From: a virus
Lineage: Duplodnaviria > Caudoviricetes
Strand: one strand, 5' to 3'
Length of the DNA stretch: 64,000 nucleotides
IMG/VR virus record: IMGVR_UViG_3300019378_000951
Location: 64,001 to 128,000 of that record
The translations under genes were made by a program, and so were the position numbers. Shown here one piece after another: positions 1 through 64,000 of this stretch. The notes under the pieces are model-generated. The model was given only the letters and a program-made list of their open reading frames with translations. It was not told where the DNA came from and did no database searches. Within the stretch, counting starts at the first letter, position 1, and each line of letters starts with the position of its first letter.

Positions 1-21
1 TATAAGTATAATATCAATTTT

Positions 22-1269
22 ATGATAAAAGATATAGATAACGTAATATATCAGTATAGTGAACGTATAACATTTGTAACAATATTAGATGACTACTTTA
101 ATAGCGTGAATAGTGCCATTAAAGTAGGGTTTTTTGTAAACCCCGATATGCATAATAAATTAGAACTAAGGGCATCTAAAATGACTTACTCAATATCAAT
201 AACTAGTAATGAGACTAGTCCAAGACAAAATGTAACTACTAGTTACAAAGACTATTATTTAGAAAATTTTAAAATTAAACCAGTTAACGTTCCGGTAACC
301 GTATATAAATCCGATAATGCTAGTGAAAATGCTAATAGAAACGACTATATACAGGTTATTATGGATTTTATTCCTGAGACTGTATTAACTTATAATAGAT
401 ATATGTGTAATGGAATATATAATAATGCTACGGTAAATGATGTATTATTATATTTATTGAATAAGATGGAAATTCCAGTTATATATGAAGAACCGCATAA
501 TAATACCAAGTACTCACAAATTATACTACCCCCCAATAATTTATTTATGTCATTGAAATTTTTGCATCAACAATATGGAATATATAACAATGGAGTTTCA
601 ATGTGGTTTAAAGGAAATTTATTTTGTTTTAAAAATCGTTATAATAGCATTAATACACCAAAAATTAATAATCGTAATATAAACAATGTTAGAATATTTG
701 TGGATAAAAACATATCAGAAAATTTTAATCTGTATGGAGAAGGAACAAAATTGAACTCACAATTGAATATATATGAGTACTATACTAGATTGGAAAAAGT
801 TTTAATAGACGATAATAAAATTGCATTAGAAGAATTATATGGGAATAAGTATATGGTTTATAGCAAAAATTTAGACGGTACCTATAATATGACTAATGAT
901 TTAATTAATAAATCAAATGAAGATAAATTAAAAATTTATTGGAATGGAATAGAAAATCCAACAGTGGTAAACCAATATTTTAATGAAATTAAAAATCCAG
1001 TTACATTAACCATTGATTATAATAGTGCAAATTTAAGTATGTGGAGCCCGCTAAATCGTTTTAGATTTCATATAAAAACTGAAAACATACTGTTTGACAG
1101 ATATGTTAATAGCTACTTTCAAGTTAGTAAAAATGAAATGTTTTTTACAACAAATGGAGCTGAAGCAACTTTGCAAGGTAAAGTTACATTAGTTGAAATT
1201 GGAAGTATTGTAGATGATAACAAACATTATCAGTATACTAGCACGGGAATTAATATTACTAATATATAA
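22..1269 (+). CDS. Hypothetical protein, possibly virion structural (baseplate hub-like)
   Basis: 415-aa N/Y/I-rich ORF directly upstream of RNase H; no diagnostic motif; true start may lie outside the window. Confidence 0.35.
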   Translation: MIKDIDNVIYQYSERITFVTILDDYFNSVNSAIKVGFFVNPDMHNKLELRASKMTYSISITSNETSPRQNVTTSYKDYYLENFKIKPVNVPVTVYKSDNASENANRNDYIQVIMDFIPETVLTYNRYMCNGIYNNATVNDVLLYLLNKMEIPVIYEEPHNNTKYSQIILPPNNLFMSLKFLHQQYGIYNNGVSMWFKGNLFCFKNRYNSINTPKINNRNINNVRIFVDKNISENFNLYGEGTKLNSQLNIYEYYTRLEKVLIDDNKIALEELYGNKYMVYSKNLDGTYNMTNDLINKSNEDKLKIYWNGIENPTVVNQYFNEIKNPVTLTIDYNSANLSMWSPLNRFRFHIKTENILFDRYVNSYFQVSKNEMFFTTNGAEATLQGKVTLVEIGSIVDDNKHYQYTSTGINITNI

Positions 1270-1279
1270 GGGGGCTGCT

Positions 1280-1801
1280 ATGTCAATTAAAGTATTTAGT
1301 GATTGTGGAAGTTATAATAATGGTTATAGGGATAAGTCTAAACCAATGTTTGGATCTATTGCAGTAATTGTAATTAATGAAAATGATGAAATTTTATATA
1401 AAAATGTAAAAGTTTTTGAAGACAAAACTAATAATTATTGTGAACTTCTTGGAATGCTTGATGGACTAATATTTGCAGTTAATAATTATCCAAATGAACA
1501 GATAAACGTTTATTCTGATAGTGAGTATGTTATTAAAGGTGCCAGTCAAAGAGTTAATAAATGGAAAAGAATGGGCTGGAAAAATTCGAGCGGACCTGTT
1601 AAGAATAAAGAATTATGGGAAGTCGTATGCAAAATTAATGAATCAAACTATGATATACAATATAATTGGGTGCGAGGACACCAAGGTAAATCAACAACAA
1701 AAGAAGATAATTATTTAGTTTATTATCAAGAAATGTGCGACAGTATGGCGGTTGATATTATTGAGAAAAAAGTAAAAATTTGGAATAAAAAAAGAGAATA
1801 G
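1280..1801 (+). CDS. rnhA: Ribonuclease HI
   Basis: Motifs VFSD, TNNYCEL, YSDSEYV, GWKNSSGPVKNKELW, WVRGH and a C-terminal D; ATG at 1280 after AAGGGGG RBS. Confidence 0.92.
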   Translation: MSIKVFSDCGSYNNGYRDKSKPMFGSIAVIVINENDEILYKNVKVFEDKTNNYCELLGMLDGLIFAVNNYPNEQINVYSDSEYVIKGASQRVNKWKRMGWKNSSGPVKNKELWEVVCKINESNYDIQYNWVRGHQGKSTTKEDNYLVYYQEMCDSMAVDIIEKKVKIWNKKRE

Positions 1802-1824
1802 TCATATGACTATTCTCTTTTTTT
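1788..1824. terminator. Bidirectional rho-independent terminator
   Basis: Palindrome AAAGAGAATAGTCAT/ATGACTATTCTCTTT with A and T tails, between convergent genes. Confidence 0.85.
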
Positions 1825-1828
1825 TGTA

Positions 1829-2422
1829 TTATACTAAAACTATATTATCCCCATCAGGTAAACGTATTATTGGGGTATATATGTTATACATTTCTGCTTT
1901 AAGTTGATTTTCACTACCTACAAAATGTACCATTAAATTATAATTAGGAGCCATTCCTAAACCTTTTGTATAGCTATAGCCAATATAATCATCTACACCA
2001 TCATACATATAAAACCAATCCTGCATTACCATAGCGCCTGCCGAAGCTCCCATTACAATACCATCAAAATTTTTAATAATTTCTTTGATTTCATCAGGAC
2101 ACGTACTCATAAACATCTGAGGGTCTCCGCCGCTTAAAAAAATGATACTAGATTTATTTATTAAATCTTTAATAAGTTCTATACTATCTTCATGTGGATT
2201 AACTATATAAATATTATTTTTTGGTATTCCATATTGAGCATAAGCTTTTGCTATATCCGAAAATTCAGTTCCTACATGTTTATCAAATAACTTATAGTAA
2301 TTATTAAAATCTTTTAAATGCTCATAGTTTGAATATGGTAAAACTGTTACTGACATATCATATTTAATAAATTCTTTCAAACCTTTCATTGAATAATCAC
2401 TCATTAATATTCTGATAGGCAT
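1829..2422 (-). CDS. Peptidase S51 / dipeptidase E-like protein (class I glutamine amidotransferase fold)
   Basis: IIFLSGGDP, nucleophile elbow GASAGAM, downstream VHF; ATG at 2422 after GGAAGGTG. Confidence 0.8.
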   Translation of the reverse strand: MPIRILMSDYSMKGLKEFIKYDMSVTVLPYSNYEHLKDFNNYYKLFDKHVGTEFSDIAKAYAQYGIPKNNIYIVNPHEDSIELIKDLINKSSIIFLSGGDPQMFMSTCPDEIKEIIKNFDGIVMGASAGAMVMQDWFYMYDGVDDYIGYSYTKGLGMAPNYNLMVHFVGSENQLKAEMYNIYTPIIRLPDGDNIVLV

Positions 2423-2547
2423 TCTTAAATCACCTTCCATATTCATATGTTTGGTTATTTTTTTGTTTGTATTTTCTACAATATTTAAATTAAATAGTCA
2501 AACATAATATTATAGTATAGTATTTGTATAATAAGGGAGGATAAATA

Positions 2548-3252
2548 ATGAAATTGCCTAAAAATCAATTTACAGAATTAAAAGTTATAAATAAAGAAAT
2601 ATTAGAAGTTGACTCATCAAATAAAGTTTCAATGATAGTACCTGATTTAAATAATGCTATTATAAAAACTAATTTTATTAAAAATGTAGAAAAAATGATT
2701 AGAGGAAGTTTAGAATATAGAAAGTATATAGGATTTTTAAAAACTAATTTAAATTTAACTAAGTGCAAATTTTTAGAAAATGTTGATATATCAAATTTAA
2801 AGAAAACACATATAGAGATGCATCATTATCCATTTACTTTATATGATATAGTTGAAATAGTTACAGATAAAATAGATGCTGAAGGCGGAATATTAAATGA
2901 ATTAGTAGTAGCTGAAGAGGTTATGAAACTTCATTTTGAAAATAAGATTGGATTAGTTCCTTTAACAATAACAGTACATCAGTTAGTTCACGAAGGGCAA
3001 TTATTTATACCTAGTACATTCGTCCATGGTGAATATAAAAAATTTATGAAAGAATATGATGAATATATAATAGATCTTCATCGAAATTACATACAAAGTA
3101 TAGAAACTAATACTAGACGAATGATGGAAGGAACTCTTAAATTTAATACAGATATATTAAACAGTAAGACTATTGAAATAAAAGATTCTCAAAGAGATTA
3201 TGATAAGGAACTTTATATATTAGATGGTTTAGATGAAGACCAAATAGTTTAA
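2548..3252 (+). CDS. Phage protein with HNH-like His cluster
   Basis: IEMHHYP...LVPLTITVHQLVH pattern; preceded by AACA-N6-TA at 2501-2512. Confidence 0.45.
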   Translation: MKLPKNQFTELKVINKEILEVDSSNKVSMIVPDLNNAIIKTNFIKNVEKMIRGSLEYRKYIGFLKTNLNLTKCKFLENVDISNLKKTHIEMHHYPFTLYDIVEIVTDKIDAEGGILNELVVAEEVMKLHFENKIGLVPLTITVHQLVHEGQLFIPSTFVHGEYKKFMKEYDEYIIDLHRNYIQSIETNTRRMMEGTLKFNTDILNSKTIEIKDSQRDYDKELYILDGLDEDQIV

Positions 3253-3256
3253 AAAT

Positions 3257-3293
3257 TTGTAGAATGACCTAACATATAATGGTCATTCTACAA
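3257..3293 (+). terminator. Stem-loop, probable terminator
   Basis: TTGTAGAATGACC...GGTCATTCTACAA 13-bp inverted repeat after a stop codon. Confidence 0.65.
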
Positions 3294-3362
3294 TTTAATA
3301 TTATTTTTAATGACATATTATTTATTAGGTAATAGAATATATAATGTTGGGAGGAATGTATT

Positions 3363-3602
3363 ATGGCTGAAGATTTAAAAGAGAATATAAGATTTCTAAA
3401 AAGAAGCGGTTCAGTCGTAACAGTATTTAGTACAGGAATCAATACATTGTATGCAATATCGCAGGGGAATACTAATAATATACTTTTTGAACTTTATGAT
3501 AATGAAAACGAAAAAACACTTATCAGCAAATTAGTAAGACTTGATGATCTTACTGAACAAGTAATAATTGATTTAGAATCAAAAGCAAGATATTATTGTT
3601 AA
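3363..3602 (+). CDS. Hypothetical protein
   Basis: ORF with GGGAGG RBS. Confidence 0.65.
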   Translation: MAEDLKENIRFLKRSGSVVTVFSTGINTLYAISQGNTNNILFELYDNENEKTLISKLVRLDDLTEQVIIDLESKARYYC

Positions 3603-3642
3603 GATTATTAAAAATTAAATTAAATTTTAGGGAGGTAATTAT

Positions 3643-5181
3643 ATGAAATTTATAGGGTTATCAAGATCTAATAGTGGATGGAGAAATGCTACAGTTTATG
3701 AATTAGCTACAGAAAGATATGGAAGTTCATACGGTAATTTTAGTCAATATAGTATAAACAATAATCTTTGTAAACAAGTTACAGAAGCTCCTGATAGAAA
3801 AGATATATATGAATATGTAAAAAATTCTTATATTAGCGATAAACCTGAAGTTTCAGTATATAATGACTTTGATGTACCTAAAAATTCAGGTAAAAAACAT
3901 GAAAATGCTATTTATAAAGATATACATGCATATGAGATTAAAGATATAATGAAATTATTTAACATAATAGACAAAGGTTTACCAGATAATAAAAAATTGG
4001 TTGTATCAGACGGATTGTCATTATATAGAATATTAACATCTTCTGAAGAAGAGTTAGGTGATATACATGCTGATAATATTATACTTGTAGGTACAAACGT
4101 ATACAATAAAGAATCTAAAGAAATCAAAGCAACTTCAACTTGGTACTCATCTGACACTATGTCAAAATTATTCTTATTTATGTGTAGAACTGCTGACGAT
4201 GAAGAAAAAGAAACATTACGTAATAATAGATTATTTAAAGAATTATTAGAAAAACGTCATTTATTAGTTAAAAATCCTTATTTATTAGCTGCAATGGCAT
4301 CTTATTCTGGTAATAAAGAATCTGCCAAATCAATTTTAGGATATATATGGCGAAATGTTGATAAAGATCATATAGATTATTATTTACTAAGTAATATTAC
4401 AGAAAGTATAGCAAATGGAATATTAGATGAGCATAATGTAAATGAAATTTTATATTCTTCTAAGAGTATTTTAAATCATAATAAACTTGAAAAACTTCAT
4501 AGAATGCATAGATATTCAAATTCTAATCATGTAATGAGATATGAATTAAATGATAGTATATATAAAAATTATATACTAAACAACAAAGTCTATTTAGGGC
4601 TTGAAAAATTTGCAAATGATTTAACAAATGAAGAATTAAAAAGATTAGATGTAAACGTATTAGATAAAGCTGTTAGCAATAGTTATATAAGAAAAGATAC
4701 AGCACAAAGATGGATTGATCAATTAAACAAACTTGATGATAAAACACCAGATCAAGTTCAATGGGAAAAACGTTTAACTTATGTATCAAGTGGAATGAAT
4801 AAATCTTCTAACAATGAAGGATACAAAGCATTATTTGCATTTATAGATATGGCAGATAAAGAAAAACTAGAAAAAGACAAAGTAAGAATAGCAAACATAG
4901 TAGTTGAATGGATGTTAAGAAGCAATAATTATTATTCTTCTAGAACTATAATGTATACAAATCCTGAAAATCATGAGATAATTGCAAAAGAGGTGTTTAA
5001 CATATTAAACACTCAAAACATTAGATCTATTAAAAACTATCTTAATTCTATGGACAGTAGACATAGATATCCAGATCACAATTATAATGCATTTTCTAAT
5101 ACATGCTATTTTGATATGAGTTTATGTGATGCAAGTAATAAAAAATTATTTAAAGCATATACGGAAATGACTTTAAGTTAA
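3643..5181 (+). CDS. Hypothetical protein, paralog A
   Basis: 512 aa; C-terminus resembles the next ORF (TNPENHEIIAKEVF vs TNVKNFEIIATELF; DMSLCDASNK vs DMTFCNANHK). Confidence 0.75.
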   Translation: MKFIGLSRSNSGWRNATVYELATERYGSSYGNFSQYSINNNLCKQVTEAPDRKDIYEYVKNSYISDKPEVSVYNDFDVPKNSGKKHENAIYKDIHAYEIKDIMKLFNIIDKGLPDNKKLVVSDGLSLYRILTSSEEELGDIHADNIILVGTNVYNKESKEIKATSTWYSSDTMSKLFLFMCRTADDEEKETLRNNRLFKELLEKRHLLVKNPYLLAAMASYSGNKESAKSILGYIWRNVDKDHIDYYLLSNITESIANGILDEHNVNEILYSSKSILNHNKLEKLHRMHRYSNSNHVMRYELNDSIYKNYILNNKVYLGLEKFANDLTNEELKRLDVNVLDKAVSNSYIRKDTAQRWIDQLNKLDDKTPDQVQWEKRLTYVSSGMNKSSNNEGYKALFAFIDMADKEKLEKDKVRIANIVVEWMLRSNNYYSSRTIMYTNPENHEIIAKEVFNILNTQNIRSIKNYLNSMDSRHRYPDHNYNAFSNTCYFDMSLCDASNKKLFKAYTEMTLS

Positions 5182-5224
5182 AAACAAGTAAAAATTAAAT
5201 TAAATTTTAGGGAGGTAATTGTAT

Positions 5225-6820
5225 ATGAAAAAATTATTAATGTATAATATGGATAGAATAACTAGCAATTCTTTATGGTCTAATGGAGAATGTACAGTGA
5301 ATTTCTTTTCAAGTTTAACTAGAAAAGCATATACACCTAATAGAAAAACTATTGAAGATTATCTAGCTACAATACCTTATCATAGAACAACTAATAATTC
5401 ATGGTGTTCTGAAAGAGGTGTAAAAGATATAAGAGTATCAGTAGCTAGTATGCAACTTGTTGAAGAAACTACAAGTTGGTACCCATATAAGTACAAAAAA
5501 ATTCTAGTTAAAGATTATGCAGATGAAGTCAGTATCGAGCTATTTGATACTGATGGCTATTTTAATTATTTCAATGAACATAAAGAAATTGATTATTTAG
5601 TAATTCAAGATATGTATACATTTGTACAATTAATAAACAAAACTGATGAAGAATTAGGAAGAATTACAATAGACAATACAATAATTGCATGTTATGATGC
5701 TTTTGAAGTAACTTATAATGGTGACATCAAATTTATAGATAAAGATCTTTGTGATTATAATTATGAAACTAGACCTATTAATATATATTACGAAATTATT
5801 AGAGACCTTGATAAAGAGTACGGAATTAAATTAGTAAACACTACTAATAGAATATTCAAAGCGTTAGCCTACGGTTATAATAAAGCTTTAAAGAAAAATG
5901 TATCTCAACTTAATACATTTTCATTAGTATTATTACCTCTTTTAGATGATAAAGATTATATATTGAAAACTATAGAAAATTATTATAAAACTCTTACAAA
6001 AACGAAAGTTGACTCTTCAACATATAATTTATTATTAGATCTTATTAATAATAAAAAACTAGATATTGAAGATTTTGCTAAAATTATATTTAAGTCAAAA
6101 TCTAAAAAGAATTATGAAGTATTAGCTGAATTATTCGATTTACATTCTCATACTTCAAAATCTTTATTTAGTATTACTAATGCAGAAGATTTAAAAACAT
6201 TAGTAACTCAATATAAAGATTATATAATGTCAGGTAATTATATGATAGGTATTGAAACTGTAATTGATTATTTAACAAAAGAAGATCTTAAAAAGATTAA
6301 TAAATCTGAAGTGGCACTTATGGCTAAAACATCAGTTTTTAAGTATTCGCATAAAAAAGAATTTAAAAAGTTACTAGATCTTTTAAGTGATACAACAGAA
6401 TTAGATACTCCTGGTATCAGAAGATTTAAACAAATGAAAACTAATTTATACCCACAAATGTCAATGCTAAGTATAGCAATAGACGCTATGACAATGGAAG
6501 AAGTTGAAAACGTAAAAACTGAAGTGGCTTCTATGATCCTGTCTCAAGTATTCACACAAAATGATAGTTTTAGTTATCAAAGAATAATAATGACTAATGT
6601 TAAAAATTTTGAGATAATAGCGACTGAATTATTTGATCAACTTGCTACAGATACCAACAAAAGACATATTGAAAAGTATTTAAACAATGTAGTTCATCAA
6701 TATAAAGAACTAAAACCAGGCAGTATTATTACTGTTGCACATTCACCTTTAGCCGATATGACTTTTTGTAACGCAAATCATAAAGTAATTCAAAAACTTT
6801 ATGTTAATAAAACTTTATAG
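5225..6820 (+). CDS. Hypothetical protein, paralog B
   Basis: About 530 aa; same upstream leader AAAATTAAATTAAATTTTAGGGAGGTAATT as paralog A. Confidence 0.75.
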   Translation: MKKLLMYNMDRITSNSLWSNGECTVNFFSSLTRKAYTPNRKTIEDYLATIPYHRTTNNSWCSERGVKDIRVSVASMQLVEETTSWYPYKYKKILVKDYADEVSIELFDTDGYFNYFNEHKEIDYLVIQDMYTFVQLINKTDEELGRITIDNTIIACYDAFEVTYNGDIKFIDKDLCDYNYETRPINIYYEIIRDLDKEYGIKLVNTTNRIFKALAYGYNKALKKNVSQLNTFSLVLLPLLDDKDYILKTIENYYKTLTKTKVDSSTYNLLLDLINNKKLDIEDFAKIIFKSKSKKNYEVLAELFDLHSHTSKSLFSITNAEDLKTLVTQYKDYIMSGNYMIGIETVIDYLTKEDLKKINKSEVALMAKTSVFKYSHKKEFKKLLDLLSDTTELDTPGIRRFKQMKTNLYPQMSMLSIAIDAMTMEEVENVKTEVASMILSQVFTQNDSFSYQRIIMTNVKNFEIIATELFDQLATDTNKRHIEKYLNNVVHQYKELKPGSIITVAHSPLADMTFCNANHKVIQKLYVNKTL

Positions 6821-6830
6821 GAGGTATTAT

Positions 6831-6974
6831 ATGACTAAAGTATTTGAAATTAGTGGATGTATAGAAGTGCCTGAAGATGTAACAGATGAAGTATTCTTTA
6901 ATAAGTTTATAGAATTTGTAGAAAGTAATGGATGGTCATTTGGTGGTGGAATAGAAGAGACTGCTGAAAATTAA
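6831..6974 (+). CDS. Small acidic hypothetical protein (47 aa), not in ORF track
   Basis: GGAGGT RBS; MTKVFEISGCIEVPEDVTDEVFFNKFIEFVESNGWSFGGGIEETAEN*. Confidence 0.7.
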   Translation: MTKVFEISGCIEVPEDVTDEVFFNKFIEFVESNGWSFGGGIEETAEN

Positions 6975-6989
6975 AAAGAATTTTAGATA

Positions 6990-6997
6990 TATATTAT
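6990..6997 (+). promoter_or_regulatory. Early promoter core (T/C)ATATTAT; also at 3314, 11562, 17242, 30959, 40936, 42286, 49776, 54211 and minus strand near 38580 and 40871
   Basis: Recurs upstream of non-structural operons; resembles phiKZ/AR9 early promoter cores; AT-richness raises the chance background. Confidence 0.6.
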
Positions 6998-7075
6998 TAA
7001 TATGGTAATAGAGAAATATCATATGATATTTCTCTATCAATAAAAAAATTAAAATTAAATTGGAGGTATGGTATT

Positions 7076-9454
7076 ATGGCAAATTTCAAAGATGTTAAGG
7101 ATGTAGTAGTTTTAACTATATTAGCAGGTAGAGTTCCAGTTATAAAAGGTGCTCACGGGCTTGGTAAGTCTCAAATGATGGAAACTATAGTACGAGATTT
7201 AGGAATGAAACTAATAACTATAGAGGGAGGTCTTCTAAAAGAAGGAGAAATCGGGGGTCAAATGTAGGCTCGTTCACAAAGTGATTTGTGTTCCAATCTC
7301 TCTAATTGCTGGGACGTCCTTAGAGCCTATTCAACTACAACGTGATCCGCAAGGATGAGCGTGAATGTTTAAAAATGGATAGGATTGGATAATCAGCAGC
7401 GAAGCATATATACCATTATAAACCAATTAATTGCAATGGAGGTTATAATATGGCAAAGAATAAAAATGCTATTAATTGGGACGTTGATTTTATTAAAGAA
7501 AATTATAATACAATGAAGTTAGTTGAGATGGCTGAAATTCTAAGCAAAAAAGATAGTCGAATAAATGCTAAAAATCTTTCAAGACAATGTAAGAAAATGA
7601 ATCTTAGTAAACTTACAATGATTAATGATATAAAATTGAAAGATGATGAAGAATTTAAGCCAATACCAGGATTTAAAAATTATGAAGTTTCACAATATGG
7701 AAATGTTCATTGTTTAATAACAGGTTCAATTGTAGCCGATATTATTGATGGAAAAGGATATCATATAAGAAAAATTACAGATAGCAGTAATATTAAACGT
7801 GATATGCCTTTACATCGACTAATTGCACTTGCATGGATTTATAATGATGATCCTGTTAATAAAACACAAGTTGATCATATAGATGGTAATAAAGATAATA
7901 ACTCATTAAAAAATCTTGAATGGGTAACGCCTCAAGAGAATATTAATCGAGCTAGACAGAATAAATTGAATAACTCCAAACCATCAGATCATACTAGAAT
8001 GGACAAAGACACTGTTAAAAAATTGTATCTATATTGTAAAAACAATCCTGGATATACAACTAAAGACGTAAGTAAAATGTTTAAATGTAGTCAAGCAACT
8101 GTTCGCAATATAATGTCTGGTAAAAGACATGCGGACGTTACAAGAGGTTTATAATGGTATATATGAACGTTCAACGACTAGCCCGAGGGTGGTGAGACTC
8201 CACAATAGGCGTAGGGCCCAAGCTAATGGGGTGGGTGAAAATCCCTTAAATCGAAATGGGAGACTCTCATTTATATGAGATGAAGATATAGTCTACTCTA
8301 TACAGAAATGTATAGCACTTTTTAAAGTGGAATGAGTGTTGCGAACTCATTTTAATATATGGCTACCAATAGTTAAAGAAAGAAAATTCAAAAACAACAC
8401 AGGAAAAGAAGATACAACATATGTAACAGAATATGCAATACACAATAAGATGAGATTAATGAATCAGTATCTTGATGACGGAGAAGCTGTACTACTATTC
8501 ATAGACGAACTTAACAGAACTGATAATGCAGTTATGCAAGAGCTAATGAATATCATACTAAACAGAGAGATAAATGGTATAGTATTACCAGAAGGAGTAT
8601 ATGTATGTGGCGCTATGAACCCATCAGCTAATGACGGAGTTAATAACTATAGTACAAATGAACTTGACCCAGCTCAATTAGACCGTCTAACTATAATAGA
8701 AATGGATCCAGACACAACTAGTTGGTTAGATTGGGCTTTAGCAAAACCAGGCAGCTCAAGATCAGAAGACGAAATCCCTCAATATAAACGTCTTAATAAA
8801 TCTCTATATAAAACTAATATAGACGATTCAATAATAGAATTCTTATCAATGAACTCTGACTTCTTAGTAAAACAATCAGTATCATCATTAATAGGAGTAT
8901 CACCACGTTCTTGGGAAATGGCATCTGATTTAATAAGAACTTATAAGTTAAATCAAAATGCATTTAGACCTAATATACTTCAACATGCACTAGTAGGTAC
9001 TATATCACCAGAGGTTTATCAAAAGTATATCCACTTCACAGAAAGTAATAAATCTAAGTTAGTAACAGGAGACGAATTCTTATTTAGTGACAAAGTTAAG
9101 AAAGATGCAACAACTAAGAAGTATAGAAATGACCCAGAATTAGTTAAGAGATTCTTAGATGAACCAGCTAACAGACAATCTATAATGGTTAAATCAACAC
9201 TTAACATGTTAGTTGAGATAATGAACGGAAATGTAAGAGATAAAAAAGATTCATCTAAAACACTTAAATTCAATGCTAAGTTTAAAGAACTATACATTGA
9301 ATTAATGGAATATCTTCCAGCAGATAGAGTAGTTGAAGTAATGAGATATTGTAAACAAGAACATAATAAGATGCATCAAAAACTAATGGATGATGAAGCA
9401 TACTACAAAAAATTCGTAACAGAAACTCAAAGAATTAAAAAGTCAGCTAGATAA
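7076..9454 (+). CDS. MoxR/AAA_5-type ATPase, spliced: join(7076..7258,8363..9454)
   Basis: Walker A GAHGLGKS in exon 1; Walker B LLFIDELNR, sensor-1 GAMNP, LDPAQLDR and SPRSWE in exon 2; splicing gives in-frame GEIGG|LPIV. Confidence 0.9.
7259..8362 (+). mobile_element. Group I intron carrying an HNH homing endonuclease
   Basis: Exon ends in U, intron ends in G; core AATTGCTGGG, AATCAGCAG, TTCAACGACTA, AAGATATAGTC; guide GTAGGCTC pairs with both exons. Confidence 0.93.
7450..8154 (+). CDS. Intron-encoded NUMOD4-HNH homing endonuclease with C-terminal HTH
   Basis: FKPIPGFKNYEVSQYGNV (NUMOD4), HRLIA, QVDHIDGNKDNNSLKNLEWVTPQEN (HNH). Confidence 0.9.
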   Translation: MAKNKNAINWDVDFIKENYNTMKLVEMAEILSKKDSRINAKNLSRQCKKMNLSKLTMINDIKLKDDEEFKPIPGFKNYEVSQYGNVHCLITGSIVADIIDGKGYHIRKITDSSNIKRDMPLHRLIALAWIYNDDPVNKTQVDHIDGNKDNNSLKNLEWVTPQENINRARQNKLNNSKPSDHTRMDKDTVKKLYLYCKNNPGYTTKDVSKMFKCSQATVRNIMSGKRHADVTRGL

Positions 9455-9532
9455 AGCATAATATTAAAGGTGTAGATTAAAATTCTACACCTTAATTTTT
9501 TGAATTAATTAAAATTTAAAGGAGGTAATATT

Positions 9533-11401
9533 ATGTATATATTTGATAAAGGAATGAAAGTTGAAGTTGTAGGACTAATAGGTGTTATTGAAGATGTTAT
9601 TGTAAACGTAGATAATAATACAGAATATGTGGTTAAATTTTCAGGTGTTGACGAACCAATAAATTATCTAGGAATTAATTTAAAATTAGTAGAAGATGAA
9701 TCAATAATTAAGTAAAGGAGGTTTCTTCTCTTATGTTTACATTAAATGAGCTAGAAGCAATGTTTGATATATTATCTTGGTGTTGCACTGAACATCCTAA
9801 CTTTGCAGAAGACGAAAGAGAAAGAGAAGAAGCTTTAATAAAAAAAGTATATGATTTAATTAAATCTATGGAGGTAAATGAATAATGAAAAGTATAGATA
9901 TAATGAAAAAAGTTTCAACAGCATTAAATGGAAAGTATAAACTACCAGAAGACTTTGCAGAAGGTTTTAGTTTTGAAAAAGAAGAGATAATAAATCCTGA
10001 CGTAATAGAAGAAGATGACTTAAGAGGATTTGGAGAGAATCTATTAGCATATGATACTACATTTGATCATAATGAAGATGAACTAACACTATTTACAATA
10101 ATAAGTGAAGATAACAAAAAATGTATGTTCCTGGTATCATCAGGAGATTTAAATCCAGAAGAGATATTGGAAAAAGGATATATTCAGTTATAAGAAAGGT
10201 GGGGACATTATGTTTAAAAGAATAAAAGAAAAATTAATAAAATGGTTTAAAGAATATTGTGAAGTTATAGAAGAAAATCACATTATATTTTCAGAGCATG
10301 ATGTCTACAATATAATACAAGAAGAATTAACTAAGAGTAAACAAGAAGAAAAGTAGAATAATAAAAAAATTAAAATTAAATTATGGAGGTAATGTATATG
10401 ATGAATAAAGTTAATAAATTATTTGGTGAAATGTATGATTTATTTAAAGAAGTATTATTAAACGATGAAGAATTTATAGCAGAATTTAAAGCTAAATTAG
10501 AAGAAAAAGAAGAACATCAGTGTGAAGGTAACTGTGGGTGTGACGGAAACTGTGGTGATGATTGTAAATGCAAAAAAGAAAAAGAATCAATAGAAACATT
10601 TGATGATTATACAGCATTCTGTGAAAGATTTGTAATGACTAATGATAAAGGCGAAGAACTTATAGACGCTAATGATTTAGATGTACCTGTAGAAGACGAA
10701 AAAATTGAAGATTATGCAAAAAATGTTACGCCGTTAATACAAGAATGGGTTAAAGAGATACAAGATGATATGCCAGAAGAAAAAGAAGATGTAAAAACAG
10801 ATGTGATAGAAGAAGTTGAAGAGAACAATGCTCTTAAAAAATTTGGAATAGCACAAGCTACTGTAGAAGATTTAGAAGATAGTAATATGAATAATATAAA
10901 AGAAGAAATCGAATTATCTGAAGAAGATATAAAAGATGCGCTTGAGCAAGTACAAGAATTAACTGAAGAGGAATTAATGGAAGTAATTAAACAGAAGCAA
11001 GAGAATGGGGAAATTGATTTAGACATTGATTTAGGAGCATTATTGGGACAACTTAAACTAATAGCTCAACAAAAAAATTCTTATAAATTTATGGAAAGAG
11101 ATGTACAAGAATACGACGATATAATAGAAAAATCTTTCGGTATATTCCCAACTGATTTAGGAGGAAATGACGAGATATTCTAATATCTCGTCTTAAAAAT
11201 TTTAAATTAGGAGGTAATAATATGACAAGAGCTGAGATAAAAGATATGCATAATGCAATAACTCATTCAGGTCTTTGGGTAATTCATATTTATGACGAAT
11301 ATATGGAAGTAAGATTTTTAGACGATGATAAAGATGATAGGTTATACAAAGTATATCCGAATGATATATGTCCAAATTGTGGATATATCAGAATATATTA
11401 A
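9533..11401 (+). CDS. Cluster of small hypothetical genes (9533-9715, 9733-9885, 9885-10193, 10210-10356, 10383-11183, 11222-11401)
   Basis: Each has a GGAGG-type RBS; 10383-11183 is highly acidic with a Cys cluster CEGNCGCDGNCGDDCKC. Confidence 0.65.
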
Positions 11402-11623
11402 AATTAAAAGGAGAATATTTTTATGATAACAAGCTTAATAGCAAGTTTAGGTATGATTGTAGCAGCAATTGCGATATATGGTATTATGATAATAATTCCT
11501 AGTAAAATTTCAAAACATTTAAAGAAAAAAGCAAGATTAAAATTAAAGTAAAAATTAATAATATATTATTTATTTGGTAGTGTAATAAAAAAATTAAATT
11601 TAAATTAGTGGAGGTATGTATAT

Positions 11624-12943
11624 ATGATGGATATAAGTATGATGAGTTTTGATGAGATAAGAAAAGTTATGGTAGAATTAAGAGACGAAAAACAAATTTT
11701 AGAACAAGGTGTTGAACATCCAGACTATCCTTTATTCAAGAAATGTTCAGAAGAATTAATTTCAATGTGTTCTATGTCCCTATTAACAAATGCTTCAACA
11801 AATGGTTCTAGATTCTTTGGTACGTTCCTGAATAAAGGTGAACGTTATGCTTCTTATACAATAAAAAGACCTATAGCACATCAAGTTAGAAACACAGGAG
11901 TTGTAATATTATACAACCCGGCATTAATATGTGATTATGGAATTCAAAAACTAACTATAATGATGATAAAAGAAGCAATACATTTAATTAAAAAGCACTT
12001 CACATTACAAATTGAATGCAGAGATTTACATCCTTGGCCTGTAACAAAACTAGCTTGTGAGTTAGAATGTAGTGATGTAATGGAAGAAAGTAGAATACAG
12101 TTAATAGATGAGTTAAACACAAGGGCTAAGATAAATGGAATGTTTGGTTGTAAGTTAGAAAAGAAAGAAGCTAGAGAGTTAGCAACTGATTTACATGAAC
12201 TTTATAATACAAATGATGATTTCAGAACTTTCATAGACAATACAGAAAAAACTGCAATGACAGATGGAGAAACAGATCCATTATTAATAGGAGAAATTAT
12301 AGATTACATCATAATAGAAACAGCAAGTGAAGAAAGAGGAAATTTACCATCAGGATTAGCAGGCTTAATAGAAAAATTAACAACACCTCCAGTAATAACT
12401 TGGCAACAAGAATTAGCACAAGCAATAGGTTCATTAACAGCAGGTAGAAAAAGAACTATAATGAGAAGAAACAGAAGACAACAAGATAGACTAGATTTAC
12501 GTGGAGAATTAAGAGATAAAGAAGTAGATTTAGTTATAGCAATAGATACATCAGGCTCTATGTCAGATGATGTTATAGCAAAATGTATGGTTGAGATAGA
12601 AGCGATAACTAAACACATGAAAACTAAATTTACAATAGTAGAATGTGACTGTGAAATTGGTAGAGTTTATGAAGTAGATAAAGTTAGTGATATAAAAGCA
12701 GAAGTATCAGGAAGAGGTGGTACTTACTTCTCACCTGTATTTAGATGGATGCAAGAACATAATAAAAGAGACGCAATGCTTATATATCTGACTGACGGAT
12801 ATGGTGAATATCAATTAGCAGGAGACATAATAAACAATCATCAATGTACACTTTGGGTATTGACTGAAAAGAAAGAAGATTTATCATTAAAAGGTGATAG
12901 ACTTCCATTAAGATCTAGAGTAATATCATTTACTAATAAGTAA
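11624..12943 (+). CDS. VWA-domain protein (DUF2201-like), probable partner of the MoxR ATPase
   Basis: MIDAS DTSGSMS, GRGGT, LIYLTDGYG; N-terminal ILYNP...KEAIH degenerate metallopeptidase-like region. Confidence 0.85.
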   Translation: MMDISMMSFDEIRKVMVELRDEKQILEQGVEHPDYPLFKKCSEELISMCSMSLLTNASTNGSRFFGTFLNKGERYASYTIKRPIAHQVRNTGVVILYNPALICDYGIQKLTIMMIKEAIHLIKKHFTLQIECRDLHPWPVTKLACELECSDVMEESRIQLIDELNTRAKINGMFGCKLEKKEARELATDLHELYNTNDDFRTFIDNTEKTAMTDGETDPLLIGEIIDYIIIETASEERGNLPSGLAGLIEKLTTPPVITWQQELAQAIGSLTAGRKRTIMRRNRRQQDRLDLRGELRDKEVDLVIAIDTSGSMSDDVIAKCMVEIEAITKHMKTKFTIVECDCEIGRVYEVDKVSDIKAEVSGRGGTYFSPVFRWMQEHNKRDAMLIYLTDGYGEYQLAGDIINNHQCTLWVLTEKKEDLSLKGDRLPLRSRVISFTNK

Positions 12944-12950
12944 ATGATAT

Positions 12951-12982
12951 AAGAGATAACCTAAAAGGTTATCTCTTTTTTT
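12951..12982. terminator. Terminator between convergent genes
   Basis: AAGAGATAACC-TAAAA-GGTTATCTCTT followed by a T run. Confidence 0.8.
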
Positions 12983-12990
12983 GTGTGTTC

Positions 12991-15900
12991 CTAACAATAT
13001 AAATTTAAATCACTAATAGATACACTATTTAAATTTATAAACGTAAATCCACATAATCCATTTATATATACTTTTTCATAGTCATGCCATATTGCTACAT
13101 ATTCATCATCTATTTGTAAACTAATAAAATTTTTTTTCTTTTTAATTTTAATATGGTGTTTTGTATTTTTATAGATTACAAATTTCTTTAATGATTTAAA
13201 ATGATTTGCTGAAAGTACATTTTTATATATTGGAACTTCTTCGTATTTGTGTTTATAAAAATCTATACCTCTGTCGATGTTTGATAATTCTTTTAAAGTG
13301 TTTGAAGTGTTGGTATACAGTCCATTATGCAATTCAAAAATAGGATTATCTGAATATGATGTTTTATAATTAAATAGCATGCTATATTTTTTGCCATCAG
13401 TCTGCCTATCTAAGTTAATTATAAATTGCCCATTTTGATCTGAATTGATGCTTATATCAAATTCTAAAACATAGTTAGTGCATTCTCTATTAGATATTTT
13501 TTCTTCAAATGTAATAATACCAGGTTTAAATACTGATAACTGTTTTTTATAAACATTATTATCTATTGTAATGGTATCTTTTTTATGATTCTCTTCTAAT
13601 AATAAATTGTGCAAATTAAATTTATTAGATTCAATATCTTCTGAGTTTATAATTCCAATATCATCTTCAAGATTAATACAATTAAAAGATAAATTTGAAT
13701 ATGTAAACAGATGTTGAGGTCGTACTATAAAAAAATCATCATTTAACTCTTGAAATACATTTCGTTCGCTCATTGATAGTTTTACTTTAATATTTTTATT
13801 TTTAGTATTTTTTATATAAATTTCAAGATTGCCTAATCTATAACCTTTATTTTTTATTTCCATTTCATTTGTGTTATTATTTATTGGTGTAAAATAAAAA
13901 ACTGAGCCCGTGCCTTTGATTAACGGAGTTATATTGTTATCTAAATAAATTTCAACATCTTCTTCTTGTTCTAATTGAAGTTTGTATTTAGATTTATTAT
14001 TTTCAATAAGTAAACACGTTTTAAAAGACACTGTTGATTCTTCTTCGCTATAAACTATTACTTCTTTATTTATATTATGTTGTAAAAAACAAGCTTCTCT
14101 ATTGTATTTATCACTAATTGTAACAAGTACCGATTCATTAAATGAATTTTCACCAGCAAATGGAACTATTGCTATTTGGTCTCTGGCGATATATTCATAT
14201 GGACTTATCAAATAAAATGTATCATCATGAAAATCAATATCACCTGATTTTAGAACTATAATATCTTTATTTTCATTATGTATTAAATCTTCTAATGTAT
14301 TTTTTGGATTTTCTAACTCATTTTTATCTATTTCATCATTAAATATTTTAAGCCAATTTCTTCTAAATGTATATTTTTTATTTTCATCATCAGACATTCC
14401 AATTTTGTAAATTATTTTATTTGAAGCTTTACTGGAAATTATATTTTTTTCTTTATCAATAATGTATCGACCACTATCGATTTTTATTCGCATTCTTCGT
14501 TTAATATAAAACATTTTTAGTATATTTCCATTATATTTATATGAACACACAAATGGTAACCATTTTCCTTTATTATTTTCATCTATAACACAAGATACTA
14601 TATCAAATTCAGTTAAATTTATTGAAACCTGATTTATAGACAAATCAGCATGACAATCGTCATATATATTTCTTTTTTCACAAAAAATTCCAAATTCAAC
14701 TGTTGACACTTTTTTATCTTTATCTTTATTTATTGATACTATTAATGTCTCATATTCGTTAGTAGTCCACAAAGCTCCAATATTATAATGATTTAATATT
14801 GAATTTTCACTACTTCCATCAGTATAATTAATTTTTATATATGGTTGAATTTCAACATTACTAACATCAATAGCTAACATTTCACACGTAAAAACTATTT
14901 TTCCATCATTTCCATTATTATAAGGTTCCAAATCTATATTTAAATCTTCAGCGTACATCTTATTATAAAATAATAAATTATGGCTTTCAGTTTTATATGT
15001 TATAAAATTAGTTTCACCATCTGTATAGATTTTTTCAATAATATTATCTCTGTCAGGATTTGTAACTATATTATGAGCATCATCAAAGAAATCATTATTT
15101 ATAATTGTTTTTGCAACAGGTTTACGTTTATTTATATCCGTAAGTAATCTTAATTTATCATTGTGATAAGTCCAACCATTCCAATTACGTTTTTTAAAAT
15201 CGGAATTTTTCGTTTTCAATTCAAAAAAATCAAATTTTTTATCAACTTCTGAAAGTTTTATAATAGTTTCATTATTAGAACTGGTGCAATAATCATTTCC
15301 TACTATTAAATATGCAGAACCGTTTATACCATTGAACTGAAAATCATAAATTCCACTATATGGAAAATACATATATCCTGTAAATTTGTATTCTCTTATC
15401 TCTCCAGTATTATCAAATATAGGATCATATGTTGTATTTGAAATCTGTATTCCGTCCATATATCTTAATGATAATTCTTTATAGCTATTAGTAAATACAT
15501 TTTCTTTAGTTTCAATCATTTTAGATTTTCCATGATAATATTCATTTGGATTATGTACATAGAACATATTATCTAAAAAATTAAGATCTTGATAAGTAAC
15601 AAATCCACAGTCATAAATTTTTTCATTATATGAATCTGGAAGTAATTTAGTGCTTGGCAATTTGGGATGCTTTATATAATGTTTTTGTATAGGTTTTGGA
15701 TTATAAACATTATATACGTATGAACGCGCACGATCTAAAACTTTTTGAAGTTCAGACATTTTATTTGCAGCAACAACATATATTTCATTTTTAATAAATT
15801 CATTAGGATTTTTCATGTCGTTAAGCCATAATAATAAATACCATAAATCAGTAGTTCCATATAATGAATAACTTACATATTCAGGCCTCATAAAATATTC

Positions 15901-16119
15901 ATTACCAATTCTAACTTTAGTAACCATTTGAAAGATAGTATTTTTATATTTATCTAAATAATCAAGCCCCATTAATAAATTATTTTCAAAAATATACCAG
16001 TTCATATTGTTATCTAAAAGAACTCTATTTCTTTTAGCATCTCGTATACTAGTATTTGTATTTTCTGATCTAGCTGAATAAATATCATCATAATCTCTGT
16101 ACTCTTCATTATTGGCCAC
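12991..16119 (-). CDS. Baseplate wedge-like protein with N-terminal T4 gp53/LysM-like domain and long beta-rich C-terminus
   Basis: RPEYVSYSLYGTTDLWYLLLWLN resembles gp53-type baseplate proteins; in a late operon. Confidence 0.6.
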   Translation of the reverse strand: MANNEEYRDYDDIYSARSENTNTSIRDAKRNRVLLDNNMNWYIFENNLLMGLDYLDKYKNTIFQMVTKVRIGNEYFMRPEYVSYSLYGTTDLWYLLLWLNDMKNPNEFIKNEIYVVAANKMSELQKVLDRARSYVYNVYNPKPIQKHYIKHPKLPSTKLLPDSYNEKIYDCGFVTYQDLNFLDNMFYVHNPNEYYHGKSKMIETKENVFTNSYKELSLRYMDGIQISNTTYDPIFDNTGEIREYKFTGYMYFPYSGIYDFQFNGINGSAYLIVGNDYCTSSNNETIIKLSEVDKKFDFFELKTKNSDFKKRNWNGWTYHNDKLRLLTDINKRKPVAKTIINNDFFDDAHNIVTNPDRDNIIEKIYTDGETNFITYKTESHNLLFYNKMYAEDLNIDLEPYNNGNDGKIVFTCEMLAIDVSNVEIQPYIKINYTDGSSENSILNHYNIGALWTTNEYETLIVSINKDKDKKVSTVEFGIFCEKRNIYDDCHADLSINQVSINLTEFDIVSCVIDENNKGKWLPFVCSYKYNGNILKMFYIKRRMRIKIDSGRYIIDKEKNIISSKASNKIIYKIGMSDDENKKYTFRRNWLKIFNDEIDKNELENPKNTLEDLIHNENKDIIVLKSGDIDFHDDTFYLISPYEYIARDQIAIVPFAGENSFNESVLVTISDKYNREACFLQHNINKEVIVYSEEESTVSFKTCLLIENNKSKYKLQLEQEEDVEIYLDNNITPLIKGTGSVFYFTPINNNTNEMEIKNKGYRLGNLEIYIKNTKNKNIKVKLSMSERNVFQELNDDFFIVRPQHLFTYSNLSFNCINLEDDIGIINSEDIESNKFNLHNLLLEENHKKDTITIDNNVYKKQLSVFKPGIITFEEKISNRECTNYVLEFDISINSDQNGQFIINLDRQTDGKKYSMLFNYKTSYSDNPIFELHNGLYTNTSNTLKELSNIDRGIDFYKHKYEEVPIYKNVLSANHFKSLKKFVIYKNTKHHIKIKKKKNFISLQIDDEYVAIWHDYEKVYINGLCGFTFINLNSVSISDLNLYC

Positions 16120-16135
16120 TATTCATCACACTCCT

Positions 16136-16714
16136 TTAGTTATGCTTATAGTAATCTAAAAATTGTCTAAGTATAACTCTATCAAAATTTGACGTAGTTT
16201 CAATATCATAAGTTAGATCTGACTGTTTAAGCATAACTTGCCAATTAGGATCTAGTATTTCATCAAAATAAATAATTCTTTCTTGATTAAGTTTATATCG
16301 TCTCATTAAACTACATATACATTTACTACACAGTTGTTCATACATTCTAAATTCAGGTATATCTAAATTATAGTTTTCTCCTATAGTTATTAATATCGAA
16401 TTTTTATATTCTGATTTTACCACTCCAGCCTCAACTAATTCTCTTATAAAATAACTAGGATACTCTTCTGATAATCCTTGAAATATTACATAGTCTTTGT
16501 CCAAATATTCTACATAATAATGACAAGGTAATTTTCTTCGTTTTAAATCTTCCATATAATATTCTTGCCAATAACCCCATGTATACTGCATTGTACTCTT
16601 TATTAAAAGAGGATTAAAATGAGCAAACCTGGTTTCTCTAGTATTTTTAGCTTGACATAGTATCACATATTCCGTCTTTGGCCTAAATTCTTTATTCTTC
16701 CATATTTGATACAA
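16136..16714 (-). CDS. Amidase_2/PGRP-like fold protein, possibly degenerate
   Basis: LPCHYYV...VIFQG...SILITIGENY...LMRRYKL pattern; lies between baseplate genes. Confidence 0.35.
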   Translation of the reverse strand: MYQIWKNKEFRPKTEYVILCQAKNTRETRFAHFNPLLIKSTMQYTWGYWQEYYMEDLKRRKLPCHYYVEYLDKDYVIFQGLSEEYPSYFIRELVEAGVVKSEYKNSILITIGENYNLDIPEFRMYEQLCSKCICSLMRRYKLNQERIIYFDEILDPNWQVMLKQSDLTYDIETTSNFDRVILRQFLDYYKHN

Positions 16715-17172
16715 TTACAACGCCCCCTTTTTAATTTAGCAACTTTAGATTTAATTGTTCTAACATCGTATTCTTCATTATCTTCATTATTTATAATTTC
16801 AATATCTTCGTTATATGTATATGACATATTATAAAATATTGGTTTTTTAACATCATTATCAATAAAAACTACTACTACAGTATCTCCTATTTTAGGTTTT
16901 ACTAGTTGATTGTTAATTGACATTTGTTTACATAAAATTCCCGCGTCAATAGTCATTTCTATTTTTGTATTAGAATATCTGCTATTTTTAATATCCGAAT
17001 TATATATTGTTTCTTTTATAGGTTTTTTAAACGAAACTGATGGCATTAATTCTTTAATATAAATTTTAGCCATGTAATTTTTATTCCAATCTTCTAAATC
17101 AATTATAGTTCCAATAAATTGATTATTTAATTGAGCATGTCCTATAATAATATTTCCATATATATCTTTCAT
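16663..17172 (-). CDS. Baseplate spike gp5/VgrG-type OB-fold protein
   Basis: FIGTIIDLED...AKIYIKEL...PKIGDTVVVVFIDNDVKKP. Confidence 0.6.
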   Translation of the reverse strand: MKDIYGNIIIGHAQLNNQFIGTIIDLEDWNKNYMAKIYIKELMPSVSFKKPIKETIYNSDIKNSRYSNTKIEMTIDAGILCKQMSINNQLVKPKIGDTVVVVFIDNDVKKPIFYNMSYTYNEDIEIINNEDNEEYDVRTIKSKVAKLKRGRCNCIKYGRIKNLGQRRNM

Positions 17173-17350
17173 AAAATCACCTCATTTAATATTTGTCTGT
17201 TTTTAAGTTTTTTGACAAATAAATAAAAAATAATACAAATACATATTATTAAATTGGTATAGATTGTTATTTATATTTTTTATATTTTTATAAAATAAAT
17301 AACATTCTAATGTAAAAAATTAAATTTAAATTTATTGGAGGTATGTGTAT

Positions 17351-18334
17351 ATGAGTAATATAAAAATGGTTGAAAAAGCAAGAAGAATAATAATGGAATC
17401 TGGAAATTTTACAATGAGTATATTAACATTATGGAATAATAAAAACAAAGATTCGTTCAAACTAGACCCCGTAACAAGAAGAGACTATGATAGTAATAAG
17501 TATCAACAAGGTTCTAATACAGTTACAACAGTTGATTTTAGATCCAGCGATTATTTAGCATTCGAATATAAAGATTGGGAAAGAAAAGCTAATATGTCAG
17601 TATTTGCATCGTATCCTAATATGTTTAACTGTAAAGCATTTTTCCAAGAAGTAATGGGTGTATTAGAAAGTACTCAGATATTTGGTAAGAATGGAGAATT
17701 AACAGCAGAAGGAAATGAGATATTTATACAATCAGAACCATTAGCTGGTGGAAAGAAATTAGGAGCTTATTTTAGTGTTATAAACAGAAATGATTCATTA
17801 GTAAATTGTGTAACATTGGTTATAGGTAGTGACGATTGTATAGCAGATTTAGATCTTAATACATTTGCAGGGTTAGCAGATATAGTTCAATCTATAGACT
17901 TATTAACACAAGCAACATTATTAATGCAAATGACAATGATAACTATGGGAGCTGGAAATGCGCCGGTATCTAATGCATCAGGCGGATTTAATACATCTTC
18001 AACTCCTAGAAGACAAACTGGATTGGGTAATAATTCTAATAGTGGAAGAAGTGGTGGAGGTTTAGGGTTAAACAGAAGACAATCTCCTACACTATCAGGC
18101 GGCAGTAGAAAAGGACAAACGACTATGACAAACATAGAAGTAGATAATAATGATGATATTTCATTTACAATGGGGGAAGAAGAAAATTCACAATCTTCTA
18201 CATTAAGTAGAAGAAACAATAATAATCAACAAAATCAAAACACTAATATATTATTCGATATAAACGCTCAAATGGCAGCTGGAGAAGGTTTAGATGATCT
18301 AAATCTAGATGTTGATGGCGATATAGAATTTTAA
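17351..18334 (+). CDS. Putative ssDNA-binding protein
   Basis: Globular N-terminus, G/S/N/R-rich linker and acidic tail ending DGDIEF, as in SSBs; inference only. Confidence 0.4.
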   Translation: MSNIKMVEKARRIIMESGNFTMSILTLWNNKNKDSFKLDPVTRRDYDSNKYQQGSNTVTTVDFRSSDYLAFEYKDWERKANMSVFASYPNMFNCKAFFQEVMGVLESTQIFGKNGELTAEGNEIFIQSEPLAGGKKLGAYFSVINRNDSLVNCVTLVIGSDDCIADLDLNTFAGLADIVQSIDLLTQATLLMQMTMITMGAGNAPVSNASGGFNTSSTPRRQTGLGNNSNSGRSGGGLGLNRRQSPTLSGGSRKGQTTMTNIEVDNNDDISFTMGEEENSQSSTLSRRNNNNQQNQNTNILFDINAQMAAGEGLDDLNLDVDGDIEF

Positions 18335-18468
18335 TATAATCATAGGACAATCTAAATGATTGTCCTATTTTTTTATTATTTTTAAAAAATCTTATTTGTT
18401 TAGTATTATTTATATTATTAAAATAAATAAAAAATTAAAACACAAAATTAGCATATAAAAAGAGAGGG

Positions 18469-18894
18469 ATGTATATGATGGAACAAAAAGATGATCTTTT
18501 TAAAAAAATTGAAAGATTAGATGATTTAAAGATAAATGCTCTTAAAGAAAAAAATCGTGTAATGACTAATAGAGGGCGTAAATTTGAAGAAGAAGTACTA
18601 AATTTACCAATAAACCCAGAAGTTGACAGCGAATTAGTTTTATTCATCAAAAAAATTATAAATGAAGCTAATATAACTAATAAAGAAGTTTATGATCATT
18701 TCGGACAAAGTTTAGGTTATAATATGATATATTCTCTTATAAAGAAAAAACCGGCAATATCGTGGGAAAGAGTTAGACAATGGATAGATTTCTTAGGATA
18801 TAATTTAGAATTAGTATTAGTTAAAAAGCAGCCAAATCAACAATGTGATGATGGCTTATCTATAATTGAAAGGGATCCAAATCTGGGAGAGTAA
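18469..18894 (+). CDS. Hypothetical protein, possible HTH DNA-binding domain
   Basis: ITNKEVY...YNMIYSL...ISWERVRQWIDFLGY helical pattern. Confidence 0.4.
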   Translation: MYMMEQKDDLFKKIERLDDLKINALKEKNRVMTNRGRKFEEEVLNLPINPEVDSELVLFIKKIINEANITNKEVYDHFGQSLGYNMIYSLIKKKPAISWERVRQWIDFLGYNLELVLVKKQPNQQCDDGLSIIERDPNLGE

Positions 18895-18970
18895 TCTCCT
18901 TTTTTTTGGCAATTTATTAACAACTTTATATTGATAATTATTAAAATCTCTATAATAAGGTGGTGAGAAA

Positions 18971-20509
18971 GTGGGAGAATTTAAAAAACAACCGTCGCAA
19001 GATAAAAAGAAAACTTATGAGCAAAATAAAGACTTTATAATAGATCCACAAACGGGAGATCTGATTTCATATAATTGTGGAAACCCTAATTATGGATGCG
19101 ATGGAGGCAATCAAGATAGCGGTGGAGACATAGGAGGTTTAGAAGACACTAAATTACCACTTAATTCAGAAGATATAACTAATAAAGATTTAGCAGGCAT
19201 ATCTATATTAAAACCTGGGACAAATAATATGGATATAAGAGACGATAAAATCTCTATAATTAATTATGAGGGTTTACTTAGTGGTTTGAGTGATAATGCG
19301 AGTGGTGCTGATATTGATAATGATGGAACGTCAGGAGTTCAATCATCAATAGATAATACTGTAAAAGATTATACTGATAGTATTAAAGATTATAGCGAAT
19401 ACTTAGAAGGTTCACCAACATTTGTCACATATTTTAGAATTAATAGAAAAAAATCAACAATTGATACTTCTTTAGGAGGAATAGTTGAAGTTGTAGGTGC
19501 TGATTCGCCATTAGTATATGATAAAATTATGAATGTCCCTATATGGAATTTGGAAGAAATGATAGCAACATATAGCTATGATGAATTTACAGGATTAGAT
19601 ACTGAAATACAAACAACCGGTATTATACTTCCTAATACGATTAAACCTAGACCTGATGAATTTGTGTATATAGAATATGGTTCTAAAAAAATAATGTTGA
19701 AAGTTGATAACGTTGAAACTACTAACATTCTTAGTGCTGTATTTTATAAAATAAATATGAGCAATACTTCAACCAGCCTTGATGCATTAAACGCACAATC
19801 TGGTAATACTTTATATTACGACTATGACCAAAATATAATAGTTGATGGAGCTACAAATGAGATAGCTAATGCATTGAATGCTATCTTAAATGATATAGAA
19901 GTATCATATATAAATATATTTTTTAATAAGCAATATAATAGTTTTATATTTAATAACTGTTACGATAAATTTTTACATAGATTTATACATGATACACATT
20001 TATTTATACATGAAAAATCTTTTATGAAAAATATACATGTAGAACCTATAATTCCTTTTAATATTAGTGAAGCTACAATGTACGATAACAGTGTATATGA
20101 AAGAATAATTAGTCGTAGAGATAAAGAGTTTATACAAAGAGTACATATTCATCCTATGAATGATATTGGAAATAGTAGACATCGTTGCGGATGTAGAGGT
20201 GATGTTAATATATTTAATGTATTTAGTATGGGAAGAAATCATATGAGAGAAATAGATCATGTACCTAATGGCAAATTTCCAATATTTAGCGAATTCGCAT
20301 TTACAACGACAAATATTAAATCACTATCTTATTCTGAAAGAATTATTAATGTATATATGAAAACTGGAAGTACGGATTATACAAGTTATTTAGAAGATTT
20401 AAAAATGCTTCAGGTAGAATATTATCTTAAAGACTATATTCAAATACCTTTGATAATTTATATATTAAAACAAATTGTATCAGGTATAAAGAAAACACAA
20501 AATAATTAA
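18971..20509 (+). CDS. Putative virion structural protein
   Basis: 512 aa; late motif AACA-N6-TA at 18919-18930. Confidence 0.5.
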   Translation: MGEFKKQPSQDKKKTYEQNKDFIIDPQTGDLISYNCGNPNYGCDGGNQDSGGDIGGLEDTKLPLNSEDITNKDLAGISILKPGTNNMDIRDDKISIINYEGLLSGLSDNASGADIDNDGTSGVQSSIDNTVKDYTDSIKDYSEYLEGSPTFVTYFRINRKKSTIDTSLGGIVEVVGADSPLVYDKIMNVPIWNLEEMIATYSYDEFTGLDTEIQTTGIILPNTIKPRPDEFVYIEYGSKKIMLKVDNVETTNILSAVFYKINMSNTSTSLDALNAQSGNTLYYDYDQNIIVDGATNEIANALNAILNDIEVSYINIFFNKQYNSFIFNNCYDKFLHRFIHDTHLFIHEKSFMKNIHVEPIIPFNISEATMYDNSVYERIISRRDKEFIQRVHIHPMNDIGNSRHRCGCRGDVNIFNVFSMGRNHMREIDHVPNGKFPIFSEFAFTTTNIKSLSYSERIINVYMKTGSTDYTSYLEDLKMLQVEYYLKDYIQIPLIIYILKQIVSGIKKTQNN

Positions 20510-20584
20510 ATTAATTACTTAAAAATAATTAACAATTACTTATGATACAAAATCGAAAATATTATATAGATAGGAGACTGAAAA

Positions 20585-22606
20585 ATGAAAGGATTATTCG
20601 ATTGTTTGAGAAATAGAATATATAGAGAAGATGAAGATATACTAAAACAAATAGCAGCTAATGCTCCTGTTGATGATTCTGAAATAGAAGCTTTTGAGGC
20701 TGATGACGAAGACGATGAAGATGAATGGGGTTTAGGCGGAATAAATATAGACGAAATTGATGACGCTGACATAGAAAGAGTAACAAATGAATTCAATATG
20801 GATGAAGGAAATAGAGCTGCTTGTAGATTAAAAACTATAGATCTTAAAGAAGACGTATTCGAAGAAGATAACGTTGAATTACAACCAGAAACTAAATTAA
20901 ATAAAAAAGTATCTGCTGATGATGATATGAGAGATTTCGTTGGTGCTGGTGATGGTTCTGGACATGATATGAAAACTGAATCTTTCGATTTAATAATGGA
21001 AGAAGTTATGGAAGAAATAGAACTAATGGATGAAGGCTTAATGGCTAACATGCGTGAAAAAAGATTAGACAAAAAATTAAATAAAATGGAACTTAAAGAC
21101 GCTAAAAGAGATCGTAAAGAAGGAATAAAACAAGCTAAAGATAAAGCTAAAGATGCTAAAAATGACGCTTTCCTTAATAAAAGAGCTGACAGAAGACAAG
21201 CCCATGCTGAATTATCCGCTGAAAGAAAAGCCGCTTACAATAAATTTGCTAAAGGCGCAGACGAAAGATTATTTGGTGGAGGAAAAGTAAGAAGAGGCAT
21301 AGCTGCTGATAAACGTGCTGGTATTAATGCTGCCAAAGCTGAATATAGAAACATTAAAAGAGATCAAATATTAAGAAAAAAAGCCAGACAAGTTGCAGTC
21401 GAAGAAGGTGTTTCTTTAGATGAAGCATTAAATTTTGTATTAGAATGTGAACAAGATTTATTAGACGAAGGATATGATTACGAAGAAATATATGGAGAAG
21501 ATAATGTAGAATATCAACCAGAAACTAAACTTAATAAAAAAGTATCTCAAGACCCTGATATGAGAGACTTTGTAGGCGCTGGTGATGGTTCTGGACATGA
21601 TATGAAAACTGAAGAGACAGATGAATTATATGATGAAGGATTATTTGCTAAAGTTGGAGAAACTGTAGATAACCGAAGAAGAAAAAAAATGGAACTAAGA
21701 GATGCAAAATATAATAAATTAAATGCTAAAGATGATGAATGGCTAAGAAAAAGAGATGCTGTAAGAGATATAAAAAGAGATTCACGCCATGCGGTAGATG
21801 CTGAACGTCGTAATTACAAAGTTAATAAAAGAGGTATTGAAAGAGATTATAAAAATGATAGAGTTAATATAAAATTAGATTCTAATGCTAGAAGAAGAGA
21901 TATTTGGAGAACTAAAAAAGCTAGACAAGTTGCAGTCGAAGAAGGTGTTTCTTTAGATGAAGCATTAAATTTTGTATTAGAATGTGAACAAGATTTATTA
22001 GATGAAGGTTTTGGATATGAAGAAATATATGGAGAAGATATATTTGAAGAAGATAATGTAGAATTACAACCTGAAACTAAACTTAATAAAAAAGTATCTC
22101 AAGATCCTGATATGAGAGATTTCGTTGGTGCTGGTGATGGTTCTGGACATGATATGAAAACTGAAGCTGCTATATTAGCTTATGAAGAAGGAATATCTTT
22201 AGAAGAAGCTATGGAATGGTTAATGGAAGATGAAGAAATATATGATGAAGGATTAAGAGATAATATAAGAGCTACAAGAGCTGCTAAAAGAGCTTATAAA
22301 GCTAAAAAGAAAGAAATATGGAAAGGTACACAAGAAGACGTAGTTGATGATGCTATAGCTAAACTTGGAAGAGATGGAAATGACAATGGAGTATTCCCTA
22401 CAAGAGTAGACCTTCAAGATGAAGTATATGATGAAGGTGGAGATCCAGATGAATGTGCACCAAAAAGACAACATCAAAAACCAGTAGGAAATGTTGATGC
22501 TGTATCAGTAGACGGAATAGACACTGATGATGAATTAATATTAGGTGTTGAAGCTGTTATAAAAGAAATAGAAGAAAGTTTAGACTTAGACGATTTTGAT
22601 TGTTAA
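20585..22606 (+). CDS. Repetitive acidic/basic protein, candidate internal head (scaffold/core) polyprotein
   Basis: Three EDNVExQPETKLNKKVS..DMRDFVGAGDGSGHDMKTE repeats; alternating D/E-rich and K/R-rich blocks; late motif at 20531-20542. Confidence 0.6.
   Translation: MKGLFDCLRNRIYREDEDILKQIAANAPVDDSEIEAFEADDEDDEDEWGLGGINIDEIDDADIERVTNEFNMDEGNRAACRLKTIDLKEDVFEEDNVELQPETKLNKKVSADDDMRDFVGAGDGSGHDMKTESFDLIMEEVMEEIELMDEGLMANMREKRLDKKLNKMELKDAKRDRKEGIKQAKDKAKDAKNDAFLNKRADRRQAHAELSAERKAAYNKFAKGADERLFGGGKVRRGIAADKRAGINAAKAEYRNIKRDQILRKKARQVAVEEGVSLDEALNFVLECEQDLLDEGYDYEEIYGEDNVEYQPETKLNKKVSQDPDMRDFVGAGDGSGHDMKTEETDELYDEGLFAKVGETVDNRRRKKMELRDAKYNKLNAKDDEWLRKRDAVRDIKRDSRHAVDAERRNYKVNKRGIERDYKNDRVNIKLDSNARRRDIWRTKKARQVAVEEGVSLDEALNFVLECEQDLLDEGFGYEEIYGEDIFEEDNVELQPETKLNKKVSQDPDMRDFVGAGDGSGHDMKTEAAILAYEEGISLEEAMEWLMEDEEIYDEGLRDNIRATRAAKRAYKAKKKEIWKGTQEDVVDDAIAKLGRDGNDNGVFPTRVDLQDEVYDEGGDPDECAPKRQHQKPVGNVDAVSVDGIDTDDELILGVEAVIKEIEESLDLDDFDC
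21376..22165 (+). repeat. About 240-bp intragenic direct repeat (21376-21613 and 21914-22165), partial third copy at 20861-20980
   Basis: Near-identical DNA encoding KKARQVAVEEGVSLDEALNFVLECEQDLLDEG...HDMKTE. Confidence 0.9.
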
Positions 22607-22657
22607 TTAGAAGGGGAATATTGTCCTCTTCTTTATTTTTAAATAAGGAGGTTTTGT

Positions 22658-23218
22658 ATGATGTTTAATGATATATTTATACACAAGGGCGAAGTATGGG
22701 CCAAAGCTAAATATAGTTGCAAATTGCCATTAGTGGGCTTTGTAAAATCCAATATTCCTGTACGTATGAGTGAAGAAAATTTCAAGACATTGGTAAGAAA
22801 CGGGCATCCTATAGTTAAAATACCTATATCTGAATTATACGTAATGCCTTTAGGAAAATATTATAATCCAGCTCCTCTTGTTTATCAAAAAGTTGTTAAT
22901 AAAGAATTTAGAGTAGACCATGTTGAAAAAATAAATATGATTGAAGAAAGAATTGAAGAACCTACAATAGAATCAGTTATGCCAGATAATTGTATAGCTG
23001 ATATAAGTTCTGTAGGTGATATGTTGATGCAACAGGCAATAAATGACGAAGAGCCTGATAATATAGATGAAGACGATGAACCGATAACTAGAAATGAAAT
23101 AAATAGAATGAAAAAAGCAGATTTACAAAAATTGCTTGATTATTTAGAAATACCATATACAGAAGAAATGGTTGTTAAAGATTTAAGAGAATTAGCGTTA
23201 GAAGCGCTTGATTTATAA
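22658..23218 (+). CDS. Hypothetical protein with C-terminal HeH/Rho-N-like helical motif
   Basis: EINRMKKADLQKLLDYLEIPY...VKDLRELAL. Confidence 0.45.
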   Translation: MMFNDIFIHKGEVWAKAKYSCKLPLVGFVKSNIPVRMSEENFKTLVRNGHPIVKIPISELYVMPLGKYYNPAPLVYQKVVNKEFRVDHVEKINMIEERIEEPTIESVMPDNCIADISSVGDMLMQQAINDEEPDNIDEDDEPITRNEINRMKKADLQKLLDYLEIPYTEEMVVKDLRELALEALDL

Positions 23219-23221
23219 GAT

Positions 23222-23266
23222 TAAGGATTACACTATGCTAATACCGTAGTGTAATCCTTATTTTTT
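23222..23266 (+). terminator. Rho-independent terminator
   Basis: TAAGGATTACACTA...TAGTGTAATCCTTA followed by a T run. Confidence 0.8.
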
Positions 23267-23278
23267 GAAAATTACAGT

Positions 23279-23290
23279 AACAAACTAGTA
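23279..23290 (+). promoter_or_regulatory. Late promoter AACA-N6-TA; also + strand 2501, 18919, 20531, 26678, 27707, 32855 and - strand 2440-2451, 17190-17201, 40326-40337, 59165-59176
   Basis: Same spacing in 11 non-coding positions shortly upstream of starts; matches the AR9 non-virion RNAP late consensus. Confidence 0.8.
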
Positions 23291-23317
23291 TTGATTTGTA
23301 CGAGAAAGGAGAAAATA

Positions 23318-26300
23318 ATGTTTTATTTGGATAAATTAAAAGAGAATAAGCTTTATAATAAATTTCCAATTTCGGGAATAAATGCTTCAGCTCAAGATAA
23401 GCGTAATGGAACATGTTTAATGGTTTTAGGTAAAAATCAAAATGAAACAGTTGAAGTCCTTAATGCCGGACTAGTAAGTCCTATGAATTTTAGATCTTTT
23501 TATATACCACGTAAAATAAAAACAGTTCACGCAAATAAAGTAACATTAGTTAAGCAAAAAGATTATTATGATGTTATAAAATCCAAAGCTGCAAATATAA
23601 GTTTTACATTGACAACTATAGAAGCTTATAAAGGTAAAAACTTAATATATGATATGTCTCAAGAAATTGAATTTACAAATTCTATAATAAAAGTTTCAGG
23701 AAAACGTAAATACGAGATAATGTCAAAAATGATAATGACTCGTTTATATGAACTTAAAGCTCATTATCAAAATGTAATAATATTATGTCCGATGAGTATA
23801 AACGAAGAATCATATACTAATATAAATGCTGCAAATTCAATGAGTCAATATATTTATCACATGTTACAATCTGGAATTCTTGAGGATGAAATGGTTATAA
23901 TGTTTGCACCAGCTTCAAGAATATACACATTATTTAAAGGTAATGAAAATACAGCTAATGAATCAATGAAAATAATAAGACGTTTACAAAACCGTATTAA
24001 TGGTGTTGACGAAGATTCTGAAGAAAATGCTGAAATTAAAACTGTTAATGATGATGAAGTAGTTCAAGATGTATCAGAAACTGTAGTTAATAAAGAACTT
24101 AAGCCTATATTAAATAAAATAGGCATGAAAGTTGATAAGGTTCCATCAGATTTACACCCAATGGTATCTGCTTTACAAGATATGGTACAAGAAGTAATTA
24201 AAACTAAATCAGAAGAAGAAATGGTGGAAGAGGTTCTTAATAAATCACCTGAATTCTTAGAAATGTTTAGTGAATTAGTTGAAATTAAAAAGGTTGGTAT
24301 GAACAATGCCGAAGCTATTAAGAAAACAGAACGTATACAAAAACTTAAAGAAAAACAAGGGCTGGTTCAAGTTACAGATAATTTAACAATAGCAGATATA
24401 CTAGCGGATTTTGAAGAAATTAAATTAGAACCAATAATACTTCCTGCTAGAACTATTAACAAAGAAATACAGCAATCATCAGTTAAAAACTTTGATAGTT
24501 CTTATCAAAAGAAAGTGTTAGAAAAAGATATAGCAAGTATATTTACAGCATTTAACAATGATACAGATATTAAAATATTTACAACAAGAGTTCAAAAAAC
24601 TGATAGTTCTGATGATTTATCTAATAAAGAAACATACAGTCTTACAATGGAAGACGACAGAGGTAATAAACATAATGTAACATTTGATTTGCCTAAAGTT
24701 AAAGAAGGTAAATTTATGTACTTAAACTCAGGTAAAAAACTTATACAAAAACAAATAATGCTTTTACCTATAATAAAAACGCATCCAGATAAAGTACAAG
24801 TTACATCAAATGCTAATAAATTCTTCGTTGAACGTTTTGGACAAAAAATGTCATCAAGATTAGATGCATTAAAGAGATTATGCATATCTGATGCTTTAAG
24901 AGGTTCTAATATAGAAGTTAAAAAAGGTAATGCTAAAGGAGTTAACTCTAAACTTCAAACAAACCTTGAATATTTAGACTTCTCTGATAGTGTTTCTGAA
25001 ATAAACTTTGGAGACCTTAAATTACAATTTAACTATAATTTAATAATGAATATGCTTAATCCTAATAAACCAGATTTCAATGAAAAAGTATATAATGAAT
25101 TCGGAGATAAAGATAAAGATTTTATGTTATTTGGATATTCGCGTAAAGAACTTATAATGTTCGATAGAATATCTGGAGAAGTATATAGCCAAATAAATGG
25201 TAAAAATGATAAAGTTGCAGATTCTTTATTTGATTATGTATTAGGCTTAATAAATAAATCTAACGTAGATAAAAAAGTTGTAGCTTCTATACTTAATAAA
25301 AAACCTGGTAAATCATACGCGTACAGTAGAATAGCTATAAATAGTAAACGCATGCCATTAATATGTATACTTGGTTATGAACTAGGATTATCAAAAGTTC
25401 TTGAAAGATATGAAATAAAATATAAGTTCTCTCAAGAAGTACCTAAGTATGCAGCAACTAACAAACAAGAAATAATTAGATTCTTAGATGGATATTTAAC
25501 ATATGATTCTAGCCTATTACGTAATTCATTATTATTAAATGGACTTTCTGCAGTAGGTTGTGAAGAATATAGTTTTGAAGATATGGATACTATAGAACCA
25601 TATTTAGACATGTTCTATCAATTAACTGGTTCTAGAAATGCTGGTAAAGGTATACATAATAACCTTAGTTTAATGATAGACCCGTTAACACTAGATGTAT
25701 TAAGAAAACTACATTTACCAGAAAATATATATGATATATTACTTTATTCTAATACATTACTTGAAGATGTTACATTTAAGAAAATGAATGATATGAGTAC
25801 TTATCGTATAAGGGGAGCAGAACAAATACCAGCATTAGCTTATAACTGTTTAGCTAACTATGTAAGAGAATATAAAGACAAAATACGTGCAGGAAATAAT
25901 AATGCTAGAATAAGTATGCCTAGAGATATAGTAATTAAAAAGATACTTGAGCTAGCAACAGTAGATGAATATTCTACACTTAATCCATCACTTGAAATAG
26001 AACGTAGTTCAGGTGCAACATATAAAGGTTTAAGTGGTAAAATAATGCCACCTCGCATATGTGAGTAAAACTTCTTTAATTGCTGGAAACTCCTATATGG
26101 ACAATCAGCAACCAAGCTCGAAAGAGAAGGTTCAACGACTATCGAAACCGTTAATAAGGGAGTAGAGTACCGAAAGGGAAATGGGAAGCATCAGAGATGA
26201 TGAAGATATAGTCTGAACTATATAGAAATATATAGGTAACATAATGATTAACCTTGATAGTGCATATACACCTGCTATACGTAGTTATGATAAATCAATG

Positions 26301-29300
26301 AATGGATTATTTAGTTATAGTACTCCTAAAATGGGAATTTTATTATAAACACTATTGGGAGTGTAAAACTTCTTTAATTGCTGGGAACTCCTATATGGAC
26401 AATCAGCAGCCAAGCATCTATAAGATGAAGGTTCAACGACTATCGAAACCGTTAATAAGGGAGTAGAGTACACTCAGAATGAGTGGAAATGGGAAGCACT
26501 AGAGATAGTGAAGATATAGTCTGAACTATGCAGAAATGTATAGTTAACATAAATGGATAGTGACAAAGTTGGGGTTAGAAAGACAATCTAATGGCTCCAA
26601 CTATAAAAAAGCTCTTTAATTGCTGGGACATCCCATGAGGACAATCAGCAGCTTAATTAATCTTACTTTTATTTTATAACAAATATGTATAAATAAAAGT
26701 AGGAGTGGTGAATATAAATGAATCTTAAATTAGAATTAAATGGCAGTACATATAATATAAATACTGAAAGTTATCCAGAAGGATATGGATTAAAACTATA
26801 TGAACAAGCACAGAAATTCGGATATATGTGTTATAATTATTATGAATGCATAGATGACAATACTTCATATTTGCTTATGTTTTCAAAAGCATATGGCATA
26901 ATAAAAGCTAAAGTAGATAATGAAGATATTCCTAAACTATCTAAATGTACATGGAGACCTAATTATTCTAAACGATCTCAAAAATATTACGTAGAGAATA
27001 CAGATAAAGGTAAAATGCATAGATATATAATGGGGTTTAACAAAAAAGAAGATGTAGATATAAAAATTGATCATATAGATAGAGATCCTTTAAATAATTG
27101 CAAAACTAATTTACGTAAAGTAACTCAAGCTGAAAATTGTAAAAATTCTTCATTGAGAAGTGACAATACATCTGGTATAAAAGGTATACGATATGAAAAA
27201 AGTAGAAACAGATGGTCAGCTGAAATACATGTAGATGGTAAAAAATATACTAAATGTTTTGCAGTTAGTAAGTATGGATATCAGGAGGCATTAAATTTAG
27301 CTATTGAATTTAGAAGAAAGATTGCTGAAGAAAATGGATTCATAAACCCATTTAATTAAGTTCAACGACTATCGAAACCGTTAATAAGGGAGTAGAGTAC
27401 ACGAAAGCACGTGGAAACAAGAGCCACTAGAAATAGTGAAGATATAGTCTGATCTGTATAGCAATATACAGTTAACATAAATGCGTTAGACAATTAACTT
27501 ATAACCCTAATATACTTAATACAAGAGGATTCGTAGACACAGATAGATCAGAAAATCCGGCTATAGATTATTTCGGTCCAGCTGAGCTACTTAACCCATT
27601 CACTAAATTAATTGGTGAATTAAAACTTCTTTAATTGCTGGAACCTCCTATATGGACAATCAGCAGCCAAGATAAAATAATCATCTAACAATATAAAAAT
27701 CATTTTAACAAATCTCTATTAAAAATTATTGAGAGGAGTTAACAAATGCCTAAAAAATTAACAGAACAAGAAGTTCGAGATAATATTAGTAAGATAGATA
27801 ATGGAGAATATGAATTAATAGGACATTATATAAATAGTAAAACTCCAATTAAAATAAAACATAAATGTGGACGAATAATGGAAATTCAATATGGAAAATT
27901 TACTGGAAAAAGAGCTCAAAGATGCAGATGTTTATTTGAACATCATAATAAAATGAGTCTGGATGAATTTAAAAAACGTTTATTTGAAAAACATGGGAAC
28001 AATTATGAAATTGTAAACGAAAATGAGTATGTTGATTATAATACTCCTATATATTTTATACATAAACCGTGTGGTAATAAATATAAAAGAAAACCAGATA
28101 ATGTTATTAGATGTAATACATGTGTAGAATGTAGTTATACGCAAAAATTAAGAGCTTCTAATAACACTACAAAAACATTGTCTCAAATAAAGAATGAGAT
28201 TGATAAAATAACTGAGGGATCATGCAAATTAGCATACGATATAAACTATATAAATAATAAACAAGAATTGCCAATACTTCATAAGGAATGTGGTAAAATT
28301 AGCATGATTAGTTTTAATGATATTTCAGTTAAAAATACTAGATGTAGATATTGTAGTGGAAGTAAAGGAGAACTTATAATACAAGATTATCTTGATACTA
28401 ATAATATCAAATATGAACGAGAAAAAATTTTTGATAATTTAATTGATGAAAAACATCTTAGGTTTGATTTTTATATAGAAAATTACAATCACAATCTTTT
28501 AATAGAATTTGATGGAATTCAACATTTTGAACCAACATTTGGAAAAGATGATGTTGAAAAACAAAATAGATTTGAACTAACTCAAAAGCATGATAATATG
28601 AAAAATGAATATAGCAGAATACATGATATTAATCTTTTGAGAATTCGATATGATGAAATTGACAAAATAAATAAAATATTAGATGACTATTTTTATAAGG
28701 TTCAACGACTATCGAAACCGTTAATAAGGGAGTAGAGTACACTTAACTGTGGAAATGGGAAGCACTAGAGATAGTGAAGATATAGTCTGAGCTATGCAGA
28801 AATGTATAGATTAACATAACTGAATCAACACGCAGACCCACCGAGAATTAATAACCTGGTTCTCGTTAAACTTCTTTAATTGCTGGAACACCCTACAAGG
28901 ACAATCAGCAGCCAATCCTGAAAAGGAAGGTTCAACGACTATCGAAACCATTAATAAGGGAGTAGAGTACACCAACAATGGTGGAAATGGGAAGCACTAG
29001 AAATAGTGAAGATATAGTCTGATCTGTATAGTAATATACAGCTTAACATAATGCGGAATGCAGACAACTTAATTGTTGGGTTGTCTATAAAACCCTTTTA
29101 ATTGCTGGAACACCCTATATGGACAATCAGCAGCCAATCCTGAAAAGGAAGGTTCAACGACTATCGAAACCATTAATAAGGGAGTAGAGTACCGAAAGGG
29201 AAATGGAGGGCACTAGAGATAGTGAAGATATAGTCTGAACTATGCAGAAATGTATAGATTAACATATGCAACAAAAACATATAATCCCTATAAAGAAAGC

Positions 29301-30910
29301 ATCTCGTCCATTATTTGGATCAGGGGCTGAAAAAACTTTACCGTACCTACTATCAGATGACTTCGTAGATAAAGCAGAAAAAGCAGGAGTTGTAGAAAGA
29401 ATAGATAAGAAAATTAACTTAGCTGTTCTTAAATATGATGATGGTACTAGAGGAGTAATAGATCTAGCACCAGTAATGTCTAAAAACTCAAACGGTGGGT
29501 TAAAGAAATAGCTCACATTAAACGCTTTTAATTGCTGGGATATCCTATATGGACAATCAGCAGCCAAGCTCGAAAGAGAAGGTTCAACGACTATCGAAAC
29601 CGTTAATAAGGAAGTAGAGTAAATTTCACTTTGTTATGATATTTTTGAAAAGGAGCGCATCAGAGATGATGAAGATATAGTCTGATCTATACAGCAATGT
29701 ATAGTTAACACAAATGTTTTCTTAAAAAATGAAAAGAGATTTATGCTTAATGAAGGAGATAAATTTAAGCAAGGACAAATTATAGCTAAGAATGATCAAT
29801 ATTTCTTAGGAGATAATGCTGATAATGTAACTTATTCTACAGGGCGTATGACTAAAGTTGCCGTTACAAGTGCAGATTATACCTTAATATAGGGCTTTAT
29901 ATTAGAAATAATATATCGAAATACTTTTAATTGCTGGGAAATCCTACATGGACAATCAGCAGCGAAGATATAATATCTTTAACATGTATAATTTAATAAA
30001 CAAAAAGAAAATGATATTATATAACGTTCAACGACTATCCCGATAGGGAGTAGAACCAAGCGGTTCGAAATGGAGTACATCATATATGATGTTGATATAG
30101 TCTGGTCTATATAGAAATATATAGAAGGTATGATGTAGCGAATCATATCGCAACATAAACGATGAAGATAGTTCTATGGTTACTGATGCATTAGCTGAAG
30201 ACCTTACTTCTAAAATAACTATGAAGAAAACTATCAATCTAGGAGTAAATGCAAATATAGAACAGATGGTTAAAGTTGGAGATAAGATTAAAACAGGACA
30301 ATCTTTAATGATATTCGAAGAATCATTTGAAGATGAAAGTATAAATGCATTACTTGCTACTTTAGGTGATGAGTTTAATGAGCATGTAAGAGAAAACTCT
30401 AAAAATAAACTTAAATCTAAGTATACAGGAGAAATAGTTGATATAGTTATTTATTATAATAGAGATATAAGCGAATATCAACCTTCAGTACAAAAAATAT
30501 TAAAAGATTATATTAAAGCTGAAAAACTTAAAAAGCAATTTGTTAAAACTGCAACTGGGTCTAACGATGTTAGTTCTATACGTATGAAACCAATTAACAA
30601 ACAAAAACCTGGTAAAATAAAAGGTGAAGACGTTGATGGTTTATTAATAGAAATCTATATAGAATATATGGATAAAGCTGGTGTCGGAGACAAAATTACT
30701 TTCTACACAGCATTAAAGACTATCATATCAGATGTTATACCTAAAGGACAAGAACCATATAGTGAGTATAGACCTAATGAAGACATAGATGCAGTATTTT
30801 CTCCACTATCTATAAACTCGCGTATGACTACAGATGTTTTCAATGCGATGTTTTTAGGTAAGGCACTTATAGAATTAAAAAGACAAATAAAAGATATATA
30901 TGAAAAATAA
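23318..30910 (+). CDS. rpoB: Phage RNA polymerase beta-like subunit (probably virion RNAP), spliced: join(23318..26038,26247..26327,26556..26575,27484..27604,28823..28848,29054..29069,29269..29500,29717..29884,30162..30910), 1377 aa
   Basis: Splicing restores beta motifs in frame: KGLSG|INLD..STP|DSDKVGV|VRQL, NPFT|NQHADPPRI|GMQTT|QQKH, KNSNGGF|F, T|YEDS; also GKFMYLNSGKKL, GDKIT, SPLSINSRMT; exon sum 4134 nt is divisible by 3. Confidence 0.9.
26039..26246 (+). ncRNA. Group I intron 1 of RNAP beta (208 nt, no ORF)
   Basis: P1 GTGGT/GCCAC; P, Q, R and S core elements; ends AACATAATG. Confidence 0.92.
26328..26555 (+). ncRNA. Group I intron 2 of RNAP beta (228 nt, no ORF)
   Basis: P1 ACTCCT/GGGAGT, P10 CTATT/GATAG; core elements; ends AACATAAATG. 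Confidence 0.92.
26576..27483 (+). mobile_element. Group I intron 3 of RNAP beta, carrying an HNH-AP2 endonuclease
   Basis: P1 GTTGGGGT/GCTCCAAC, 7-bp P10; ORF inserted between Q and R elements. Confidence 0.92.
26718..27359 (+). CDS. Intron-encoded HNH-AP2 homing endonuclease
   Basis: MHRYIM, IDHIDRDPLNNCKTNLR (HNH), NTSGIKGI...RWSAEI...KCF..KYG..EA (AP2). Confidence 0.9.
   Translation: MNLKLELNGSTYNINTESYPEGYGLKLYEQAQKFGYMCYNYYECIDDNTSYLLMFSKAYGIIKAKVDNEDIPKLSKCTWRPNYSKRSQKYYVENTDKGKMHRYIMGFNKKEDVDIKIDHIDRDPLNNCKTNLRKVTQAENCKNSSLRSDNTSGIKGIRYEKSRNRWSAEIHVDGKKYTKCFAVSKYGYQEALNLAIEFRRKIAEENGFINPFN
27605..28822 (+). mobile_element. Group I intron 4 of RNAP beta, carrying a Zn-ribbon/PD-(D/E)xK endonuclease
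   Basis: P1 ATTCACT/GGTGAAT; core elements; ends AACATAACTG. Confidence 0.92.
27746..28735 (+). CDS. Intron-encoded endonuclease: three HxxC..CxxC Zn-ribbon repeats plus Vsr/DUF559-like nuclease domain
   Basis: KHKCG, IHKPCG, LHKECG repeats; SKGE...LRFDFYI...LIEFDGIQHF...HDNMKNEY...LLRIRY. Confidence 0.8.
   Translation: MPKKLTEQEVRDNISKIDNGEYELIGHYINSKTPIKIKHKCGRIMEIQYGKFTGKRAQRCRCLFEHHNKMSLDEFKKRLFEKHGNNYEIVNENEYVDYNTPIYFIHKPCGNKYKRKPDNVIRCNTCVECSYTQKLRASNNTTKTLSQIKNEIDKITEGSCKLAYDINYINNKQELPILHKECGKISMISFNDISVKNTRCRYCSGSKGELIIQDYLDTNNIKYEREKIFDNLIDEKHLRFDFYIENYNHNLLIEFDGIQHFEPTFGKDDVEKQNRFELTQKHDNMKNEYSRIHDINLLRIRYDEIDKINKILDDYFYKVQRLSKPLIRE
28849..29053 (+). ncRNA. Group I intron 5 of RNAP beta (205 nt, no ORF)
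   Basis: P1 CGAGAAT/GTTCTCG; core elements; ends AACATAATG. Confidence 0.92.
29070..29268 (+). ncRNA. Group I intron 6 of RNAP beta (199 nt, no ORF)
   Basis: P1 GACAACT/GGTTGTC, P10 TTGTTG/CAACAA; ends AACATATG. Confidence 0.92.
29501..29716 (+). ncRNA. Group I intron 7 of RNAP beta (216 nt, no ORF)
   Basis: P1 GTGGGT/GCTCAC; core elements; ends AACACAAATG. Confidence 0.9.
29885..30161 (+). ncRNA. Group I intron 8 of RNAP beta (277 nt, no ORF)
   Basis: Core AATTGCTGGG, AATCAGCAG, TTCAACGACTA, GATATAGTC; removal restores T-Y-E-D-S; ends AACATAAACG. Confidence 0.88.
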
Positions 30911-30942
30911 AGATATAACCCTTTTATAAGGGTTATATCTTA
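30910..30942 (+). terminator. Stem-loop after the RNAP gene
   Basis: AAGATATAACCCTT...AAGGGTTATATCTT. Confidence 0.7.
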
Positions 30943-31046
30943 AAAAATATTTTAAATACATATTATTATTATGATAGAAATATAATTTTTATCATTTAAG
31001 TTAAAAAAATGTGAAAAAAATTAAATTAAAATGGAGGTAATTTAAT

Positions 31047-31223
31047 ATGATGGAAACTAAATATGCTATGGAGATAACTAAAGAAAATGAAACTATGTTA
31101 AGAATTGAATCTCATGATAGAGATTCGTTATTACAAAGAGCTAGATTATATCATAAAAAACATCCAGATGCCATAGTAATGGTATATGAAGTTTCATGTA
31201 TATTTGCAAGAGAAACAATATAA
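31047..31223 (+). CDS. Small hypothetical protein (58 aa), not in ORF track
   Basis: GGAGGT RBS with AT-rich leader; open frame. Confidence 0.6.
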   Translation: MMETKYAMEITKENETMLRIESHDRDSLLQRARLYHKKHPDAIVMVYEVSCIFARETI

Positions 31224-31304
31224 ATTAATAATTAGTAAACGATGATATATTAAAAAACTTTTCCGGTAACTTATTTTTATAATTAACTTAAGGGGTGTGT
31301 TCAA

Positions 31305-31937
31305 ATGGACTTAAAGAAAAATGTAACTATAATAGCAACTACAATGATAGGTACTGCTGTGGGAACAACTTTATTAATTAATGGTGTTAAAACAAAAGCA
31401 CCTGAATTAAACAATGAAATTAATGAAAACCCAGTAATATTAAAGTCTGAACGCAAAGAAACACAATCATCATATAATAAAGTAAAAGAGATAAATGAAG
31501 ATAATATTAAACTTTTAGTGTATGAATCTTCAGAAGCTAAGTATGAAAGAACTTTAAGAACAAACGACTGGATAAATGTGACTAGTAAATTATCTACTAC
31601 TTACTCATATAATGCAACTATTGATTTAAGTAAAGCTGCTAAAGTTTGTGAAGTACGTGGAATAACATTTGTAGATATTGACACAAGTAAAATTAAATTA
31701 AATTGTATCAATATAGCAGAACCAATTGTTAAGACAGATGTTAACTTCTTTAACCAATTCAAAGGCAGATCTATAGAGGAAAACATGAATCAACTAGTTA
31801 TATTAACATATGAAGACATTGAAGAGATAGTCAACAAACAATTTGACGAAAATCATGATAAAATGGTTAAAAATGTTAAAGAAAAAGTACGTAGTCTATA
31901 TGATGGATTAGACAACGTAAAAGTTAGATTTAATTAA
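31305..31937 (+). CDS. Membrane-anchored DUF4230-like protein
   Basis: N-terminal hydrophobic helix; YSYNATIDLSK pattern. Confidence 0.4.
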   Translation: MDLKKNVTIIATTMIGTAVGTTLLINGVKTKAPELNNEINENPVILKSERKETQSSYNKVKEINEDNIKLLVYESSEAKYERTLRTNDWINVTSKLSTTYSYNATIDLSKAAKVCEVRGITFVDIDTSKIKLNCINIAEPIVKTDVNFFNQFKGRSIEENMNQLVILTYEDIEEIVNKQFDENHDKMVKNVKEKVRSLYDGLDNVKVRFN

Positions 31938-32036
31938 TTTTATATAATAACCATAAAAAAGTTGAATAACTAAAGTTAAATATTATAAGACGCAATTCAA
32001 CTTTTGTAAGGTCAAATTTAGGGAGGATAAATTATT

Positions 32037-32786
32037 ATGAAAATGGGTAAAAAAGTTATAAGTAGTGTATTAATGGGAACAACAGTATTAAGTTCTATGT
32101 TAAATTGTCACGGTGAAGAAAGACAATATATAAAATTTTCAGTAGGGGAAGAAGAACCGGAAAAAGTTGTAGAAACAAGTAATACACCAGACATAGTAGT
32201 AAGACCAGGTGAGTATGATGGAAAACCTGGTAAAAGAGTATATATAAATCCTAATTTAGTAAATGTACCATCTGACATACCTGTTAAAGTGGATGATAAA
32301 GGATTTTATATACAAGAATTTGATATCAATTTTAAATTATGCAAAGCTATAGTTTCTAAGTTAGAAGCTAAAGGTGTAAATGTTAAATTTCAAGTAGCTG
32401 AAAACAAGTATCAAGATTTAAATGCTGCTGGTAGAGCTGCAAGTAAAAGTGGTGCTAAAATGTATCTAAGTGTTCATCATAATAGCTTTAAAGAAAACAG
32501 TGAAGGCTATTTCTTTATGACAAATCAAGGAAATGCTAAAGATGCGAAGTACGCACAACAGATGAGCGATGCAATATGTAATGGTAGTGTTAAACAATGT
32601 AAGAATAGAATAAATGACGGTTATATTGGTGAAATGAATGAAACAGGTGGTATGATAAACATATTAGGAGAGTTTGGATTCTTCAGTAATGTAAACGAAT
32701 TACAAAAGATAATAAGTAACGAACAGGTTGAATACGTAAGTACTCAACTTGCAGAAGAGATTTATGAGATACTAGAATTAAACTAG
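32037..32786 (+). CDS. Secreted N-acetylmuramoyl-L-alanine amidase (Amidase_3-like)
   Basis: Signal-like N-terminus; VVRPGE, EFDIN, YLSVHHNS, ILGEFGFF. Confidence 0.75.
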   Translation: MKMGKKVISSVLMGTTVLSSMLNCHGEERQYIKFSVGEEEPEKVVETSNTPDIVVRPGEYDGKPGKRVYINPNLVNVPSDIPVKVDDKGFYIQEFDINFKLCKAIVSKLEAKGVNVKFQVAENKYQDLNAAGRAASKSGAKMYLSVHHNSFKENSEGYFFMTNQGNAKDAKYAQQMSDAICNGSVKQCKNRINDGYIGEMNETGGMINILGEFGFFSNVNELQKIISNEQVEYVSTQLAEEIYEILELN

Positions 32787-32892
32787 TATCATTTTAAATA
32801 AGAATGAATATATATTCATTCTTATTTTTTTTTTTCGTGTATTCGTATTATATGAACATATTCATATTAAACTATAAAAGGGGTTGATCATA

Positions 32893-33195
32893 ATGTATAA
32901 AGTTATAGTAATTAAAGAATATGGAAAAAAATCATCAATACAAGAATTTGATAACAAACCTGAGGCTATTGCAACTTTCTTAGAATTAATAAATGCTGAA
33001 TGTGAAAGACATGCTTTGGCTAGTAAATATATTAGAATAGACAGCGAAGTACGAATGAGAGGAGATTTATTTTATTCTAGAGAAGATAATTATAGAGGTG
33101 AATATATTGTTATTGTAGGTAACGGATTAGAAGAATATAGAAATCCTGGAAAATATAAACAAATTATGAAGAAATATGTAAATCAATTATTATAA
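32893..33195 (+). CDS. Hypothetical late protein
   Basis: ORF downstream of AACA-N6-TA at 32855-32866. Confidence 0.55.
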   Translation: MYKVIVIKEYGKKSSIQEFDNKPEAIATFLELINAECERHALASKYIRIDSEVRMRGDLFYSREDNYRGEYIVIVGNGLEEYRNPGKYKQIMKKYVNQLL

Positions 33196-33207
33196 GGAGG
33201 TTTTAGC

Positions 33208-36200
33208 ATGTCAGCAATTAATGGTTATATTACAAATAACCAACTTGAATATTTTAGAGAATCATTAAAGCAAGTATATGCAACAAAATCAGAAGTATAT
33301 AATAAAATTGAAATTGATACTAATTTTTTAAGAAAAGGCGAAGCTACAGTTCCAGTAGAACATTCTCACAATCCAGTAACTGAAATCCAAGATGGTTTTA
33401 TGAAAAAAGAGGATAAAGTTAAATTGAATGGTATTGCAGCTAATGCTAATAAATACGTTCATCCAGAAAATCATCCAGCTTCAATGATAAAACAAGACGA
33501 CAACCATAGATTTGTTACACAAACTCAATTAAACTTAATTGATAGTAAATATAAAATTGAAAGCTTACCTAATGATGAATATAATATCAGACTTAGAGAA
33601 GGTAATATCGATTTAAACACGCTATATCTACTTACAGGTGTAGCTGAAAATAAAGATGCTATAGTTGGTATATATTTTGGAGAATTGCCATATTTAGGGG
33701 GATACTTACCCAGATACATCCCTGTAGAACGCGTAGTACTAGATAAAATACGCTTCAATGTAGAGGCAGGGTTTGAAACTTGGATTGGAGCTAGCGTCCA
33801 TCCAAGTAATTCTAGTTTTCGTATGCTAGATTATGAAATACAAAATAAAGAAATAATATCGATAAATAGATATGGTAAAATTAAAGGTCTTAAAAAAGGA
33901 CACACATTTGTAACAATTAGAGCTAAAGATAATCCTGCAGTTTTCGAGACAATATCTGTTACGGTAAGTAAAACAATTGCAGATAGTATGGAAATTAATG
34001 AACCTGAATCGCTTGATGTAACAGTTGGATGTTCTGTACCAGTAAAAGTTGAAATAACACCGTCAGGTATTAATAATAAACTATATTGGGTAACATCAGA
34101 TAGACGTACTGCTATTATTGATTACAATGGAGTTGTAACAGGACTAACTCCTGGAAATTGTTATATAACTGGATATACTACCGACGGTACTGCATTAAAA
34201 GATTCATTATTAATAAATGTGATAGAAAAAATTATATATTCTGAAAATTTAATAATAAATAATTTAAAAACTGAGTTATTTGTTGGAGATTTTTATAAGT
34301 TAGATTATACTATTATTCCTGATAACGTTAGTAATAATAAAATTAAATTATTTTCAAGTAATACTGATATCTTGGATGTAAACAGTGATAATAGTACTTT
34401 ACATGCAAAATCAATTGGCGATGTATTATTAAATATAAAAACTGCTGATGGAAAAGTAAATTATGGAAATTTAAAAATAAAAGTACGTAAACCTATAATT
34501 CTCGCTGAAAGTGTTGAGCTGCAACCACTAGATAATAAATATTTAGGAGATATATTTGATATTTTTTATAATATTTTCCCTATAAACGCAGATAACTACA
34601 AAGAATATTTAGAAATTGAATGCGATTCAAATCAGATTGAAAAAATATGTGATAATGGAGAATATAGGTTTATTGCAATAAACCCTGGCTCTGCAAAAAT
34701 TAAAATTACAATAACTGATGAAAATGATAATTTTTTATGTTCAGATATTAAAAATATTGAAATACTAGGAAAAGACATTGAAGTGCCTGTAACATCAATT
34801 AAAATTATAGATAAATTAATAATAAATAAAGATGAGCGACCAACAGTTAAACTAAATTGTGCTATTGAACCTGTCGTTGCTACAAACAAACAAGTTTATT
34901 GGAGAAGTAGCAATGATACAGTAGTTTCAGTTGATTCAGAAGGTGTTTTAACTGCAAAATCATATGGGGTAGCAACAATTACATGTTATTCAGTGTATGG
35001 TAATTTTAGTTCTAGCTGTATTGTAACAGTAACTGGTACAGAGGTTCCAGTATCAACTGTATCACTGCTTATAAATGAAAATTATAAAAAAATATTAGTC
35101 AACGAACAATACAAACTACCGGTAGTGGTATATCCGGCGGATGCCTGTAATAAAAAATTAAAATATAAATCAAGTAATAATACTATAGCTACTGTCCTTG
35201 AAGATGGAACTATAATAGGACTGACGAAAGGTGTATGTGAAATTACTGCAACCAGTGAATCTGACTTAACAAAAAGTGTATCTTGTACTGTAACTGTTGT
35301 TGAAAATATTAACGATGTATTAGCTCATATTATTAGAATAGAAAATCAATTATTAAACGTGATTAAAGATAAAAAATTGCAATTAAGAATTAAAATACTG
35401 CCTACAGATACTACCGATCAAGAAATATTATGGAGCACATCAAATAATTTAGTTGCCGTGGTTGATAAAAATGGTTTAGTATTTGGACGTTCAGAAGGTA
35501 GTTGTTATATACGAGCTTATAACAAAGCCAGTAACATTGAAACTACCGTCGAAATAAATGTAATTTCAGAAGATGATGATTCTAGTATAGGTAGTGTTTC
35601 ACTGTTAAATGGATATACAAAAAAATGTTCAGCATACAATATTTTTAGTCAAGATTTTAAAACAGTTCCATCATCATTAGCTGAAACTCTGAATCCTTTA
35701 TCTACAGAATCAGATTATCCATTTGTGGCTGGTGTTAATGGTAATACAGTTATATGTCAAAATGTAGATGGTTTTACAATAATTAGAAGTAAATTTGAAA
35801 ATAATAAAAGCACTAATTTACATTTATTTGTAAACGATAGTGGAACTTATCTTAAAGATTTTAATGTAGTTCCAAGTGTGGTAACAATATTAGAAGGGGA
35901 AACTGTCAAATTAAGATTCCAATGCGACCCTTATAACTTTGCACTTGACGAAAATTCTTTAATTTATGATATTGTTAAAAATGATGATAATGATAAAGAC
36001 GTAATCAAAATAGAAGATGGTAATATTACAGGAATAACAGAAGGAATTGTTTCTATTTTTATAACATATGATGCTTTGGATAATGACCCTATAACAACTT
36101 CCGCAACTATTCGTGTTGTGAATAAAGATACAATGTATGAAAATTATGACATTATAGTTAGTGGCAATATTGCTACTATCTATAACGATGATTATTTTGA

Positions 36201-37233
36201 ACGTTATTTACTTTACTCTGAATTACCATATGATGTTAATGAACGAGACTATATTAAACTGGATGATAATGGTGTTACTAAATATTTAAGATTAACTAAT
36301 CAATATAGCAGGTCGCTATTTAAAATAGGTGATGGGAAACAACCTACATCAGGATTTTCAACTAATTTAATACCTAGATACAATTTTAGATATGGCAATA
36401 TTAGAAAAATTACTTTTAAAAATCAATATCTTACAGAAGGTTTAGTTGATACAGCTAGAAACGAACTATCAAGAATTAATAGTAATTTTAAGTTAATAGA
36501 AGATGAAAATTCTAAAAATATTGTAGAAGAAGACAGATATGCTGATACATGGAATGGATTAACTGAAAGTACTGTTAATAAATATGGTTTTGTTGATACG
36601 TTTAATATGTATATAAATCGCCAAAATTTTGAAATTAATGACGATAATACAAATATACTTAAAAATATTACACTTCATGAGTTTTTACATGTATTAGGAT
36701 TTGATGACTTAGACGATGTAGATCAAAATGAATTAAATGTAAATACAATATTATCGTATTATAGAGACAAATTAGTTTGTAACACTTTACAGCCTACAGA
36801 TGTTTATACATTATTAGACATGTATGGTCTTGAATCAGATATAACGGATTTACAATTAGGAAGCGGTTATAAAATTAGTAGTACTAAACTAGTTGGAGGG
36901 GATAACGATATGTTAAGAACAGTCTCATTCAGTTATGATGCTATTCCTGATTATTTATTAAGTGAAAAATCAGATATTGTTGTAATTGGATTTGCTGATA
37001 AAATTGAAACTAAAAAAATAAATATCAGCGGATCTAGAATAATGGAATATGACGTAGTTACATTCTTAATAAGTGAAGTTGAAAAAGGTAGAGTCGATAA
37101 TACTATAGAAGTAAAATTCCCAGTGGATAAAGTTAATATTGATTTAGGTGAGAACTATTTACTTTATTTAAAAGACTATGGTAAAATTCCAGCTTCACCA
37201 TTAAATTTAACTAACGCTATAAAAAAATTGTAG
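33208..37233 (+). CDS. Virion fibre/decoration protein with Ig-like (Big_2) repeats and a C-terminal zinc metallopeptidase motif
   Basis: GFMKKEDKVKLNGIAANANKYVHP fibre repeat; several (W/Y)xSSNxxVAxVDxxGxxxG Ig repeats; HEFLHVLGFDD. Confidence 0.75.
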   Translation: MSAINGYITNNQLEYFRESLKQVYATKSEVYNKIEIDTNFLRKGEATVPVEHSHNPVTEIQDGFMKKEDKVKLNGIAANANKYVHPENHPASMIKQDDNHRFVTQTQLNLIDSKYKIESLPNDEYNIRLREGNIDLNTLYLLTGVAENKDAIVGIYFGELPYLGGYLPRYIPVERVVLDKIRFNVEAGFETWIGASVHPSNSSFRMLDYEIQNKEIISINRYGKIKGLKKGHTFVTIRAKDNPAVFETISVTVSKTIADSMEINEPESLDVTVGCSVPVKVEITPSGINNKLYWVTSDRRTAIIDYNGVVTGLTPGNCYITGYTTDGTALKDSLLINVIEKIIYSENLIINNLKTELFVGDFYKLDYTIIPDNVSNNKIKLFSSNTDILDVNSDNSTLHAKSIGDVLLNIKTADGKVNYGNLKIKVRKPIILAESVELQPLDNKYLGDIFDIFYNIFPINADNYKEYLEIECDSNQIEKICDNGEYRFIAINPGSAKIKITITDENDNFLCSDIKNIEILGKDIEVPVTSIKIIDKLIINKDERPTVKLNCAIEPVVATNKQVYWRSSNDTVVSVDSEGVLTAKSYGVATITCYSVYGNFSSSCIVTVTGTEVPVSTVSLLINENYKKILVNEQYKLPVVVYPADACNKKLKYKSSNNTIATVLEDGTIIGLTKGVCEITATSESDLTKSVSCTVTVVENINDVLAHIIRIENQLLNVIKDKKLQLRIKILPTDTTDQEILWSTSNNLVAVVDKNGLVFGRSEGSCYIRAYNKASNIETTVEINVISEDDDSSIGSVSLLNGYTKKCSAYNIFSQDFKTVPSSLAETLNPLSTESDYPFVAGVNGNTVICQNVDGFTIIRSKFENNKSTNLHLFVNDSGTYLKDFNVVPSVVTILEGETVKLRFQCDPYNFALDENSLIYDIVKNDDNDKDVIKIEDGNITGITEGIVSIFITYDALDNDPITTSATIRVVNKDTMYENYDIIVSGNIATIYNDDYFERYLLYSELPYDVNERDYIKLDDNGVTKYLRLTNQYSRSLFKIGDGKQPTSGFSTNLIPRYNFRYGNIRKITFKNQYLTEGLVDTARNELSRINSNFKLIEDENSKNIVEEDRYADTWNGLTESTVNKYGFVDTFNMYINRQNFEINDDNTNILKNITLHEFLHVLGFDDLDDVDQNELNVNTILSYYRDKLVCNTLQPTDVYTLLDMYGLESDITDLQLGSGYKISSTKLVGGDNDMLRTVSFSYDAIPDYLLSEKSDIVVIGFADKIETKKINISGSRIMEYDVVTFLISEVEKGRVDNTIEVKFPVDKVNIDLGENYLLYLKDYGKIPASPLNLTNAIKKL

Positions 37234-37285
37234 GAATATAGAAAATTTTCAAAAAAATAAGGATGGATTATTCCATCCTTATTTT

Positions 37286-38077
37286 TTATTCTTCTTCATA
37301 TTCCATATCTTTCAACCAATGTAAAAACGCACTATCTACTTCCTTGGCAACTTTCTCTATACATTCCTTAAATCCTTCCTTATATGGAATCCATAGACCT
37401 CTATTCTCTAATATATCTAATGAAAATACTGACATACATCCATTTGGAATATCGTGACGCATATCACGATTTATATATTCTATATAATCTATATAATCAT
37501 GAACTTCGCGATAATCTTCATCACGTGTATAACCAATACTATTCAATGCGTTTCTTGCATTGTCTATAAATTTGGCAACTTCATTTTCATCTAGCTCCGC
37601 TATAGATTTATCAACCTTAGCTCCAGTTTCAGGATCTGAAGCCCAATCTTCATAATCATATTCATCTCTCCATGGATAATGTCCGAAAAGTTCATTGCCC
37701 CATTCTTTACATTTTTCAAATATATCATTTTCTTCTTTCCACGCGTTGTATATAACTTCAAGATCTTCTTTTTCTTGCTCTATTGCTAAAACTTTATCTA
37801 AAACTTTATCATGCTCAATATTGTATTCTTTATATTCCTTTTCTAATCTAGTTAGTTCTTCATCGCTTAGAACTATAGGTTTAGGTACTTCTTCTACCCA
37901 TTCTTCTTTTTCTTTGTCATAATACGTAAATTTCCAATTTCTATTGCAAGGAAGTTTATTCCATTCATCATTATATTCTGGGTATTGTCCTACCATTTCT
38001 AATCTTCTACTTTCTATTGCTTTAAATCTTTCATCAAATTTTATATATTCATTTCTTAATTCATCATAATTTTTCAT
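37286..38077 (-). CDS. Hypothetical acidic protein
   Basis: 263-aa ORF with GGAGGT RBS. Confidence 0.65.
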   Translation of the reverse strand: MKNYDELRNEYIKFDERFKAIESRRLEMVGQYPEYNDEWNKLPCNRNWKFTYYDKEKEEWVEEVPKPIVLSDEELTRLEKEYKEYNIEHDKVLDKVLAIEQEKEDLEVIYNAWKEENDIFEKCKEWGNELFGHYPWRDEYDYEDWASDPETGAKVDKSIAELDENEVAKFIDNARNALNSIGYTRDEDYREVHDYIDYIEYINRDMRHDIPNGCMSVFSLDILENRGLWIPYKEGFKECIEKVAKEVDSAFLHWLKDMEYEEE

Positions 38078-38121
38078 ATATCATTACCTCCTATAAATTT
38101 AAAAAAATTAGAACATAGGTT

Positions 38122-38538
38122 TTACCCTATGTTCTTGTTTAATCTTTCTCTTAATTTTATTATATCTTTTTGGTCTTTTTCTCTATTCAGATATTCTTTC
38201 ATTTTTAAAATATCTTCTAGTTTTTGACATGCTATTCCTTTTTCTATTGTTATTATTCCTTCGTCTAATTTTTCTCCTTTGTCAAAGAATTCCACTTCTC
38301 CAAATTCAGTTTCTATAGTTCCTCTTCTTTCTTTCCACGCTTTTCCCCATCCGCCATTTTCAGCGTCTGCTCTCTTCATCATTCTTTCAAAAGCTTCTGT
38401 TGTTAATCCTACATCTAAATCATGAGTTTCTTCTCTTAAATCATGTATTAACATACTTCCACCCATGTATATGAAGTATTCTCCTACTTCTAATCCTAAT
38501 CCTTTTATTGTTTTTACTGCTTCTTCTAATTTGAACAT
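38122..38538 (-). CDS. Minimal nucleotidyltransferase-fold protein
   Basis: GGS...ETHDLDV (hG[GS]..DhD) and C-terminal K..LNREKDQKD. Confidence 0.65.
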   Translation of the reverse strand: MFKLEEAVKTIKGLGLEVGEYFIYMGGSMLIHDLREETHDLDVGLTTEAFERMMKRADAENGGWGKAWKERRGTIETEFGEVEFFDKGEKLDEGIITIEKGIACQKLEDILKMKEYLNREKDQKDIIKLRERLNKNIG

Positions 38539-38611
38539 AATACTACCTCCACATTTAATTTTATTTTTACTTCACAAAAATAATATATATTTTAAAAATA
38601 TTATATTACGA

Positions 38612-40298
38612 TCAATCTATATAATTATCTATATCTATTTCAACTATTTTTAATGTTAAGTCATGGAATGCTTTAAGTGCTATATTAAGTATTCTAGACG
38701 CTATACGATTTGTAAGTATTCCAACATTTTCTATACCTAACATATAATATAACTCACCAAAACATTTACTGCAATATTTATCACCTTTACAATATAATGG
38801 GGATCTAAATTTAACAGTTTTACCGATATAGTCTTTTATATTTTCAGGAGTTAATAATACAAGTTTTTTACCTTCAATTATATATCTGTATTGGAAGAAT
38901 TTAGTTAAATCTTTAGTAAGAGTTAATTCAAGATAACCATTAGAACCACAATCGCTTCCAGGTTCATCTAACTGACATCCTTGAAATGCTGCCATAAGTT
39001 TTTTACCTTCATATCCCATAGTGTTAACCTATACATTTCTGTATAGCTCAGGCTATATCTTCACCATTTCTGGTGCTTCCCATTTCCACTCGTTAGAGTG
39101 TACTCTACTCCCTTATTAACGGTTTCGATAGTCGTTGAACCTTCCTATCTCTAGGCTTGGCTGCTGATTGTCCTATTAGGATTTTCCAGCAATTAAGAAA
39201 GTTTATAGAGAGCCGATAAATTTTGATCCCTCTCGAGTACCAATTGCACGGTTATAAGAAGCTTGAGTTATAAGGTCGGCATATGCCGCAAATTCTTCTT
39301 GAGGTATACCATCTACTAATGATTTAGTACTTATAGTTATTTTATCATCACTAAGATGACGAATTGCACCCATTATGTTAATCGTATTTCGCAAAAATAC
39401 GTTCGCTATACATTTCTGTATAGATCAGACTATATCACAATCTTTTCAGATTTTGCTTATTTCCATTTAAGGGATTTTCACCCACCGCATCAACTTCGGC
39501 CGTACTCCTATTGCTTATTTCAAAGCCAAAGGGATAGTCGTTGAACCTTCTTCTATTGAAGCTTGGCTGCTGATTGTCCTTATAGGATTTTCCAGCAATT
39601 AAAGCAATTTGCTTAATATATTTCTATACTAAGGCGCAGTGTTGTTTACGCATTACTGTAGAGTTTTTATAGTTATTTCCATAAGACCCCCTACATCCAC
39701 TATCGTATATTTGCTGATCTGGTATATATTGGACTGTCTCTTTAGCTAATCCAAGTAATTCTTTTTCCATTTTATCCGCAACTAATACATTTCCTGCTTC
39801 TAATTCTTTTGCATATTGCTTTGATAGTTCAGCTTTTCTTTTTTCAACATTTTCAGGTGGTATTAATAAATCTATTGTAAGAGCTGCATTCATAAACTTA
39901 GCTGTAGCAAATCCAAAATATTGAACTCTATCTATATATTCTGCCATATCTTCAGATGTTATTTTATCAGTAAGTAAGTATTTAGACATAAGATCATCTA
40001 AATCTCCTATGCCACCTTTACCCATTGTCATATTTTGATACCCTAGTTTCTTTAATAAATTTTCTCCTAAAGCATATTTATTAAATATGAGTCTTCCAAC
40101 TGTAGTTTCTTCTTTATTTTTATTATAAAACTCGTTAGGATTTAATGTAAATTCATCAAATGGCTGAAATTTAGGATTTTGATCTTTTCTATATGCAAAT
40201 AAATCTTTTAAAAGATTTAAATCTATATCTTTTTCTTTTAATGAAAGTAAATATTCTTTTTCTTTAGCCGTTATTTGTCTTGCAACTTCTTTAGCCAT
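38612..40298 (-). CDS. rpoC: Phage RNA polymerase beta'-like C-terminal subunit, spliced: complement(join(38612..39016,39227..39370,39648..40298)), about 399 aa
   Basis: TTVGRLIFN, SGCRGS, MR|GA, bridge helix TREG|GYEGKKL, DCGS, Zn site RSPLYC...CSKCFG, trigger-loop end LKAFH; second junction is non-canonical. Confidence 0.85.
39017..39226 (-). ncRNA. Group I intron B of RNAP beta' (about 210 nt, boundaries uncertain by 1 nt)
   Basis: Core nearly identical to the beta introns; S element reads AAGATATAGCC; ends AACACTATG. Confidence 0.82.
39371..39647 (-). ncRNA. Group I intron A of RNAP beta' (277 nt, no ORF)
   Basis: P1 GCGT/GCGC, P10 CACT/GGTG; core elements; ends AACATAATG; removal restores MRG. 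Confidence 0.9.
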
Positions 40299-40394
40299 AT
40301 TAATTTCTCCTTTCGGTTTAATTCATATGTGTTTGTTTCTAATAAATTTCCAAAAAAAATAGTACCTTAAAAAGGTACTATTTTAAAGATGAAA

Positions 40395-40826
40395 TTACCA
40401 TCCAGTAATTTCATCTAATTCAAATCTAGCTACTCCGTCATTAGTTATCATTGCATCAAATTTCCAAGTTCCGCCATTTTTAACATTATTAGCATTAGCA
40501 AAAGCTGTTCCTACAACATTATCGTTTGCATCATATAATGTAAATGAAATTTGCATATAATCCATATCTTTTCCTGTATTATTCTTAACAACACCGACAA
40601 TATGATCCCAATATCCATCGTTATAACAATAAGGATTTTCTGTAAATATATATTCTGGTTCTTCAGCTACAGGTTCTTCATATTCTTGTTCTACTCCTGG
40701 TTCTGGTTGATAACCTACTTCTTGATCAATTTCGTCGTCAACACAAGATGCAGCTAATACACATAATAATACAAATCCCCCTACTAATATACAAGCTCCT
40801 TTAACTAATTTTCCTAATAATTTCAT
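40395..40826 (-). CDS. FxLYD-domain membrane/lipoprotein
   Basis: N-terminal hydrophobic helix, LAASC; GVVKNNT...ISFTLYDANDNVVG. Confidence 0.75.
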   Translation of the reverse strand: MKLLGKLVKGACILVGGFVLLCVLAASCVDDEIDQEVGYQPEPGVEQEYEEPVAEEPEYIFTENPYCYNDGYWDHIVGVVKNNTGKDMDYMQISFTLYDANDNVVGTAFANANNVKNGGTWKFDAMITNDGVARFELDEITGW

Positions 40827-40986
40827 ATGGCGTTACCTCCCATTTAAATATAATTTTTTATTACACATTTATAATATATATTTTATTTTTTCTTTAAGAT
40901 TTTGTATGTTCCACGAACAATAAAAATTATATTTACATATTATATTTTTGACATAATAAAAATTATAATTTTAGGAGGGGTTTTAT

Positions 40987-43900
40987 ATGAAGAATAGTTT
41001 ATATATTGTATATGGCGGTTTATGGAATAAAGATGATAACTGCTTTGCTCATCCTAATGATATAGCAATAACTACATTTAAAAACAGAGAAAAAGCTGAA
41101 GCTTGTGTTGATAAACTTTTAGAAAGCTATATGAGAATGAAATCATATAGTATGAACTATACAATTGAAGAAACCTATACAGAATGTAAACCTTTAAAAA
41201 CGTCTATAACTGATATAACTGATAAGCATGGTGATATAGTATTTTCAGTAGAAGTAGTTGAAGTTGATCTTAATAAAACTATATTATAGGGGGTAATTAT
41301 ATGAAACCATTAGTATGTATAGATAAAGTATCAAATGTTGAAGATATCTTTGAAGTAACAGGATCAGTTGTAATTTCTACAAACAATACAATTGAATGGA
41401 AATTATATATAGATGAAGAAAAAGAAGTTCTAAGTTCTAGAGGTTTAGATAATATAGATGATGACATAAAAGAAGTGGTATGTTATAGTGTTGCTGATTA
41501 TTTAAAATTAATGTATTAAGGAAGGTAGTATATATGAAAAAATGGTTAGATTTTGCTATAGATGTTTTAGTTGTAACTTTTATAATTTCTTTAATGAGCA
41601 TGATAATGATTGCTGTAGCTTGTTGTATTTATTGTATAATTGTATACTTATTACAACATTTAGTTGCATTTTTATCTACATTAATATTGTTAGGAGCTGG
41701 AAGTTTAATATACTATTATATTAAAAATTTTATAAAAAGATAGTATTATTTGGTACACAGCCACAAAAGATGATAATATTAGAATATTATAAATTTAGGA
41801 GGCTGTATTATGGGAGAATATATTTATAGAGCGCCAATAGTAATAGCTTTAGAAAAATTTGTAGTTGAAGAGACTAAAATTAATGTAAAAGGTTTGACAA
41901 TGGATGCAGTTACCATAAAATCATATTTTAAAAATCGTTTTACAGCCGAATTAAAAAATGTATGTCCTGAAGTAAGAAAAGAAATTGCGAGCATTTATGG
42001 AAAAGATATAGCTGAAATGGAGTTTCCCGTTGCAATGGTAATAGGAATTTGCGACGTTGAATGTATTTTTTCAGGAGATATGCTTATAGGAACTAAGTAT
42101 GACAGAATTAAAAATTACTCACTAACAACTGATGAAGTATGGAATATGCCACTTATGTTAGGCAATTTATGCGAAAATCATAATATTACATTACGACATT
42201 TAAAAGACGAAGAACTAGCAAAATTTATCCATGATGAGATAATTCGAATTTTTGTAGATAAAAATTTATAAAAACATTATAAACGTATATTATATGTATA
42301 ATAAAAATTAAATTATTGGGAGGTAAAAATTTATGATGGGACATGTTTATAAAGAAGGAGAAACTGGTAAAAAGGTAACATTTGTATTTGGGAAATTATA
42401 TGATATAGATGAAGATGGAAGAGCTATATATAGAGAAGATATCAATGTATTTAAATTTATGCTTTTAACTTATTTAGGTTCTTTAACATTAGGTAAAAAA
42501 GGATATCTTAAATTATATGAATTTGTAAATGTAGAAAAAGATAATTAAGATTAATATAAAATTAAATTTAATGGAGGTATTTTGTATGGGAATAAATGAT
42601 AAAGTTAAAGTTGTTAAGAATAATGATAAATTTAATGGTAGAGTTGGAACTATAATAGAAGCTAGAAATTTTATACACACTCCAGTAACATTATTCAAAG
42701 TTAAATTTGAAGATGGATTAACTAAAGAATATTTCTATTGTGATATAGTTAAGATTCACTAGGAGGTGCCATTATGAAGAATGATATCATTGCAATCTTA
42801 GCAATTTATGGCGGATACAGAATTATCAAAGATGTGTGTATCTATTTTTATCAAAAAAATTATGCAAAAGACACTCCACAGAATAATAAACGTTATAAAA
42901 GAACACTACTAAAAGATTATGGTAAAGTAATAGAATTTAAAAAGTATAAAAAGTAATGCCTACAACTGAATATTTAAGCCAAAGCTTTTAACCTTAGGCT
43001 TTGGCTTTTTTTATAAATCGTATTTATAAAAATTATAAATGTATAATATATCTGTGAATAAAAATAAAATAATGAAAAGGAGATAATATAGTATGAATGA
43101 TTTATACCTAATACAAAACAAATTAGAACCAGTTGCATATTTAGAAGACAAAATAGAAACTCAATTATTTGGTAATATTTACAATGTATATTTAGAAGTA
43201 AAGTGTCCTCATTGCAACGCGCCATTAATAGCGATTAAAGATATAGATGTAGATAATATACCTATACATTTACCATTAACAGGTTGTAGTAACATATTTT
43301 GTAATGATTATATACTTAAATTAATATAACTGCCCGTATTTATAAGAATTATAAATATATACTATACCTGTGAATAAAGATAAAATATTATCTTTATTTA
43401 AGACAAATCATATAAAAACATTCGACAAAAATTGCTAATACACAAAAGATAAGATTAAATAAAAATATAAAAATTAAATTAAATTTGTGGAGGTATTTTT
43501 ATGTTATATGTATTAGTTAATAAAGTTAATGGAATGTATTTTGAAAGAGAAAATCAATATATGGTATGTCAAGAAACTAATGAATTTATAAATGCTAAAA
43601 CTTATAAAGATAGAAAAGCTGCAATGTATGATGCAACATTCTTAAAAAATGACTATAAAGTAATAGGATTTAACGATGTACAAGTTAAAAAATTAGTTCT
43701 AAATTAATACTAGAACTAAATTAAAATAAATTAATAAATAGGGGGTAGTATTATGAGTCAAGATTTCTATAAATTAACTGAGGAAGCAAGAATGGCATAT
43801 GAAGATATAATAAATGATATGTTACAAAGTGTAGCTAATAATGAAACATTCACAGTAACAATAAGAAATTTATGCACCCAAGCATTAAAAAATAATTGGG

Positions 43901-55164: not shown

Positions 55165-56787
55165 ATGTTTATTAAATTAGTTAAATTCATGGGAGAAATT
55201 GCTATACAAGCTGGTAAAGCTGTAAGTATAGTTTGTAATAAAGTTGCTAACGTAGTATTAACTAAACTTAAAAAGAAAGAAAAAGAAGTTAAAGAATTAA
55301 TGCCAACTGAAGAAAAAGACATAAAAGAAAAAGCGGATAGAATAGCAGAAGCTATAGGCATTTTTACTGTAGTAGATATAATATGGCATATGTTACAGAT
55401 AGATATCATTCTTAAAGTTTTAATAATATCTTTAATAGCTGATATAATATTAATTATATATAGAGCGGTAAACCATGTAAAACCAAATTTAGTTTAACGA
55501 TTATATTATAGAAGGTATTACCTTCTATTTTTTTGAAAGATTTTTAAACTATATACTATAAAAATGAAGTAAATTAGAAAGGGGATATATTTGTATGTAT
55601 AGTATTTATGAAGCATCATTAAAAGATCCTATAACAAAAATGTCTAGTGAAGATCAAGATAAATTACTAAAGATCTTAGAAAAGAAAAATGGAATATCTT
55701 TTAGTGATGAAAACAAAGTAACTGCTATATTAAAACACATATATTTACTTGATTTAAAAGATGCACATGATATTATAGAAAGATATATATCTCCTAAACC
55801 AAAGAAAGATAAATTAAAAAGGAGTGGTACTATGAAAAAATTAAAAGAATTTTTCAATAGCGAAATTGGTATTATTGTAAGTATTATTTTTCTATGTTCC
55901 ATAATAATATTCTTTGGATTAAAAAATCTTTAGGAGGTATTTTATATGTTTAGAAAAAATGTATATAGAACTGTAATTGAGATATTTGGATGGATTACTG
56001 CAATTGTATTGGTTTTAGGATTATTATATTTAGCAATAAATTTAATAGTAATGCTGCTACCAATATTAGCGATTATAGTAATTGTAGCTGTTGCAATATA
56101 CACAATAGGAGTTTTTAGAGGTAAAAAAAGATAATTAACATATGATAATAAATTAAGGAGGATAATAAAATTATGGGAGGTTTATAATATGATAAGTATA
56201 TTTGTATTAAGAACTAATAAAGGTGAATCTTTAGCAGAGATAACAATAGAACTTAGTAATAGAGAAGTGAATATAAAAAATTGTGTCAATATTAAAAATT
56301 ATAGTAGATTTTTATTAGGTAACAAATTTGATAATGAAGAGGTAATACAAGCTTTCGATTTTATAGATGAGATACAAGTATTTTATATGGAAAAAATTAA
56401 AAATCATAATAAAGCTATAGACATAATAAAGAGTATGTTAAGTTTAATAGCCAATTATTTTAATTTAGTTTTAGAATTTGAAAGCGAGCAATAGGAGGTT
56501 AATTTATGAGATTAAGATATAAAAATGGATATATAGTTGAACTTAATTTAGATGATGTAAGAGATTTTAAAGCTATTTTAAACATTGAAAAGTATTCTGA
56601 ATTCTTGTTAGGATACAATGGTGATAAAAAAGAAGTAATAAAAGCATTTGCATTTATTAATAATATAAATGAAGTATATCTAAGATACATGAAAGTTCCT
56701 TCACATAACAATCAAGGATTTAAAGAATATATAACAATAACTTTAGAGCTTATAGGTAACTATTTTGGTTTAGGATATGATATATAA
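55165..56787 (+). CDS. Five small hypothetical genes; 56189-56494 and 56506-56787 are paralogs
   Basis: Shared NIxxYSxFLLG...EVIxAFxFI...LIxNYFxL in the last two; TM helices in the others. Confidence 0.65.
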
Positions 56788-56808
56788 AAGAAATAGTTCC
56801 TTAAGGAA

Positions 56809-57684
56809 CTATTTCTTTATTTTTTTCTTAATTTTGTCAATACTTTCTCTGCTGCTATTATGGTTTTTAACTATTTTATTTAATTTATTTGTAGCATTTT
56901 GTTTTTTACTAGATTTTATAGTATTTGTAACTTTATTTACTTTTGTCCTATTATTATTATTTTGAGTTTTTACAATCTTTTCTATTGTTCTATAAGATTT
57001 ATTATTATTTTTTTTCTTAACTGTTAAGTTTTTATCGTTGTTATCTTCAGTTGGATCGTTATAAATATTAAGTTTTTTAGAAACTTTAGTATCATGAATT
57101 TTATTTATCATAGACATTAGTTTTACATCATAATTTGGATCTTCAGCCCATAATCCTGTAAGCTGTTTAACTGTCTTACATCTTCCATATAACCAAGATT
57201 TAGTATTGCCACTAATACCTGCGTATAATGCTAAATGATTTACTTGTGCTTGGAATCCGTCACTCCAACTGTCATAAACTGCATACTTATTAGTATTCTT
57301 TGCTGATTTCATGCCACAAGTATTATGTCCTCCAGACATAGCATTACCTTTACTTAGAAAGCTAGTTTCTAATGCGCACTGTACTGCTACTACAACTGGG
57401 TCTACACCTTTTTCAACAGATTTTTCCCATATAATAGGTAAAACCTCAAGGTATAAGTCACTAGCATTATTGTTTACTGCCCATTGATAAATTTGATCAT
57501 AGGAAGCTGAAGGCGGTTTAGCAATCAGCTCATTATCGCTAGTTCTGCTACTACCGCCTTCATGATAAGCATATGTAGTTGATTTCCCTGTGTCAAATTC
57601 AATATCTATATCAACATCAGAAATTAACAATATTGTGGAAATAATGACTGAGATTAGTACTAAAATTTTTATAAATTTTTTCAT
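56809..57684 (-). CDS. Glucosaminidase (GH73-like) with N-terminal signal/anchor and basic tail
   Basis: VDPVVVAVQCALETS, HNTCGMK, YDSWSDG, WAEDPNY. Confidence 0.85.
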   Translation of the reverse strand: MKKFIKILVLISVIISTILLISDVDIDIEFDTGKSTTYAYHEGGSSRTSDNELIAKPPSASYDQIYQWAVNNNASDLYLEVLPIIWEKSVEKGVDPVVVAVQCALETSFLSKGNAMSGGHNTCGMKSAKNTNKYAVYDSWSDGFQAQVNHLALYAGISGNTKSWLYGRCKTVKQLTGLWAEDPNYDVKLMSMINKIHDTKVSKKLNIYNDPTEDNNDKNLTVKKKNNNKSYRTIEKIVKTQNNNNRTKVNKVTNTIKSSKKQNATNKLNKIVKNHNSSRESIDKIKKKIKK

Positions 57685-57718
57685 TGTACTTCATCTCCTT
57701 TATTTCCATGAATACCTC

Positions 57719-58612
57719 CTACTTGTTTTTGTCTATAATATATTTTATCTTATCTACTCCTCTCTTATTTCGATTCATATTAGGTCCACCTAATATACAA
57801 AAACCGTTATCATCGAAACTACAAATTTTTCCATCAATTTTAACAACTTGATCAACTATAAATTTTCCATTATTTTTATATTTATATTTTTTATCCACTA
57901 AAATCCAGCCATTATCCACTTTATTGTTAATTTTACTAATGGTTCTATCATTATCTGATTTTTCTATTTTTTTGACAGTTCTTCCACCACGTAATTCAAT
58001 TTCATTTTTATTGTCTATAATTGGTGTTTCTATTGGTGTCATAGAACTTTTTTGTCTCTTTATTTCAGATTTTACTTTTTCTTTGAACTTATTCATATCT
58101 GTTCGGTGAGGACAATTTTTATTGGCAAAGTCTCTATGAGCTTTAACGTAAGTATCAACATCATTATCCCACCCATATTCGATGCATATGGCCGCTACAA
58201 CTTGTACTGCTCGCTCTTCTGCTTTTTCAAAATTGTCAGTACTATAGTCGCGAGATCTACATATTTCTATCCCAATAAAATTTCTGTTTCCATAATTATT
58301 TCCAGCATGCCAAGCACTTCTATTAAATGGTATTAATAGTAAAGCTTCGTTTTCATCAACTGCAACATGGAAACTTACTTTTTTATTGTTACTTTCCATA
58401 TACGATGCTTCATTCCTTGCAGACGCGGTATTCCAAGTATTATGCATACAAATACCTTTAGGTTTCATTTCATATGGAGCTTTAATACTATACTTTGATA
58501 CAGGTATTAATCTATTAGTAAGATACTGATTCTCGGCAAAAATATTGGTTGGAACTGATATTATTCCAACCAATACTAATAATGTAATTAATAATTTAAA
58601 TAATTTTTTCAA
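57719..58612 (-). CDS. N-acetylmuramoyl-L-alanine amidase (Amidase_2, CwlA/XlyA-like) with signal peptide
   Basis: GICMHNT, NEASYM, SFHVAVD, AWHAG, IGIEIC, AHRDF, KNCPH. Confidence 0.9.
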   Translation of the reverse strand: MKKLFKLLITLLVLVGIISVPTNIFAENQYLTNRLIPVSKYSIKAPYEMKPKGICMHNTWNTASARNEASYMESNNKKVSFHVAVDENEALLLIPFNRSAWHAGNNYGNRNFIGIEICRSRDYSTDNFEKAEERAVQVVAAICIEYGWDNDVDTYVKAHRDFANKNCPHRTDMNKFKEKVKSEIKRQKSSMTPIETPIIDNKNEIELRGGRTVKKIEKSDNDRTISKINNKVDNGWILVDKKYKYKNNGKFIVDQVVKIDGKICSFDDNGFCILGGPNMNRNKRGVDKIKYIIDKNK

Positions 58613-58617
58613 AAAAA

Positions 58618-59115
58618 TTACTGCTTTTTGAATAATATCTTATAGCTGCCAAGTAGCACAATACCAACTAACGATAGTTTCCATGGATCACATATAAATT
58701 CGATCCACAATTCAGCAAAATTTCCTAACTCAGGAGTTATTCCACATGCTAAAAGAATAACAGCTGCAACAACTACTGCATATAAACCTTTAAATGCCCA
58801 ATCAGAAAATCTGCCATTTAATTTTTTTGGTTGTTTTTCTTCGCAGTAGTTTTCAGCATACATAGTTCTAGATGTTTTAGAATGTCTACCAAAATATCTA
58901 CTCTTGCTATTAAGATCACGAATTTCTTTAACTGTTTTATTTATTTGCTTTACTGCAGCGTCTCTTTCTTCTGCAACTAACTCTCTGTCATTGTAAAGAA
59001 ACTCGTTTTCTTGTTGTAAATCTTCAACTTTGTCACAAACAGACTCAAATTCTCTAAGTGCTGCTCTATGTTTAGAGAATTCACTTTTAGAATAGTCTCT
59101 TGACAATCTAATCAC
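58618..59115 (-). CDS. Holin-like membrane protein (coiled coil plus two TM helices)
   Basis: First gene of a late operon with two lysins; two C-terminal hydrophobic helices. Confidence 0.5.
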   Translation of the reverse strand: MIRLSRDYSKSEFSKHRAALREFESVCDKVEDLQQENEFLYNDRELVAEERDAAVKQINKTVKEIRDLNSKSRYFGRHSKTSRTMYAENYCEEKQPKKLNGRFSDWAFKGLYAVVVAAVILLACGITPELGNFAELWIEFICDPWKLSLVGIVLLGSYKILFKKQ

Positions 59116-59254
59116 CCTTTCTTTTAAAATATTTTAGTCAATATAGAGATTAGTCATATCTCTATATAAGTATGTTCTCAATATTTTAATGCAGATTTTA
59201 AATATATATTATTTTATTGGTGGTAATAAAATTAAATGTGAAGGAGTGTTGTTT

Positions 59255-60486
59255 ATGAAAAATGTTTTTAATTATGGAGATGTAGTGTCAATATCAGGAC
59301 CTGCTAATGCAGTTAAATGTTTTAAAGGAACGTTAGTTTATGGATTTGGATTTGTTAATAAAGAAGATGGTGATAGTGTTCATTTAAAAGTTGGAGACAC
59401 TGGAATATATCAAGAATATGATGAATACGATCAATATTGTCTCGTTCAAATGGAAAATGGAGAATACGAAGGATGTATATTAGGGATAGATATAGAAGAT
59501 TTACAATTAAATTAGGTATGTTAATACAATTCGTTTATAATATTATTAAATTTAAAGGAGGAAATTAATATGATAAGAGCTTTAGAAACTATTATTATTA
59601 AAAATCTTCCAGTGGAAAAAATCAAATTTGATAATTTATATAACGACCTATATGTAACAGTTCTAGTTAATAATACACTAACAGAAAATGAAAAATTGTA
59701 TTTAGCATATGAAATTAATTCAGAGCTTATGTTAAATTATAAGTATCTAAAACGAATTAGTTCAGGTGTCATTTCCTCAATATCAATTAAAGACACAGAA
59801 GAAAAGTACAACGAAGAAGTTGAATATAATAATTATGATGGAGGAATAAGATATGAAATTTAAAGATATGAATGCTAAGGAATTATTAAGAGCTATAAGT
59901 GACATAATAAAAGAGCTAATTATGGGAGCTGACGATGAAATTGAATATGCTATTAGAAGTCAAATTGCTAAGAATGGAAAACTATCTAAAAAAGAATTTA
60001 ATGAGATAGAATCTGCGGCTTACCAAGCTTATAGAAGTACATTCAAAAGATTATCTGACAATTTTATAGATGACGACTTTTTAGAATATAGTCCTGAAGA
60101 CTTAATACAACAAGAAAACAATGTTAACGATGAAATTATATACGATGATAATGAAATTATATATAGTGATGAAGATGAAGTAATATACAAAGAAGATTTA
60201 GAAAATGGAGTCATAATAGGGCGAGATTGTAAATCTACAATCTCTGAAATTGTAAATGATTTTATAGAAAAAAGAAAGAATAAAAATGATGAGGAGGAAT
60301 GTTAATATGAAAAAAGGAATAATATTAAACGGAGGATATTTTGAAGATAGTAAAGGAAGATTAATAAATCTTAAAAAACATGAAGAAGTTGATATAATAC
60401 AAGTTAAAGGAAATTTTATAGTTGATTTTATATTTGAAGGCAAATTGTTTAAAAGTGATTTAAATTTTATAGAAATTATTAACTAA
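59255..60486 (+). CDS. Four small hypothetical genes
   Basis: Co-oriented RBS-led ORFs. Confidence 0.6.
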
Positions 60487-60551
60487 ATTATATTAAATTA
60501 GGGAAGTTAAATTTCCCTAATTTTTTTATATAATTATATGAATTATATGAG

Positions 60552-63427
60552 GTGAAAACATTGGATGAATATTGTATATCTAGAATTATTATAGAAAATT
60601 CGGATATAAACGGAAGATACTATTGGATTAACATTAAAAAAGATAGTTATACATGGATATTTATATATGATTCACTTAATAAAGATATTTTTAGCTGGAG
60701 AGTTAAATTTGATAATTATACGCCACAAGGTGTTGTAGATGAATATCAGATTAGACAAAGTTATGATGATCGAGATATAATTATATGGGTAATGGAAATG
60801 GATGCACCTAATCCTAATATGCCGCTATATTCAGATAGAGATGCTTTTATGGTGTGGTGGAATAATAATAAAGAAGAAATTTGTAATATTATTGATAAAA
60901 TGATTGTAGACATTATACTTTAAGGAGGCAATCAAATGGAAGATCCATTTTTTAATGAACTAAAAGTGTATGCAAATTTAGAACTATCATCTAAAGATGA
61001 AAGATATACGTGTATTATATTTGTATTAACATCTAAAATTGGTAGTAGTTTAACACATCCACTTATATATGATAAACATAATAATTCTTTATATAATTAT
61101 TGTACTAAGCCACATAAAGAATTTAAATTAAAAGAAGTTATTACTAACAGTGGCAATAATATCTTCATACTACCTGTTACGCCTGTTCTATCAAAAGAGA
61201 TTTCAAATTGGTGGGAATCATTGGATAATAAGGCAAAAACTGTGGAAAAATTAAGAGTTGATTCATTAATCTAAAAAAGGGGATAGATTTGAATGATAAA
61301 ACCTAAAAAAGTATCAAAAGATTATTCTGATAAAGACGGGAGATATTTTTGGATTCTATTTGAAGATTCTAGTATACCGATTTTATATGATTCAAAAACA
61401 AAGAAAGTTTATGATTGGTTATTACTGAATTTAAGAACAACCATAGAATTGGAATATAAGAAAGAATATAATAAAAGTATAATCGATAGCTATATTGATA
61501 ACACTGATATGCTGGTGGGTGTTTTTGAATTAGGTATATGTCGTAACAGAACTAAAATGTTAAACTGGTTATCAGATCAAGAGTCACTTAAAGAAATCGA
61601 AAAAATTGTTATAGATAGTATGCTATAAGGAGATTTACTTATGAATATTAATGTGAATTACGAACTTTCCGATAAGGATGAAAGATATTATGCTTTAAAT
61701 TTTAGTAATGCGACGTTTTCAGTGATATACGATAAAGATGAAAAACTATTATTAGATTGGTATTGCACTGATTTGACTGCAACTGACTATACATTTATTA
61801 ATAATTTTGGAGTCAAAGTTAAAACTGCGCCATTATCAGATACGAGATTTAGATTTATATTAGATATAATTGATTGGTGGGATAGTAACAAAGACAACAG
61901 AGACAAAATTATAAGAAAAGCGATAGTTGATAGTTTTATTTAATTAACAGGAGGGATAACTTTGTTTAAAATAAAAAATGTACTGATGCAGTGCTCTGAC
62001 CCGAATGAAAGATATTTTTGGATTGTATTTGATGATTTTTTAACGTATTCAAGATCTATGATTTACGATAAAGTAGACAAAAAATTATATGATTGGATAC
62101 TGCCAGTTTCACCAATTATATTTAAAAATTATAAAGAACGATTAATAGGTGAATATATTGATAATTCAGGCGATAAATTAATGTTGTATGAGTCTGACGA
62201 CCCAATATATAAATGGTTTGAAAATGATAAAGAAAAGAATATAAAGTATATAGAAAAAGCAATAATAGACGCAATGATATAAAATTAAATTAGTGGAGGC
62301 TAAGGATATGACTAATTCGCCATATATAAAAAATGTAAAAGTACTTTCAGAAAGAAGTGATAAAAATGGGAGATATTTTATGATAGAATTTGAAGGTACT
62401 TTTAATATTGGTATATATGATATTACTACTAGAGTTGTGTTTGATACAGAAACATTACAATTTTATGATTGGAATTTTAGTGTGTGGTATTTGTCTGGAT
62501 CTGAATATATTTTCATTGATCACTTTGTAACTAATGATGATAAAGAAATTGGAATAATTATAAATTCAAATGATAGATTATTTGAATTTATAAAAAATGA
62601 ATGGAAGAAAACTGAAGATAAAAGATTTATAAAAAAATTAATAATAGATTCTATGATATAAAGGGGATGGTATATAATGAATATTAAATTAACAAGAATA
62701 GATGCTTCAAGATCAGATAAAGACAATCGTTATTGGTTGGCTGTATTTAAAATTTTCAACGATGATGGATCTTTGCATGAGATTACAAGAGTTATATATG
62801 ATTCAGTAAGTAATAATTTGTATGGGTGGAATTACTCAAATTCAGAACAAAAACCTGAAAGTATTGATGAATTTAGTCTTTCCAGTCCAATATATGACGA
62901 TGGTCCATATTCTATATTAGTAGGCCTTAAACCTGAAAGAGATGAACAAGAAGTAATTGATTGGTGGGAAAGTTTAGACAACGAAACTAAAGAAAAAAAT
63001 GTTAAAGCTTTAGACAAGTTAATAGTTGAATCTATGTTATAGATATGAGGAGGGATTTATAATGTGGGAAGCTATTTGTTGTATAAATTATGCATCTGAC
63101 GTCAACAATCGTTATTATGTAATAAATGTAATCAACAAAAGTAATAATAATGAACCAACAACTAAAGCAACTATACTTTTTGATATAGAAACTAATAAAG
63201 TATATAATATGATGGCATCATCAAATTATAAAAACCGATATGGAAAAATCATAGATTATTATACAAGTAATATCAATACTTTAATGGCTGTAATAGAACC
63301 ATCTGAAGAGTCGCTCAATGATCAGTGGGACGTTATAAGAAATTCATCGTCTGCAATAAATTCTGTCTATGATAATTTACAATTTAAAAAAGATGCTAAA
63401 AAATTAATAATAGAATCTATATTATAA
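60552..63427 (+). CDS. Tandem array of eight paralogous 100-125 aa proteins
   Basis: Shared SDxxxRY(F/Y)...h(Y/F)D...hY(D/N/G)W...W...KhhhDShh* in ORFs at 60552, 60936, 61293, 61641, 61962, 62293, 62677, 63062. Confidence 0.85.
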
Positions 63428-63449
63428 AAATTTAGGGAGGTAATTCAAT

Positions 63450-64000
63450 ATGGAAGGTAAATTTATAAGTACTAGTAAAGGTTATGGATTTATTGAGATA
63501 GGCGAAGGTATGGATGATGTATTTGTTCCTCCTAGTAAAACTAAGTGTGCAATGTATGGAGACATTGTAGAATTTGAATTAATAGAAGACGAGAAATCGC
63601 CAAGAGGTAAAAACAGAAAGTATGTAGCTGAAGTAACGAAGATATTAAAACACAATGTAAGACAAGTTATAGGAACATTAGTAATAGATAGATTAAGACA
63701 TGCATTTGTAGTTCCTGATAATAAAGCTATAAGTACTGATATACACATTAATGATTATACTGGTTATGAAGATAAAGATAAAGTAATTGTAGACATAGTT
63801 TCATATCCACGAGACCCTGGATTCTGCCCTGAAGGTAGAATAAGAGAAAAGATAGGTGTTCATGGAGAGAAATTTGTAGAACTTAAATCTATAATTGAAA
63901 GATACGCATTAAGAGATGAATTCCCTGAAAAAGTTTTAAGAGAAGCTCTATCAGTATCTCAACAAGATATAAATGAAGAGTTAGAATATAGAACCGATTA
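63450..64000 (+). CDS. rnr: Ribonuclease R, N-terminal part (truncated by window end; not in ORF track)
   Basis: MEGKFISTSKGYGFI...DDVFVPP...AMYGDIV...AEVTKIL...AFVVPDNK...DIHI...PEGRIREKIG...FPEKVLREA. Confidence 0.88.
   Translation, partial: MEGKFISTSKGYGFIEIGEGMDDVFVPPSKTKCAMYGDIVEFELIEDEKSPRGKNRKYVAEVTKILKHNVRQVIGTLVIDRLRHAFVVPDNKAISTDIHINDYTGYEDKDKVIVDIVSYPRDPGFCPEGRIREKIGVHGEKFVELKSIIERYALRDEFPEKVLREALSVSQQDINEELEYRTD

What the first reader, a model, noticed from the sequence alone, without database searches (positions are those of the whole stretch)
26039..30161. Eight group I introns in one RNA polymerase gene, separated by micro-exons of 16, 20 and 26 nt
Seen: eight P/Q/R/S ribozyme cores in 4.1 kb, each with an exon-terminal U, a terminal G and its own P1 guide. 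Removing all eight gives one open frame of 1377 aa that rebuilds beta-subunit motifs. The internal exons are 81, 20, 121, 26, 16, 232 and 168 nt. Known: phage group I introns usually occur singly or a few per gene. Inference: this is a eukaryote-like exon/intron architecture in an essential prokaryotic-virus gene. The 16-nt exon must serve as 3' exon for intron 5 and 5' exon for intron 6, so ordered splicing or exon skipping could gate RNAP production.
Basis: partly seen in the sequence, partly recalled or inferred. Interest (0 to 1): 0.95.

Follow-up and report, generated by a model that had tools for sequence, protein, structure and literature searches.

The report
Eight self-splicing introns in one phage gene
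A giant phage's virion RNA polymerase gene really is cut into nine pieces by eight self-splicing group I introns, with exons as short as 16 bases; this is the most crowded case seen so far of something already annotated in its relatives AR9 and PBS1.

Summary
Window 26039-30161 holds eight group I introns of 208, 228, 908, 1218, 205, 199, 216 and 277 nt. Six score 73-83 bits on Rfam RF00028. The other two are split by endonuclease genes.

Removing the introns gives one open frame of 1377 aa. It aligns without a gap at all eight junctions to six uninterrupted homologues. Each intron's guide pairs with its own 5' exon (P1) and, for six of them, with its own 3' exon (P10). Natural intron-less alleles exist for every site.

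The gene is the orthologue of the AR9/PBS1 virion RNA polymerase beta-like subunit. That gene is already annotated in AR9 as six joined pieces, meaning five group I introns and an 11-nt micro-exon. Internexus and BpSp also carry five introns. So the architecture is not new in kind.

Among 80 IMG/VR orthologues and four further isolates fetched, eight introns is the highest count, and at least 13 insertion sites fall within about 237 codons. Near-identical strains lack introns 7 and 8, or 1, 2 and 4, so the introns are mobile or recently mobile.

Nothing supports splicing order or exon skipping acting as a gate: the P10 and P1 footprints never overlap in the micro-exons. The scan's first stage noted this same stretch before, in another window.

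The parts
23318..26038 (+). Exon 1 (907 codons from ATG 23318; the frame is open from TTG 23291). N-terminal part of the virion RNA polymerase beta-like subunit.
   Evidence: PHROG 38251 'RNA polymerase beta subunit', E 2e-199. 38% identity over its whole length to the AR9/PBS1 gene. Ends in U.
26039..26246 (+). Intron 1, 208 nt, no ORF
   Evidence: RF00028 83.4 bits. P1 5 bp with a U.G pair, P10 4 bp. Absent in L002 and L003, where exons 1 and 2 are contiguous.
26247..26327 (+). Exon 2, 81 nt
   Evidence: Gap-free alignment to homologues. 70 of 81 nt identical to the contiguous L002 sequence.
26328..26555 (+). Intron 2, 228 nt, no ORF
   Evidence: RF00028 83.3 bits. P1 8 bp, P10 7 bp. Absent in L002, L003 and AR9.
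26556..26575 (+). Exon 3, a 20-nt micro-exon
   Evidence: Its first 7 nt form P10 of intron 2 and its last 9 nt form P1 of intron 3. The same coding bases are contiguous in L002.
26576..27483 (+). Intron 3, 908 nt, with an HNH_3 + AP2 homing endonuclease ORF (26718-27359) in the P6 loop
   Evidence: 3' half scores 38 bits on RF00028; the 5' half aligns with the other copies. Pfam AP2 1.9e-13 and HNH_3. The ORF is 51% identical to AR9 gp189, which sits in AR9's intron at the same site. The L002 copy is 98% identical, against 80% in exon 1.
27484..27604 (+). Exon 4, 121 nt
   Evidence: Gap-free alignment.
27605..28822 (+). Intron 4, 1218 nt, with a 329-aa putative homing endonuclease ORF (27746-28735) in the P6 loop. 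The ORF's 3' end overlaps the ribozyme core.
   Evidence: 3' half scores 30 bits on RF00028. PHROG 559, 9084 and 7140 (endonuclease, homing endonuclease, intron-encoded nuclease). It has repeated ~60-aa modules like AR9 gp187. No Pfam, NCBIfam or PDB match. The intron is absent in L002, L086 and AR9.
28823..28848 (+). Exon 5, a 26-nt micro-exon
   Evidence: Encodes the start of the conserved HADPPRIGMQTTQQKH motif.
28849..29053 (+). Intron 5, 205 nt, no ORF
   Evidence: RF00028 79.8 bits. P1 7 bp, P10 3 bp. Absent in AR9. L086 has an intron 2 nt upstream instead.
29054..29069 (+). Exon 6, a 16-nt micro-exon
   Evidence: Its first 3 nt form P10 of intron 5 and its last 8 nt form P1 of intron 6.
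29070..29268 (+). Intron 6, 199 nt, no ORF
   Evidence: RF00028 82.4 bits. P1 8 bp, P10 6 bp. Its 3' end is present at 96% identity in L085. Absent in L086 and AR9.
29269..29500 (+). Exon 7, 232 nt
   Evidence: Gap-free alignment.
29501..29716 (+). Intron 7, 216 nt, no ORF
   Evidence: RF00028 79.8 bits. P1 6 bp. Same site as AR9's fifth intron. Absent in L085, a 96%-identical relative.
29717..29884 (+). Exon 8, 168 nt
   Evidence: Gap-free alignment. Contiguous with exons 7 and 9 in L085.
29885..30161 (+). Intron 8, 277 nt, no ORF. A divergent subtype with a long P6 region and an extra 3' hairpin, as in the AR9 introns.
   Evidence: RF00028 73.4 bits. 59-67% identity to introns 1-7. Weak P1 of 3 bp. 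Absent in L085 and AR9.
30162..30910 (+). Exon 9 (749 nt coding plus the stop codon), C-terminal part starting at the YEDS motif
   Evidence: Pfam RNA_pol_Rpb2_6 5e-08. PHROG 14872 positions 1148-1392 of 1393.

Best explanation
[quoted passage not shown] The phage is a 216-kb IMG/VR record with about 27% GC. The introns are packed into the 4.1 kb that encodes the most conserved, active-site-proximal part of the protein. The gene is transcribed as one precursor. Each ribozyme pairs its own internal guide with the last 5-9 nt of its 5' exon (P1, U.G at the cut). It usually also pairs with the first 3-7 nt of its 3' exon (P10). It then removes itself after its terminal G. Eight such reactions give a 1377-codon mRNA. 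Introns 1-7 are one family (70-87% identical) that has spread to different sites. Intron 8 is a second subtype. Two introns carry homing endonuclease genes. The array is best read as the result of repeated invasion of a homing hot spot, not as a regulatory device. Shown here: the introns, the junctions, the guide pairings, the covariation and the presence/absence polymorphism. Inferred: actual self-splicing, homing by the two endonucleases, and spread of the ORF-less copies by co-conversion, by endonucleases acting in trans, or by reverse splicing.
For: Rfam hits. An open 1377/1386-aa spliced frame. Gap-free alignment at all eight junctions to six uninterrupted homologues of 1362-1546 aa. P1 and P10 are specific to the cognate exons: 1 and 2 of 40,320 assignments reach the observed totals. 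Eleven base pairs in P3, P6, P8 and P9 show compensatory changes among seven ORF-less copies. An in-frame stop lies 1-29 nt into every intron. Natural intron-less alleles exist for each site: sites 1, 2 and 4 in L002; 1 and 2 in L003; 3, 4 and 6 in L086; 7 and 8 in L085; 1, 2, 4, 5, 6 and 8 in AR9. L002's copy of exon 3, intron 3 and exon 4 is 98% identical, against 80% in exon 1, which fits recent homing with co-conversion. The intron 3 endonuclease is 51% identical to the one in AR9's intron at the same site. The orthologues in AR9, Internexus and BpSp each carry five introns. Of 80 IMG/VR orthologues, about 58 are uninterrupted, about 20 have one or two insertions, and AR9 has five.
Against: There are no RNA data, so splicing is inferred. 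Intron 8 has a weak P1, and introns 7 and 8 have little or no P10. Six of the eight introns have no endonuclease, so how they reached or keep their sites is unknown. The record is a metagenome assembly, and related strains with fewer introns exist in similar samples.
Confidence: 0.88

Rival explanations
1. The dense intron and micro-exon chain is a regulatory device. An obligatory order of splicing, or programmed exon skipping, sets how much functional RNA polymerase subunit is made.
For: [quoted passage not shown] Introns 1, 2, 4 and 5 share an identical P3 helix, so hybrid ribozymes could form in principle. Two folded ~200-nt ribozymes can hardly dock on a 16-nt exon at the same time (inference).
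Against: The P10 and P1 footprints do not overlap in any micro-exon, so either order gives the same mRNA. Skipping exon 3 (20 nt), 5 (26 nt) or 6 (16 nt) alone shifts the frame. Skipping 5 and 6 together removes the conserved HADPPRIGMQTT motif. Near-identical strains do without introns 7 and 8, or 1, 2 and 4, so no individual intron is needed.
Confidence: 0.08
2. The array is kept because it pays in phage-phage competition. Each occupied site is immune to the cognate homing endonuclease of a co-infecting relative. The two resident endonucleases cut the rival's polymerase gene.
For: An intron endonuclease in a jumbo phage RNA polymerase gene interferes with a co-infecting phage (PhiPA3 gp210, PMC11620839, abstract seen). 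At least 13 insertion sites in about 237 codons, with variable occupancy among relatives, indicate heavy endonuclease traffic at this locus.
Against: Purely circumstantial. Selfish accumulation at a conserved target explains the same pattern without any benefit. Six introns have no endonuclease.
Confidence: 0.2
3. The eight-intron arrangement is a chimera of strains produced by metagenome assembly. Real genomes carry fewer introns each.
For: Close relatives with different intron sets occur in related samples (L001, L002, L085).
Against: Introns 1-2-3 and 4-5-6 are linked through exons of 16-81 nt, well within a read or k-mer. The exons lie in correct order and frame throughout. The introns differ enough from each other (59-87% identity) not to collapse in assembly.
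Confidence: 0.04
4. The gene is a decaying pseudogene whose introns no longer splice.
For: None beyond the weak P1 of intron 8.
Against: The ribozyme cores are intact with compensatory changes. The guides match their exons. The spliced frame has no stop, and conserved beta motifs are kept.
Confidence: 0.02

Closest known systems
Virion RNA polymerase beta-like subunit gene of Bacillus phages AR9 and PBS1 (NC_031039 BI022_gp188), and of Internexus and BpSp (Takahashivirus)
   Same: It is the orthologous gene: 38% identity over exon 1 and about 60% over the C-terminal part. The same conserved stretch is interrupted by several group I introns. Two insertion sites are identical (our sites 3 and 7). 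An orthologous HNH-AP2 endonuclease sits in the site 3 intron. AR9 has an 11-nt micro-exon and BpSp one of about 33 nt. From my own memory of the abstract of Lavysh et al. 2016 (Virology 495:185), which is not held in the library, the AR9 intervening sequences were shown to be self-splicing.
   Different: Eight introns instead of five. Six of our sites (1, 2, 4, 5, 6, 8) are empty in AR9. There are three micro-exons in a row-like chain. Seven of the introns are close paralogues of a short ~200-nt type, whereas AR9's are 300-380 nt with a long 3' hairpin tail.
Staphylococcus phage Twort gene with three group I introns (Landthaler and Shub 1999, PNAS 96:7005)
   Same: [quoted passage not shown]
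   Different: Three introns against eight, in a different gene. Skipping was observed experimentally there; nothing is known here.
Intron-rich jumbo phage genomes (Jug phages; PMC12880540)
   Same: Many short (~206-nt) group I introns per genome (18.5 on average). Essential genes are split into two or three fragments. Splicing was supported by metatranscriptomes. This genome likewise has at least 16 group I introns in 216 kb.
   Different: No gene with eight introns or with 16-26-nt exons is described in the passages read. The phage clade and presumed host are different.
Fungal mitochondrial cox1 genes with many group I introns (own knowledge, not checked here)
   Same: A high number of group I introns, with very short exons, in a conserved catalytic gene.
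   Different: An organelle rather than a virus. Most of those introns carry LAGLIDADG or GIY-YIG genes and depend on maturases.

Membership tests
Group I catalytic intron (Rfam RF00028) | Conserved P3-P9 core that scores above the family's gathering threshold | tested here: met
   Six introns score 73-83 bits (gathering score 50). Introns 3 and 4 are split by ORFs: their 3' halves score 38 and 30 bits, and their 5' halves align with the family copies.
Group I catalytic intron (Rfam RF00028) | 5' splice site after a U that forms a U.G wobble in P1 with an internal guide sequence | tested here: met
   All eight 5' exons end in U. P1 has 5-9 contiguous bp for introns 1-7 and 3 bp for intron 8. 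The cognate assignment is the unique best of 40,320.
Group I catalytic intron (Rfam RF00028) | Terminal G at the 3' splice site, with P10 pairing to the 3' exon | tested here: met
   All eight introns end in G. P10 has 3-7 bp for introns 1-6 and is weak or absent for 7 and 8.
Group I catalytic intron (Rfam RF00028) | Helices maintained by compensatory changes | tested here: met
   Eleven of 38 predicted pairs have changes on both sides, in P3, P6, P8 and P9, among seven copies.
Group I catalytic intron (Rfam RF00028) | Guanosine-dependent self-splicing | not testable with these tools
   Needs an in vitro transcript or RNA from infected cells.
Mobile (homing) group I intron | Homing endonuclease ORF in a peripheral loop | tested here: met
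   Met for two of the eight. Intron 3 has an HNH_3 + AP2 ORF. Intron 4 has a 329-aa ORF matching PHROG 559, 9084 and 7140. Both sit in the P6 loop. Six introns have no ORF.
Mobile (homing) group I intron | Presence/absence polymorphism at an otherwise conserved site, with the intron more similar than its flanks | tested here: met
   Intron-less alleles exist for all eight sites. Intron 3 with its flanking exons is 98% identical between the window and L002, against 80% in exon 1.
Jumbo phage virion RNA polymerase beta-like subunit (AR9 gp188 orthologue) | Full-length homology to the AR9/PBS1 protein and conserved beta motifs after splicing | tested here: met
   tblastn gives 38% identity over 907 aa. 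PHROG 38251, 14872 and 3148 match. Pfam Rpb2 domain 6 matches in exon 9. The motifs HADPPRIGMQTTQQKH and YEDS are rebuilt across junctions. Packaging into virions was not testable.

The most novel reading that the evidence does not exclude
This polymerase segment may be an arms-race locus. Repeated endonuclease attack by co-infecting relatives would have filled eight of at least 13 possible sites. Each intron would act as an immunity plug, and two would also act as weapons. The resulting 16-26-nt exons would force strictly sequential, co-transcriptional splicing. That would make this the most demanding natural substrate known for group I ribozymes in a virus.
Probability: 0.15. Interest if true: 0.75.

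Novelty: new member of a known kind. Interest (0 to 1): 0.5.

Why it matters
This is the most intron-dense phage protein gene I could find: eight group I introns, with 84% of a 4.1-kb stretch being intron. The comparison covered 80 IMG/VR orthologues and five isolate phages examined here (AR9, Internexus, BpSp, LPJP1 and SA1; PBS1 and Goe21 only matched in the search). Close strains with different intron sets are available. That makes it a natural system for three questions. How do ORF-less introns spread? How far do co-conversion tracts reach? Can ribozymes share exons of 16-26 nt? It also shows a practical problem. Gene callers truncate this gene, and a whole PHROG family (38251) is built from exon-1-only calls. 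It does not change the concept, because AR9 and PBS1 already show the same architecture with five introns and an 11-nt exon.

Tried and rejected
- Megablast of the region against the phage collection found only short intron-core matches, with no close genome.
- cmscan at the E-value threshold on L001-L003 returned nothing. Yet L002 holds a 98%-identical copy of intron 3 and L003 holds two ORF-bearing introns. Rfam scans therefore miss ORF-split introns, and counts based on them are lower bounds.
- The search for related loci with the single exon 9 protein found no relatives. The alignment-based query was needed.
- The 329-aa intron 4 ORF has no Pfam, NCBIfam or PDB sequence match. Only PHROGs name it.
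- I looked for a rule that the smallest exons are flanked by introns with different P3 helices, which would disfavour hybrid ribozymes. It holds for exons 3 and 6 but not for exon 5, where introns 4 and 5 share P3, so I dropped it.
- Lavysh et al. 2016 and Landthaler and Shub 1999 are not held in the library. What I say about their experiments rests on titles, on a review, and on memory.
- No structure or complex prediction was run, because none bears on the question.


Full report
**What is there**

The window is bases 64001-128000 of a 216,390-bp IMG/VR virus record, about 84% complete and about 27% GC.

Rfam RF00028 finds six complete group I introns on the + strand between 26028 and 30124, at 73-83 bits. 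At a looser threshold it finds two more 3' halves, at 27344-27471 and 28676-28809. These two belong to introns whose P6 loops hold open reading frames at 26718-27359 and 27746-28735.

The Rfam matches stop short of the real 3' ends. A conserved tail ending in G follows each match, 11-13 nt long, or 37 nt with an extra hairpin in intron 8.

- Intron 1: 26039-26246
- Intron 2: 26328-26555
- Intron 3: 26576-27483
- Intron 4: 27605-28822
- Intron 5: 28849-29053
- Intron 6: 29070-29268
- Intron 7: 29501-29716
- Intron 8: 29885-30161

The internal exons are 81, 20, 121, 26, 16, 232 and 168 nt. Introns make up 3459 of the 4123 bases.

**Are the junctions right?**

Four independent lines agree.

1. 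The spliced sequence is one open frame of 1377 codons from ATG 23318.

2. Aligned with six uninterrupted homologues of 1362-1546 aa, it shows no gap at any of the eight junctions. The junctions fall inside highly conserved motifs.

3. Every 5' exon ends in U and every intron in G. Each intron's internal guide pairs with its own 5' exon: 5-9 contiguous bp for introns 1-7 and 3 bp for intron 8. For introns 1-6 it also pairs, directly adjacent, with its own 3' exon (3-7 bp). Over all 40,320 ways of assigning exons to introns, the true assignment is the single best for P1 (53 bp against a mean of 18.5). For P10 only 2 of 40,320 assignments reach the observed total (31 bp against a mean of 7.8).

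4. Natural intron-less alleles show the exons joined exactly as predicted:
- L002 (85% aa identity) reads straight through sites 1, 2 and 4.
- L003 reads through sites 1 and 2.
- L085 (96% nt identity) carries the end of intron 6 but reads through sites 7 and 8.
- L086 reads through sites 3, 4 and 6.
- AR9 reads through sites 1, 2, 4, 5, 6 and 8.

The ribozymes themselves look functional. Among seven ORF-less copies, 11 pairs in P3, P6, P8 and P9 keep pairing through changes on both sides. An in-frame stop lies 1-29 nt inside each intron, before the core.

**What the gene is**

Exon 1 matches PHROG 38251, 'RNA polymerase beta subunit'. Exon 9 matches the last 245 positions of the full-length families 14872 and 3148, and Pfam Rpb2 domain 6.

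The closest annotated relatives are the uracil-DNA Bacillus jumbo phages PBS1, AR9, Goe21, Internexus and BpSp, at 36-38% identity over exon 1 and about 60% over the C-terminal part. In AR9 the gene is annotated as the virion RNA polymerase beta subunit, N-terminal part.

**The precedent**

The AR9 coding sequence is annotated as a join of six pieces. Rfam finds five introns in it.

My own splice gives exons of 2796, 78, 11, 178, 220 and 911 nt and an open 1397-aa frame. AR9 therefore already has five group I introns and an 11-nt micro-exon in this gene.

Two of its sites are identical to ours (sites 3 and 7). Its HNH-AP2 endonuclease, in the site 3 intron, is 51% identical to ours.

Internexus has the same five introns. 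BpSp has five at partly different sites, with an exon of about 33 nt. LPJP1 and SA1 are uninterrupted.

Intron-rich jumbo phage genomes have also been described: 18.5 short group I introns per genome in Jug phages, with essential genes in two or three pieces (PMC12880540).

**How unusual is eight?**

Of 80 orthologous loci fetched from IMG/VR, about 58 are uninterrupted over the region, about 20 carry one or two insertions, and AR9 carries five. Many database proteins are C-terminal fragments that start near our sites 5/6, 7 and 8, so those sites are often occupied elsewhere.

Counting all loci examined, at least 13 different insertion sites lie within about 237 codons. Eight in one gene is the maximum I found. 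It is a record in degree, not a new kind.

**How it most likely works and arose**

The precursor is spliced eight times by ordinary guanosine-initiated group I chemistry. This is inferred from the anatomy; there are no RNA data.

Introns 1-7, and one intron in the neighbouring minus-strand gene, are 70-87% identical. They differ mainly in their guides and in compensated helices. Intron 8 is 59-67% identical to them and resembles the AR9 type. This points to spread of one short intron family to new sites within this genome or lineage.

Two observations show recent mobility:
- Strains 96% identical at the DNA level lack introns 7 and 8.
- The block of exon 3, intron 3 and exon 4 is 98% identical between the window and L002, while exon 1 is 80% identical. 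This is what homing with co-conversion of flanks predicts.

How the six ORF-less copies move is not shown. They might move by hitch-hiking on nearby double-strand breaks, through endonucleases acting in trans, or by reverse splicing.

**The regulatory idea**

In each micro-exon the bases used for P10 of the upstream intron and for P1 of the downstream intron are distinct: 7 and 9 of 20 nt, 3 and 7 of 26, and 3 and 8 of 16. No order of splicing is therefore imposed by sequence, and both orders give the same mRNA.

Skipping any single micro-exon shifts the frame. Close relatives live without several of the introns. I therefore find no support for gating, although it is not excluded. Exon skipping has been reported for the three-intron Twort gene (PMC3073962).

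**Caveats**

- The record is a metagenome assembly, so linkage of all eight introns on one molecule rests on the assembly.
- Intron 8 has a weak P1, and introns 7 and 8 have little P10.
- The AR9 and Twort experiments could not be read in the library.

**Verdict**

The structural interpretation is right. The novelty and the regulatory inference are overstated. This is an extreme new member of a known kind.

Noticed in passing
window 39029-39266 and 39406-39657, minus strand: Two more RF00028 introns (85 bits each) lie in a minus-strand gene. The first is 75-80% identical to introns 1-7 of the beta gene.
   Followed up: partly
whole record G000 (216,390 bp): At least 16 group I introns in the genome: 10 in this window plus six further hits outside it. 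That genome-wide scan missed intron 8 and the 3' half of intron 4, so the count is a lower bound.
   Followed up: partly
window 20585-22606, + strand: A 673-aa, very acidic ORF with a motif of about 30-40 aa recurring three times (EDNVE.QPETKLNKKVS..DMRDFVGAGDGSGHDMKTE), two genes upstream of the polymerase gene. Function unknown.
   Followed up: no
PHROG 38251: This 945-position 'RNA polymerase beta subunit' family covers only exon 1. It appears to be built from gene calls truncated at the first intron, so the gene is systematically mis-annotated in databases.
   Followed up: no
L001 3576-4236: A 94%-identical relative has no intron at our site 1. It has a different insertion 12 nt downstream, at the AR9 first-intron site (after NLD). 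That insertion carries an ORF with the same repeated cysteine-containing modules as the intron 4 ORF. The contig ends inside it.
   Followed up: partly
L003 7666-8390 and L088 (BpSp) 9790-10508: A further insertion site upstream of ours, after LNPSL, is occupied in a 53%-identical relative. By tblastn coordinates it is probably also occupied in Bacillus phage BpSp.
   Followed up: partly
splice sites 1, 4 and 7, compared with L002 and L085: Intron-less alleles often carry a different synonymous base where our exon ends in U, or in the neighbouring codons: GGA against GGT at site 1, ACG against ACT at site 4, and GGT TTC against GGG T|TT at site 7. This fits co-conversion, or selection for the U.G pair and P1.
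   Followed up: partly
L086 1820-5192: In the 73%-identical relative, the genes downstream of the polymerase gene differ from those in the window (DUF1256, a FAD-dependent oxidoreductase-like gene, TSCPD). Synteny therefore breaks right after this gene.
   Followed up: no

What the first reader, a model, noticed from the sequence alone, without database searches (positions are those of the whole stretch)
26039..39647. One near-identical ~200-nt ribozyme has spread to many sites, with a different guide at each and mostly no endonuclease
Seen: beta introns 1-7 and beta' intron B share the almost invariant block GTTCAACGACTATCGAAACC(G/A)TTAATAAGG(G/A)AGTAGAGTA, and introns 5 and 6 are nearly identical over about 100 nt. 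Their insertion sites are unrelated, and each internal guide is complementary only to its own exons. Eight of the 11 introns in the window have no ORF. Classical homing copies an intron only to the same allelic site. Inference: the family spread by ectopic transposition (reverse splicing or trans-acting endonucleases), or old introns are being homogenised by gene conversion.
Basis: partly seen in the sequence, partly recalled or inferred. Interest (0 to 1): 0.85.

Follow-up and report, generated by a model that had tools for sequence, protein, structure and literature searches.

The report
Group I intron family in jumbo phage
A 216-kb PBS1/AR9-like jumbo phage carries at least 21 self-splicing group I introns, 15 built on one shared ribozyme core with a site-specific guide. 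Comparison with relatives shows ordinary endonuclease-driven homing, endonuclease loss and recombination between copies, not a newly copied, near-identical element.

Summary
The 40-nt block occurs 8 times in the window (0 expected) and 15 times in the 216-kb genome. All 8 beta introns and both beta' introns are true group I introns, and their removal restores proteins colinear with intron-less homologues.

"Near-identical" overstates it. Cores are 73-90% identical and differ by compensatory changes. 34 of the 40 block bases are the J6/7-P7-P7.1 core shared by introns of many unrelated phages. Only the 6-nt GTTAAT linker marks this family, which also occurs in unrelated phages.

Close relatives show rapid turnover. 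I1, I2, I8 and two other introns are absent from them, and they carry introns at three to four sites that are empty here. I3 with its HNH-AP2 gene is 98% identical to the relatives' copy, against 80-87% in the flanks, which indicates recent homing. ORF-less I7 keeps the last 7 codons of an endonuclease gene that a relative still has.

AR9 has five introns in the same gene, two at identical sites. Its site-3 endonuclease is 51% identical to ours, yet its ribozymes at the shared sites are no closer to ours than other-site introns are. Copies are mosaics, and no reverse transcriptase was found.

Verdict: a new, unusually intron-rich member of a known kind. How the core first reached each site remains unresolved.

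The parts
23291..30910 (+). Virion-RNAP beta subunit gene, 9 exons: 23291-26038, 26247-26327, 26556-26575, 27484-27604, 28823-28848, 29054-29069, 29269-29500, 29717-29884, 30162-30910
   Evidence: The spliced product (1386 aa) is colinear with intron-less P0004 and P0006. PHROG RNAP beta families match. The ortholog is AR9 gp188, annotated as a virion RNAP subunit.
26039..26246 (+). Beta intron 1 (208 nt, no ORF); block at 26130-26169; exon GTGGT pairs with guide GCCAC
   Evidence: Rfam 83.4 bits. Junction fixed. Absent from relatives L015, L016 and L111.
26328..26555 (+). Beta intron 2 (228 nt, no ORF); block at 26431-26470
   Evidence: Rfam 83.3 bits. Absent from L016 and L111.
26576..27483 (+). 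Beta intron 3 (908 nt) with an HNH-AP2 homing endonuclease ORF at 26718-27359 in the P6 loop; block at 27360-27399
   Evidence: Pfam AP2 and HNH_3. 98.0% nt identity to L016 and L111 over 1051 nt, against 80-87% in the flanks. Same site as AR9 intron c, whose HEG gp189 is 51% identical.
27605..28822 (+). Beta intron 4 (1218 nt) with a 329-aa CapR/DUF4379-repeat plus EDxHD/Vsr-like endonuclease ORF at 27746-28735; block at 28700-28739
   Evidence: Alignment A1 with 5 paralogues has invariant E, D, H and D residues. Pfam hits across the members. The family is described in PMC12350094.
28849..29053 (+). Beta intron 5 (205 nt, no ORF); block at 28930-28969
   Evidence: Rfam 79.8 bits. 94/98 identical to I6 over the 5' two thirds.
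29070..29268 (+). Beta intron 6 (199 nt, no ORF); block at 29152-29191; a mosaic copy
   Evidence: Rfam 82.4 bits. Informative sites: 21 in a row match I5, then 16 of 17 match g191k. Its 3' part matches I4 at 69/82 and I2 at 68/84.
29501..29716 (+). Beta intron 7 (216 nt, no ORF); block at 29582-29621; keeps the last 7 codons (YDIFEKE) of a lost endonuclease gene
   Evidence: Relatives L120 and L124 carry a 330-aa HEG in a roughly 1-kb insert at this spot, with 91-95% identical flanks. Same site as AR9 intron e.
29885..30161 (+). Beta intron 8 (277 nt, no ORF), a different core subtype without the block, inserted in the YEDS active-site motif
   Evidence: Rfam 73.4 bits. Precisely absent from L120.
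38612..40322 (-). Virion-RNAP beta' C-terminal subunit gene, exon ranges 39648 up to about 40322, 39227-39370 and 38615-39016, stop codon at 38612-38614
   Evidence: PHROG 2962 is colinear over the three pieces. tblastn of intron-less AR9 gp263 fixes the junctions.
39371..39647 (-). Beta' intron A (277 nt, no ORF), core subtype without the block (extended P7.1/P7.2)
   Evidence: Rfam 84.8 bits. Exon GCGT pairs with guide GCGC. Junctions.
39017..39226 (-). Beta' intron B (210 nt, no ORF); block at 39101-39140. Homology places the 5' junction after an A. The alternative Rfam P1 would start the intron at 39256.
   Evidence: Rfam 84.9 bits. AR9 gp263 reads TREG|GYES across the junction.
7235..8362 (+). 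Eleventh window intron, in an AAA ATPase gene, divergent core, HNH endonuclease ORF at 7450-8154. Boundaries are approximate.
   Evidence: Core elements at 7301, 7387, 8169 and 8285. PHROG HNH and ATPase hits. Splice-site candidates.

Best explanation
These are working IA-type group I introns of one sequence family that circulates among PBS1/AR9-like jumbo phages and co-occurring phages.

**Anatomy.** Each copy joins a site-specific 5' adapter (P1 guide plus P2) to a common catalytic core (P3-P9). The 40-nt block is J6/7, the 5' strand of P7 and a minimal P7.1.

**Movement.** Copies with an endonuclease gene (HNH-AP2, or CapR-repeat plus EDxHD/Vsr-like) move by classical double-strand-break homing into the same site of co-infecting relatives.

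**ORF-less copies.** These are deletion derivatives of endonuclease-bearing copies. Alternatively, or in addition, they may be carried along by co-conversion, because every ORF-less beta intron lies 20-168 nt (spliced distance) from an endonuclease-intron site.

**Similarity across sites.** It reflects common descent of the core plus exchange of core modules by recombination between copies. The adapter, and sometimes the endonuclease, stay with the site.

**Shown:** intron identity, splice junctions, covariation, presence/absence alleles, the I3 transfer tract, the I7 endonuclease remnant, mosaicism, and the shared sites with AR9.

**Inferred:** hitch-hiking, core swapping as the main homogeniser, and the way the core first reached each site.
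For: - The 40-mer occurs 8 times in the window and 15 times in the genome. About 20 introns share the core elements, and a 21st was confirmed against an empty allele.
- Spliced beta and beta' are colinear with intron-less homologues.
- 17 of 43 predicted base pairs show compensatory changes, in P3, P5, P6, P8 and P9.
- Core identities are 73-90%.
- The first 20-mer of the block occurs in 84 IMG/VR stretches. In most of these other phages' introns a hairpin sits where ours have GTTAAT.
- In the tree, a 29-member clade (support 93/92) mixes 14 own copies, 9 from relatives and 6 from unrelated phages. The own copies are not monophyletic.
- I3 is 98% identical to the relatives' copy, against 80-87% in the flanks.
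- I1, I2, I8, the g207k intron and the 19.9-kb intron are absent from relatives. Relatives carry introns at three to four sites that are empty here.
- I7 keeps an endonuclease remnant. The UvsX-site intron has an endonuclease-bearing allele that keeps a similar adapter (30/37) but differs in P5, P7.2 and P9.
- Seven paralogous CapR/Vsr-like endonuclease genes sit at seven different sites. All four copies in this genome are intronic.
- AR9 gp188 has 5 introns, two at our sites 3 and 7. Its HNH-AP2 gene is 51% identical to ours, but its ribozymes are no closer to same-site than to other-site copies.
- Intron 6 is a mosaic.
Against: - Splicing is inferred, not observed. No RNA data could be obtained.
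- The recombination statistics are inflated, because gap columns and paired positions are not independent.
- The star-like tree on about 196 columns is poorly resolved: 20 of 36 inner branches are open.
- L016 carries I3 without I1 and I2, so hitch-hiking is not obligatory.
- Core swapping cannot be separated from loss followed by re-invasion by another family member.
- Relatives are short metagenome contigs, so site occupancy is known for only part of the genome.
Confidence: 0.68

Rival explanations
1. RNA-level ectopic transposition. Excised introns reverse-splice into transcripts that match a short guide seed. The product is then reverse-transcribed and recombined into the genome, seeding each new site with a ready-made P1.
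For: - All copies sit in essential genes and each has a working P1.
- 8 of 15 follow GGU and have guides starting GCY (p = 1e-8 against background; 15.5% background even among GC-rich sites).
- Sets of sites and guides are cross-compatible over 5-7 bp.
- I1 and the DNA-polymerase intron share the 7-nt exon end and the guide.
- Reverse splicing needs only 4-6 nt of pairing (review PMC3984707).
Against: - No RVT_1 match in the 216-kb record, which is about 84% complete.
- No pair of copies exceeds 90% identity, so there is no recent event to inspect.
- The GGU preference also holds for family members in unrelated phages. It may simply reflect the need for a stable, GC-rich P1 in a genome of about 27% GC (exon flank GC 0.64 against 0.30).
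- The review states that no direct experimental evidence for this pathway exists.
Confidence: 0.12
2. Pure concerted evolution. The introns entered their sites long ago and independently. Gene conversion between copies within a genome has since made the cores alike, with no transposition of this particular family.
For: - Sites 3 and 7 are occupied in AR9, at 37% aa identity in exon 1. Site 3 has an orthologous endonuclease, while the ribozymes differ by genome.
- Intron 6 is a mosaic.
- The invariant core segments could serve as recombination anchors.
Against: - Own copies are not monophyletic. Copies from unrelated phages fall among them.
- Same-site copies in close relatives have stayed 94-100% alike without being pulled toward their neighbours.
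- I1, I2 and I8 are missing from close relatives, and relatives have family copies at sites empty here, so sites are still being gained or lost.
Confidence: 0.2
3. No special relationship. The block is merely the universally conserved catalytic core, and the introns are unrelated acquisitions.
For: 34 of the 40 block bases (GTTCAACGACTATCGAAACC and AAGGGAGTAGAGTA) recur in introns of many unrelated phages.
Against: - Fifteen copies share the derived GTTAAT linker. In IMG/VR the full 40-mer was found in only one other contig, and in metagenomes a 25-nt part spanning the linker in 14 short contigs.
- Identity extends over P3-P6 and P8-P9.
- Some copies share identical P6 loops (CAAGCTCGAAAGAGAAG in I1, I7 and g150k).
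Confidence: 0.03

Closest known systems
Bacillus phage AR9/PBS1 virion-RNAP beta gene (gp188) with its group I introns and HNH-AP2 endonuclease gp189
   Same: - Orthologous gene, 37-38% aa identity in exon 1 and about 60% in the C-terminal part.
- Annotated as 6 joined pieces.
- Introns lie in the same 220-aa conserved stretch.
- Two sites are identical to ours (GTTGGGGT| and GGTGGGT|).
- The HNH-AP2 gene sits in the P6 loop of the site-3 intron and is 51% identical to ours.
   Different: - Eight introns here against five.
- AR9's other three sites are 3-4 codons away from ours (aa 920, 946 and 1008 against 916, 943/949.67 and 1004).
- AR9 introns are 300-380 nt without ORF, have other peripheral elements, and do not carry our GTTAAT form of the block.
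- The beta' C-terminal gene is intron-less in AR9 and has two introns here.
Intron-dense huge phages: Jug phages (PMC12880540) and crAss-like phages
   Same: Many short, ORF-less group I introns per genome. The Jug phage paper reports a mean of 18.5 per genome, about 206 nt each, in essential genes such as terL, together with many stand-alone or intronic homing endonucleases. Splicing was confirmed there by metatranscriptomes.
   Different: - A different phage lineage: a PBS1-like jumbo phage of about 27% GC with multisubunit RNAPs.
- Eight introns in one gene, with micro-exons of 16, 20 and 26 nt.
- The text read from that paper does not analyse family relationships between sites.
CapR/DUF4379/DUF723-repeat plus EDxHD/Vsr-like homing endonucleases of AR9-type phages (PMC12350094)
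   Same: The same architecture and Pfam signals, with invariant E, D, H and D residues in the C-terminal domain. They sit in group I introns of virion-RNAP genes.
   Different: Here four paralogues (27-34% aa identity) sit in four family introns at different sites, and relatives carry three more. None was found outside an intron in this genome.
Homologous intron sets in one phage: T4 td, nrdB and nrdD (sunY), and the three introns of Twort orf142 (from my own knowledge, not checked here)
   Same: Related IA-type ribozymes at different sites in one phage genome, some with and some without endonuclease genes.
   Different: The scale differs: 15 family members and at least 21 introns here, against 3-5. 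Population data on gain, loss and endonuclease deletion are also available here.

Membership tests
Group I intron (Rfam RF00028) | Covariance-model score above the curated threshold | tested here: met
   Eight window introns score 73-85 bits against a threshold of 50. The two ORF-split introns score 38 and 30 bits on their 3' halves only. The genome has 14 hits.
Group I intron (Rfam RF00028) | Removal restores an uninterrupted, conserved reading frame | tested here: met
   Beta aligns without gaps to P0004 and P0006 at all 8 junctions. Beta' matches AR9 gp263.
Group I intron (Rfam RF00028) | P1 with a U.G wobble at the 5' splice site, and a terminal G at the 3' end | tested here: met
   A U.G wobble with 3-8 bp of P1 in 9 of 10 window family-type introns, and a terminal G in all 10. 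Exception: homology places the beta' intron B junction after an A.
Group I intron (Rfam RF00028) | Conserved helices supported by covariation | tested here: met
   17 of 43 consensus pairs keep pairing through changes on both sides.
Group I intron (Rfam RF00028) | Self-splicing activity | not testable with these tools
Subgroup IA (T4 td / Twort-like, with P7.1/P7.2) | Extra helices between P7 and the 3' strand of P3 | tested here: inconclusive
   The element order was read from the alignment: GACUA (P7), then a minimal hairpin, then CACUC..GAGUG, then GGGAAG (P3'), then P8, then UAGUC (P7'). No subgroup-specific model was run.
Classical endonuclease-driven homing | Endonuclease gene in a loop, intron-plus and intron-minus alleles, and a tract of raised identity that includes flanking exon | tested here: met
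   For I3: an HNH-AP2 ORF, and 98.0% identity over exon 3 + I3 + exon 4 against 80-87% upstream. Empty alleles exist for I1, I2 and I8.
Reverse-splicing retrotransposition | A reverse transcriptase is available | tested here: not met
   No PF00078 match in the 216-kb record. The record is about 84% complete, and a host enzyme is not excluded.
Reverse-splicing retrotransposition | Related copies share guide and target sequence | tested here: inconclusive
   GGU enrichment and cross-compatible guides. The tree is too unresolved to pair donors with recipients.
CapR-repeat plus EDxHD/Vsr-like homing endonuclease | Repeated treble-clef/CapR-like domains followed by a Vsr-like nuclease domain with E, D, H and D residues | tested here: met
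   DUF4379 in 5 of 6 members, CapR in 3, DUF2726/DUF559 in 2. E254, D256, H260 and D283 are invariant.

The most novel reading that the evidence does not exclude
The family is still colonising new sites by an RNA-guided, reverse-splicing-like route that needs only a GGU seed. The guide is lengthened afterwards, and the core and endonuclease cargo are swapped between sites by recombination. If so, this phage population would be a natural system in which ectopic group I intron transposition, never shown directly, could be caught between closely related genomes.
Probability: 0.12. Interest if true: 0.85.

Novelty: new member of a known kind. Interest (0 to 1): 0.45.

Why it matters
How group I introns reach new sites is an acknowledged open question (review PMC3984707). 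This lineage offers unusually rich material for it:
- 15 related ribozymes with different guides.
- At least 21 introns in one genome.
- Eight introns and 16-26-nt micro-exons in one essential gene.
- Close relatives that differ in which sites are occupied and in whether the endonuclease gene is present.

The data also show that the endonuclease and its site can stay constant while the ribozyme around it changes subtype (site 3, ours against AR9). This bears on how composite mobile introns form.

There is a practical consequence too. The repeats fragment metagenome assemblies and break gene calls in RNAP, terminase, recombinase and polymerase genes.

Tried and rejected
- The search for related loci with the 916-aa exon-1 protein in IMG/VR found no relative. 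Relatives came instead from the protein search and contig look-ups and from a metagenome pattern scan.
- megablast of the region against cultured phages matched only short intron-core stretches.
- Rfam found nothing in two further regions flagged by earlier notes. One of them (19858-20043, minus strand) is nevertheless a real intron, shown by an empty allele in L123. RF00028 therefore misses some introns here.
- No reverse transcriptase, GIY-YIG or classical HNH (PF01844) match in the genome.
- A PDB profile search with the endonuclease family gave no significant hit.
- The Rfam-suggested P1 for beta' intron B (junction after GCTTCT) was rejected. It would delete ten codons (YNRAIGTREG) that are conserved in AR9 gp263.
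- The max-chi-square screen of 1365 triples reached the permutation floor. I treat it as descriptive only, because gap columns and paired sites are not independent.
- The AR9 genome paper could not be read.
Full report
**1. The observation**

Dinucleotide-preserving shuffles expect none. The window is bases 64001-128000 of a 216,390-bp IMG/VR virus record, about 84% complete and about 27% G+C. Genome-wide the block occurs 15 times with at most one mismatch.

Rfam RF00028 scores eight window introns at 73-85 bits. It also finds the 3' halves of the two ORF-carrying beta introns at 38 and 30 bits. Scanning for four conserved core elements gives about 20 introns of this architecture in the genome. 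A 21st, more divergent one (genome 19858-20043, minus strand) was confirmed because relative L123 has the uninterrupted sequence.

**2. The introns are real and the junctions are fixed**

Joining exons 23291-26038, 26247-26327, 26556-26575, 27484-27604, 28823-28848, 29054-29069, 29269-29500, 29717-29884 and 30162-30910 gives a 1386-aa protein. It aligns without a gap at any of the eight junctions to two intron-less homologues, P0004 (1388 aa) and P0006 (1368 aa). All eight introns fall in the conserved stretch between aa 916 and 1137.

The gene is the ortholog of AR9/PBS1 virion-RNAP beta. The minus-strand gene is the ortholog of AR9 gp263, the virion-RNAP beta' C-terminal piece. That gene is intron-less in AR9, which fixes our exons at 39648-~40322, 39227-39370 and 38615-39016.

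A consensus fold of 11 ORF-less family members gives 43 pairs, of which 17 keep pairing through changes on both sides. The copies are therefore under selection for structure and have diverged independently.

**3. What the block is**

GACUA in the block pairs with UAGUC in GATATAGTCTG. The block is thus J6/7, the 5' strand of P7 and the helix that follows.

Its first 20 bases occur in 84 IMG/VR stretches from many phages. In most of those introns the 20-mer is followed by a variable hairpin and then AAGGGAGTAGAGTA. In our family the hairpin is replaced by GTTAAT.

So 34 of the 40 bases are a widely conserved core, and the 6-nt linker is the family marker. In IMG/VR the exact 40-mer was found in only one other contig, an unrelated 113-kb phage (L021 and L022). 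A 25-nt pattern spanning the linker was found in 14 short metagenome contigs.

**4. How alike the copies are**

Over the 5' core plus the 3' half, the 15 block-bearing introns are 73-90% identical. The closest pair is I2/I4 at 90%. The best matches outside the genome, in the unrelated phage, reach 81-87%, almost as high as within the genome.

Introns 5 and 6 agree at 94 of 98 positions up to the end of the block, but at only 60 of 81 afterwards. The 3' part of I6 matches I4 (69/82) and I2 (68/84) better than it matches I5, and its short P7.2 (CCGAAAGG) is that of I1 and g191k. This is a mosaic. The title "near-identical" therefore holds for the block and for the I5/I6 5' halves, not for the ribozymes as wholes.

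**5. Host genes and guides**

The family sits in these genes:

| Host gene | Introns |
|---|---|
| Virion-RNAP beta | 7 family + 1 other subtype |
| Beta' C-terminal piece | 1 family + 1 other subtype |
| Two further RNAP subunit genes | 1 each |
| Second RNAP beta gene | 3 (1 family) |
| terL | 1 |
| UvsX-like recombinase | 1 |
| Polymerase gene | 1 |
| Virion structural gene | 1 |

A divergent intron lies in an AAA ATPase gene.

Each guide pairs best with its own 5' exon, 4-8 contiguous pairs. However, 8 of the 15 sites end in GGT, against 3.5% of T-ending positions in the host genes and 15.5% of GC-rich ones. Several guides could also form 5-7 pairs with other sites. The same preference is seen for family members in other phages. 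It may therefore be a functional requirement for a stable P1 in an AT-rich genome, or a trace of guide-based target choice. I cannot separate the two.

**6. Relatives show turnover and classical homing**

| Relative | Similarity to ours | Differences from our genome |
|---|---|---|
| L015 | 90% nt | Lacks I1. Has another endonuclease-bearing intron four codons downstream (after INLD). |
| L016, L111 | 80-87% nt upstream | Lack I1 and I2. Carry I3 with its HNH-AP2 gene at 98.0% identity over exon 3 + I3 + exon 4. |
| L120, L124 | 91-95% nt | I7 carries a roughly 1-kb insert with a 330-aa endonuclease gene. I8 is precisely absent. |
| L117 | about 89% exon identity | UvsX-site intron has a similar P1-P2 adapter (30/37) but an extended P5, an endonuclease gene and different P7.2 and P9. 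|
| L116 | 85-95% nt | Lacks the g207k intron. Has two others in the same gene. |
| L123 | 90% nt | Has an intron at a site empty here. Lacks our 19.9-kb intron. |

The 98% tract in L016 and L111 is the signature of a recent homing event with co-conversion. Our ORF-less I7 retains the last seven codons (YDIFEKE) of the gene that L120 and L124 still carry, so its endonuclease was lost by deletion.

**7. The endonucleases**

I4, three other introns in this genome and three in relatives encode paralogues of one family (27-34% aa identity). The family has repeated CapR/DUF4379-like zinc modules followed by a Vsr-like domain with invariant E, D, H and D residues. This is the family described in 2025 from AR9-type phages (PMC12350094).

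All four copies in this genome are intronic. The genome also has three HNH_3 ORFs and four LAGLIDADG ORFs. It has no GIY-YIG, PF01844 or reverse transcriptase match.

**8.

A maximum-likelihood tree of 42 cores places 14 own copies, 9 from relatives and 6 from unrelated phages in one clade (support 93/92) that is largely unresolved inside. The own copies need 13 changes of label, no fewer than shuffled labels need.

Same-site copies in close relatives group strongly: I3 with L016 and L111, I7 with L120 and L124, g191k with L112. Same-site copies in distant phages do not:

| Comparison | Identity | Best other-site copy in our genome |
|---|---|---|
| L018 site 1 vs I1 | 73% | 86% |
| L017 site 3 vs I3 | 64% | 85% |
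| AR9 intron e (site 7) vs I7 | 60% | 81% |

AR9 gp188 is annotated in six pieces. I placed its five introns at aa 920, 946, 949.67, 1008 and 1081.33 in our numbering, so two sites are identical to ours. AR9's site-3 endonuclease is 51% identical to ours. Yet its ribozyme is of the other core subtype, like our beta' intron A, and is no closer to I3 than to our other introns. The refutation condition is therefore not met. Sites, and at site 3 the endonuclease, persist while the ribozyme chassis differs by lineage.

**9. Reading**

The simplest account is a family of mobile introns that behaves as the homing cycle predicts. Endonuclease-bearing copies invade the same site in co-infecting relatives, the endonuclease gene is then lost, and introns are lost and regained. 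On top of this, recombination between copies exchanges core modules. The adapter stays with the site because it must match the exon.

The ORF-less beta introns lie 20, 101, 26, 42 and 168 nt (spliced distance) from sites that carry an endonuclease intron here or in relatives. Co-conversion could therefore carry them along. This is inference, and L016 shows it is not obligatory.

How the core first reached each site is not resolved. No pair of copies is similar enough to mark a recent jump. No reverse transcriptase is present. The GGU bias is compatible with, but does not demonstrate, guide-based targeting.

**10. Comparison with what is known**

- Multi-intron virion-RNAP genes with HNH-AP2 and CapR/Vsr-like endonucleases are annotated and published for AR9/PBS1.
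- Genomes with about 18 short ORF-less group I introns are published for Jug phages.
- Related introns at different sites of one phage genome have been known since T4 and Twort (my knowledge, not checked here).

This locus is a new and extreme member of that kind, with eight introns in one gene and at least 21 in the genome. Its added value is population-level evidence on gain, loss and exchange. Earlier notes of this scan on the same genome had already flagged module shuffling, P3 covariation and sister introns in other genes. I re-tested those points here.

Noticed in passing
window 39220-39260 (-): Homology with intron-less AR9 gp263 (TREG|GYES) puts the 5' splice site of beta' intron B after an A (GAGAGGGA|UCAAAA). 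In that register the guide GCUCUCU pairs 6 bp with AGAGGG, and an A.G stands where the universal U.G wobble should be. The Rfam-proposed P1 would have a U but would delete ten conserved codons.
   Followed up: partly
genome 19858-20043 (-), outside the window (L125:858-1043): A 186-nt group I intron with a divergent core, missed by RF00028 even at E<=1. It is confirmed by the uninterrupted allele in relative L123 (ACGTATGAT|TGGGTATTG).
   Followed up: yes
genome 131413-131871, 156818-157330, 158846-159271, 1730-2305 (+) and 3878-4015 (+): Four double-motif LAGLIDADG ORFs and one further HNH_3 ORF. RF00028 does not detect introns there.
   Followed up: partly
L127 (AR9 146981-161779), introns at locus 8812-9194, 9273-9607, 9619-10671, 10850-11202, 11423-11723: All five AR9 introns in gp188 end in a very similar tail (..GTAGCGAAyCTA..GGAAGnTAAnG). 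A micro-exon of only 11 nt (AAAGTTGGGGT) lies between introns b and c. Our I8, g32k and g135k introns have a related GTAGCGAA hairpin.
   Followed up: no
L015:3560-4236: A 90%-identical relative has an intron after INLD (aa 920), the same site as AR9 intron a, with a CapR-like endonuclease ORF. No family core elements are seen before the contig ends.
   Followed up: partly
L111-L124 (JGI contigs Ga0233383, Ga0233384 and Ga0233386): The related phages are assembled only as 1-3.5-kb contigs, several of which begin or end inside intron copies. The repeated cores appear to break short-read assemblies.
   Followed up: no
L037, L045, L063, L073, L081 (IMGVR_UViG_2706796125_000001, 251,042 bp): This IMG/VR contig has the same length as the AR9 record. 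It holds at least ten introns with the 20-mer core, and several share an identical long P7.1 extension (ACTCTAACAGATCGTTGTGATAACGCTAGTTAG). AR9 therefore seems to have its own within-genome intron family. Identity with AR9 was not checked.
   Followed up: no

Follow-up and report, generated by a model that had tools for sequence, protein, structure and literature searches.

The second intron of a viral gene for an RNA polymerase subunit is probably a functional IA2-type group I intron that has been kept in nature and that uses a non-canonical 5' splice site, directly after an adenosine (A39227). Productive splicing would join the codon GGA (39229-39227) to the codon GGA (39016-39014), and the spliced product would restore the bridge-helix sequence TREGGYEGK of the C-terminal β' subunit of the virion RNA polymerase. 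The proposed cut lies one base upstream of a potential U·G pair, formed either by U39226 with G39214 or by U39226 with G39213 while A39227 is bulged. The ribozyme would thus cut one base 5' of the wobble U and would then ligate the upstream exon to G39016.

We refer to the whole stretch of DNA that was analysed, 64,000 nucleotides in length, as the window; it comprises bases 64001-128000 of a single-contig virus of 216,390 bp and 27% G+C. PHROG and tblastn matches place this virus with the AR9/PBS1-like jumbo phages, which have split multisubunit RNA polymerases. The gene under study (40298..38612, minus strand) is a homologue of AR9 g264, annotated in the AR9 record as the C-terminal part of the virion RNA polymerase β' subunit, and it matches PHROG 2962 (RNA polymerase subunit). 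AR9 g264 (Takahashivirus, Bacillus phages AR9/PBS1) is 60% identical to the window protein over exons 2 and 3, and the two have equal length and the same C-terminus. The AR9 gene is intronless, whereas its homologue in the window has three exons and two introns, with the following features.

39648..40298, minus strand: exon 1, ending ...ATG CGT (aligned to AR9 g264 and BpSp gp303)
39371..39647, minus strand: intron 1, canonical group I, 277 nt (Rfam, 84.8 bits)
39227..39370, minus strand: exon 2, 48 codons, GAIRHLSDD...NRAIGTREG (end-to-end alignment with AR9 g264)
39017..39226, minus strand: intron 2, group I, IA2 type, 210 nt, ORF-less (Rfam RF00028)
39215..39218, minus strand: P10 partner UAUC (direct sequence reading)
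39207..39214, minus strand: internal guide 5'-G G CUCUCU-3' (P1 covariation in four same-site lineages)
39129..39133, minus strand: P7 5' strand GACUA, closing the R element (R core GGTTCAACGACTA matched exactly at 39129-39141)
39051..39055, minus strand: P7 3' strand UAGCC (C39052 opposite A39132)
38612..39016, minus strand: exon 3, GYEGKKLMAAFQ...DNYID, plus the TGA stop at 38614-38612 (alignment to AR9 g264)

A profile of 37 homologues matches bacterial β' chains in the PDB (E = 4e-13); a PDB search with a single full-length homologue sequence gave no match, and the profile was required. The alignment sets ...ysravgTreGGyeeKkl... of the profile against the bacterial bridge helix ...dtalkTadaGYltrRL.... 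As TreGGyeeKkl aligns to TadaGYltrRL, intron 2 lies inside the β' bridge helix (TREG↓GYEGK, where the arrow marks the insertion site here and below), which is where a preliminary description of this DNA had put it. The second glycine of the motif is the first codon of exon 3 and is invariant in 37 of 37 homologues.

The bridge-helix codons are an insertion hot spot, with group I introns of relatives at at least five points within about eight codons (at -14 nt, -3, 0 and +4, plus one further upstream; L010 2095-2500, L009 1-220, L013 1660-2740; proteins P0041, P0053, P0056 and P0068-P0070). The same-site intron of L013 (1665-3683) contains two ORFs, a large one in the P1 loop and another immediately behind P4, both of which encode zinc-ribbon-rich repeat proteins with faint DUF4379 matches. 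Related introns occur in the catalytic β' motif NADFDG↓D of two IMG/VR contigs (L007, 9390-9720; L008, 1560-1900, minus strand), where the guide has the tail CUGUCUAUAAAC. A pattern scan of viral contigs for same-site introns returned only these NADFDG↓D-site introns, and further pattern scans of viral and metagenome contigs returned no additional same-site intron.

Structure of intron 2 and its 5' splice site

Intron 2 is the best-scoring group I match of the window, covering the full RF00028 model (positions 1-253) at 84.9 bits, where the gathering score is 50. It runs from U39226 to the terminal G at 39017; the letters are TCAAAATTTATCGGCTCTCTATAAAC at the start, GATATAGCC in the S element and GTTAACACTATG at the end. 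Exon 2 closes with ...ACT CGA GAG GGA (A at 39227), after which the intron opens with UCAAAAUUUAUCGGCUCUCUAUAAAC. At the 3' end the intron closes with ...CACUAUG, and exon 3 begins GGA TAT GAA GGT from 39016.

Few features of group I introns are as conserved as the U·G wobble at the 5' splice site. In intron 2, the guide CUCUCU (39212-39207) pairs in P1 with the exon sequence AGAGGG (39233-39228), and the last exon base, A39227, stands opposite G39213. The next guide base, G39214, is able to pair with U39226, followed by C·C and the loop, and a U·G pair is possible only at this position, one base downstream of the junction. P10 consists of UAUC with GAUA of exon 3 (39015-39012; 4 bp), with G39016 opposite G39214. 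These letters bear out the original claim that the product TREG↓GY needs an exon 2 ending in GGA, with an A opposite the guide G. By every test applied except that of the U·G wobble, the sequence of intron 2 is that of a group I intron, with self-splicing itself predicted.

A second departure lies in P7, where the S element of intron 2 is GAUAUAGCC. The A39132·C39052 mismatch adjoins the guanosine-binding G-C pair (G39133-C39051), which is present. Group I introns with an identical R core (GTTCAACGACTA) number 20 in the 216-kb genome, 11 of them within the window. A C at the 39052 position is found in 1 of these 20 family introns, in keeping with the reported TAGCC in place of TAGTC and P7 mismatch near the G-binding site; the S element is GATATAGTC, also written GAUAUAGUC, in all 19 of the others. 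The mismatch may be neutral or mildly deleterious, or it may represent an adjustment to a purine-purine or altered splice-site geometry. As both oddities arose in one lineage, their co-occurrence carries no statistical weight.

Manual reading of the 5' junctions in the remaining ten introns of the window found U opposite a guide G in 10 of 10, as had been stated when these introns were described as canonical. A U at +1 that faces the G immediately 5' to the wobble G is common in the family, as in window introns C, E and F and in the same-site intron L019, and a terminal AUG (AAUG↓) is the 3' tail motif in most introns of the family. Intron 1 has U at -1, S = GATATAGTC, the 3' end AAUG and a P1 of AUGCGU with GCGC that includes the U·G pair.

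Intron 1 is also variable among strains. It is missing from L012, L014, L015 and L024, in which the exons are contiguous. The empty alleles read ATG AGA↓GGN at this site (for example L012 1440-1450), against ATG CGT, intron, GGT in the window, the flanking codon having changed together with intron presence.

The textbook rule for group I splicing is a cut 3' of the U in the U·G pair, followed by a contiguous P10; applied to intron 2, it puts the cut after U39226 and gives the product GGA UGA UAU. In ViennaRNA predictions, the second-best P1 fold has A39227 bulged and pairs U39226 with G39213 and C39225 with G39214, which looks like a normal P1 set for a cut after U39226. No more than 1.3 kcal/mol separates the alternative P1 folds. 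At its energy minimum, the P1 hairpin (39202-39240, minus strand; -7.3 kcal/mol) adopts a third register, GAGAG with CUCUC plus GAU with AUC, in which the wobble pair is absent and G39213 and G39214 are unpaired.

Such folds raise the alternative that splicing is dual-register or inefficient, which takes in the regulated low-efficiency intron of the preliminary description. Both cut sites would then be used, the cut after U39226 giving an in-frame UGA and a truncated subunit and the cut after A39227 the full-length protein, and the weak site together with the P7 mismatch would lower or tune the yield of the polymerase subunit. We consider this unlikely, for a reason that emerges from the sister allele described below. 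The shifted form does offer a true U·G and four contiguous Watson-Crick P10 pairs, the closeness of the P1 folds and the P7 mismatch beside the guanosine-binding pair would both fit, and few polymerase copies are needed per virion, which counts in the same direction. An elaborated version, to which we attach a similarly small chance, holds that the A at -1 and the A·C mismatch are co-adapted, with the cut 5' of the wobble U, or else that a P1/P10 switch deliberately partitions the product between full-length and UGA-truncated forms.

Position of the junction in related alleles

Intronless homologues fix where exon 2 has to end. AR9 g264 and BpSp gp303 encode GTREGGYESKK without an intron, and exons 2 and 3 of the window align to them gap-free. 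Closer to the window, the 90%-identity protein cluster around its protein includes full-length, 399-aa intronless alleles. The alleles L014 and L024 (~95% DNA identity to the window) read CGT GAA GGG↓GGA TAT, and L015-L018 (~88% DNA identity) read CGT GAA GGT↓GGT TAC; the encoded protein of L014-L018 and L024 is TREGGYEGKK. Since the intronless alleles encode TREGGYEGK, exon 2 must end at A39227, and GGA (39227) joined to GGA (39016) is the only junction predicted to give TREGGYEGK under the standard code.

Two other readings of these data were tried and rejected. That L024 might be a spliced cDNA is at odds with its 59 base differences, which make it a genuine intronless allele. If exon 2 ended instead with GGT (39239) and the intron with GUAUAG (39029), the boundary drawn by Rfam, the reading frame would be kept and the product would be AIG+VNTM+GYEGK. 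This junction was rejected because TREG, a conserved stretch, is encoded by the 5' flank, because the guide has no pairing to AUUGGU, and because the tail UUAACAnnAUG of intron 2 is common to intron 1 and other members of the family.

Introns at the same site in three other lineages (L005, L013 and L019/L022) all follow GGT↓, with the U·G pair. Exon and guide are AGAAGGU and G-CUUUCU in L005, AGACGGU and G-CCGUCU in L013, and AGAGGGU and G-CUCUCU in L019/L022; in the window they are AGAGGGA and GCUCUCU. The two strands covary, as A-U, G-C and C-G at -4 and as G·U or G-C at -3, and this covariation across four same-site lineages shows the P1 register. The guide of L019, AUCGGCUCUCU, is identical to that of the window, which makes G39213 homologous to the wobble G. 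Of the explanations first put forward, an unusual splice site is the one that these alleles favour: the intronless forms set GGN↓GGA, and the sister intron with the same guide has GGT↓.

The same sister allele bears on the shifted register. In canonical L019, the second G (the equivalent of 39214) is present, the intron starts with U, P10 is the same (GAUA with UAUC), and the first exon G is opposite a G, as in the window. Because the second G and P10 are already present in this canonical intron, pairing in the shifted register is no evidence for a moved splice site, and the shifted-register U-G and P10 are inherited from a canonical ancestor. This argues against dual-register splicing, since the second G and P10 were not made for the shift. 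It also divides what had been said of splicing one base later: the resulting GAG GGA TGA TAT was confirmed, whereas the continuous P10 cited in its favour, being found in L019 too, is uninformative.

Persistence of the A-type intron and the reading of exon 3

Both A39227 and C39052 are present in the independent metagenome assemblies L012, L020 and L021, and C39052 is also present in L023, which covers the 3' half only. The P7 position corresponding to 39052 is T in L019, L022 and L005. An assembly error at 39227 and 39052 had been suggested, with GGT and TAGTC as the expected true sequence; the independent assemblies show A and C instead. The rarity of the two features is all that speaks for a sequencing or assembly error, and we reject it, given that both bases recur in different samples and on diverged strain backgrounds.

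The A-type intron exists as two haplotypes, which are distinguished by 6 of the 210 bases. Among these 6 are a double compensatory change in P8 (GCACCA/UGGUG to GCGCCA/UGGCG) and, in P3, a change from G·U to A-U. Compensatory pairs among the same-site introns are found in P3, P8 and P9; RNAalifold mispaired the guide with the S element when run on the four same-site introns, and only its counts for these three stems were used. From these substitutions we conclude that the predicted ribozyme stems of the A-type intron are maintained.

The A-type haplotypes occur on at least three exon-3 backgrounds, and the exons are far more diverged than the intron (window versus L012, dS 0.37 over the gene). 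Exon 2 is identical in L012 and L021 and exon 3 is different (dS 0.56), which indicates that the intron and its flank moved between backgrounds.

We observed that the exons are under strong purifying selection. Between the window and L012, dN/dS is 0.03 for exon 1, 0.02 for exon 2 and 0.14 for exon 3; exon 3 of L012 gives 0.10-0.14 against every other allele, regardless of intron type. Exon-3 dN/dS is 0.02 between the window and L021, both of which are A-type, and exon 3 of the window encodes a protein identical to that of intronless L024 (dN = 0, dS 0.23). Over all pairs, dN/dS for exons 2 and 3 ranges from 0.00 to 0.14. By these substitution patterns, exon 3 is clearly translated and constrained in the A-type phages, and the gene is not decaying.

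Translation of exon 3 might in principle be separate from that of exon 2. The intron would then not be removed productively, and exon 3 would be read from the intron-terminal AUG (39019-39017), splitting the subunit in the bridge helix. That AUG shares the frame of exon 3, and gene-calling programs give an ORF beginning MGYEGKK.... However, the terminal AUG belongs to the family-wide tail, and the sole Shine-Dalgarno-like element is AGG, which lies partly within the P9 stem and is absent from L019. The compensatory changes, moreover, put the ribozyme under structural selection, and a break within the bridge helix is unlikely to be tolerated. We therefore judge a split subunit to be very unlikely.

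The preliminary description had also listed UGA recoding. Splicing would then be canonical, after U39226 alone, and the UGA would be read as Gly under code 25, as Trp through code 4 or read-through, or be otherwise recoded. The U-G geometry of the shifted register is consistent with this, and so is the IMG gene call, which reads TGA as W. Several observations oppose it, beginning with the stop of the gene itself: the gene ends in GAT TGA, where L012, L014-L018 and L024 have GAT or GAC followed by TAA, and its C-terminus matches that of AR9. Under table 11, ORFs of at least 150 aa cover 173 of 216 kb, and 13 of 158 end in TGA, which answers the suggestion that TGA usage be checked genome-wide. 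Four TGA-bridged ORF pairs were found, none of them convincing: two are full of further TGAs, and two join short segments of about 100 and about 80 codons. A search of the 216-kb genome found no tRNA genes, suppressor tRNA genes included, and a Trp at the invariant bridge-helix glycine would probably be harmful. Recoding is rejected, with in our estimate very little chance of being correct.

In the IMG gene call for window positions 38606-39019 (minus strand), the TGA stop is read as Trp, such that P0089 ends ...DNYIDWS. As the remaining evidence says that TGA is a stop, genetic code 4 was probably assigned to the IMG record in error.

Comparison with known group I introns and IStrons

Intron 2 shares most of its organization with canonical ORF-less IA2 phage group I introns, a class that comprises the other 19 introns of the genome as well as the T4 td/nrdB and Twort types. 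Like them, it has the R core, the P3-P9 architecture, the terminal G and the tail ...AACAnnAUG, and its guide follows the layout P10 partner, G, P1 partner. Unlike them, it has A in place of U at -1, and in its P7 an A·C mismatch replaces A-U.

A survey of IStrons describes the last base of the 5' exon as virtually always U, and exceptionally C, among thousands of group I introns (PMC4227781). The group B IStrons, whose IA2-class ribozymes come from Firmicutes and their phages, have a 5' exon that ends in G; their intron starts with the U that follows the AGGG target, and the U-G pair, displaced by one base from the splice site, lies at the edge of the P1 loop (PMC4227781). Splicing after G was confirmed by RT-PCR sequencing for BcISt1 of Bacillus cereus ATCC 10987 (Tourasse, Stabell and Kolsto 2014; PMC4227781).

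Intron 2 resembles these elements in several respects. It is of the IA2 class, with low-GC Gram-positive bacteria and their phages as the common setting; the last base of its 5' exon is a purine that follows a G-rich target (AGGG↓ in the IStrons, GAGGGA↓ here); and it starts with a U that can pair, beside the P1 loop, with a guide G. The analogy is inexact, as the -1 base of intron 2 is an A mismatched with G, whereas theirs is G. Their junctions were verified experimentally, whereas ours is read from sequence comparison, and intron 2, unlike the IStrons, interrupts a protein-coding gene of a phage, where it occupies a homing-type site and has a canonical U-type sister allele. No IS200/IS605- or IS607-type transposase part was found at its 3' end (210 nt, ORF-less), so intron 2 is not an IStron and could at most work in the manner of an IStron ribozyme. 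A search of Clostridium phage c-st with RF00028 gave no match. Since the layout GAGGGA↓U is like that of the group B IStrons, a cut one base 5' of the wobble U is most likely. We infer that the ribozyme itself most likely cleaves after A39227, at a junction whose position rests on protein conservation.

If this reading is correct, an otherwise ordinary mobile phage intron keeps an A at -1 in an essential gene, where it persists and spreads among wild strains. Near-identical genes hold a natural allelic series at one site, consisting of empty, U-type (with the same guide) and A-type forms. The U-type sister and the empty alleles can serve as natural controls, which makes the choice of cut site by the ribozyme directly testable. 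Annotation pipelines and intron databases that demand a boundary U would mis-annotate the gene at 40298..38612. As read from these alleles, this conserved and mobile phage intron, with its A at -1, falls outside the exceptions named for the last exon base, which are C and the G of the group B IStrons (PMC4227781).
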